A DNA stretch of 63,445 bases, filler included, from Diploschistes diacapsis (taxonomy: Eukaryota), in assembly GCA_023645945.1 (NCBI GenBank). It is 23 parts of 23 records of this genome, joined end to end, with 100 filler letters (N's around TTAATTAATTAA, not from the genome) between each part and the next. Parts side by side here need not be neighbours in the genome. Positions count along the whole stretch, not along the records: positions 52,634 to 54,356 come from JALAIB010002689.1; positions 54,457 to 56,176 come from JALAIB010002690.1; 21 more parts are not named here. One strand, given 5' to 3'. A program made the position numbers and the translations under genes. Below, one piece after another: positions 1 through 63,445 of the stretch. Every line of letters begins with the position of its first letter. Position 1 is the first letter of the stretch. The notes beneath the pieces are model-generated. The model saw only the letters and a list, made by a program, of their open reading frames with translations, had not been told where the DNA came from and ran no database searches.

Positions 1-10926: not shown

Positions 10927-12101
10927 NNNNNNNNNNNNNNNNNNNNNNNNNNNNNNNNNNNNNNNNNNNNTTAATTAATTAANNNNNNNNNNNNNNNNNN
11001 NNNNNNNNNNNNNNNNNNNNNNNNNNCGTTAATCTTTCGGAAATTTATTATAAAATATACGCATCTTAAACGAGATAAAAAGAAATTAAATTTCTTACTA
11101 TAATTAAACTTATTTAAATCATTATTAATCTGATTATACCATATGTTAAAATTTTAGAAACCTTTAAAAATATATATAAATTAAAACGAATGTTTTAAGA
11201 TAAAACGATTTATTTTATTAATATATAATAATTATTTATAAAATTATTATATATTACGATTTATAAACGTTTATAATTTATATATTTATGTTTTACGTAT
11301 TAGGGACCGATACTGACCCCGTACGTTAATTAATCGGAATTATAGCGGTAAATTTCTCGTTTAACGACGGATTTATATCCGTACTTTTTACGCGGAATTA
11401 GCAGAAGAATATCGGGATTTTTACGGGAATTTTTCGAAGACGTGAACAGCGGCTCTATAAGTTTACAGCTAAAAAATCATAAAAATTATTTATGATAACT
11501 CGCTGGAAACGGAAGATCTTAGTTTTAATACCGCGTAAAGACCGTAGGCCTATATAAGAGGAGTGTTCGCAAGAAACTTCCTACTTTCTTTTTTAGAGAT
11601 TAGTTCATGAATACCACCATTATAACTATTACACTGCTGCATATCCTATCTTACAGTAATACTAATAATCATATCTTTATTTTATTACATCTCATAGAAA
11701 AAAATGCTGGCTCGAATTTGAATGAAACACATGCAAACCCTTAGCATTTATTTGTTGTAATATACGTTGCAAAAGTTAAAAGATTTATCTTGGCCCCTTG
11801 GCACTTTTCTTCGGCAACAATAGTTAGTTTTTTTCTATTAATCTTAAAGTATTTTTAAGCGTTTGAAGGCCTATTTCGAGTTTTTAATGTAGACGTTCAA
11901 TGTAATAACAAGATCTCGTCTGTTTCGTTTTATTGCAAGTAGAAGAAGGTCCTCAATTGAAATAACAAGTGGCTAAGATATATTTTGGGTTAATCCTAAC
12001 TAGAAAATAATTTCTAGCCTGCCTAACCTACTTAGCTGATTATTATTCAGTGATGCTATTGATGATGATGAAGGTGATAACTATAAATAATGGGAGGTGA
12101 G

Positions 12102-12758
12102 TGTTATGATCTCTATCTCTATAAAGTAGACACGAGGTATCGATCAAAGGTTTAGTCTCGTATAAAAGAGGAATATAGAAAAAAGAAAAAGGTAAAATAT
12201 TTTACAGGTCTCGACTGTCTCGAAAGAAAGTTTAGTAATGAAAGTTATTGATTATTCTATTGATCTATCGTTAAGTATAATATAAGGTTTAAATACACCG
12301 AGCTTAAGAAGGCCGGGAAAAAAGATTTATCTTATAAACTTCTTTTCCACTAGACGTTCACGATTGATTATTTATTATAAAGCCGTCGAGTAAATAACGA
12401 TACACGCTCGCGGTTTACGAAAATAAACGCGATTACTGAGCGAATTACGTAACTCTACCCATCCTGCTAGCGAAGTACAATTAAATACAATAAATGATTA
12501 GAACGTGACGAGGTCGGGACCTCGGTGTTACGATCCAAGTGACTAGGTGGTAATCCACTTGGCATTTCACAGCTGATCGGGCATTTCCTAACCATTCCTT
12601 GTATATAATCTAATCATGGTGACATCGGTCACGTAATAAATAAAAAGCCTCGGAGGTTATTTTATCTTTCTATAAATAAAACGGGAGAATGGTAATTCTA
12701 TTTATTTATTAATTTATTCCGTTAGGAAGTAGTTGGTTATATAAAAACGTCGCTATAG
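12102..12758. mobile_element. Two family C LTR fragments in opposite orientation (12102- minus; 12526-12758 plus)
   Basis: TGTTATGATCTCTATCTCT matches 41674; TGTTACGATCCAAGTGACTAGG matches 43670. Confidence 0.75.
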
Positions 12759-13009
12759 NNNNNNNNNNNNNNNNNNNNNNNNNNNNNNNNNNNNNNNNNN
12801 NNTTAATTAATTAANNNNNNNNNNNNNNNNNNNNNNNNNNNNNNNNNNNNNNNNNNNNGTCCTGGATACAAGCAGCTCTTCGAAGAGCTTGCAAAGAGTT
12901 GCCAGGCTCTCGGCACTTGGTCAACACAATACCCTGCCTACTCCTCGCTGAAACGTCCAACCTGCCTGACCTTCGCCCAGCTTTCTGCTGATTCATCCGG
13001 TAGCGACTT

Positions 13010-14150
13010 TCAAGCGTCCTCGTCTTCCGCGGCGCCCTCGATATGATACGCCAGACACTCGTTCTGATATGTGTCAGCAAATACAACAACCGAGTCAATT
13101 GTCTTGTGACCGAGCGATGCTGTATTCTGCGCGAGCATGTAACCCACGCCATAGCCGTTCGGGCACCCGACCAGCGCTTTTCCAGGATCGGTGGAAGTTT
13201 GAACTGTGATGCCCGGCCACGGTTCAGGATCTTCGTCGTTCAGGACCTCGCTCACTACAAGCTGAGATACCGGGTTGTCGACGTCCTGGTGGATTATCCA
13301 CTGAAGCCGTCCCATGCACGTTTCATCGTCGTTGCAGGCCTTTCGATAGCACAGGAAGGTGTAGTCGGATAGTCGACGGAGGGGAGGATTGGTCTTGGGT
13401 GGTGGGCTTCCAGACTTAATCATCGGGTCTAACGGTGCACGCACGTTGGTCGCGACAATGACGCCAGCGACGCTGCTTATCCAGATTTGATACCATGCCT
13501 CGTACGTGAATTCGGGAGCGTTTGGTTCTGGGACCCAGTCTTGAGGATACTGATAGCGAGTGCGCCTGGTTAGCTCCAGTATACCCTTTCCAAGAGCTTG
13601 CAGAGATACAGACGATCATGCGGAACTGCTGGAAATCAAGCTTGTTCCAGCCCTTGGCTTGGAGAAGCCCGTCGAGGCTGTCTTCGAAACCAGTGGGGTT
13701 CATTGGCCTCCACCCGCTACTAGCGATCTGATCGAAATTTGTGTATTGCGAGGCAGCTATACCCGTTGCGAGTAGGTCAAACGTACACGAGCCCCGGACA
13801 ACACACTACAGGAGTTGTTCAGATCAGCGAGCCATTCAGTCCAGAGACAGCTCACATCCTGATATGTCTTCACCGCACGTTTTGATATAGCATTATTAGT
13901 TCTCGGTATGAAAGTGGTGTTATCGACAAAGTTCGTGGCCAGCGATACTGTCTTGATCCGGAGCTAGGAGCTCGATTTAGTAGATTATAGGAGATTGAAC
14001 AAAGCAATCCTTACCTACCGCGCTCTCATCTCCACGGCCAGCAGCAATGCGATACACGGATGCCGCCACCCCATAAGAAGGCAACTTCTGTGCAATGAAG
14101 AGAACAGGTACAAGTAACGATGTGATCAAGGCGTGCCCCATCCTCTGCAT
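13010..14150 (-). CDS. Probable secreted hypothetical fungal protein, multi-exon
   Basis: ATG at 14150 gives MQRMGHALITSLLVPVLFIAQ (hydrophobic leader). GT..AG introns lie near 14018-13965 and 13856-13807, with a third near 13615. A KR (Kex2-like) site is present. Last exon ...WPGITV...GKALVGCPNGYGVGYMLAQ...LGHKTI...*. Confidence 0.6.
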
Positions 14151-14693
14151 GTTTGCTGATTGTAGAGTATCTCCAGAAAATGAGGAGAGATCGTGGAATA
14201 TGAGAGATATGGGCTAGGGGGACGAGGAGCGTCCAAATAAACTCAATGAGAAGACTCGAGCTAACTCTCGTAGTACAACGTCTGGAACATATTGACATTC
14301 TTTGATGTGGAGAATAACGCGTATTTTCGCGTCCAGCAGGCAGTTAATTGCCAGCGAGATGGTTCTGTTCAATGTAATAGCAGAGTCTGCGAGTGTTTTC
14401 AACCTCCTCTGAAGTACAGCAACCATACGGCATATGAAGTCAAAGAGTTCACAGTTTGATAAACCACTGTCGTGCTAAAAAGACTGTAGGATGATAAAAT
14501 ACCCATCTGAACCAAACTTACTATGAGATTTAGGAAGCTACCTGACAAAGCGTAGAGGTAGTTGTTGTATGGACAAGCGATATGGAAAGTGGATGTCACC
14601 CATGCACATTTGGTATCGCGCTCAGGTGCTGAGTAAGCGAGAAATCTAATTCTCTACTCTCTCCATCTCCAGTCCCGCGCTCCTTGTTATACT

Positions 14694-15755
14694 CTATTCA
14701 TCATCCTTGAAGAACACCTTAACAGGTAACCAAGCGTCTCCGCAGACCTTGAAGCGATCCGGAAGTGAATCCAACTGCTTCACCTCCTCCGAATCCAGCG
14801 TCCACCCATCCAGCTCAAAGTTGCTCTCGATCCGGCTGGGCGTCACACTCTTCGGGATAACGCTCCAGCCCTTCTGCACTCCCCACTTCAGGAGGACCTG
14901 AGCCGTCGTCTTCCCCTTCTTCTCCGCGATGCCGGCAAGCGTCTTATCCTTCGCTAAGGGGCTGTCCGTGCTGCCGAGGCACGAGTAGCCGGTGCAGTGG
15001 ATGCCCTTCTTCGCGCAATACTCGACCAGCTTCGGCGAGGGGCAGTTGGGGTGCAGCTCGATCTGGTTGACCGCGGGCACGGTCTTACAGCTAGGGTCGT
15101 TGAGCAGGATCTCGAGGTTCTTGATGCCGAAGTTGGAGACGCCGATGGCCTTGACTTTGCCGGTTTCGGGAAGCTTTTGCATTTCTTGCCAGGTTTTTAT
15201 GAAATCCCAATCTGGAAGATGCTTCTTGGTGTCTTTGGGGTCGGTGGAGGAGGGCCAGTGCTGGATTCTGTTAGGACGGTTGTGTGGGTCCCTGCTTTTG
15301 AGCTTACCATGAGGTAGAGATCTACATAATCGGTTCCGAGGGACTTGAGAGAGGAGTCGATACCGTCCGTGACCCGATGGTGCCAGGTGTTGTCGAGCTT
15401 GGTGACGAGGAATATCTCCTTCCTCGGAACGCCAGAGTCCTTGATTCCTTCGCCAACCTCCTTCTCGTTGCCGTATGCAAGGGCCGTGTCGATATGACGG
15501 TAGCCTTTCTGCAGTGCTACCTTGACAGCTGTGCGAACCTATCCAACAGTCAATTCTACTTGTGCATCCTCAATCTATGGTGGGTACCTCATTTGGGCGT
15601 GACTGCCAGGTGCCGAGGCCAAGGGCAGGAATACTGGCTCCAGTGTTGAGCTTGAAAGAGTATCTGGATAACGTTGCGCCTTAGCATTGAGCAATTATGG
15701 TGTCATTGCCACTCAATATGGGGTGAGAAACTCACGTTGTGACATTTTCAGCCAT
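14694..15755 (-). CDS. NADP(H)-dependent aldo-keto reductase (Gcy1/glycerol dehydrogenase-like), 4 exons
   Basis: FKLNTGASIPALGLGTWQ, GYRHIDTALAYGNEKEVGEGI, IFLVTKLDN, DYVDLYLM/HWP, GKVKAIGVSNF, PAVNQIELHP and SVIPKS; canonical introns. Confidence 0.93.
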
Positions 15756-16144
15756 GGCTACTGTTGGGCTTTTTTGAGGATATAGTAAGTCCAGTCAAAT
15801 GCTGAAGAAAGTGAAAGGAATTGAATGTCTGTCATGAAAATTTCCACAAGTATGATATCACAGTGCAACAAGCAGAAGACCAGCCAGTTGGCATAGATAT
15901 CTCAATGTGAGCCCCACCTATGACTTCGATATCCGCGCTTGACCTGCCAGTTTAGGTCATATACCACGTGATAACACGTGTTTCTGCTGGATGGGCTTAA
16001 ACGAGCCCTGGTATCTGGCGCAGTCACGCACGACTCTGAAATGCTGATCGGATAAGGAAAGTCACCTTTTGCAGTGATGGTTTCTTCCTCGTAGCTATCC
16101 TAAGCATTGTGAGAAAGTCCAATTGTTCGAAACAGTCGAGAGCT

Positions 16145-17988
16145 TCACGCCTCTTCTTCGTCTAGCGCAATGATATCAGGCAGATCACGGAGGTCTACGC
16201 TCTCGTTGTTGCTGATGTCTGTTGCTCTGATACCCTCCATATGTATGAAGCCTTGCATGAGCGGTAAGAACTCCATCTCGGCCGCAAAGCATGCCCCGGG
16301 ATTGAGAGGTCTGCGCTCATTAGCTATGTAGCTTGAAGGTGCATTAAACGTACCCAACCCTGAGATCCGAATTTAAGCAAACCAGCTGAGTACCCTCAGG
16401 GGCTTGCGACTTGATCTTAGTGTACAAACGATTATCGTCAACGAACGGATCAGCAACCGATGCTCCATGATTCCCAGGAGTAGTATTGATAGACGTTGGC
16501 CTTGAAGAGATTCGTTTCTCTCCACCACTCTTGCGTTTGGACAACATCGTTAAAGTAAGTCTCCTTTGTCCAGAGGACCTGTTGATTACGAAAATGTCCC
16601 ATTTGAATGGTTTGCCAACATATACTTCTTTCGGGGCATTGAATTGCATTATGATACCCATGTCCCCTTCTTGCCTCAACCCTGGAGCGCCTTGTAGAGC
16701 CGGCGTGGGAATAACAGGAGCTGGCTTACTATTACTTGGGTTTGATAGTGATGTTCTGTTATTGTCCGCGTTTGCAGACACCCTGAAGTCAGCATTCGCC
16801 TTGAAGCGGATCTCGATGCGAGGATAGCATGCATGTGATACATGTACGCGGACGTTGATGGTCACGTCTAGCGTCTGAGATAAATTCGGAAATGGCGTGC
16901 CAATACTCGATGTTATTGGTGATAGAGAATAGAGGCGTACAATACTGCCTCTTGGCTGGCAAAAGAGTGGAAATCCTTGCAGCTCTTCATCATCTAAACT
17001 GCTGACAGTTCCGTTTACCAGATGTAGTTTAGCATCCAGAATTTCGATAGGATGCAGTGCGAATCCAGGAATATCAAGCTCAAGAGCAGCAATGAGGCTT
17101 GGCTGGCCAATTCGAAATGGGAATCGATGAAACCGTACTCTGGAACTAAGTGCCGGAATGGCACGAATTGGCCTCCTAGAAACGACCTCGATTGGCAAGA
17201 TCTCCTGGTGTAGAACCCCACCGGCCGCAGACCTCCTCGACAAGCGAAGAGTCGAGAGCTGTGGCACCATGCCATGAAGAGTTGGATCTTTTTGAAGAGG
17301 CTGCAGAATGTTTGAAGGAAATGGGATTCCATCCGGCAAGTACGGCTCTGAGAGGTGGTCTTTGCTAGAGCGAGAGGGCTGTAGTGACGCGGACACCTTG
17401 AGTATAACAGCAGGTGCTTGGAGTCTGATTTTTGGACGACCTGGAGCTTTCAATACAGACATATAGGCGCAGAGCAAATTTAATACTTAGAGTTGCAGAA
17501 ATTTTCCATATCAACAGGACGTCTTGACGCTCTTGCTCACCACCTGATCCCGTAACAATGGTAACTGGGTCCTCAGACACGTCTACTTTCCCAGACCAAA
17601 TGACATCTCGAGGCTGGTTTCCGGATGAAACTGGCCGTTCACCTGTCGGTGTAGCAATGTTGGGCGAGCTCACAGCATGAGCTTCTACAGTTATTGCTAG
17701 CCTAGGAATTCGGGCTTTGAGTGAGGCTTCATCTTTATAGGCAGTCCGAAGAATAAGATATGCAGGGAGAACTTCGTCTTTAAATGCATGTGAATACCTT
17801 CATGAATGACATAAAACAACTGGGAGAAGCGTACCAAAGAATAGCAGACTCCTTTGAAGCACGGAGGATATCAGTGCAGACTCATCCTTGTCCGCGGCTG
17901 CTTTCAAGATCTCCTCGATACTTGAATTGGATGATTCAGGGACGAGGATTTCCACGAGTGATGCTCTGACGAAGTCTGCATCTGTCAT
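16145..17988 (-). CDS. TRS65: TRAPPII-specific subunit Trs65, multi-exon
   Basis: Fungal Trs65 pattern: N-terminal ...QRSLLFF/DE..; C-terminal VYVGKPFKWDIFVINRS and LVCLNSDLRVG/PLNPGAC...EFLPL..G...IRATD...DLRDLPDI. Confidence 0.8.
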
Positions 17989-18411
17989 TGTTATGTTGGT
18001 GCGCACTTCGGTCCTCAAAATCAGAGCGGGTTCTAATCTGAAGCCAAGGAAACCAATTATCACAAATTGCCCATTATCAAGATGCATACACAGTCGGGCA
18101 AGTGCCCACACCCATCTGCCAATACCTTATGGTACGCCTAATCTTTTCGGCTTCTGAATTTGGGCATATTTGGTTAGGAAAGTGTGCGCTATAGAGTTAA
18201 AATCGAGAACGGAGGATAAAGAAATACCTCGCATGTGCTCAGTTCTGTGTACTGAGTTGAGGATCGGTAGAATTTCGGGCCGACGGGACAGCTTTTCAGT
18301 CTCAACCAAAATTTCCTTTCAAATACACCACCAAAGTGAAACCATAGTCGCCTGCAAAACGTAGCTCATCATTGAGTTCTGTTTCATATAAGGCGAAGAT
18401 TTGCGCTCAAC

Positions 18412-20855
18412 ATGAATGGTGTCAATGGTGCAGCCGGCTCAGGCCTGTGGCAGGAAGCACGCAACGCAGACGGGAGAGTATACTACTACAACACTCAGAC
18501 GAAGGCGACGCAATGGACAAAACCGACGGAGCTCATGACGGCTTCAGAAGTACGTAGGGTGCTGCCTGCAAAACTGAAAGTTAGCTGATCGAGATAGCGC
18601 GCTCTTGCAACCCAGCCATGGAAGGAGTATACTGCAGAAGGTGGGCGGAAATACTGGTACAATACAGAGACCAAGCAGAGCACTTGGGAAATGCCAGAAG
18701 TTTACAAGAGTGCATTGTCTCAAGTACCTTCACTGCCTGCAAAACCAGTTACTCCGTGAGTATATTGGAATCTATCAACAAGGGAAGTTGCTAATATCTT
18801 GAAAGCGCGAATCAGTTCGTGGCAGGTGGTGGAGCCTCCTTCCCCCCTTTTCAACAGGCAGGCAAAGATGAGTTGGGGGACCGTATAGGTCCAGACAGGC
18901 AAATCGGATTTGGACAAAGTGACTCGCTACGTAGTGGGGGCCCTACATTCCAGAAATCAACAGATCCTGAGTACAACACGTATGAGGAGGCGGAAGCGGC
19001 TTTCGTCAAGTTGCTGAAGAGGTCGAATGTTCAGCCCGACTGGACGTGGGAGCAGGTCATGCGTGCAACGATCAAAGACCCTCAATTTCGAGCCGTGAAG
19101 GACCCTAGGGACAGAAAAGCTGCCTTTGAGAAATATGTGAGTGAGGTCCGGTTGCAGGAGAAGGATCGGGCGAAGGAGAGGCTCGCCAAGCTTCGTGCAG
19201 ACTTCGGTGCAATGTTGAGAAGCCACCCCGAGATCAAACACTACACTCGCTGGAAGACTGCACGTCCCATCCTTGAACACGAAGCTATCTTCCGGTCTAC
19301 AGATGATGACAATGAGCGCAGGCAGCTATTTGAAGAGTACATCGTTGAAGTAAAGAAAGCGAACGTTGAGCGAGAGGCCGTGACGAGGAAGTCCGCCATG
19401 GATGAACTTGTCAATATCCTCAAGGCGCTTGATTTGGAGCCCTATACGAGATGGTCTGAAGCCCACAACAAGATCGAGTCGAACGAGAGATTTGCTTCGC
19501 ATGACAAGTTCCGCACTTTGAGCAAATCGGATATCCTAACAGCTTTTGAGAACCACATCAAATCTCTCGAGCGGCAATTCAACGATGAGCGACAGCGCGA
19601 TAAATCTTTAAAAGCCCGTCGGGAAAGACAGAATCGTGATCGATTCATCTCTCTTCTGCAGGAGCTGAAAGGTGCTGGTAAGATTCGGGCCGGTACACAA
19701 TGGATGGAGATCCACCCGGATATCGAATCAGATGAACGCTATACCGCTATGCTTAGCCAGGCGGGCTCCACACCGCTCGATCTCTTCTGGGACGCTGTCG
19801 AAGAAGAAGAACGCGCCCTTCGTTTGATCCGTAACGACGTCTATGATGTCCTCGAAGACCGCCGCTATGAAATCACCCCCGAAACCACCTTTTCGCGCTT
19901 CCAAAAAGAAATGTCCGCCAATGACCGCACGAAGTTCATCCCCCAAGAAACCCTCCAGCTCCTCTTTGAACGCCTTCTTGATAAGGTAAAGCGCCGTAAT
20001 GAAGAAAACAAGCACGCATCCGAGCGCCACGACCGTCGCGCAATCGACACCCTTCGCTCCCGCATTAAGCACCTCGATAACCCACCCGTCTGCCACGACT
20101 CTACCTGGGACTCTATTCGCCCGCGCATTGCGCACCTAGAGGAGTACAAAGCGCTCGACTCGGAAGACCTCCGCCGCCAGGCCTTTGACAAGGTCATTCG
20201 CCGTCTTAAAGAAAAAGAAGACGATGTCGAACGGGAGCGCGAGGCGCGCAGTAGGCGGATTGAGCATAGAGAGCATGATCGGGATCGTGAACGCATCGAA
20301 AGGGATCGAGACAGGCACGGGAGCCGCCACGCCAAGCATGCAAGCAGGACGCCGGAGCCGGATGCGTATGAGGCGGATCGGCGCAAAGCGATGGCCGATC
20401 GTGAGAGACAATATCGTAAGGGCGGCGCGACGGGTCTCTCACCGCCTGGTCGTGACAGACGTTTGGTGGAGCACGCCGACCGCCGCGCGGCTGAGGGACG
20501 ACTGGTGGATTACCGGGACCGCAGCGAGCGGGAGAGACGTGACAGCCATCGGGAGAGGGAAGATGATCGCGAGAGGTCGTACCGGGCCCGAGACCCGCGT
20601 GGAACTGCAAGGGCGGAGGAGCTAGACTACGGAGGAGCAGTTAGTGCAAGCGGAGGCAGGAGACGCAGGGGTGGTGAGAGCGAGGATGAAAGCGTGGGCA
20701 GTCGGAAAAGGCTCAAGAGGGATAGAGAGCGAGATCGGGACCGGGAGAGGGAGAGAGAGAAGGAAAAGCAGAAGGAAGAAGAGGAGAGGAAGGCGAAGAA
20801 GGAAGAGGTGGCAATGCACTCCGGGAGCGAGGAAGGAGAGATGGTCGAGGACTAA
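18412..20855 (+). CDS. PRP40: U1 snRNP-associated splicing factor Prp40 (2 WW + FF domains), 2 introns
   Basis: WW1 [28 protein letters not shown]2 [28 protein letters not shown] repeats ([22 protein letters not shown]..., RKAAFEKY); R/E/D-rich tail ending SEEGEMVED*. Confidence 0.93.
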
Positions 20856-21454
20856 TCTCTTAGTAACGGTTCAGGGTGAAGCACGTACGTATTGCCTGAG
20901 TTGTCACTACGGTCACTACTCTGCGTGACAGGGAGTTCGAAAACTGCGCTCGGCTTTGCATGCTTGATGGGTTGCGCTGGCTAGGCGGCGGTAAACGCAT
21001 TGACTGGATTTTTGCTTCCGGGAACTTTGGGAGCCTCCCAGGTACGTCAATTTGCAGTTTCGGCTTGCATCTACTAATCCAGGTTCGAAATGTGTAATTT
21101 TCATTTCCTCAATGCTTGCAAGCTATCTCTCTATGGAGGATGAATATGTTGCACACGGAGAATCTCTGTGGTGGTCGATCGCAATAACAGGGGTTTTTAC
21201 TGTCAATTCTAATAGCTGCAGCCTACGATGGTTGATTTTAATCGTGTGTGATTGATTTCATTAAATAAAAGTACCCGATTCAACCCATCCTCATATGTAG
21301 GGCAAAGAAACATTTGCAGCAATTCCGCTCACCGGGTAATGTCTTCTCAATGCTACAAACGCAGCTTAAAATTAGCTTCCTATAGAGGAGGTGGGAGACA
21401 CCCCCGCTAGACCCTAAAAGATCATGTGGATTCGAGTTTTTAGCTGTAGACACG

Positions 21455-21481
21455 TGCTGTCATGCTGTCATGCTGTCATGC
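21455..21481 (+). repeat. 8-bp tandem repeat (TGCTGTCA)x3
   Basis: gtgctgtcatgctgtcatgctgtcatgc in intergenic DNA. Confidence 0.8.
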
Positions 21482-22810
21482 GTCTATATTCCACATTGCT
21501 GCCAAGGACTTGGAAGCAAATAAATTTGGAGTATATGAGTTATAACATAATGCTTGAGCATCTGCCCCATCGGATCTGACAGCGGTCTGAGTCAGGCTTG
21601 AGGTTTCAACTTAGAGAATCTTCAACGCTGTGATTTTGTGAGGCCTGACCAGGCTTATAAACCAGCAAGCGATATACTTCGAAGCGGTTGGCTGTGTACG
21701 AGGCCTACATTGGTTTCCATAAGTAACGGGCAAAAATAGAGAGAAAGCAAGACAGTCATATTGTGACACCAACTGCCTACTTCTTAGAAAGAGTCTGCCG
21801 CTGATGTTTGGAATCAGGTATCACTCTGGACGCAAGGTTGAAGAGGACTCTTAAGTACTGTTGGCGGCTTTTGTTACTTAGCACTTGTGCTGTTGACAAT
21901 GGCCATGCTGAGACTTGGAAATTTTATGGGCTTCTCAGCCGTTTTGGCGTTGAAATATGTGCTAGCTTTAGGCAAGCTTCGCGTTGACGATAGTAGACAT
22001 ACACTGTCAAAGCTTTTTGGGCTTAAGAGTAGACTGTGCCAGTTACTGTATCAGCTAAAGCCCTCAAGAACCGCCAATGTGAACGTACTTTTCCATAGGT
22101 AGACACGAGAATATGTACCTTCATGCAGATAGGTATCTGGATATATATAAGGCGGAGAAGAAAGGCCGACAGCAACTGGGTAGGGCGGGAACTGGTAGGG
22201 CGGGCAGCGACATGGCAGTGGACTTAAGGCTGACTTGTCCAGATCAAAATTAGTTCTATTTTCTACCTAAAGAAACTTACCGCTTCTGTCACTGACTACT
22301 ACTTTACCTCACACCACCTCGTTCTTCCATATTGATCTTCGACCACAACGACGACCCTTCCTGTTTGTGTGGTGACGACCTGATACAATGCGTTGAAGCA
22401 TGGCTTGTACGTTCCAACTCCCTTTGTTCAGCTGCTTCTGCTAGGGAGCTTGTCTCCCTCACAACGGAATCTGGGTCCAATACACTCCGGCGCTCCATCT
22501 GATAATCATCATATATCATCTCAAACCCTTCGCTACTCATGAATATCGTTTTTCTCTGCCATATTCGGCATGAGGTAGCGCTTTAAACTTGCAATTTCCC
22601 GCTTAGCTTTGCGGTATACCGCTGGAGCTGGCTCCTGGCCGGTCACCAAATCATCGATATCATCACTAAGCCATCTAATGCCATGTTGAAAACACCTTAC
22701 ACACTTACACACTAGTTGTTTCCGTATTTTAATCATGCAAGTATTGTCGCCAGCTACAGAAATGGTCTCACTGCTATTCTGCTACCTACGCGACACACCA
22801 GTGGTTCCCA

Positions 22811-25800
22811 ATGCTAACATTTCGTCGTTTAGCCGGAGGCCTAGTTGTTACCCATTCATCGGAGGAGACAACGCTTCCATTCGCCAACAAACGCCCTTCT
22901 CCATCTGATGATGAGCAAAGCCCAACCTCGATAATGTCGGGTAGCGAAAGCGATCTGTCCGAAGTGCCCGAACAGCATCCTCCTGCCGCTCCGAACCCCC
23001 CCTCACTGTCTCCAACACCCCACAAAAACGGCTTTCATGCTGAAGAGTCGGAACTGTCGGATGCGGATGACGGATTGGATGGATCAGATGATGCAGACTT
23101 CGAGGTCGACTCTCCACCGCCAGAACCAAGCCTTCCACATGACGTGCGATCCTCATCGGAAGAGTCTCAAAGGCCTCTGAAGCGGAAGGCTCTCGGTATC
23201 GCAGATGATGAAGATATCATGAATAACCCAGAGTTATATGGCATCCGTCGCAGTGTAAGGCGCTCAACAAACCGTTATCTCTCTACTGTACATGCTAAGT
23301 TCTGGCCAGCGACGTGCTCGCCATACGGCCACGATGGTATGCTAGTATCCGGTCCTAGAAGTATCTTGACCTAACAATACCATAGTTGGAAAGTGATTCG
23401 CAGCAAGACGATTCAGACTCCGACATACAGCCGATGTCTCGAAAGCGGAGGAAACAGGCTTCACATCAAGGTTCGTAGCATGTTGCCGCCCTCGGTTGCT
23501 TCCCCTCGAAGTTTGATTTAACTAAGCTATCCTGATAGGTTCCAAACAACCGAGCCTCTCACCAGCCGTGGTGGGTTCTGACTCAGATTCCGACGTTTAC
23601 GGACCTTCGCGTCGAAGGTCTTCCAAAAAGCATCGTGGTCATCAGCAGCAGAATGGCAGTGACTCAGGACCCGCACATGGTGAACTTCGGTTCTCGACCC
23701 GCAAAGCTGCGAAAGTTTCCAACTACAACGAGGAAGACGAGGAAGACTTCGAGCTAGAGGATGCCGCTTGTGACCAAGGTTATTATGCAACGATAGATGA
23801 GAATGTACCCGCGATAGATGCGATTCTAAACCACAGGTGGCGTGATGATATTAGTCAGTATCCTCACGAGCCTATCCGCTACAACGCTAACGTCCTCCTA
23901 GCCAAAGACTTCTTCAATCCTGGTCGAGATGATTTCGAATACTTTGTTCGTCGTCCTTGATATTTATTGTCCATTGTCTAGAAAAGCCTTTCTGACTGCG
24001 AATATAGGTTAAATGGCAGAACAAAGCTCATTACCATGCGACATGGGAACGCAACGGAACGTTGGCTACCTGTCGAGGAATCCGGAGGCTCGAGAATTAC
24101 TTTAAGAAGCTTGTCCTCACGGATATTCATATTAAGAATGACGAGGATACCGCTCCGGAAGACAAAGAGAAATGGATACTTGATAGAGAGCGGGATATCG
24201 AGACCTTGAATGATTACCGTCAGGTTGAGCGTGTCATTGGTCTGCAAGAGTACGACGAGGGTGAACCCCAATATTTCGTCAAGTGGAAGGCGCTCGCATA
24301 CGATGCATGCACTTGGGAAGATGCCGGCCTCGTCAGTAAGATTGCGCAGCCGCAGATTGATAGCTTTCTCGACCGTACTGCAAAGCTTCCGACCTCTGAC
24401 CGAGTACAATCAAATCTCAAAACCCGCAGTCCCTTCATACCGATGCGAGAACAGCCCTCTTACATCAAGCACGGAAAGCTTAGAGAGTTCCAAATCAAGG
24501 GTCTGAACTTCCTCGCGTACAATTGGTCAAAGGGCAATAATGTCATACTGGCTGATGAGATGGGTCTCGGAAAAACCGTTCAAACCATCGCTTTCATGAA
24601 CTGGCTCCGACATGAGAGGGGTCAGCAAGGCCCTTTCCTAGTTGTTGTGCCGTTGTCAACTGTGCCTGCTTGGGCGGAAACTTTCGATAACTGGACGCCT
24701 GACATCAACTACGTTGTCTACACAGGGAACGATACTGCTCGCAACATCATAAAGCACTATGAACTCCTGGTGGACGGAAACCTTTCTCGGACCAAATTCC
24801 ATGTTTTACTGACGACTTACGAATATATCCTGGCAGATTCCACCTTCCTTTCTCAGATCAAGTGGCAGTTTACGGCGGTCGATGAAGCTCATCGGCTCAA
24901 AAACCGCGAATCACATCTTTACATCAAACTCAATAATTTTCATGCTCCTAGTCGGCTGCTGATTACTGGCACGCCAATGCAGAACACCCTTAGTGAATTG
25001 TCAGCATTAATGGACTTTCTGATGCCTGGTCTGATTAAGATTGACGAAAAGATGGATCTGCAGTCTGAAGAAGCGGGAAGGAAGTTGGAAGAACTGACAC
25101 AAGCCATCCAACCTTACATGCTACGGCGTACAAAGAACAAGGTAGAGAACGATATACCGCCAAAAACCGAAAAGATTATTCGAGTCGAGCTTTCGGATAA
25201 GCAACTCGAAACATACAAGAACATTCTGACTCGAAATTATGCAGCGCTCAATGCAGGCGCCGGCGGGCAGAAACAATCGTTACTCAATATCATGATGGAG
25301 CTGAAAAAGGCCAGCAATCATCCTTTCATGTTTCCAAATATTGAGCAACAGATTCTCAACGGCAATGAGCGACGGGACGAAATTCTGAAGGCACTCATCA
25401 CCAGCAGCGGCAAGATGATGTTACTTGACCAATTGCTTGTCAAACTTCGCAAGGACAGTCACAGAGTCTTGATCTTCAGTCAGATGGTGAAGATGTTGGA
25501 CATCCTGAGTGACTATCTGCAACTACGTGGATACCAATTTCAGAGACTTGATGGAACAATTGCTGCTGGGCCTCGACGCGTGGCGATTGACCATTTCAAT
25601 GCCCCGAATAGTGAGGACTTTTGCTTCCTACTGTCTACTAGAGCTGGTGGCTTGGGCATCAATCTCATGACCGCCGACACGGTTATTCTGTTTGACTCTG
25701 ACTGGAATCCTCAAGCAGATTTGCAGGCTATGGCTAGGGCACACAGGATCGGTCAAACAAAACCAGTAAGCATCTACCGCCTAGTTTCGAAGGAAACTGT

Positions 25801-27744
25801 CGAGGAAGAAGTGCTGGAACGAGCACGTAACAAGTTGATGCTTGAGTTCATCACCATTCAACGAGGCGTGACCGATAAAGAAGCCAGAGAAATCTCCGAC
25901 AAGATGGCTAAAGCCGGCAAGGGCGTATCCGAGCCTACCTCCTCCGAGGATATATCAAGGATTCTCAAGCGAAGAGGCCAAAAGATGTTTGAACAGTCTG
26001 GAAATCAAAAGAAGCTAGAAGAGTTAGATATCGACGCCGTCCTTGAAAATGCCGAAGAGCATCAGACCGATCAGCCCGAGGGAATGACAGCAGATGGTGG
26101 CGAGGAATTCTTGAAGAGCTTCGAGTACATGGACGTTAAAGTCGATTTGGAATGGGATCAAATCATCCCGAGGGAGCAGCTTGACAGAATCAAGGCAGAA
26201 GAAAAACGCAGGGCAGATGAAGACTTCCTCGCCAACATGATCGAACAGAACGCTCCAAGGAAGCGGAAGGGTGGCGATCTCGACGAACGAGAACAACGAG
26301 CGGCTAAGAAGCGGGCTAGAGATCTTGCTGTACAAGAAGCGGCCGAAGAGTCTGACCAACCTACCGGAGGTGATCCAAACCGTCCCTTGAGCGAACGAGA
26401 GACCAGAAACTTGATTCGAGGTTTTCTACGCTATGGTTCCCTCGATGATCGTGGCGATGAGGTTGTGCAAGAGGGGCGACTGGAAAAGCGTGACAGAGCT
26501 TTGGTCAAGCGCACCATGGATGATATTTCATCGATTGCGGAAAGGCTTGTGAAGGATGAGCAGGAGCGCGTGGAGGCTATAGAACGCACTCAGCAGAAGA
26601 TGATCACGAAAAAGGATCGGAAAGCTGTCCTCTTCGATTACAACAACGTGAAGCGACTCAACGCTGAGACCATCGTCGAAAGACCTCAAGAGATGAGAAT
26701 GCTTAAAGAGGTGGTCGCCCAAGCTGGGGATTTCACAAGCTTCCGTGTCAACGGAGCTCATAAGCCTGCAAGTTACACGTGTGAATGGGGAGCTCGCGAA
26801 GATGGTATGCTTTGCGTTGGCGTCGTCCGGCACGGGTACGGCGCCTGGACTCAGATCCGCGACGATACTGAGCTTGGACTGTCGGAAAAGTTCTATCTGG
26901 AGGAGCACCGCGTCGAGAAGAAAGAGGAGCGTCGAAATGCAAACGAGATCACGGCAAAGTCTCCCGGCGCCGTACACCTTGTGCGAAGGGCTGATTATCT
27001 TTTATCCGTCCTGAAGGAGAAGGTTAGTGGTGGCACGAACCTTGCCGCCAAGAGGGCAGTTGAGAATCACCATCGTAACAACAAGAGATCGCAAACCAGG
27101 GGCGCCGACTCTAGGTTAAGCGTGTCTGCGTCGCCAGCACCATCGAGTACGCGAAAAGGGCACGGTCACCCGGATAAGCATAGGCATCGGAACAGCAGCG
27201 AGCGTCATCTTCCAAATGGTGATAATCACCCAAGGTCGAGTAATGACCACCACCATCACCGAAACAGTTCCAGTTCAATTCACCGAAAACGTAGCAATGA
27301 AGTAGCTACGACCGAAAACCACAAAGACAAGAACACGGCGCTCATTCGCATTGCGTTGAATCCTGTCATGAACAGCCTAGAGAAGGTTCACAATGCGACG
27401 AAAGAGAAATTGCCCGATAAGAAGGCTCGGGCAAGCGTGCTCAGGGAGGAGCTCTACAAGATTGGCAATTTCATCCAGGATGTGTGCAAGCAGGAAGCTA
27501 AGCAAGGTGCTGCGGATCTGGAGGATAATTTCTGGTAAGTTTTGGGAGCCATAAGCTTCCAAGATACGAAACTAACTTTGCTGGCAGGAGATATGTTGGG
27601 ACCTTCTGGCCCAATCCCAACACCGACATCAAGAATATTAAGGATATGTATACGCGCATCGCTGCTACGATGGGCTCTAACGAGGAAGGCGCTGCATCGA
27701 AAGTAAAGGAGGAGAGCAGGCCGAGCAACGGGGTTTTGGTCTAA
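22811..27744 (+). CDS. CHD1: Chromodomain helicase DNA-binding remodeler Chd1/Hrp3 (start codon uncertain; about 6 introns)
   Basis: Double chromodomain (VKWQNKAHYHATWE; YFVKWKALAYDACTWE); SNF2 motifs ILADEMGLGKT, VDEAHRLKN, LLSTRAGGLGINL, DSDWNPQADLQAMARAHRIGQ; SANT/SLIDE region. The last exon after intron 27535-27587 ends ...NGVLV* at 27744. Confidence 0.95.
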
Positions 27745-29454
27745 GCAAGGTGACATGGTGTTCCGCCTATTTTGTTTGGAGGACATGCGTTGCATTTGTA
27801 TAGCGGGTCTGTAGCGGCATTGGATGGTGTTCCGGGACGTCGACTTGAAAGGGTCGAGCCATGATATGGAAATGCATGAAAATGGGATCCCAGGCATCAG
27901 GATTTACTATGACGGCATGTAGCTACTTTATGGCCGTTGTTGGGTTGTTTGAAAACAAAAAGGGTGTACTCTGCTTCATACCCAAGCTGTTGCGCTTTGA
28001 TCAGCGACCGCTTCATAGATATATCAATGTGATTGGTGCGAATGGAAATTTATGTCGACGTCGTTGCTGATGGTTAGTACATAACAAGTGTTGAATTGCA
28101 GTACTCGTGAAATGCATCGCTGCCCTGTGTACACGTGCAAGCATATCATTCTTCGAGCATGTTCCCGGAGGTCATTTTGCACGTAGCCTCCTCCACTTTT
28201 ACAGACCAGCCTGGTACCAGAATACTACGCAGTACACTATGCACAGCAGTCCCCCCTCCCTAGCCCCTTTCCAAAGCTGTCAGTGACCCTTTGGATCGCC
28301 GGGCGATGCGAGGTGTGGTCCCCAATAGTACCAACCCTCGCAACGGAGGCACGCTCCAGAACAGGGTCGAGAGGAGTGATGAGCCTGACGTGCCAGACCA
28401 ATGCAGACTACGCGGGCTAGCTACAGATGTAATCTTCGAGATCCATCCGGACGACCGCTGATCTAAACAACGCATACTAGGCAGGGGGCCCGGCAGGTTA
28501 AGGAAGGTATGTAAGTCAGAAGAGACTACCACACCGCCATACTATATTAGTATGTCCAAGACGAGAGAGCCTCTGATGGAGATGCCAGTGCGACGTGCAG
28601 CCAGCTAATGAATTGGTTGTTATTTGGTGTGTGAAGCTGTACGTGTGATGCCAGCGCCCAATAATGCGATGCTTTGGATACAGTAGGATTTTATTGTATT
28701 TTCTTTCACTCCTTCCTGGGCTTTTTGAACCCACGCTGTGCTCCGCTTTCTGCTCGTGCTGTCAGTCTCCGCTTGCTCTTTATTTTCCCTTCGTGATGTA
28801 TCTTACTGTATACAGGTAGACGGAACCTTGATGAGACAGTTGAGGTCGGTAGTCTCACACAGCAAAATGCCGGGAGGTTGCAATGCCATGCCCTGAAGAA
28901 GCTTATCATGGGCACTGATTGGGGCACACACAAAGACTTACCCGACAAGCTGTTATTATTGATACTTGTCGCTGTCATTTGCACACAAACACAACAATAA
29001 AAATATAAATTATTATTATTGGGTGTGTGAGGAGACGGGGGCATTCGGCAGCCCAGTGGGAAGGGAAAGAGAGAGACTCCTCGTGACACCTCCTCCTCCC
29101 CATTATTTTTTGCCTCGAGACCCATTACTCGCCTCAGCCCTGAACTCCATCTTGACGCTATTCTTCTTGCAAATAGCCTCGTTCAAGTCGTCGCATTTGC
29201 ATACGGGCCAGACAAGGTCTTGACACGCTCGCTGTGTGCTGGACCTGTCTTGCTCCGTCGCTCTTTCCCCTCGATCTACCTGTGCGATAAGCGCTGTCGC
29301 TTCCTGGGGAGGATCTCTGTTTGCCTTTTACCGTGTCTACACGTACATTATCCCTCGCGCCACCCACTCGCAGTACTTCGCTCCCATCTTTCGCCACCAA
29401 TTGCTTCCATGAACTCATCCTGGCCGCATCGATTCGCTAAGCAAAGTCATTGCG

Positions 29455-32400
29455 ATGGCGGCAGCCGCCACAGAACATCTATTTCCCGCGCACGACGCTA
29501 CCGCAGACCAAAAGAGCCCATACCTGCAGATTGCTTCGGATGACGATGGAACACTTTGCGCTATCACCGAGGATTCATCGTCCGGGTTTGGTGCAAGGCG
29601 GTGTGTAATACCACCACGCTTGTTTGGGCGGTCTGGGTGCGCCTACTTGGCGCCAGTAGATGAACTGGTAAGCTTTCCCCCACCTTCCAAAGCACCTCGA
29701 CTGTCGTGTGCACCTTTCAAACGAGCAGGAAAAACTCGATTCGAGCATGTAAGATCGTAATAATCGTCTTTGGCATGCAAACCTGTGGTCCGCACTCCTG
29801 TGGCTCACGTCATAACGCTATATGTGGAGAAAGCTGTCTCGGCTGACCGTTGCAGCAGCACAAAGTGAACCAAGGCTTTGGCTGCAAACACAGTGCAACG
29901 TTCGAGCTCGCTCTGCAGCCGCCTCCACCACCTTACGCGCCTCCGCCGGCCTACGACGAAGCTATTCTCGATAACCCACCCGACTATACTACAACCGACA
30001 CATTAGCACAAGCCCAAACCTTTCTCCACGAAGCCTGCCCTCAACCCGTCACTTCGCTACGCAGGCGCCGGAAGTCCTCGTCGACCTCTGAGCGATTAAT
30101 GCCAACGTCTGCCTTCATTGACTGGAATGACCAGACATGGAACCAAAACGGAGGAAATAAAGGCGGAGCAAAGAAGAAAAAGAAAGGAGGCGCCGGTGAT
30201 GGGTGGGCTTCAGATAACGAAGGCAAGAAAGAAGATGGAGCTGCCGGCGAGGGTGAGGGAGGTAAAGGAGAAGAAGGCGGAGAGGGGGGAGCTGGTGGGA
30301 ATGGAGGCACAGGGGGAGACGGCGGGGAAGATAACGGAGGCGAAGACTGGGGAGGCTTCAACTTTGGCAAGAAGAATAAGAAAAATAAAAAGAAGAACAA
30401 AGGTGACGTAGATGACGAAGACGAAGAGAAGAAAAGGAAGGAAGAAGAGGAAGCAAAGAACGCCTTCTCCTGGGCTGATGAGTCCAAGCCACCTGCTGAC
30501 GATAATTGGGGTCTTGCAGCAGGGAGTAAAAAGAAAAAGGACAAGAAGAAGAGCAAGGTAGTGCCCCTCGATGCGTTTCGCTTTGAACTCTGCTGAGAGA
30601 ATATAGAACGACGTCGGCCCCCCTACAGCCAATACGGGAGATGGAGGCACATCCAACTTTGATGACATCAATCTTGAAGACGATGGCGCACCAAAGGTCA
30701 ACCTCACCTTCGGTTCCGGCGGTGGGAAAGATCCCGGGTCGAGCCTTGACTTTGGAGGCTGGGGCAATACTTGGGGCAAGGATACTTGGGCCCCCACAGA
30801 TACAGGAACGGCAGGTGCTGGAGATACCAAAGCGTTGAAGGATACGAATCCCAGCTCGACTGATAGCGTTGATCTTGGATGGGGTTTTGGGGACTCGAAA
30901 ACCAAGAAGCAGAGCTCCACTATAGGAGCCAGTTTCAAATTTGGAGACTTTAGTGCTGACCACGGGCAACTTGACAGCGTAACAGCAAACCAGGACGACT
31001 CTAAAGCAGAAGAGGATATTAGCTTGTCCTTTGCGCCAAAGAAGGATAAGAAGAAGAAGGATAGCAAGTTGGTCGAGGAAGCCAAAGATTCAGAGATAAC
31101 GGCCAAAACCGAAACGAGGAATGATGTCGATGACACGTGGGGAGGGGGCTGGGGCCATGCCAAAAAAAGCAAGAAAAAGGGCAAAGGTGCCGAGTCGGAA
31201 GAAACCCCACTGGTCCTCCCGCTTCCCTCAGATCCACCTCCTACCCAGCCTGCAGATGATTGGCTAACCCCTAATACCGCTGGCAAGAAGAAAAAGGGCA
31301 AAAAAGGTGTCGCAGAAGAAGCCAAGGCCGACGAACCTGCTGTGATTGTCGTACCCGAGCAAGAAGCCGAAGCCGATGAATCTTGGGGCGCTTGGGGTAA
31401 AAAAGACAAAGACAAGAAGAAGAAGAAAGGCGAGGAAGACGTTCTAAAAGAAAACCCCAAGAAAGCGGATCCATTTGCCGATTCTGGCAGTGGGGAGGCT
31501 CAGAAGGAGACCAAGGATCTTTGGGGCTCTGGTTCCAAAAAGGAAAAAGAGAGAGATAAGAAGAAGAAAGGAGCTGAAAAAGAAGAAGCTAGGGTGACTG
31601 TACCTGAATTCGAAACCACAACAGATTTTAGCCTCCAGGATGATACAGGTGGTGGTGGTGGTGATGATGACTTCTGGACCAGTTTCGGGACCAAGGACAA
31701 GGATAACGATAAGAAAAAAGGGAAGGGCATGGAAACGGTGGCCGGGGATTTGGATCCCATTGCAAAAGGCCAGGATGACTCTTTGGGCGCTTGGGGTACG
31801 GCCGCCAAAGGCAAGAACAAGAAGAAAGGTGCCAAGGAAGAAAACAAAGACGAACCTAGGAAAGACGTCAAGGAAGAGACTACCGCGATGACTATTGACC
31901 GACTGGACGGTGGGGACGATTCTGGAAGCTGGGGTACGAACAGCAAGAAAAAGAAGGACAAAAAAGCTGCAGTCAAAGAAGAGGAAACGATTAATGAAGA
32001 AGAGCCCATTCCTGTACCGACGCCGTCGGCGCCTGTGGAATCTGCTGGAGACGGCATCTGGGGTCCAGTGACCACCAAAAAGGGTAAAAAGGCGCCGAAA
32101 AAATCAGCATCTTCTGCTTTACCTGACCCAGAGCTTGCAGCAGTTGTGCCTGAACTTGAACAGGAGCGTGAAGCTGAGAAGGAGGCTGATGATGATTGGG
32201 GCAACAGCTGGGGCCTATCGAGCAAAGACAAGAAAAAGAAAGAAAAGGAGAAGAAGAAGGAAGAGGAGGAGAAGAAGAAGAAGGAAGAGGAGGAGAAGAA
32301 GAAGGAAGAGGAGGAAAAGAAGAGGAAGGAAGAGGAGGAAAAGAAAACGAAAGAAGAGGAGGAGAAGAAGAGAAAAGAAGAAGAGGAGGAAGCCAAGCGT

Positions 32401-35400
32401 AAGGATGAGGAGGAAGCGAAGAAGAAAGAAACGGAGGAAGCGAAGAAAAAAGAAGAGGATAAGAAACTCAAGAAAGGAGGAAAGAAAGCAGCCACGTCAA
32501 AGACTAAGGAGGAGGCTGTTCCTACTCCAGTTCCCGAGCCTCCCTCCGATTTGGGAGACGACATGTGGGGAGGAAGTATTTGGGGCTCTGTGAAAAAGAA
32601 AGGAAAGGCCAAGAAAGACGAGTTTGACGTGCCGCCGCCCGTCCCTACGCCGCCTGCCATGGGTCTGACGCCGGAGCCGGAGGAACAGGAGCAAGACGAA
32701 TGGACGTCGATGTTTCCGAAGCAAACCATCAAGGGCAAGAATGATAGCACAAAGACTAAAGACAAGGATAAGGACAAGAGCAAAGGCACCGATCCATTCT
32801 CTGCATTGGACGAGCCCGATGAGTTTACTATCGAAGATAAGGAACCCCCCAAGGAAGAGACAATAGCCAAGACTGTAAAAAGCATGTGGGGTTCCACAAC
32901 CAAGTCTAAATTATCCAAAGATAGGGAAAAAGAAAAGGAGAAGGAGAAAAGCAAAGGCAAGGACAAGAGGGACAGGGAGGAAGAGAAGCCTAAGTCGGAT
33001 GACCTGATTGATATCATTGAAGAGCCCACTCTACCACCGGCTGCGAAGTCAAGCACTGTCAAGGGTAGAACAGGCAGCAAGCTGTCAAAAACTGTCAGCA
33101 AAAGCATTGACAAATCGAATTCGAAGCTAGACGACAAGAAAGCGGACAAAAAGACAAGCGATCTTGATGCGCTCCAGGACCTTGGTGGCAACGAGCCGGA
33201 TACTAACGCCGGTAAGGCCGAGGATGATGACACAACAGCTAGCGACAAGAAGGCCGGCAACGACGCGTGGAACTTCCGGGGAAGCAGCAAGAAGACAGGT
33301 GTCAAGAAGGAGACGGAAGAGATTGGCAAACCAAAATCAGCCAATAAGAAGACGTTGTTTGGCTCAGCCGAGATTACCGAGCCGCTAAGCGCTGAGAAGC
33401 AACTGGAAGATGCTATGGACGACGACGGCTTTGCTGAAGAATCAATGTGGAACGATCCGAAACCGTTGGCTGCAAAATCAAAAATGAAGTCGAGCGTTGG
33501 GAAGTCAAGCATTATTGCGGATAGACTCAAGGCGTTTGAAAAGCCAAAGTTCAAGAAAGCCGGCGAAACGGAGAGGGAGCACGAGTTCGAGGAGCCACCA
33601 CCGCCACCGCCACTGCTTGAGCCACAGTTCGAAGCTCCAGCCACTAAGAAATCCGGAACCTCGAAGCTAAATCGAACCTCGACCGCGACAAAACCTCCGA
33701 CTTCAACTTCTGTGAAAAGAAAAGAAGTCGCGCCTGCACCAAAAGCTGAACAAGGCTCGAAAGACACTGTACCCGGTAGCTTCCCTGACGATTACCTCGA
33801 CGGCGACCTTGCAGATATAGTTGACGCGCCGCCTTCCCCAGAGAAACCCAAAAGTAAAACCACCAAACCCAAGTCCAAAAGGGAACCAGAACCTCCACCA
33901 GAAGACAATATGGATGATCTGTTGATGGACTCACCCGTCGGAACCGCGCCGCCCACTCCACCGCCGGAACCCAAGCCAGCGAAGAAAGAGCGCGCGAAGC
34001 TCGCCAAAGATGACGGCGCGAGTTCCTGGGGCTTTTGGGGTGCCGCGCCTAAGAAGAGCAGCACCCCCAACAAGAAGACCATGTCCAAGGATGACGCCGA
34101 TGTTGTGTCGCCAGCGAAAGAGAAGCCCTCGCTCGGGCGATCCAAGTCGACGCGCACGCCGAAAGAGAAGGAGAAGGAGAAGGAAGAGTCGCGCTCATCT
34201 GGTGGTTCCGACAAGGACAAAGAGCCCAAGCCTCGTTCGCGTATTTCACGCACGAATAGCTTTGCTGGTTTCTTTGGCAGCGCGTCCCCAGCTGCGCGCA
34301 CCAAGTCAGTTCGGCGACCAAGTGCTACTCCCCGGGGTTCTTCTCGTCGACAATCCACTGCAGATGCTACCGGATCAGGCATGCCTTCTCCCCCTCTAGA
34401 GGACGAACCAGGTCTGGACGATACGCCGAAGATGAGCTCCAAAGCGGCCAAGCTCATGGGTGTTGGAATCAAGGATACGCGCAAATCCAAGGGAAAGGCC
34501 AAGAAGTCAGGTACTGCCAAAGCCTCTTCTCTGATCGTGACTGCCCAAGTGCTAATTGGAAACCCACAGTGCCCGATCCATATACCATTGACGACGACGA
34601 CATGGTCATGGTGAATCCAATCGAAGATCCCGTGATCAATGCGCCCGTTCCCGGAAAGGATAAGCGCGAGAAGCTCTCACGAAGCAAATCCAAGCGAGAG
34701 GTAAGAACACCCCAATCTTCAGGCGCACGGCACACTATGAGGAAAAAAGGGAAATGTGCTAATTCATCTCGCCCACAGTCTAAAGTTCTCTCCGATCCCA
34801 ACGACGACATCGTCATGGTCGACGGCCCATCGATTGACGCCCCTGACGTGGGCTTTGGTGACGACGTTGCTTTCGTGGAGAAACCCCGCGACAGTCCCAA
34901 TCCACTCAGACGCTCGAATACAACCAGCAACAAAGAAGGGAAGGGCATAATGGGTCTGTTCGGCCTTCGCAAATCCAAGCAACAATCTGCCGAACCCTCC
35001 AGAGCCCTCTCCGGTGACGAAGCCTTTGGAGGCAGTGGCTCCCGTCGCAAACGCGCCGCCGGCGGTCCAGACGACGATGCAAAACGTCCCCGTCGCACAC
35101 ACCGCTCAGAAAAGACGGAAGACAATGAAGGGGGTTTTACGACGGATGCCGGCCCTGCGGGTGGCACTACGACCGAAGTCGAGGGCGATGCCGAAGCTGC
35201 GCGCCACGAGGCTCGCAGGGCTAGACGCGAGGACAAAGAGCGCTCAAAGGCCAGGGACTCGCGCCGCGCGGAGCTGAGAGAGTTGGAGGAAAAGAAGGCA
35301 CGGAGGCAGCTCAGCGACAAAGCTGCTACCGAAGCGCGCAAGGCTAAGATCCGCGAGACCAGGGAGAAGATGGCACGAGGAGAGTCGATTGATGAGGGTG

Positions 35401-36078
35401 GGAGCGCTTCAAAAGACAAAGAAAGGCTCCGTGGTGGTCCGGATGGGGAAGAAAGGGAAGGCGATGAGACCGTCACAGAAAGGAAGCCCAAACTGAAAAG
35501 AAAGAGCACGAAGGACACAAAAGACCGGCCGACGGAAACGGAAGACGACAGAAGGGCGCGCAAGAGGGCGGAGCGGAAAACTTCTTCTCGGCTCGTCGAC
35601 GGCGCGGCGCTTCCCACGCGGACAAGAGACGACGGTGATAGGCGAAGAGAGAAGAGGGAAAAAGACGGTGGTGATCTCAAACGAAGGGGCGCGGCACCGC
35701 CGGTGACAGATTACTTTGACGCCCGCAACGCGCGGACTGCTGGCACTGGCAGCAGCGATCCTTACTCACCCAAAGGCCGTGGCGAGGACAAAACGTCCTC
35801 GTGGGTCAATTCCCTGTCCATGGACCCCCCCGCGCCGCCGCCTGTCGAGGGGACGGTGCTGGAGCCCGAGCCCGTGCTGGGGAGCGGTAGCAGAGGCCCG
35901 AACGGCGATGGCGAGGGAGACGCAAATGGCATCGTGGACGAAGAAATGCTCAGCGAAGGCGAGGAGAAGCGTCGGCGCCGAAGGGCCGAGAGGCGCAAGT
36001 CGCGGGCCGAGAGGGTGCTGGGGGAAGAGGAGGCGGGGAGGAGGAGGCGGCGGGCTGTTGATGGGGAAGGAGGGAGAG
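29455..36078 (+). CDS. Very large (>2000 aa) low-complexity WG/Lys-repeat protein of unknown function, 3' truncated
   Basis: Long ORFs 29850-30596, 30835-34614 and 34569-end are joined by GT..(CTRAY-like)..AG introns near 29668-29855, 30558-30607, 34511-34569 and 34701-34778. PPPY/PPAY/PPDY motifs, 20 WG dipeptides, a KEEEEKK coiled coil and an SSWVNS motif. Confidence 0.8.
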
Positions 36079-36178
36079 NNNNNNNNNNNNNNNNNNNNNN
36101 NNNNNNNNNNNNNNNNNNNNNNTTAATTAATTAANNNNNNNNNNNNNNNNNNNNNNNNNNNNNNNNNNNNNNNNNNNN

Positions 36179-36737
36179 AAATAATTAGATTGAACTATTA
36201 TCAAACGCCGAATACTATCTTAACAACAAATACAGAAAAGTCAAGAAAATTTAAAATATATAATCATTAAATAACGAAATACTGAATAATACCAGAAGAT
36301 TCAGAATCTTAAAAAAGAATCTTTAGCTAAAAAAGAGGGATAAGATCTATTTATATATAAATAACTTCAGAACACGCAGACCTTTTAAAAAGCTAAATCA
36401 CGTTAAAGTCGGATCCTTCTTTATCGATAAATAACCCGTTATATCGGACGAAACCAAGCGAGTTAATTATCGACTCAAGTTACCAGAAGATACTAAAATA
36501 TATCTAATGTTTTACTTCAAGTACCTCGAATTAGCATATCCAGATATACCGTTGTAAGAAACCTTTTATTTCGAATCAAATAACGAAAACGAGTACGAAG
36601 TCGAAGCAGTAGTACATTATAAGAATAATAAGTATTTAGTTAAATAGAAAGGCTATTTAGAGTCGGAGATAATATAAGAATTTAAAGAAAACCTAAAATA
36701 CTGTAAGGTAAAATTAACGAAATTTTATAATACTAAT
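36179..36737 (+). pseudogene. RIP-inactivated chromovirus (gypsy) integrase C-terminus + chromodomain
   Basis: RP.KKL.HVKVG.F, NYRLKLP, EYEVEAVV...KYLVK(W>*)KGY. Confidence 0.85.
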
Positions 36738-37760
36738 TGTCAAGTGTGGAATACGACAATGTGGCAAGATGGCTGCACGCAGGGCAGATTCATGCTAGGA
36801 CTAATTACTAAAGAAGAAGAAAAAATAAGAAGGGCAAAATCCCCCTTCAAGTACCCGCAAGCTAAGACCCTGAGTGCCGCTTGTCCGACTATTGGCATGT
36901 TTTTTGCTTAACCTTACAATTATCTCTCCTTTTCTTGCTCTGGTCCCCTAGAACTACCTTCATGGTCCTTTCTTTGCCTATTAAAATAGATTAGATAATT
37001 AATTTAATCTATATTATTATCATCTCGATCTTTAATATAAATCGAATTTATTTTCGTCTTTATATATATATTCTAAAATTCGTTAATAATTAATTATAAT
37101 ATAAATAAATTCCAATATCGACGCTGATTGTTTATAGATTAAATATTTATTAAGCTAATAATATCTTTATTTAAATATCAGCCCTATTATGATATCTTTA
37201 CTTTATTTATAATATTCTTGCACCTCACTTCTTCATTTTTTAACCTTTATTTCTTTAACCTATATCATAAATCCTATCAGCGAGTTACTATCGCCGTTCG
37301 TTCTTACTTCTCGTTCGTCGTCCGTTTTTGCTTCTCGCTGCTATTAATATCTCGCCTTTTACACCTTCTTGATCAAAATGCTAGAACATACCTTCAATAT
37401 ATCCGAATAAGTTCCTAATACGTTTTTAACGATGTTCTCGATAAAAGGCGATACGTTTATAAATAAGCTCGTATAGGCGGCAGAAAAAGAACCTATTATC
37501 CGTCTTCAACGTCGTGGTAGATCTCGTAAACGGTATGTATTGATCACTTTTTTATTTATATTTAGTCCTGATTCTTCTAATTCTTTCTCGATTATTACCA
37601 CGTTCTTAACAAAATCCGTAGTAAAGCCTATTGTCACGCCCTTTCAATTGTTTTTGGATCCTAACTTCTAACCGGGTTCTAATATATCTACTTCGCACCT
37701 ATGTTTCGTGCCTGTTAATCGTTTATCTAAAGATATCGCTACCCTAAAACCTATAGTTAG
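36738..37760 (-). mobile_element. family D 3' LTR (36738-36918) with PPT and 3' internal region
   Basis: LTR homologous to 44146-44326; preceded on the minus strand by AAGAAAAGGAGAGATAAT; internal part shared with 58686-59570. Confidence 0.8.
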
Positions 37761-39213
37761 TAACGATATTAACAATGTTAGGATCGTTGCTTCTAAAATC
37801 GGTCCTATTTATAAATTACTTGCTTTTCTTTTAAATATTTAGAAGGCGAGCTCTTTATTATTTTTACTTAATTCTATTAATAAATTTATAGGAAAGCATA
37901 TTATCGACGTNNNNNNNNNNNNNNNNNNNNNNNNNNNNNNNNNNNNNNNNNNNNTTAATTAATTAANNNNNNNNNNNNNNNNNNNNNNNNNNNNNNNNNN
38001 NNNNNNNNNNGTCGCAATGTCACGTATAATAAATAATACATAGAACACTATCTCATAACTTACTACACCTTAGAATAGAATATTACACGATTTTAATCTA
38101 AATTGGGCTATCTATTACGCTCACGAAGATGCTACTTATATATAGAAAATTCTATATCTATTATAGTTATAAAGTCTAAACTACTTAACACGTCAGATTC
38201 GCCAGTTCGTCCATTAAAAAATTAATCGAAAATATTATTCATTATAACACTATTATCTCTATTCTAATCCCATTTTATTTATAATTTTAATTTAACTACA
38301 TTAAGAATACCTAACGAAGTAAAATCACCCTTAAAGTACCGCATAATTTCATCGTAATCGGGAAAATCTACTTTTAATACTAGAATAAAATACTTATAAT
38401 TATCGAGGTCGTCTAAGGATCGTGCTAGCCTACTATCCTTTTTAAATAGTTAATAAGTTCGGCTTTTAATCTTTAGTACCCCGATCTTCGATTCATTTTT
38501 ATAAACTAAATATAATTTTACCATTAAAATAATCTTATTCCTTTATTTATTTTTAAGCTTTATGGCCCCGTATATAACCCTTAAATACGAAAAGCAAAAA
38601 GAACGCTCACGTTCCCTAGAAATAAAACCTCTATACCATTATAGAACCTCCTTTTATCCTAGATTCTTAATACTTAGGATAACATATAACTCCCTTTTCT
38701 ACTTATATCCACAACCGTGCATCTTTGCAAAAATCACCCTCCTTACTCTCATTACAGCAGGTCCCACAGGCACGATAAGGGGCGAAAGATTACTAAAACC
38801 GGACGCGAAGTCGTCCTAATCATAGGACCCTAGGGTCCTTTATTCAATATCGATGTCTATAAGGTCGGATCCGACGCTTTTATTAATCGCGGGTGAATTT
38901 CTAACCTCTAACAGAATAAACTGCCTATTTATAACTAATATTTAATTCCCTTTTGTTTCTGTTATTGAGGCGAGGTCGACCGGAACGACGGAATCTGATA
39001 TAATTATTAATCCAATACGCCGCAAGTCTATCCCAATATACGCCAGCTTATTTATCATAAATATAACTTATTTTAAAATTAACACAATACCTTTACCTAA
39101 AAATCCTAAAATGTCTCTTATGTATTTAATTACTTTCTATATATCTAAAATTAACAGCACTCGAGTCTTATATACCCCGATTTTAATTCTTTCGAAACGA
39201 GCGATCATTATAT

Positions 39214-39449
39214 TGTAAACATAAAAGTAGGCCGCAGACTTGGTGGGGGTGGTCTCCACAGGGCAGCTCTATTTAAGGAGGCCTGCTAGGTAGCTCTAGA
39301 GAGGGGAATGTATCCTATATTTTATAAATGTCCTACCTAGGTATGCTGTTGACTACGAGATTATACTACATTCCTTTACTACATCACCTGCGATTATTTA
39401 CTTACTATAGCAAGGGAAGTCTCCCTAGACAGCGCGTTTTGAGTTTATA
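39214..39449 (+). mobile_element. family B 5' LTR
   Basis: TGTAAACAT...GAGTTTA(C>T)A; homologous to 8152-8386. Confidence 0.8.
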
Positions 39450-40009
39450 ATAAGGGTTAATCTAAAGACTTGTCTAAGGACCCTTCCACATCTTACGAAA
39501 GGTAAGGAGAAGGTTACGATCTAAAAACTCCAGATATAATAAGAAGATATTATTTATAAAAATATAGAAAGAGAAAGGAAAAGAGCATTTAATTATCCCT
39601 AAATAATCTATCAATATTGGAAGGATAAAAAAATAGAATTTAATTAAAATATATTTAGAAGATTAAGCTACGGATAAATAAAATATTAAAAAAGAATTAG
39701 AAATTAAAAATTATCGATATTAAAAACGATAAATATTATTANNNNNNNNNNNNNNNNNNNNNNNNNNNNNNNNNNNNNNNNNNNNTTAATTAATTAANNN
39801 NNNNNNNNNNNNNNNNNNNNNNNNNNNNNNNNNNNNNNNNNCCCGTATGGCGTATTTTTTGTCGTTAATAGTGCTAAAAGTTAGTCGGATTTATCTTATA
39901 AAATTTTCGTAATTGGCGAACATTCTTAAATTATTTTATTATTTAAAAAGATACGTATATAAACACGGCTCGATTTATATAAATACGCGGTTATATATAA
40001 AGCTCATAA

Positions 40010-40600
40010 TAGGCTGGCCGTTTCGTGCCACGGTCACTGACACGGACACTGCAGCAAAAATTTTTAAAACACGGACACTGACACGGACACGATAATTAAA
40101 ATTTTAAAACACGGATATTAATACGGACACTATCTTTCCGTAAATCCACGAATACGGACACCGCAATTAAAAAATTTAAAACACGGACACTGACACGGAC
40201 ACTATAATTAAAAAATTTAAAACACGGATACTGATACGGATACTATATTTCCGTAAATTTACTAACACGGACACTACACTATAATAACAGCACGGAAACA
40301 CTTTTTTTTTAATATTTTTAAAATTATCACGCTTATTTCTCACGCTTTTATTTTTTAAAAATTATTTTTGAAAACACGGACACGGACACGGACACCGCAA
40401 TTAAAAATTTTAAAATACGGATACTAACACGGACATTACATTTCCATGAATCCACGGACACGGACACCGTAATTAAAAAATCTAAAACACGGACACTGAT
40501 ACGGACATTATATTTCCGTGAATCCACGGACACGGACACCGCAGCAAAAAAATCTAAAACACGGACATTGGCACTGTCAGTGTCAGTGACGGCCAGCCTA
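40010..40600. mobile_element. hAT-like MITE ('family F'), complete, 591 bp
   Basis: TIRs TAGGCTGGCCGT / ACGGCCAGCCTA; body made of ACACGGACAC(TG) repeats; partial copies at 52634-52889, 61730-61927 and 63337-63445. An 8-bp TSD is not recognisable. Confidence 0.7.
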
Positions 40601-40942
40601 GATTAAATATATAAAAGCGAATAATATTAACGATAATATAATTATTATAACCGTTTATAATTAATAAACGACGCGTTTCGGGTTTATTCGGTCTAATTAA
40701 AGGCTTAAAGATATATATAAATTATTAATAATCGTGTTTATCTATTATTTATTCTTTATTATTAATATTAAATAATTAATTTCGAGGCGTTTTAATTAAA
40801 ATTTAATTAATATTAATATATAATATTTTAAAAATAAGTATAGGCGGTAATATTCCGTTAATAATTAAAATATATTCGATCGTAATTACGTAGTTTTGTT
40901 TTTTTTAATAACTTTTTAATTCGAGTTTGTTCGACTCGAAAC

Positions 40943-41572
40943 TGTTGAGCAGATAGGCAGAAGGCATGGCTGAGAGTTCGACAGAATTCCAGGAGGAGGT
41001 TCAGTTCAGCTGAACCTCCTGGAATTCTAACTAGACCGATTAAGGAATAGTGTGGGTAGTAGGGCTTAGCGTATCCCACGAGGATAAAAGTCTATAAAGT
41101 AGGATAATTTCCTGATAAGATCTTTAGACTTTAATATATATATTACGTTATTAAATAGGTTATGAGTCCGGATTTGTATTTGTTTTATTACGCTTAATCG
41201 TTTATTAAAATTACGTTTTTCGGTAGTTGGTACGGACACGAGCGCGTGTACAGATTACGTTATTTAACGTAGGTTAAATCGAAGAGATCCGAAAGCCTAG
41301 GATCTGAATTATAAGAACTTAGGGTGGGCCGATTTAAAAGTAGAAGGTATATTATTATAAAAGATCGCGGGATTTTATTACGTTGGCTAAGGGTAAGTTT
41401 AAATAAGAAGTACTTGGATCCAGACTTTCATCTGTATAGACTAAGAAAAACCTTTTCTCCTTCTTTTCGTCAATAATTGAAGTTTAATTGAATTATACCG
41501 AATTTTTTTCGATCATCTTTATTTTTATTATAGAGGATTATTTTTTGTATTATTTATTAATTATTTATTAAT
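40943..41572 (+). mobile_element. family H 5' LTR (40943-41157), PBS GGTTATGAGTCCGG and internal region
   Basis: TGTTGAGCAG...; homologous to the reverse complement of 1841-2629. Confidence 0.8.
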
Positions 41573-41673
41573 NNNNNNNNNNNNNNNNNNNNNNNNNNNN
41601 NNNNNNNNNNNNNNNNTTAATTAATTAANNNNNNNNNNNNNNNNNNNNNNNNNNNNNNNNNNNNNNNNNNNNG

Positions 41674-42126
41674 TGTTATGATCTCTATCTCTACAATGTA
41701 GACACGAGGTATTGATCAAGGTGGGTTTGGTCTCGTTTAGAAGAGGAGTGCAAGTAAGAAAACAAGTTAGAGCAGTTATAGGTTTTAAACTGTCTCTGGA
41801 AAGAAGGCTTTAGTGATAAAGATAACGAATATAGATTGATCTCGAGTAATGATTAGAGATATTTATGAAAGTGAACATATTAGGATTTATAAGAGCTATG
41901 GCGACGTTCTTATATAACTAACTGCTCTCCAGCGGAGTAGATTAATAGATAAATAGAATTACCGTTCTCCCGTTCTATCTATAGAGGGTAAAATAGCCTT
42001 TAAGGTTTTTTATTTATTACGTGACTAGTGTTACCATGATTAGATTATATATAAGGAGTAGTTAGGTTAGGCCCGATCAGCTGTGAAGTGCTAAGTGGCT
42101 ACCACCTAGTCACTTGGATCGTAACA
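41674..42126 (-). mobile_element. family C LTR, full length (~453 bp)
   Basis: Inverted termini TGTTACGATC / GATCATAACA; reverse complement of 43670-44123. Confidence 0.85.
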
Positions 42127-42890
42127 GAAAAGAACTTTGCGATATTACGACTATATAAAAAATATAAGATACTCGTAACCCTCAATAAGAAGCTTTTATC
42201 GTAATTCGCTGATTCTTTTAAAATTTTAGAACGAGTAGACAAGCTCGCCTATAAATTTGAATTCTTTTAACATTATAAGATACACGATGTTATTAATATA
42301 GTACATTTAGAACCTATTTTAGACCCCGCCGGCGACTCTTACCACCGCTAATCCTTACCTTTACCGCCTGTGACCGTCGACTTAGAAGAAGGTTATTATG
42401 AAGTAAATAAGCTACTAACTAAGAGGAGATTCAAGAAGGATAGCAATTAGAAGATAAAATACTTGATACATTGGATAAGATATAACGCTAGCGAGGATAT
42501 ATAGATATTTAATAAAGAATTATTACGATATATTAAAGATTTAGTCGCCGACTACGAGCGGACGTATGAAGAGTTAATAAAGGTTAAATAAAATTAAAAA
42601 TAAGATATAAATAAAGATATCGAGAACGACTATAAGGGTTTTAATCTTTTAAAAAAGTCAAAATTACTGTTGTAGTAGCTGCAGTGGCTACTAGCTATTA
42701 CTGCTGCTACTAGGGGGTTCGCCTATACTTACTAGGCGCGCTTGCTCCTGCCCTCGTCGCTGTCGCTATGACGTCAGGGCCACGATGCCATTAGGCATCC
42801 ACGCGGTGTAGCTATAAAGGCTCGCCGCCCTCATTAGCTATTTGCAATCCATCTTCTTCACTATACAATGATTTGACCTTATTGCTGACA
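42127..42890 (+). mobile_element. Chromovirus 3' end: RIP-mutated integrase/chromodomain plus 3' LTR 'family I' (42668-42890)
   Basis: KKL.S*FA..FKILERV.KLAYK, IHDVI.I.HLEP, YEV.KLLTKR, YLIHW; LTR TGTTGTAG...CTGACA with a TATAAA box; related copy at 51199-52100. Confidence 0.8.
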
Positions 42891-43669
42891 AATAGTAACA
42901 ACGAATTGGAGAATCAATTCCCAGGACAGTGTTTTGTCCCAGCAGTTCTGCACCAGTCCAAGTATTTGGATCAGAGTTCATAGCAAAGCTCGGTCTTTGT
43001 CGAACTTCCTCTATTCCCTATCTGTAGCTGCTAGTACCGGCTCTATGCGTTGTCCTGTCCTTCTTTGCTCCCTCTAATCAGTCGATAATCAATTTCTAGC
43101 TAAACGTGTCGATCTGGTTCCTTAATCCTTCTTCTGTTAATTTAAAGCTAGTTTTAATCTATCGATTATCATTTAATGTTTACGAAAGATATTTAGATTA
43201 AGATTCTCGGATCGGTTTATATCTAGAAGTGTTTAATATCGAAAACAAATTTGCTCGTTAATTTAAATCAAGCTTGTTTAAAGAACGTCTTTCCGGATCG
43301 ATTGTTTTAATAAAAAGCTTCTATATCAGTACAATTAACTAAGAAATAGCAAGACAATTTCCTTCTTCAAGCTTTATAATTATTATATTATACGTAAGCT
43401 GNNNNNNNNNNNNNNNNNNNNNNNNNNNNNNNNNNNNNNNNNNNNTTAATTAATTAANNNNNNNNNNNNNNNNNNNNNNNNNNNNNNNNNNNNNNNNNNN
43501 NATAATACATTTAGATAATTCTAAAGACGAATGATAGAGTCTAAACGTTTCTTTTATTTCGAAGATAAAGAAGATATCGCTGTCCTATGATTTAAGATTT
43601 TCTTTTATTTAGTACTTATGTTTACTTTTCGGTACTTATCGGGCCGATAAGGTTAAAGGAAGGGGATAG

Positions 43670-44123
43670 TGTTACGATCTAAGTAACTAGGTGGTAGTTA
43701 TTTAATACTTTATAGCTGATCGGGTCTAACCTAATTATTCTTTATATATAATTTAATTATGATGATATCGGTTACGTGATAAGTAAAAAGCCTTGAAGGC
43801 TATTTTATTTTTTATGGATAGAACGGGAGAACGGTAGTTTTATTTATCTATTAATTTATTCCGCTAAGGAGTAGTTGGTTATATAAGAACGTCGTTATGG
43901 TTTTTATGAATTCTGGTATATTTATTTTTATAGATATTCTTAATGATTGCTCGGGATCAATTTATATTCGTTATTTCTATTTTTAGAGAGTAATCTTTTT
44001 AGAGATCAGAATAGACCTGTTACCGATCTACTTCTTCTCCTGCTTGCATTCTTCTTCTAATAGAGACCAAACCTATCTTGATCAATACCTCGTGTCTATA
44101 TTGTAGAGATAGAGATTATAATA
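43670..44123 (+). mobile_element. family C 3' LTR
   Basis: Preceded by the PPT AAAGGAAGGGGATAG; matches 41674-42126. Confidence 0.85.
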
Positions 44124-44145
44124 TTATGTTTAAAATATATAATAT

Positions 44146-45230
44146 TGTAAGGCCAAGCAAGGAGCATGCCAATAGTCGGACAAGCGGCACTCAGGGTCTT
44201 GGCTTGCGGGTACTTGAAGGGGGATTTTGCCCTTCTTACTCTCTTCTCTTCTTTAATAATTAGTTCTAGCATGAATTTGCCCTACGTGCAGCCATCTTGC
44301 CATATTGTCGTATTCCATCTTTTATAGTTCTAATTACTTTACCTTTCTTAAAAACGACGATCCGACAAGATAACACGTTCTTCGCACCGTAGACGCAGGA
44401 TAAATTCACGTAATTAAATTAAAATAGAAGAAAGTGAAAGAAAAGAAAGAAATAAACGATCTAGAATTATTTTATTTAATCAAGAGGATTCAGATCATAC
44501 CGAGCAATAAGAACGAGATTTGTAATCTAAAGGCAAAACACCAGCAGGCGAATCGTTAAAGTAAGAATATGGTTTCGAATCTGCATTAAAGGATGCACCA
44601 GAAACAATAAAAAACATACTACTAAAAATAAGACAAGATATAAAGCTTAAAGAAAGCCAGATAATAGAAGCGAGAAAAAATACTTTCGTCGAGAAAACAA
44701 AAAGAATTGTTGTTGAAGCAGCATTAATAGCCGAAATGATACACAAGCGACAAGCAAACCAGAATCATCCAGATGTCATAAATCGCTACCGCGATATCAA
44801 ACCAGATAAACTACCACCCTTTTATAAAAAAATTGTTCAGGAACATAACCGTTAAATGATAAATATAGAAAGTATATTTATTATATCATATAAGTATTTT
44901 CTCAACGATAAAACTAAGATACGTTTCGCCATGTAATCGCTTACTAGCAAGATTGAAGAAGCATGGGTTCTATATTAAAAGAATAAGAACTTTTCTGATT
45001 TCACATGGGATTATTTCAAACTATTTTTATTAAATAGAATCAAGGACCCTATCAATCGCTCGCTATCAGCCTATTAAAACTAAGAATTAATAAAACAGGA
45101 TTTCCATCAATCGGTTCAGAGTTTCGAAGCATATTATATCATACTAAAAGAACAATTAAATAACAAGCTACCGGATATAATAAAGATATCAATATTCATA
45201 ACCAAACTTCGTCCAGAACTCTAGCATGAA
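44146..45230 (+). mobile_element. family D 5' LTR (44146-44326) and RIP-mutated gag
   Basis: 181-bp LTR, then a decayed frame NRYRDIKPDKLPPFY...DKTKIRFAM*SL...FTWDYFKLFLL.RIKDPINR...HQSVQSF resembling retrotransposon gag. Confidence 0.8.
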
Positions 45231-46021
45231 NNNNNNNNNNNNNNNNNNNNNNNNNNNNNNNNNNNNNNNNNNNNTTAATTAATTAANNNNNNNNNNNNNN
45301 NNNNNNNNNNNNNNNNNNNNNNNNNNNNNNAAGAAACCTTAAGGGCTTATAATTATAATAAGATAAAATTTATTTGTTTATATGGCTATTCGGCTGTCTA
45401 CTAGCTCTTTAACAAGCTTGCTTTTTTGTTTGTTTATTAGGTGCTTTCTTGCTTGCGTGTTTGCTTTTCTATATGTTAATTTACTTTTCTATGTGTTAAT
45501 TTGCTTACTTTATGCTTTATTGTTTGTTTAATTTTATAATAGATCTTCTTGCTTGTTCTTCTATTTGTTTATCTGTAATTGACTTCTTGCTGGTGGTAAC
45601 GAGACGGGAAAAAAGAAAGGAAAGAAATGAGAGGGACGGACGTGCTACTGGTTATACCTGTCTAAAGGAACATTAACGGATGGTATAAATATTACAAAAG
45701 ATAAGAATGTTTTTGGAAGGACATTTACGAATGGTAAAGATACGATAGAAATTGGGGATATCTTTGGATAGTTACCGCCTTTCTGTCCTATCGTGATTCG
45801 AGAGAGTAGGATGTAGGAAAATAGGTTCAGGAACATTATTACGTTCAAAAATATAGTTACGTCGAGAAAAGAATATTAAGGATAATAAACTTCTAAATAT
45901 TTCGATTATTTAAAAAATATAGAATTATATTGAGATATAGATAACCGGATAAAGATTTTTTATTAATAAGATCTATATAAAGTTCGTTATAGGGCAGCGA
46001 ATTATCGAAAGGAGGGTCGTA

Positions 46022-46257
46022 TATAAACATAAAAATAGGCGGTAGACTTAATGAAGGTGGTCCTTATAGGGTAGTTCCATTTAAGGAGGCCTGCTAGGTA
46101 GCTCTAGACAAAAAAATGCATCCTACACCTCACAAATATCCTATCTAGGTATGCTGTTGACTACTAGATCCCATTATATTCCCCTACTACACCACCTACG
46201 ACTACCTACCTACTACAGCAAGGGAAGTCTCCCTAGACAGCGCGCCTTGTGTTTATA
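46022..46257 (+). mobile_element. family B 3' LTR
   Basis: Preceded by the purine tract GAAAGGAGGG; the upstream 200 bp are shared with 48987-49183. Confidence 0.8.
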
Positions 46258-46604
46258 CTATTATAGCCGCTTTTTTAAAATAAGGATATCCATATATAAA
46301 TAAATAAAATCTTCGTTAATCCGAATAATTATTTATAAATATAACAAACTAACCTTTATAAATAAAACACGATAATTAAAAAACTCATATCCCAGATTAA
46401 TAATTAAAAAAAGGCTTATAAAAATAAAGCCCCTTCGAACCCTCGTCCGCTATAATAGGTCTAGACTAGGTCCTTATACTAAATATTAACCTATAATATA
46501 ATTAATACTAGATTTAGGCCTAAAAATTTCGAAAAAGAAGAAAATAACGAAAAGATAATAGAACGTTTTTTTATTCAGTTATACGAGACCAATTATTAGG
46601 ATAT

Positions 46605-46825
46605 ATTTTGGGCAACGCATGTATTGAAGTCTAGATATCTAGAGATCTAACTAGAAGGAATAGTCTACATGTAAACTCTTATATCAATAAGATCTACTAA
46701 GCCCTATGGACTTATATTACTCCCGATTAAGATTAACAGGAACCCCAGTAGGTTCAACCGAACTGAACCTGAACCTGAAGTTCAGCTGAACTTCCCAGCC
46801 ATGCATTCTATCTGTCTACTTAATA
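46605..46825 (-). mobile_element. family H 3' LTR
   Basis: Homologous to 7603-7839; PPT GTGAGGGAG on the minus strand. Confidence 0.75.
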
Positions 46826-47159
46826 CTCCCTCACGAGCGGAACCATCGGCATGTTTATTTAATCTAACTAAATACCTTCTATATTAATCTAAATTCTTTA
46901 ACGAATATATCGTGTTTAGCGTAATTTAATGATTTCGTTAATCCGTCGGCAATTATTTTATCTATAAATATATAAATAATATTAATACGGCCTCGTTTAA
47001 CTAAATCCCGTATATAATGATAAATAATATCGATATATTTTAACCTATCGTTGATTCTCNNNNNNNNNNNNNNNNNNNNNNNNNNNNNNNNNNNNNNNNN
47101 NNNTTAATTAATTAANNNNNNNNNNNNNNNNNNNNNNNNNNNNNNNNNNNNNNNNNNNN

Positions 47160-47395
47160 TTTTTTTTGCTTACGTAATATATTAGTAAAAAAATGATTGG
47201 CCTCGCCATCTTCGCCAGCTTTCGCCAGTTTCGCCAGTTTCGCCGGTTTCGCCAGTTTCGCCGTGTTTCGCCAAACCTTTTGGCGAAAGTTGGCGAGTCG
47301 TTTGAACGCATTATCTGTCGCCCACCTCGCCGGTTTCGCCAGTTTCGCCAACCTCGCGGATTTTCGCGGTGTTTCGCCGACAAAAACTTTTCGTG
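47160..47395 (-). repeat. family G GGCGAAAC tandem array (second copy)
   Basis: TTTCGCCAG/TTTCGCCGG units; homologous to 5220-5418. Confidence 0.75.
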
Positions 47396-47399
47396 ATGT

Positions 47400-48245
47400 A
47401 TTAATAGGATCCGTAGCGAATTAACTCGAATAGTAAGAGTAAATATTTCATCGAAATCGATCTTTTATCTTTGCGAGAACCTTTTTGCGACTAATCTGGC
47501 CCTGAACCCTTCGATGTCTTTATTGGAATTATACTTTTCGATATTGGTGAGTTCAGGTAGTTTAAATAGTTCAGTCTTATTCTAATTCAGTAACAAAAAG
47601 TCGATTTTTTTCTTTACTACTGCTTCCCATTCTTGCCCGAAGATTGGATTATTTACGGCCTTTTTATAATTCCTTGGAATATTAACACGCGTCGGTTTTG
47701 AATCAACGTCGCTCGTTATTTCCTATTCAATAGCTATAAGCGCCATATAACTTTTTAATATTTTAATTAATGAGAATTACTCGACATCCCGTTGTCGTTT
47801 ATTAGTAACGGCATTCGTGTTATATAATTCTTTAATACCCTAAAAATTCATAATCGTTAAAACCTCGTTCGTGTTATCTATTACTTAAGAATCCTGTATA
47901 CTAAACGATATTAACATGGCGTTGATAGGTATTACATACGTAATTAAATTATCAATAACGTGTTCAATACTCGTTATTAACGCAAAAGGCTTTAATAGTA
48001 TATTCGGTTAAATAAATTCAGGTTCAGGTTCAGTTTCACGTATTATTCTTTTCCTAAAAACCTCGACCTGCAAGAATCTCCTCACTAACCGTCGGCCATC
48101 CTCATCTAATTCGGGTTAATCATAGGGAACGAGAATAGAAACCCTTAGGATGCTATAATCTACCGTAGGTCCAGATAATAAAGATTTAGTATCGTTTAAC
48201 TAAACCTTTACCTTTATCGTTATTACGTCTTTAACGCCTTCGATA
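47400..48245 (-). pseudogene. RIP-inactivated Ty1/copia reverse transcriptase N-terminus
   Basis: PRNYKKAVNNPIFGQEWEAVVKK...IEGFRARLVAKRFSQR.KIDFDEIF (RVT_2 KARLVA.GF.Q..GIDF.E.F motif). Confidence 0.85.
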
Positions 48246-48252
48246 TTAGATA

Positions 48253-48886
48253 ACGTGTTTCACGGGGATTCCGGCCACCCCCAGATTCCGGCCACCTTAA
48301 ATCACTACCGCCAATATTCTACGGTTTTTAAATATAACCTGTTCGTCGTAATTAGAATCTAATCAATCCCAATCGAATCTATCCTCTTTTTCTTTATCCT
48401 TCTCGATTTCAGAAACGCGACGACGTTTTTTACGCGTTATAAATCGTTTCGAAACTATCCGACTCGATTTAATTCAAATTATTATTTAAAAACTTCGTCT
48501 ATATTAAACATAAAACGATCTTTTAATTCAATTCGTTTATTTAATTTACGTTTTTTATAATTATTAAAAAACGTTTTTTACTTTCGGTTTTCTTTACGAA
48601 ACGTTATAAACTTAATATGCGTCGATTTAAGTATACGGGTTACTCGACTCGAATAACGTCGAATCGGGTTAATTAATTCTAAAACGGCTCGTAACGTTTA
48701 ATTAAATTCTTTATTATCCTTTCGCAGTTCGGTCATATTTAATAAAGAATTATATAATAAAAATAAATCTAAATCGAATTGATTCGATGTTAAAAAAGGG
48801 CTATAAAATGAAAATAAAAGGATCCGATAAATCGAATAAAGTTTATTAAACACGGTTATAAAATTAATAAACTATAATTCAGTATT
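48253..48886 (-). mobile_element. pogo/Fot1 transposon right end with RIP-mutated transposase C-terminus
   Basis: TA + ACGTGTTTCACGGGGATTCCGGCCAC..CAGATTCCGGCCAC TIR; minus frame FRKENRK*KR...KKRKLNKRIELKDRFMF resembles Fot1-family C-termini. Confidence 0.7.
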
Positions 48887-49183
48887 NNNNNNNNNNNNNN
48901 NNNNNNNNNNNNNNNNNNNNNNNNNNNNNNTTAATTAATTAANNNNNNNNNNNNNNNNNNNNNNNNNNNNNNNNNNNNNNNNNNNNGTTCAGGAGTATTA
49001 TTACATTTAAAAATATAATTACATCGAGGAAAGAACATTAAGAATAATAAACTTTTAAATATTTCGATTATTTAAAAGGTATAGAATTATATTAAGATAT
49101 AGATAACCGGATAGAAATTTCTTGCTAATAAGATCTATATAAAGTTCGTTATAAGACAGCGAACTATCGAGAAAGGAGTCGTA

Positions 49184-49406
49184 TATAAATATAAAAATAG
49201 ATCGTAGATTTGGTAGGGGTAATCCTTATAAAGCAGCTCCATTTAAGGAGACCTACTAGGTAACTCTAGACAAACAATGCATCCTACACCTCACAAATGT
49301 CCTACCTAGGTATGCTGTTGACTACGAAATCACACTACATTCACCTACGACTACCTCCCTACTACAGCAAGGTAAGTCTCCCTAGACAGCGCGACTTGTG
49401 TTTATA
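49184..49406 (+). mobile_element. family B 3' LTR
   Basis: Homologous to 46022-46257 with the same upstream flank. Confidence 0.8.
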
Positions 49407-50600
49407 ATATAAGATTAATACGGTAACTAAAGGACGCCCTATTAAATAATAAAAAGATGCATCTAAACGAAAAAATCTTTTAAATCCGAAATTTGACGAA
49501 CGACGAAGGATATTAAAAAAAAAGACGATCGAAGAACAACCGTTCCCATAAAATAAGAACGTTAAATAAAAAAGATATATACGACCCGCTATTATCGCCC
49601 TATAACCTACTATATCTAATAAGACGGAAAAACGTGAACCGGATATATAAAAAACCATCATAAAAGATACCGAAAAACCCAAAAAAATAAATCAAAAAAT
49701 CCAAATAATTCCACCCAACGGAAATACACCGGGAAGGATTTTAATAAATCGTCCCCGCGTTCCCGCCGTCCGAAAACCAAGAATTTCAAAAAAAGCAGCC
49801 ACTAATCTATTAAAAGAATGAACTTTCAAGATTACTAAAGGCACTAAAATCAAGATTACCCTAAAAGAAACCTTTCAAACAAAAATCATACGCTTACTTC
49901 AAAAAAAATTAAAAAATCATACCGTCGAAAAAAATACTCGCGCAAAAGATCCGAAACCGGAGAAATCTATTATTCTACGCATAACCTATCTGTTAAATAA
50001 TTTAACACGTATAGTATCAATTCCAAACAATTAATAAACATAATAAACCTATAATTACAAAATATCATATATTCGGTTACTTATTCGAAAACAATAATCA
50101 CGATCGAAAACTATCGAATTCGCATATTACTTAATAACGATTCAGAAATAAATATAATAAAAAAATATATAATAAATCAATTAAACCTAACGATCACCCC
50201 TTACAAAAAAGTTTCTTTAATAAATACCAATTCAGGAAAAACTACTATAATAAATATTATAAAAAACGTTATTATATCGGTCGAAACTATTACGGTTCTA
50301 TAATTCTTTTTAATAATAGCTCGAATTAACAAACCGCTTATCTTAAGAACTTCCTATATGTCTATAATTGCTATATAGGCCAGCCATAAAGAAAATAAAT
50401 CCGTTAAGATCACGATTACAGACCCAGCATCTAAAAGATAAGCCGTTTTCGTTAAAACACACGGGTCCAACAAAAAGATTAAAAAGTTATCAGACATCCC
50501 GAACAATAAATAATCTAAAATCAAGATCCAGGATCAAAAAAACGAATCGTAAGGACCCTAGCTGAGGAAGGTCCTTCTACCGCATATCTCGAAAAACGGA
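49407..50600 (+). pseudogene. RIP-mutated gypsy gag-protease region ('family K'); other copies at 46258-46604 and 52890-54356
   Basis: LLNNDSEINI / LFNSDSEVNI read as RIP products of the retropepsin L(L/F)DSGSE(V/I)N motif, followed by PLILRT (LILG); long colinear homology among three contigs. Confidence 0.65.
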
Positions 50601-50810
50601 AATTAACGGTAAAAGTTTTTCATTTATTTTATTCTTATAGTTTTTATTTGTTAGATTTAAAATCGAAAGACAGGCAATCTTTAATATCAAAAGATTCTAA
50701 AGATTTATATNNNNNNNNNNNNNNNNNNNNNNNNNNNNNNNNNNNNNNNNNNNNTTAATTAATTAANNNNNNNNNNNNNNNNNNNNNNNNNNNNNNNNNN
50801 NNNNNNNNNN

Positions 50811-51198
50811 GTTTATACAAATAATAATAATTATCTTTATCGGTCTTTTTTATATAATTCAATCCTTTTTTAACGATTTTGAAATTAAAGGTCTTAACCA
50901 CACCTATAATAAAAAAGAAGCTTTATTTAATATACGAAGATATATACTTAAATATATTTAAAATATCGATCAGGCCCTTTGTGCGATAGAAATAGTAAAT
51001 ATAGTTGTCTTAGAAGGGAAGTTATAGTAATATGTTGAAAAGTTAAAGATAGTAGATTATCTTTATATTTCCGAAGGACGTTTTCCCGAAACAAAGAAGG
51101 TCTTAAAAATAATAAATTGGTTTATTTCTCGAGATATAATACAAGTAAGGGGATTTTTAGAAGTATATGTTTATTATCGCATTTGGATTAAGGATTTT
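50811..51198 (+). pseudogene. RIP-mutated gypsy RT C-terminal fragment
   Basis: QVRGFL(G>E)VYVYYRIWIKDF motif. Confidence 0.75.
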
Positions 51199-52200
51199 TG
51201 TTGGACAAGCTCAAATTTATTAGTGGAGAAGAAGATGCATTGCAAGTAGCTAGGTGGGCAGCGAGCCCTTTATAGCTACTACAGGTGGATGCCTAATGGC
51301 ATCGTGGGCAATGGCGTCACAAGCGACACCGGCAAGTACAAGTCTAAGCGACACGCAAGCGACACCTCCTAATAACAATAACAGCCTGTAACCATAGCTG
51401 CTATAACTACTACAATATCCCCGGACATAATAAACTTATGCCCCCATAAATAATGTCTTTAATAAATATTAAAATAATAAAACAAACCCTTGCAACTTTG
51501 ACCCAAAAGCATCTTAATAATATATCCTATATTACTCTTTTTTCTCTTATTTCCAAAGCAATTCTGTTTTTTTATCAAGCTTGCCTCCGTCTCGTAGACA
51601 TAGCCCTAATCCTATACCCCTAGTAATCCAGCCTCTACAACGTCGACGTACCTTACTTCGAACTCGGCGATTCGGTCCGCTAAATATCGTTATAATTCTC
51701 GCTCGATAATCCATATATCATCGATAATATCGTATCCTAACCATCGTATTAAATACTAAACATTCCATCCACGTCCTTTACGTATGCGGCGCTTAACTAA
51801 CAGTCGTTCTACTTCGAACTCTTCGTCGATTCTTATCGTCACAAATAACGACGGCAAGAATCGACGGCGATAAGAATCGCTCGTTAGATTTAATACCGGT
51901 TCGAAATATACGATATTAATAACATCGTAAATGCGGTAATAATCCGATAATTATAATCTATAAATTAATTTATCAATACGTTTTAAAATCTTAAAAGGTC
52001 CGGTAAGCTAAACGAAAAGCTTAACATTAATTACGACAAACAGTTTATATTTTCGATATAAACGTAACATTACGTAATCTCTAACTTTTATAAAGTAAGC
52101 CTTATAACGCTTATCGTAGGTTTCCTTTATAACAATCTTAGTTATGGTAAACGCGTCTTTAACGTCTATTATTTCTAAACGTGGCTTAATTAGTTTAATT
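51199..52200 (-). mobile_element. Chromovirus 3' end: integrase/chromodomain relic and family I 3' LTR (51199-51417)
   Basis: Minus frame GPFKILKRI.KL.YRL, DVINI..FEP, EEFEVERLLVKRRIRKGRGW..YLIRWLGY; PPT CCGGGGA; LTR related to 42668-42890. Confidence 0.8.
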
Positions 52201-52633
52201 ATTTCACGGCGTCGGTACTGTTATTCTTATAATCGTGTATCGCGAGTCTATAGGATCGGTATTACATCGCGAGTTTCAGGTCTAAATACTGGCTTATTAA
52301 CAGATACTCGATCCTGTCCGTCTATATCTAGAGCAAATATCTTTACTTGCGCTGATCTTCTTTCCGAAAAATACTTTCTATCATTTAAATCATCCGGTTC
52401 TGTTAATATATCTCGCGAAATGCTATCTCTTGTTGGCCTAGGTACCTCTATCGTAGATATATATATCTTTTTTATTCTTATAGGTATCCGTATTTCTATT
52501 TCAGGTATTCGTTTTTATGCCGTAGCCTAATTANNNNNNNNNNNNNNNNNNNNNNNNNNNNNNNNNNNNNNNNNNNNTTAATTAATTAANNNNNNNNNNN
52601 NNNNNNNNNNNNNNNNNNNNNNNNNNNNNNNNN

Positions 52634-52889
52634 GTAAATACACGGATACGGATACCGTAATAAAAATTTTCTCGATACGGACATTAACACGGATATTACA
52701 TTATAATAAAAATACGGACACGGATACTATAATTAAAAATTTTAAAATATTGATATTGACACGGACACTGCACTTCCGTGAATCCACGGACACGGACACC
52801 GCAGCTAAAAAATCTAAAACACGGACACTGACAGTGTCAGTGTCCGTGTCACTGACACGGCCGTGTCAGTGTCAGTGACGGCCAGCCTA
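52634..52889 (+). mobile_element. family F hAT-like MITE right end
   Basis: ACACGGACAC repeats ending GACGGCCAGCCTA. Confidence 0.75.
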
Positions 52890-53177
52890 GCCCTATAACC
52901 TGTTACTTTTACCAAGAAGATGATTATTATAAGATACGTTATCCACTATTATAGCCGCTTTTTCAGAGTAAGGATATCTATATATAAGAAAACAAGATCT
53001 TCGTCGGTCTGAATGATCACTTATAAGCATAATAGGTTAACCTATATGGGCAAGGTATAATAATAGAAAAACTTATGTCCTAAGTTAATAATTAGAAAAA
53101 GACTTATAAGAATAAAACCTTTTCGAACCCTCGTCCTTTATAATAGGTTTAAACTAGATCTTTATATCAAATGCCAG

Positions 53178-53469
53178 TGTCGGAATATAAACATGAACTA
53201 CTGCTTGCTAAAAGGTGCGCATCTTTTGGCGTAGTGGTTTAGTTCAATAGGTTATGAGCCCGGGTAGCGCACTGCGCTGCATCCCCACCCGTTTAGTTCA
53301 GAGGTCTGAGGTCGAGTCCCGCTCACGGCAGATTTTGATCTGACTGGAAAGAACATAGGTAAACAGTAAGAGCCGCAGAGCCATGTTTACGGGGATGTGT
53401 CGGAATATAAACATGAACTACTGCTTGCTAAAAGGTGCGCATCTTTTGGCGTAGTGGTTTAGTTCAACA
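53178..53469 (+). mobile_element. Complete 292-bp TRIM with tRNA-like Pol III promoter boxes
   Basis: 72-bp direct repeats 53178-53249 and 53398-53469 (TG...CA, one C>T difference); TSD GCCAG at 53173-53177 and 53470-53474; PBS GGTTATGAGCCC at 53250; PPT GGGGATG before the 3' LTR; A box TGGCGTAGTGG in the LTR; AGAGGTC..AGGTCGAGTCCC in the internal domain. Confidence 0.92.
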
Positions 53470-54547
53470 GCCAGCGTATAATGTGGTTAATATTAAATAT
53501 AAGCCTAAAGATTTCGAGGAAGAAGAAAATAACGAAAAAATAATAGAACGTTTTTTTATTTAATTATACGAGGTCAATTATTAGGATATATATAAGACCA
53601 ATGCGGTAATTAAGGGACGTCTTATTAAATAATATAAAGATGTATCTAAACGAAGAAGCCTTTTAAATCCGAAATTTAACGAACGTCGCCGGGTATTAAA
53701 AGAAAAGACGATCGAAGAACAACGGCTCTTACAGAATAAGAACGTTAGAAAAGAAAAGTACGTACGGCCCGCTGCTGTCACTTCATAGTCTACTATATCT
53801 AATAATACGGAAAGACGAGAACCGGATATATAAGAAATCATTATAAAAGATGCCGAAAAACCTAAAAAGGTAAATGGGGAAGTATAAATAGTTTTATTCA
53901 GCGGAAATACACCGGGAAGGATTTTGATACATCGTCCCCGCGTTCCCGTCGTCCGAAATTTAAGAATTTCAAAAAAAGGAACTACTAATCTATTAAAAAA
54001 TAGGCTCTTAAGATTGCTAAAAACATTGAAATCAAGATTATCCTAAAAGAAACATTTTAAACAAAAATCATGCGTTTGTTTTAAAAAGAATTAAAGAATT
54101 ATACCGTCGAAGAAAATGCTCGCGCCGAAGAACCGTGACCGGAGAAGTCTATTTATTTTACGCATAATCTATCCGCCAGATAATTTAACACGTACAATAT
54201 TAATTCTAAATAATTAATGAATATAATAATCTTACAACTATAAAATATCATATATTCGGCTATTTATTCGGAAGTAGTAATCACGATTAAAAATTATCGG
54301 ATTCGCGTACTGTTTAATAGCGATTCCGAAGTAAATATAATAAAGAAATGTATAATNNNNNNNNNNNNNNNNNNNNNNNNNNNNNNNNNNNNNNNNNNNN
54401 TTAATTAATTAANNNNNNNNNNNNNNNNNNNNNNNNNNNNNNNNNNNNNNNNNNNNATTTAAGATTTTATTAATTAATAAACATTTCGCTTATAATTCGT
54501 CGGCTTATCGATTTATAAATATAATATTCTTTATAATAAACGTCGTA

Positions 54548-55824
54548 CAGTACTAGTCCAAAAGTAATGGTCCCTCGGTTAAATCGGTGCAAATAAACAA
54601 TAAATGCCTACTATTATTTTTATAATAATGCCACCATATCGTCGTTTGAAGCTCTGGGAGCGCTCTGAGCTTATAGGCGTATATAAATCAGGTGCTATCC
54701 TAAAAAATACAGCTAATAGGCTAAATATTCCTTATTCTACAGCCAAAAAGACAATAGCAAAGGTTTTAGAGCGTAATGAAGATCAAGATGATCTGAAGCG
54801 CTCCGGAAGATCTTAAACAACGTTCGAAAATCAAGAAAATAAGCTTTATCGAACGGCCAAACGCTATTTAGAATCTAAATGGTTTAAATTGCTCGATATC
54901 TCGTTTATTAGTAAAAATATAATGCGCCGAAGATTTCGCGACATCGATCTTTCTTTTAAAAAATATAAGATACGGTGGAAGCCACATTTAGAGCCTGAAG
55001 ATGCGGAAAAACGTCTAAAACACTTCCAAATACACCGAACTTAACGCGCCGAGAATTTTATTAATATTTAGTTCATCGACGAGTGTTTCATAGTAATAGG
55101 AAGTAATAAAATACGAAAATAGGTATGGAGATATATAGGAAAATAATGGCTTCCCGATCACCTAGCAAAAACGGTTAGAAACAAAAAAAGTATCATACTT
55201 TGAACTAATATGAGAACCGATAAACGCGTCGTGTGGTGTTTTTTCGAAGATTACTATATAAATGGACGAAATGTTACCGCCGAGGCTTATTATATTTTAC
55301 TAAGAGATATTTTGCCTTAAATCTACGAACCTGGGTAAGGTTTTTTACAGAATAATACTTTTATACACACTGCAAACGCTGTTAAAACGCTTTTAGAGAG
55401 TTTCGGCGTCTAAATTCTCGATTATTCACTATATAATCCAGATTTGAACGCTATAGAACATTTTTGACCTAAATTAAAAGAGAAGGTATTTCGGCTTTAT
55501 CTAGAGCTTAAAATAATGCGTGGGAATAAAGATAATAAGAAACAGGCTTTAAAAGCTGTTATTATCGAGGTATTTAATCAAATTACGATAGATAGGAAGT
55601 AGGATTTGCCTGCTCGATTAATCTACTCGATATCTACGCGAATTCAGGCTGTATACGACGCGCAGGGGTGGTAAATAAAGTATTAATAGATACTACGAAT
55701 AAAGGGCATCAAAATGATCTAAAAAGCGTATTTGTAGGACATTATTTGGGTACGTATCGCATCTCCAAAGTTGGTGATGTCTACTATAATTTAGGTAGGG
55801 ACCATTACTTTTGGCACGTGACTG
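54548..55824 (+). mobile_element. Full-length Tc1/impala-like DD34E transposon (1277 bp), RIP-inactivated
   Basis: TA flanks on both sides; 28-bp TIR CAGT-N6-CCAAAAGTAATGGTCCCT; transposase from ATG 54628 to ~55686 with FIDEC, LQ(D>N)N..IHTA, 34 residues, then PDLNAIE; multiple RIP stops. Confidence 0.92.
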
Positions 55825-57444
55825 TAAGTTAAACGAGTCGTTAAAATACCGTTATAAAAATATAAACGAGTCAAGATCTATTTCGTATACCGGATATAAA
55901 CGAATTCCTTCAACTCATATTTCGAAATAACGATACGCTAACTTATTAATAACGACCCGATATTACGTCGCTATTCTTATCTTTCTAGAACGAATGTCCT
56001 TATCTTTAGAAATAATAAGGACGTCTTCGTTTCCAGATATGGTAATAAAGATTTAATAAGAATAAAATAAGTAATTAACGAGAATAGGAATAAAGAAAGA
56101 AAAGGAAAGATAAAGAAAATAATACCTTTATATTAAACCCATGCTAATAAGAATTAATAATAATAATATATTAAAGNNNNNNNNNNNNNNNNNNNNNNNN
56201 NNNNNNNNNNNNNNNNNNNNTTAATTAATTAANNNNNNNNNNNNNNNNNNNNNNNNNNNNNNNNNNNNNNNNNNNNGTTCGAGAGAGTCCAAGTAAATCC
56301 AAGCCCCTCGCGTTCGACTTCCCTCCTCGGCACTTGACGGCGGGCCCTCTGCCCGCCGTCCAAACCGTTCGGCGTTCGTTCCGCGCTTCGCAGATTCCCC
56401 ACCTACCGGCGCGGGGCTTTGTCCCCCTCCTGCTTACGCTTTCCGTCCCCAGGGAGGAGGGGGGCAGTTCTGTGGAGGTAGAAAGAGCGTGTGTGCTTAT
56501 ATGGTAAATATGAGGGCGAATGGAGGGGGAAGAAGGCAGGAGATTGGCGGTTGGAGAGGGAGGATTAGGAGGCGGAGAGGCCGTAGCCGGAGAGGAGGAG
56601 GGTGGCCGGGGTTGTTGTGGCCATGGTCTTTTTGAGGATTTCTTTTTTCTTTTTAAGAGGGATGGAGAGAGCGGTGGTAGAGGTGGGATGGGAGATCCGG
56701 GATGGGTGCGTTGGGGCGATTGGATGGAGGAGGACGGTGTGCAGACCTTTTTAACCCTGTTTGAAGAACCATATCTTCTTGATTTATGGGTAGTTCAAAG
56801 GGCGACCGGAAAGTATAAGCTAGCCATCACAGGCTTCGGAACAGATGCGGTCGAGGCCCGACGGATCTTGATCAGCCGTACCACTGGAAAGCTGGTTCGG
56901 GGAACAATAGGCGGCTCAGTTCAATCTTTCGTACATGCTGATACATGCTGTGTACGCGCATTAAACTGTACCAAACGCATCCACAACCGTCGGGCCAAAT
57001 GCTGGACAGGGTATTTTGATTGAGTTACGCTCAATTGAAGGAGGTTTGAGATGCACTGGCTTTCTTCCTGGAGCTGAAGTTGAATCAAGCTTCTTACATA
57101 AGAAATATCCCTGATCTTGGCAATTTTTGGATCAATATGAGCGCACCAGAATTGAATTCCGCTTCCTGGGTCAGACCGAACCACTGTTACGCAGTCTCAA
57201 TTCCAGGCGTTCGTGGTAGCCATATCATCTCCCAGAAAAGAGTCGCAGCAGGAGACATTTCCATCTCCCTTCCCGTTTGCTGACCCCTCAACGGCGGATA
57301 CGGATACGATAGCTTGTGCCAATACTTCCGCCAATGCCTAGACTCAGCTCATAACTGCTGGGCCTTGATCGTTTGGAAGCTATTGCGGTCAACTCCAACT
57401 GTCGCGATATTTTTCAAGCTCCAAAACTTACTCATCGTACCACC

Positions 57445-57995
57445 ATGACCGACGTGCGTTCCCTCCTCCGCAACGAGCGCCTCTCGCGCCGCATCGACCA
57501 TCCCCACGCCTCATACTCCTCGAGCGGCACCCTAACCTGCACCATATGCCGCACGGCGCTAAAAGCCGACTCTCTCTGGGAGCCGCACATACGGGGCAAG
57601 CCGCACCGGCAGAATCTACAGTCATTACAAGAAGCCAAGGCATCGGAGTCCAATAGCGTCCCTGCTAAGCGACCGGCCGAGAAGACCCTGCGGGCCGTCT
57701 CGGCTTCGAACGGGAAGAAGCGTAAGGCGGACGATGACGAGGAGGAGGAGCCAGAGACAGAAACGCACAAGAAGTCTAAGACGACAAATGGGTTAGCTTC
57801 CAGACCCTTTGACGGGCGGACAAACGAAGAGAAGGCTCTACAATCGGCGCAAGCAACCTCTGAACCGCAGCCGGAGCCAGAGCCGCAGCCGGAGCCGGAG
57901 CCGGAATCAGCGTCACCATCCCACCCCAAAAACCAACCCGCATCCACCTCCGCCCTCCCCGCTAACTTCTTTGACAACCCCACCTCATCTACAAC
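57445..57995 (+). CDS. ZNF830/CCDC16-like C2H2 (matrin-type) zinc-finger protein, 3' truncated
   Basis: MTDVRSLLRNERLSRRIDHPHASYSSSGTLTCTICRTALKADSLWEPHIRGKPH (CxxC-x12-H-x5-H) and a later LPANFFD motif. Confidence 0.75.
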
Positions 57996-58504
57996 NNNNN
58001 NNNNNNNNNNNNNNNNNNNNNNNNNNNNNNNNNNNNNNNTTAATTAATTAANNNNNNNNNNNNNNNNNNNNNNNNNNNNNNNNNNNNNNNNNNNNGACGT
58101 AACGATTGCGTTAAATCTATTTAACGATTCTATAAATTTTTATTAGATTAAGAAAGTTTTACGAGCTCTAAAAGAAAATTATATAATAAAAAATAATCTA
58201 AATTAATAATCTCGATGGATATACGCGGTTAAATAATAGTCAGAATCGTTCCGCGGGGTAAAATTTTAATTACTCGTATACATATAATAGGTATTAAGCC
58301 TGTTTCTCGCTATCCGTCTTTACAATTTCATATAACTAAAGACTCTTTACGTATTTCGATAAATAATTTAATTCCTTTTAATCGAGAAATGCGTTAAAAA
58401 TTAACTCGATAAATCGTATCCGCTCAGGTAATATACCGCCGCTTAAACGTAAAAAATACGCCAATATTAAGCGGTTAAAGGATATACGAGCAATAAATAA
58501 ATAT

Positions 58505-59570
58505 TGTAAAGGGTAGAATAAGACAATGTGGCAAGATGACTGTACGCAGGGCAGATTCATGCTAGGACTAATTACTAAAGAAGAGGAGAGAGTAAGAAGG
58601 GCAAAATCCCCCTTCAAGTATTAGCAAGCTAAGACCCTAAACGCTGTTTATTCGATTATTAATATGTTTTTAACTTGGCCTTACAATTATTTCCTTTTTT
58701 CTTGCTTTAACTTCCTAAAGTTACCTTTATGGTCCTTTCTTTGTCTATTAAGATAGGTTAAATAATTAATTTAATCTATATCGTTACCATCAAGATTCTT
58801 TATATAGGTCGCGTTTAACTAACACGTTAGATCCGCGTTTTTCGCCTAAGTTACGTGTTAATACCTTGTTTTTGCCTTTATATATATATTCCAAAATTCG
58901 TTAATAATTAATTATAGTATAAATAAACTTCAATATCGACGCTGATTACTTATAAATTAAATGATTATTAAACTAAAGATGTTCTTATTCGCATATTAAT
59001 TTTATTATAATATTTTTATCTTATTCGTGATATTCTTATATTTTATTTCTTTATCTTTTCAATTTTCATTCTTTTAATTTATATTATAGATCCTATCGGT
59101 TAATTATTATCGTCGCTTGTTCTTACTTTTCGTTCGTCGTCTACTTTTGCTTCTCATTGTTATTTATGTCTCGCCTCTTACACCTTCTTAATTAAAATGG
59201 TAGAGCATATCTTTAACACGTTCGAGCAAGCCCCTAACACGTTTTTAACGATGTCTGCTATTGGGGGCGATAAGTTCATAAATAAGCTCGTATAGGCGAT
59301 AAAGGGGGATTTTGTTGTCCGTCTTTAGCGCCGTGGTAGATCTCGTAAGCGGTATATGTTGATTATTTCTTTGCCTATGCTTAGTTCTGATTCTTATAGT
59401 TTTTTTTCGACTGCCACCACGTTTCCAATAAAGCCCATAATAGAGTTTATTATTACGTCTTTTTAGTCGTTTCCGGATCTTAACTTCTAACCGAGTTCTA
59501 ATATATCCGCTTTGCACCCATATTTCTTATTTATTAATCGTTTATCTAGAAACACCGCTACCTGAAAAAC
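58505..59570 (-). mobile_element. family D 3' LTR (58505-58685) and 3' internal region
   Basis: Homologous to 36738-37760. Confidence 0.8.
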
Positions 59571-59574
59571 TATA

Positions 59575-59813
59575 ACGTATATGTATAGGGAGCGAACATT
59601 CATAGCGAGCGGATACCCCCCATCCGAATTTACGAACTTTTAATTTTTATATTAATTTTCTACGTTTACGATTATATAATCATCTTCAATTAAAAATAGA
59701 ATTAGAATGAAATTTTAAGTTAGTAAATAAAACTTAAATCTTAATATAAAACGCGTATTTTAAATATATAAAAAAATTCGTATGACGTTTATTGTTCGAC
59801 GCGATAATCGTAT
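59575..59813 (+). mobile_element. pogo/Fot1-type element left end
   Basis: TA + ACGTATATGTATAGGGAGCGAACATTCATAGCGAGCGGATACC; the downstream decayed HTH start resembles 7356. Confidence 0.55.
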
Positions 59814-60365
59814 NNNNNNNNNNNNNNNNNNNNNNNNNNNNNNNNNNNNNNNNNNNNTTAATTAATTAANNNNNNNNNNNNNNNNNNNNNNNNNNNNNNN
59901 NNNNNNNNNNNNNGAAGAAATCTCGAGAAAAAATTAAACGTCTAATATAAAATACGTTAAATAAAATAATTAATTAATAATAATTAATATCTCGTTACGA
60001 ATTTCGAAAATATTTTCAATATCTTACAAGAATTTTATTAATTAAATCCCGAAAAGATGAAATTTCTATAACTAATAACGCCTAAAGATAGATAATACAC
60101 GTCAATAAAAACTATAGACGGGAACGAGCTTTTAAAATAAAGCAATATCGATTATTACGACGACCACGTTCTTTTATAAAATCTAAAAATATATTTAATT
60201 AAAAACGACGTTAAAAGGGATTTAAAAAAATAGAAACATTTATTCCGAAAAAATAACGGGTATCCTTTTAAATAAATTAAAAAAAAGAAATGAAAATCGA
60301 GGTAAAAATTGACTAAAAAGAGCATCGCGTTTATAAAAGACACAAGCATCTAGAAAAGAAGGTAG

Positions 60366-60736
60366 TGAAACAGCCCAGCCCAGAGGCCTGCCAAGCTAAA
60401 GGGCTTGCCAAGCCACGGCAGGATCAATGCCCCAGGTGCTTGCCAAGCCACGACAGGGTCAATACCCAGGTGCTTACCAAGCCACGGCAGGGTCAATACC
60501 CAGGTGCTTGCCAAGACACGGCAGGATCAGAAGGTGGCTATATAGACGGGTAGTCCCCGAACCCCGATAATCTGGCACCCACATTATTTAACGGTGCCCT
60601 CCTCCCACCTAAATAGTTTCTTCTTCAGCTTTTCGAATCGAGACCTTTTACCTGCAGATGCCCAGCTACACGTAATCCTTCCGGATCAGGCCCACCCCCC
60701 GGTAGTGTAGTATCCCATTCCTGCGCTGGCGTTTCA
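60366..60736 (+). mobile_element. LTR 'family J' (371 bp) with 34-bp internal tandem repeats
   Basis: TGAAAC...GTTTCA termini, preceded by the purine tract AGAAAAGAAGGTAG; related minus copy at 62005-62297. Confidence 0.75.
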
Positions 60737-61360
60737 AAGAGATTTATTTATTAATATTTTAAATTAACTGGACTTCTTATCAACCTATTTAAAGGTAATA
60801 AGAATAAGAAGAAGTAAAGAATTCTTATATGGAACGAATCTGAAACGTAAGCTTTCCGTATGTTAAAAAAGAAATTTACGGAGGCTTTTATATTTATTTA
60901 TTTTAATCTTAAATTATATATTCGCGTAGAAATAGATGCTTCGGGTTTTATTTTAATAGATATAATATTATAATTATATAAAGATAATTAGTAATATCTT
61001 ATAATATTTTATTCTCGAAAGATGAATTCAACGGAATATAATTATGAAACGTATGATCAAGAATTTCTAACGATAATAATAAACTTTAAATATTAAAGAT
61101 ATTATTTAAAAAGCTTTAAGCACGTAATTAAAATATTAACAGACTATAATAACCTAAAAGATTTTATAAAGAAAACGGCATTAACCGAGCGATAAATAAA
61201 GTGGGCCTTAAGGTTAGCCGCTTTTGACTTTGTTATTCATTACAAATCAGAAAAGAATAATTCTACAAATACGTCTTTAAGGCGACCAGATTATTTCGAT
61301 ATTGATCGATAAATCCAAGATTTATTACTTACGCTTTAACAAAAGTTAATAAAATTAAAC
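60737..61360 (+). pseudogene. RIP-mutated gypsy RT-RNase H
   Basis: RVE.DASGF, FYSRKM, NYETYDQEFL, LTDYNNL, RRPDY motifs. Confidence 0.85.
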
Positions 61361-61729
61361 TTAATTATTATAAAAAACACGAGTTAGAAACCTGCGGTAA
61401 GTATACCGGTAACTAATTAATTATAAATAATGAAACATACCCGTGATAAAATAGACGTAATGTTTTAAAAATTTAAAAAATTTTAATCTAAGAATAGAAT
61501 CTTAAAGAAACTTGATTTTAATCGGCAAACTCGAGATAAACGCGACGTAATAGAATGATTATATCTTATTATTAAGATTATTAGTTGTAAATAGCTCGTC
61601 CCACGTGCCTATATAAATGAACTTATAATNNNNNNNNNNNNNNNNNNNNNNNNNNNNNNNNNNNNNNNNNNNNTTAATTAATTAANNNNNNNNNNNNNNN
61701 NNNNNNNNNNNNNNNNNNNNNNNNNNNNN

Positions 61730-61927
61730 TATAATATCCGTGTTAATATCCGTGCCGAGAAAGTTTTTGCTGCGGTATCCGTGTTAATATCCGTGTCGAG
61801 AAAATTTTTATTATAGTATCCGTGTTAATACTTTTACTATAATATAATATCCGTGTCAGTGTCCGTGCCGAGAAAATTTTCGCGGTAGTGTCCGTGTCAG
61901 TGACCGTGGCACGCAACGGCCAGCCTA
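61730..61927 (-). mobile_element. family F hAT-like MITE left end
   Basis: Reverse complement of the 40010 end: ...GTGACCGTGGCACGCAACGGCCAGCCTA. Confidence 0.75.
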
Positions 61928-62004
61928 AAAGTCTTGAATATTTAATTCGATTAACGTTTTAAATTCTCGTTATAAATACGAAGATAAAGCGAGCTTTTCG
62001 AATA

Positions 62005-62297
62005 AGAAACGCCAGCGCAGAAATAAGATATTATATTATCGGGGGCTGGACCTGATCCGGAAGGATTACATATAGCTGGATATTTATAAATAAAAGGTTT
62101 CGATTCGAAAAACTAGAGAAGACTATATCTAAATGGGAGGGTAATACAATAAATAATAATGTAAATGCCAGCCCTATCAGGGTTCGGGCACAACCCGCCT
62201 ACACAGCCACCCCCTAACATCCTTGGCACGGCTGGCAGCGGCTACCTGTCATGTGACCCTGCCATGGCTTGGCGGGCATCTGGGCTGATCTCTTTCA
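62005..62297 (-). mobile_element. family J-related LTR
   Basis: GAAACGCCAGCGCAG...CCTGATCCGGAAGGATTAC is the reverse complement of 60670-60735. Confidence 0.7.
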
Positions 62298-62609
62298 CAA
62301 ACACGTTATTTAAAGAACGATCGGATCGTTTATCGTATTAAATTCCTTTATTTATTTTTTATTTTCGGTCCCTCCGGTTTTTTTATTTTTAAGATCGATG
62401 TAAATGATTTATCGTTAAAAAACGAATTAGACGAATTATTATTCGTGTCGTATTAATTTTTATTTTATTTAATTACCTGTATTTTACGATATGGTTTCGT
62501 TATTTATAATTAACGTAATATTTATCGAAATATTTAATTAAACGGCGGTATTTTGAAAAAAACGTGAAATCACGCCGGCGATATTCGGTATATCGCACGC
62601 GACGCGTAC

Positions 62610-62780
62610 TGTAACAGCGGGGGTAGTGCTTAATAGGTAGCGCTATCCCACTGAGCCAAAAGACTAACCACAATGCTTTCAGGAACCCCGATGCATTGTT
62701 TCCCTATTACACTATATGTAGGTGCGCAGCTGTGGCAGCAGGGGGACCTGAACCCCGGTGCGCACACTGCGGGTGTTACA
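62610..62780 (-). mobile_element. 171-bp solo LTR with permuted tRNA-like halves
   Basis: TGTAACA...TGTTACA termini; TSD CGTAC at 62605-62609 and 62781-62785. On the minus strand the T-arm GGGG-TTCAGGT-CCCC lies near the 5' end and the A box TGGCTCAGTGG near the 3' end. Confidence 0.85.
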
Positions 62781-63336
62781 CGTACGACCGCGAGATTAAA
62801 TAAGACCGCGTTTATATACGAAGCCCGATGCGGTTTAATTTATTTAAATATAATACGCCCTCGTACGAAAGCAAGATTAATGTCGGGTAAAATAAAGACC
62901 GTATATTACGTTATATTATAAACGAAGCTCGTTAACTGTTATTTTTCGACGACGAGCCAGTCGTACGGACCCTTTTTTTCTTTTTTTCTTGTTCTTTCTA
63001 TTATAGCGCCGCCGCCGCCGGAGGCATGTAAAATATTATCGTTTTATGAATATATTGGTTTCGTACGTAGTAACGGAATAGATTTATATTATAAAAAATG
63101 TTCGTACGAATTAAAAAAAGGCCGAAAAACGGCCGTGCAGGGGTAAAAGTAGGATAATATAATTAAAATAGATTTAGCTTCGTATAAATAATTTAATATA
63201 AAGTTATAGGGCTTCGTACGGAATAGATTTAGCTCAAAAGTTCATTTAAAATTTAAATATTAAATTAAATACGGAAGCGCTCGATTTAATATAATTATAT
63301 TATAATGTAATGTTCTGCTTGGTGGTGTGTTCCGTT

Positions 63337-63445
63337 TAGGCTGGCCGTTACTGACCCTTCCACGGCCGTGTCAGTGACACGGATATTGATAGTGTCAGTG
63401 TCCGTGTTTTAGATTTTTTAGCTGCGGTGTCCGTGTCCGTGGATT
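63337..63445 (-). mobile_element. family F hAT-like MITE right end
   Basis: TAGGCTGGCCGTTACTGAC... with GTGTCCGTGT repeats. Confidence 0.75.

Follow-up and report, generated by a model that had tools for sequence, protein, structure and literature searches.

The window, by which we mean the whole 63,445-nucleotide stretch of DNA analysed here (filler included), comes from the Diploschistes diacapsis assembly GCA_023645945.1 and contains eukaryotic genes whose nearest protein clusters are from Ascomycota, with related sequence present in lichen and rock metagenomes. The 292-bp unit at 53178–53469 is a real non-coding mini LTR retrotransposon whose host is probably a lichen or rock fungus. A repeat search of the window returned direct repeats at 53177–53250 and 53397–53470 (74 nt, 99% identity, spacing 220); when the pentamer is counted as TSD, the LTRs occupy 53178–53249 and 53398–53469, are 72 bp each with 71 of 72 positions identical, and enclose an interior of 148 bp. 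The sole difference is a T/C at LTR position 71, the 5′ copy reading TG...TA and the 3′ copy TG...CA. A 32-nt word of the LTR occurs exactly twice in the window, compared with no occurrence in 100 shuffles. The features of the locus are as follows.

53173–53177, unstranded: first TSD copy, GCCAG (from the sequence; one pentamer stands at the paralogous empty site)
53178–53249, plus strand: 5′ LTR, 72 bp, TG...TA, with T at position 71 where the 3′ copy has C (repeat alignment)
53186–53191, plus strand: TATAAA, LTR positions 9–14 (ATAAA unchanged when aligned with three related minis)
53190–53244, and again 53410–53464 in the 3′ LTR, plus strand: predicted 24-bp LTR hairpin, positions 13–67 (folding)
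53224–53227, also 53444–53447, plus strand: LTR run of TTTT (the same across five mini LTRs)
53227–53237, also 53447–53457, plus strand: A-box-like TGGCGTAGTGG (consensus match; 3′ arm of the LTR hairpin)
53250–53264, plus strand: PBS (its first 12 nt coincide with the terminal bases of a published probe antisense to yeast initiator tRNA-Met)
53264–53280, plus strand: 7-bp hairpin with triloop, GUAGCGC ACU GCGCUGC (folding)
53288–53319, plus strand: tRNA-like block CCCGTTT..AGAGGTC..GGTCGAGTCC (B-box-like motif at 53310–53319)
53323–53336, plus strand: acceptor-like TCACGGCA, then GA, then TTTT (53333–53336) (not kept in related minis)
53389–53397, plus strand: polypurine-tract-like ACGGGGATG, adjoining the 3′ LTR (relatives have TTACGGGGGAG and GTGGGAG)
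53398–53469, plus strand: 3′ LTR, 72 bp, TG...CA (repeat alignment)
53470–53474, unstranded: second TSD copy, GCCAG (from the sequence and the paralogous empty site)
46437–46540, plus strand: empty paralogue of the host repeat, with a single ATTAA at 46485–46489 (gapless alignment)

The unit thus has short TG..CA terminal repeats, a length well below 1.5 kb, a PBS, a purine tract (short and interrupted, GGGGATG), a TSD with evidence of insertion, and no coding capacity, the longest ATG-initiated ORF overlapping it being 38 aa. Repeat alignment, empty site, and ORF scan together bear out the sequence-only reading of this DNA, which had described a complete non-coding TRIM-type element with two 72-bp LTRs, the TSD GCCAG, a PBS, and a PPT. 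The LTR folds into a hairpin of −24 kcal/mol (z −4.1 and −4.5), and none of 200 shuffles was equally stable. Across five mini LTRs RNAalifold gives a weak consensus (−3.5 kcal/mol, covariation term +0.36), which limits the established hairpin to the LTR of the 292-bp element's family.

The stretch at 46437–46540 aligns gaplessly to the left flank joined to the right flank minus one pentamer, with 81 of 104 positions identical and differences comprising 20 transitions and 3 transversions, and it carries ATTAA where the element site has GCCAG...GCCAG. A gapless empty paralogue with one pentamer shows that the unit truly inserted and duplicated 5 bp. In run X1, moreover, one contig skips from 53172 to 53470 and another from 53174 to 53472, 297 bases each. 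That the unit is no mobile element, and is instead a direct repeat produced by chance or replication slippage in AT-rich DNA, would fit the presence of just one copy in the window, but is very improbable given the precise empty site with its single pentamer, the X1 contigs that omit exactly 297 bases, the relatives found in three runs from three studies, and a PBS, purine tract, and termini that match those of Copia elements.

The element is also distinct in composition, with a G+C content of 0.47 compared with 0.32 and 0.28 in its flanks. RIP indices are 1.12/0.68 for the AT block, and the substrate index of the element is 1.08; the element is un-RIPped and set in an older, RIP-like degraded repeat. 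RIP has a lower size threshold for repeats. A unit of 292 bp with 72-bp repeats is probably too short for RIP to see, from which a G+C content of 47% amid DNA of 30% would follow. The intact element within RIP-like DNA hence suggests that very small size may permit escape from RIP in fungi.

Relatives occur outside the window. Runs X1–X3, from three studies, contain contig pieces 80–95% alike, and three of these span LTR, interior, and LTR without gaps at ∼85–91% likeness (X1, 53218–53415 and 53232–53453; X2, 53223–53427). The same LTR–interior–LTR layout is common to relatives in three other sequencing runs, and the related minis L015, L065, and L091 are 379–389 bp long with LTRs of 64–65 bp. 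Searches of genome contigs with an interior 20-mer and an LTR 22-mer gave no match, nor did searches of viral contigs with three patterns from the element. Nine variable places in the element are among those listed for the run reads and the A and B boxes are free of them, a count that comes from a partial list and is no test of conservation.

The primer site and its junction with the LTR connect the element to a much larger group. The PBS begins with the first internal base, and its GGTTATGAGCCC is identical to the final 12 nt of probe oPA1732, described as specific for yeast initiator Met-tRNAi; at up to one mismatch this 12-mer occurs three times in the window, compared with 0.28 expected. 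The junction TTCAAYA followed by GGTTATGAGCCCGGG is present in at least 121 metagenome stretches, with 84 distinct LTR ends among the matches listed. Nineteen of the listed stretches hold both LTRs and span 379–6014 bp; six of the nineteen have identical 5-bp TSDs, their LTRs mostly start with TGTTG (the LTR of our element starts with TGTCG), and their purine tracts read ..GGGAG. All four long elements in which ORFs were scanned (L075, L045, L063, and L061) encode Copia domains (Retrotran_gag_2, rve, or RVT_2), and L075 has an open frame of 1513 aa. No member of the element's own family is found among the at least 121 junction stretches as listed, BLAST matches being confined to element positions 58–106, and the listed stretches gave no BLAST hit to the window at 1e-10. 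Within the window, two other copies of the junction (41147–41172 and 2419–2445) are both degraded, an intact Copia element was not found, and tblastn with the L075 polyprotein returned one 57-aa remnant at 46882–47052.

The cis signals common to the element and the Copia elements are the LTR end, the PBS, and the 5-bp TSD. The junction common to at least 121 stretches, combined with the Copia identity of all four elements scanned, points to a Copia-dependent TRIM, and we assign a probability of roughly 85% to the reading that the unit is a non-autonomous, TRIM-type element that Ty1/Copia elements mobilize in trans in a probable ascomycete. In such a cycle, an RNA starting in the 5′ LTR and ending in the 3′ LTR would be packaged by Copia Gag, tRNA-iMet would prime minus-strand synthesis with its 5′ half, in the manner of Ty5 and copia, the plus strand would be primed from the purine tract, and the DNA copy would be inserted by Copia integrase.

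The sequence-only reading had gone further and proposed that a tRNA is split into two halves, one at the LTR 3′ end and the other in the interior, with the PBS standing where the anticodon arm would be. The last resemblance has its source in the PBS itself, since the PBS is antisense of the initiator tRNA-Met anticodon arm. Several of the proposed motifs lie where they had been placed: TGGCGTAGTGG fits the A box TRGCNNAGTGG exactly in both LTRs, and AGAGGTC, TCACGGCA, and the TTTT run at 53333–53336 are all present. The interior motif is B-box-like. Compared with GGTTCGANTCC, GGTCGAGTCC (53310–53319) has one deleted T, or two mismatches if read as AGGTCGAGTCC; the motif is without one T of the T54/T55 pair, and its T-stem pairs at 2 of 5 positions by eye. 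A canonical B box stands at the matching place in related minis, as GGTTCGATTCC in L015 and AGTTCGATTCC in L065. In shuffles of LTR plus interior, an exact A box arose in 15 of 20000, a B box within one edit in 134, and both in 1, a test that is post hoc.

Recurrence among other elements strengthens the case for the interior motif. The tRNA-like block aligns to L065 with a score of 31, reached by 2 of 500 shuffles. Sense B-box motifs within 250 nt after the LTR are found in 5 of 72 nonredundant elements with the same PBS and antisense motifs in 0 of 72, among the matches listed; shuffles give a mean of 0.34, and none of 500 reaches 5. The motif-bearing elements represent independent families (L015/L065, L016, L062, and L036). 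As judged from these comparisons, the interior carries a degenerate, tRNA-gene-like block, consisting of a variable-loop-like AGGTC and a T-arm/B-box motif, that is common to the related mini family.

A complete tRNA is a different matter. ARAGORN at default settings found no tRNA in the window or, with introns allowed, in the element excerpt, and made no call on 1515 virtual deletions. Rfam gave no match at E≤10 on either strand of 53170–53480, which leaves the element without 5S rRNA or a hammerhead ribozyme; in L015, L091, and L016, which with the 292-bp element made up the Rfam mini set (L065 left out), the same threshold returned nothing except an 11-nt T-loop fragment in L015 (E 9.7). 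The putative 103-nt RNA is no more stably folded than its shuffles (z 0.28). The split tRNA finds no support in these analyses. At an 80% threshold, ARAGORN made one tRNA-Ser call, which lies off the layout of the sequence-only reading and was rejected, 111 of 2000 shuffles being called as well. A tRNA gene or tRNA-derived SINE was likewise rejected, as neither ARAGORN nor Rfam detects a cloverleaf and LTRs, a PBS, and a PPT are present.

How, then, might the tRNA-like block be explained? One account, plausible if somewhat short of even odds, is that it is a relic with no promoter role: part of a tRNA gene or of a primary transcript made by Pol III would have entered an ancestral mini element, perhaps through a template switch inside the particle, and would now be drifting or kept for another reason, e.g., as a bare TFIIIC site. 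The degeneracy of the motif in the element, where the T is deleted, compared with its canonical form in L015, favors this account, as does the end of the block in a short trailer and TTTT, not CCA. In addition, none of the four minis in the Rfam set matches a covariance model, and the interior fold is unremarkable (z −0.99). Against a relic, the strand-specific enrichment in L015/L065, L016, L062, and L036 suggests that the motif is kept for some function, and the block is the best-conserved part of the interior relative to L065 once the PBS and purine tract are set aside.

The second account is the one put forward by the sequence-only reading, a tRNA-type Pol III promoter split between the LTR (A box) and the interior (B box), with transcription only from the 5′ LTR of an intact element, which would make the element a SINE-like LTR parasite and a variant of TRIMp3. 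The joint occurrence of an exact A box and a B box within one edit favors it, as do the canonical counterparts in L015 and L065, the sense-only B-box enrichment, and a TATAAA ∼30 nt upstream of the start implied by the A box. Precedents also exist in Cassandra, Helenus, and Ajax (PMC10886601, in excerpt) and in the far-apart TFIIIC sites of yeast SNR6 (PMC9136082, in excerpt). However, beyond the failure to detect a tRNA and the ordinary fold of the 103-nt RNA, the A box falls in a 9–13-nt LTR stretch missing from L015, L065, L091, and L016, is base-paired within the strong LTR hairpin, and occurs at up to one mismatch in just 1 of 72 other LTR ends, among the junction matches listed. In L015-type minis the best A-like motifs are located 3′ of the PBS, where a tRNA-type start would give an RNA without R-U5-PBS. 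One TTTT precedes the A box, downstream of the implied start, and another (53333–53336) precedes the purine tract; were T4 a terminator in the fungal host, a Pol III genomic RNA would be cut short at either run. The B box is missing its T, and neither TCACGGCA nor the internal T4 is conserved in relatives. Of the proposal, the motifs stand, and the promoter built from them is improbable.

The tRNA-gene-like motifs are real, and a Pol III promoter composed of them is a partly supported candidate. For the RNA of the element, production by Pol II has slightly better than an even chance, and a Pol III route of any kind to the genomic RNA is possible though on the unlikely side. A broader version, in which an ascomycete mini-LTR lineage (LTRs of 64–72 bp, total lengths of 292–389 bp) has a Pol III promoter spread over LTR and interior, is doubtful. 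In that lineage, a TATA-like box, the start, and a short R closed by the invariant TTTT would lie in the LTR, and the interior B box would recruit TFIIIC, with only the 5′ LTR of an intact element firing and solo and 3′ LTRs silent. If true, such a lineage would give Pol III-driven LTR elements a new architecture and, among fungi, their first example outside Basidiomycota. Literature searches on TRIMp3 and on Helenus, LTRs, and tRNA returned Kojima 2024 and two papers citing it, and no report of a promoter divided between LTR and interior, and those on TRIMs in Ascomycota returned only papers on rust fungi and bivalves.

The element sets the lower size bound for LTR retroelements that still work: repeats of 72 bp (64 bp in relatives), a half-tRNA primer site of 12–15 nt, and a short purine tract seem enough for Copia-type mobilization. 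The recurrent, strand-specific B-box motif is a testable candidate for a role of Pol III or TFIIIC in LTR elements beyond Cassandra and Helenus, and it calls for caution in the annotation of tRNAs and repeats in lichen-fungus genomes.

Among known systems, SMART/FRetro129 of grasses, the smallest reported TRIM, has the same total length of 292 bp (Gao et al. 2012, PMC3281118, in excerpt). Compared by description, the two share a non-coding structure, short repeats with TGT..ACA-type ends, a 5-bp TSD, a PBS and PPT, and a presumed Copia partner; SMART has an LTR of 85 bp, an interior of 122 bp, and a grass host, whereas our element has 72 bp, 148 bp, and a fungus, and the tRNA-gene-like motifs and half-tRNA (anticodon-arm) primer site belong to our element. 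The tRNA-based Helenus, named in the sequence-only reading, does exist (“TRIMp3,” 311–1263 bp; Kojima 2024, PMC10886601, in excerpt). Among fungi it is reported from Pucciniales and a few Agaricomycetes, all Basidiomycota, and fungal Helenus elements have 5-bp TSDs, use the iMet anticodon loop for priming, and are partnered by Copia; its transcription by Pol III is unvalidated, according to the same excerpted text. Helenus and our element are both TRIMs with tRNA-related sequence, a 5-bp TSD, a PBS complementary to a tRNA anticodon loop, and a Copia-like PBS region. The comparison that had been proposed with Helenus nevertheless separates them: each Helenus LTR contains a whole tRNA-like sequence with both boxes (PMC10886601, in excerpt), whereas the LTR of our 292-bp element, from a probable ascomycete, has at most the A-box match, and its B-box-like motif lies in the interior. 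As in our element, the primer site of Ty5 and Drosophila copia complements the initiator tRNA-Met anticodon stem-loop and not the 3′ end (via the excerpt of PMC10886601), but those elements are autonomous and ours is without genes. It differs also from Cassandra and Ajax, the 5S-type TRIMs, and from retrozymes, in having neither 5S rRNA-derived sequence nor a hammerhead ribozyme by Rfam. The yeast U6 gene SNR6 has an upstream TATA. As a Pol III unit with widely separated TFIIIC sites (PMC9136082, in excerpt), SNR6 is the nearest precedent for a promoter with its B box far from the start, but it is a cellular gene and not a mobile one.

The element at 53178-53469 is a real, well-formed and very small Copia-dependent terminal-repeat retrotransposon in miniature (TRIM). 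Re-reading the DNA bore out every coordinate, length and motif of the sequence-only reading: positions 53173-53474 hold 148 bp between two copies of a 72-bp repeat, with GCCAG on either side. A repeat search of the window returned this pair as direct repeats of 99% identity lying 220 bp apart (53177-53250 and 53397-53470), and the window contains a 32-nt word from the repeat exactly two times, against none in 100 shuffles. The repeats have TG...CA termini, the sole difference between the copies being a TA end in the 5′ copy, and the longest ATG ORF overlapping the element is 38 aa. The element is an insertion. The repeat family that flanks it has a second copy at 46257-46606, of which 46437-46540 aligns without gaps to the left flank plus the right flank minus one pentamer (81/104 identical; the mismatches are 20 transitions and 3 transversions), and a single ATTAA (46485-46489), derivable from GCCAG through transitions alone, stands where the element site shows GCCAG–element–GCCAG. 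Among contigs from three public sequencing runs (X1-X3), one X1 contig skips from 53172 to 53470 and another from 53174 to 53472, 297 bases each (292 + 5).

The window includes eukaryotic genes for a CHD1-like helicase, a PRP40-like FF-domain protein and Trs65, and the nearest protein clusters are from Ascomycota, with phylum known for only 4 members; runs containing parts of the element span three studies, including a lichen metagenome and a rock metagenome. The G+C content of the window switches between about 0.27-0.34 and 0.41-0.59. Composition is two-part, with 1-8000, 36000-56000 and 58000-63445 set against 8000-36000 and 56000-58000, and blocks of ~30% G+C interleave with gene-bearing blocks of ~50% G+C. 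The AT-rich block has dinucleotide indices of the repeat-induced point mutation (RIP) type (TpA/ApT 1.12, substrate index 0.68), and the GC block (0.67 and 1.26) has no RIP-type signature, the index thresholds being general background values. The element itself is 47% G+C with a substrate index of 1.08, between flanks of 28-32% G+C. Elsewhere in the window, a 1259-aa ORF without a Pfam match (30835-34614, plus strand) is embedded in sequence with strong AT skew (0.30-0.46) and internal repeats at 32220-32516; it is overlapped by long ORFs on the other strand, and ORFs overlap on both strands within 29850-36134. The region resembles low-complexity or repeat-rich coding sequence.

The interior of the element starts with GGTTATGAGCCC, a 12-mer identical to the 3′ end of oligo oPA1732, which a yeast study (PMC11230868) describes as detecting initiator Met-tRNAi specifically in Northern blots. 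The primer-binding site (PBS) is therefore antisense to the tRNA-iMet anticodon arm. PMC10886601 describes the same kind of priming for Ty5, copia and most fungal Helenus elements. Among metagenome stretches with the LTR-end and PBS pattern, L093 has a leader of which the others, including the GCGCACTGCGC hairpin of the element, resemble shortened versions. Its PBS is followed by ACGCTTCCACTGCGC, which reads as what we take, from yeast tRNA, to be the antisense of the initiator tRNA-Met D arm; the 5′ half of the primer may thus be matched over about 30 nt.

Scanning metagenomes for the LTR end joined to the PBS gave at least 121 stretches. The matches listed comprise 84 distinct LTR ends and include no member of the element's own family, BLAST matches being confined to element positions 58-106. 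Both LTRs are present in 19 of the listed stretches, with spans of 379-6014 bp (14/19 below 3.5 kb), LTR starts that are mostly TGTTG, a purine tract ending ..GGGAG immediately before the LTR and, in 6 of the 19, identical 5-bp duplications. Copia domains were found in 4/4 long elements with ORFs scanned among these matches, L075 having an open frame of 1513 aa in which Retrotran_gag_2, rve and RVT_2 follow the Copia order, and two shorter listed elements retain gag only. The window itself holds degraded junction copies at 41147-41172 (plus strand; ..TTAAATA abutting GGTTATGAGTCC) and 2419-2445 (minus strand; ..TTAAACA abutting GGTTATAAGCCC), decayed by transitions. No recognizable Copia genes lie beside these junctions, except a 57-aa remnant at 46882-47052. 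Both junction copies are members of a single older repeat family (2071-2636 resembles 41518-40936 at 74%), which may be the remains of a partner Copia. Arrays and palindromes of GACACGGACAC-type units occur at 52687-52880, just upstream of the insertion, and recur at 40010-40590, 61730-61910 and 63337-63445; because the metagenome stretch L118 has similar GGACAC repeats ahead of TTCAACA in its LTR end, these arrays may be part of a Copia LTR.

Contig pieces from X1-X3, 85-91% alike, run from 5′ LTR through interior to 3′ LTR (X1, 53218-53415, 28 differences; X2, 53223-53427, 19 differences; neither with gaps), and the mini layout therefore appears to be inherited rather than a one-off deletion. 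Related minis are found in three metagenome stretches:
L015, 5944-6332: mini LTR element
L065, 5695-6080, minus strand: mini LTR element
L091, 244-622: mini LTR element
These measure 379-389 bp, with LTRs of 64-65 bp, the shortest found in this analysis, and target-site duplications (TSDs) of 5 bp such as GATCT/GATCT. Their LTRs match that of the element at the ends, in an ATAAA close to the start and in a GTGCGCAT(C)TTTT block; the purine tract is TTACGGGGGAG in the three minis versus TTACGGGGATG in the element, and much of the interior is colinear in alignment. A canonical or near-canonical B box lies in the interior of this mini group. A further element lies on the reverse strand of L016, at about 530-1068 in reversed coordinates. 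It has a 68-bp 3′ LTR (981-1048, minus strand), but the position of the 5′ LTR is taken by 256 bp of mostly palindromic sequence, and CCCTG flanks both ends; its interior opens with a canonical A-box-like TAGCGCAGCTGG, CGTTCGATTCC follows 78 nt past the LTR, and Rfam finds no tRNA in it.

The LTR is predicted to fold into a 24-bp hairpin (positions 13-67, 5 G·U pairs), a feature that the sequence-only reading missed. Its energy is −24 kcal/mol versus −13 for shuffles (z −4.1 and −4.5; 0/200 shuffles equally stable), and its 3′ arm is the A-box match. Two variants frequent among relatives (A>G at LTR positions 23 and 35) would convert A-U to G·U pairs; the relatives' LTRs form weaker hairpins around the same GTGCGCA center (z −1.7 to −2.2), and the RNAalifold consensus over five LTRs is weak, so the hairpin stands for the LTR of this family only. 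Self-complementarity within the LTR allows its 5′ and 3′ copies to pair in full-length RNA, which could draw the RNA ends together and aid strand transfer with a very short R.

Pol II and Pol III readings each fit the geometry of the element. In the Pol III reading, TATAAA (53186-53191) lies about 30 nt upstream of the start that the A box implies, and the B box about 83 nt downstream of that A box. Transcription by Pol II is the reading we favor, at a probability of roughly 0.55; the same AT-rich box could double as a TATA box, in the 5′ LTR, and a polyadenylation element, in the 3′ LTR. Any Pol III route to the RNA appears doubtful. The invariant TTTT of the LTR could terminate RNA in the 3′ LTR, but in the 5′ LTR it falls a few bases past the implied start, and another TTTT (53333-53336) lies upstream of the purine tract.

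Still less probable, a minority reading, is the specific proposal of a tRNA-type promoter split between an A box in the LTR and a B box in the interior. The motifs themselves held up, the A box being exact and the B box one deletion off, and the two occur together in 1/20000 shuffles, a post hoc test. The interior block CCCGTTT..AGAGGTC..TCGAGTCC aligns with L065 (motif AGTTCGATTCC; local score 31, matched by 2/500 shuffles) and L015 (canonical GGTTCGATTCC; score 24, reached in 25/500), and not significantly with L091 (119/500). Sense B-box motifs (≤1 mismatch) lie 20-250 nt past the LTR in 5/72 nonredundant stretches among the matches listed (L015 and L065, which are one family, L016, L036 and L062), compared with 0 of 72 for the opposite strand in the same zone, a shuffle mean of 0.34 and 0/500 shuffles reaching 5; a control zone 250-1250 nt downstream in these matches gave 1 match in 36,000 bases. 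The interior B-box block is a tRNA-gene-like feature that the element shares with a related mini family. The A box sits within a 9-13-nt stretch absent from the LTRs of L015, L065, L091 and L016, and recurs within one mismatch in just 1/72 other LTR ends among the matches listed; neither L015 nor L065 has anything corresponding to TCACGGCA or the interior TTTT. The best A-like motifs of the L015 type lie downstream of the PBS, so a tRNA-type start there would yield RNA lacking R-U5-PBS. The 10-mer GTTTAGTTCA at the LTR end (53237-53246) is repeated in the interior (53291-53300), just before the tRNA-like block; no such repeat turned up in the related minis, and with a BLAST E of about 3 it may be coincidental.

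The two tRNA-like halves of the sequence-only reading gained no support from ARAGORN, which called no tRNA in the window, in the element region with introns allowed or in 1515 virtual deletions joining the halves, or from Rfam, which gave no match at E ≤ 10 in the element, L015, L091 or L016 apart from an 11-nt T-loop fragment in L015 (E 9.7). A lone ARAGORN call at lowered threshold was rejected, its layout differing from the one proposed and 111/2000 shuffles also scoring. Over the 103 nt from the A box to GGCA, the putative RNA is no more stably folded than its shuffles (z 0.28).

A literature search on TRIMp3 or Helenus with LTR retrotransposon and tRNA returned only PMC10886601 and two papers citing it. 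Fungal Helenus elements, as presented in the main text of PMC10886601, have TSD length, primer type and a Copia link in common with the element, but their defining feature, a tRNA-like sequence inside the LTRs, is one that the element lacks. It also falls outside their size range of 311-1263 bp, a comparison based on main-text figures to which Table S1 of that paper may add shorter LTRs, and outside their reported fungal range there (Pucciniales and a few Agaricomycetes). SMART/FRetro129, called the smallest reported in PMC3281118, is likewise 292 bp, made up of repeats of 85 bp around a 122-bp interior; the total length is equal, and the repeats of the element are shorter. The element is a TRIM by every structural test, and a new variant among known TRIMs.
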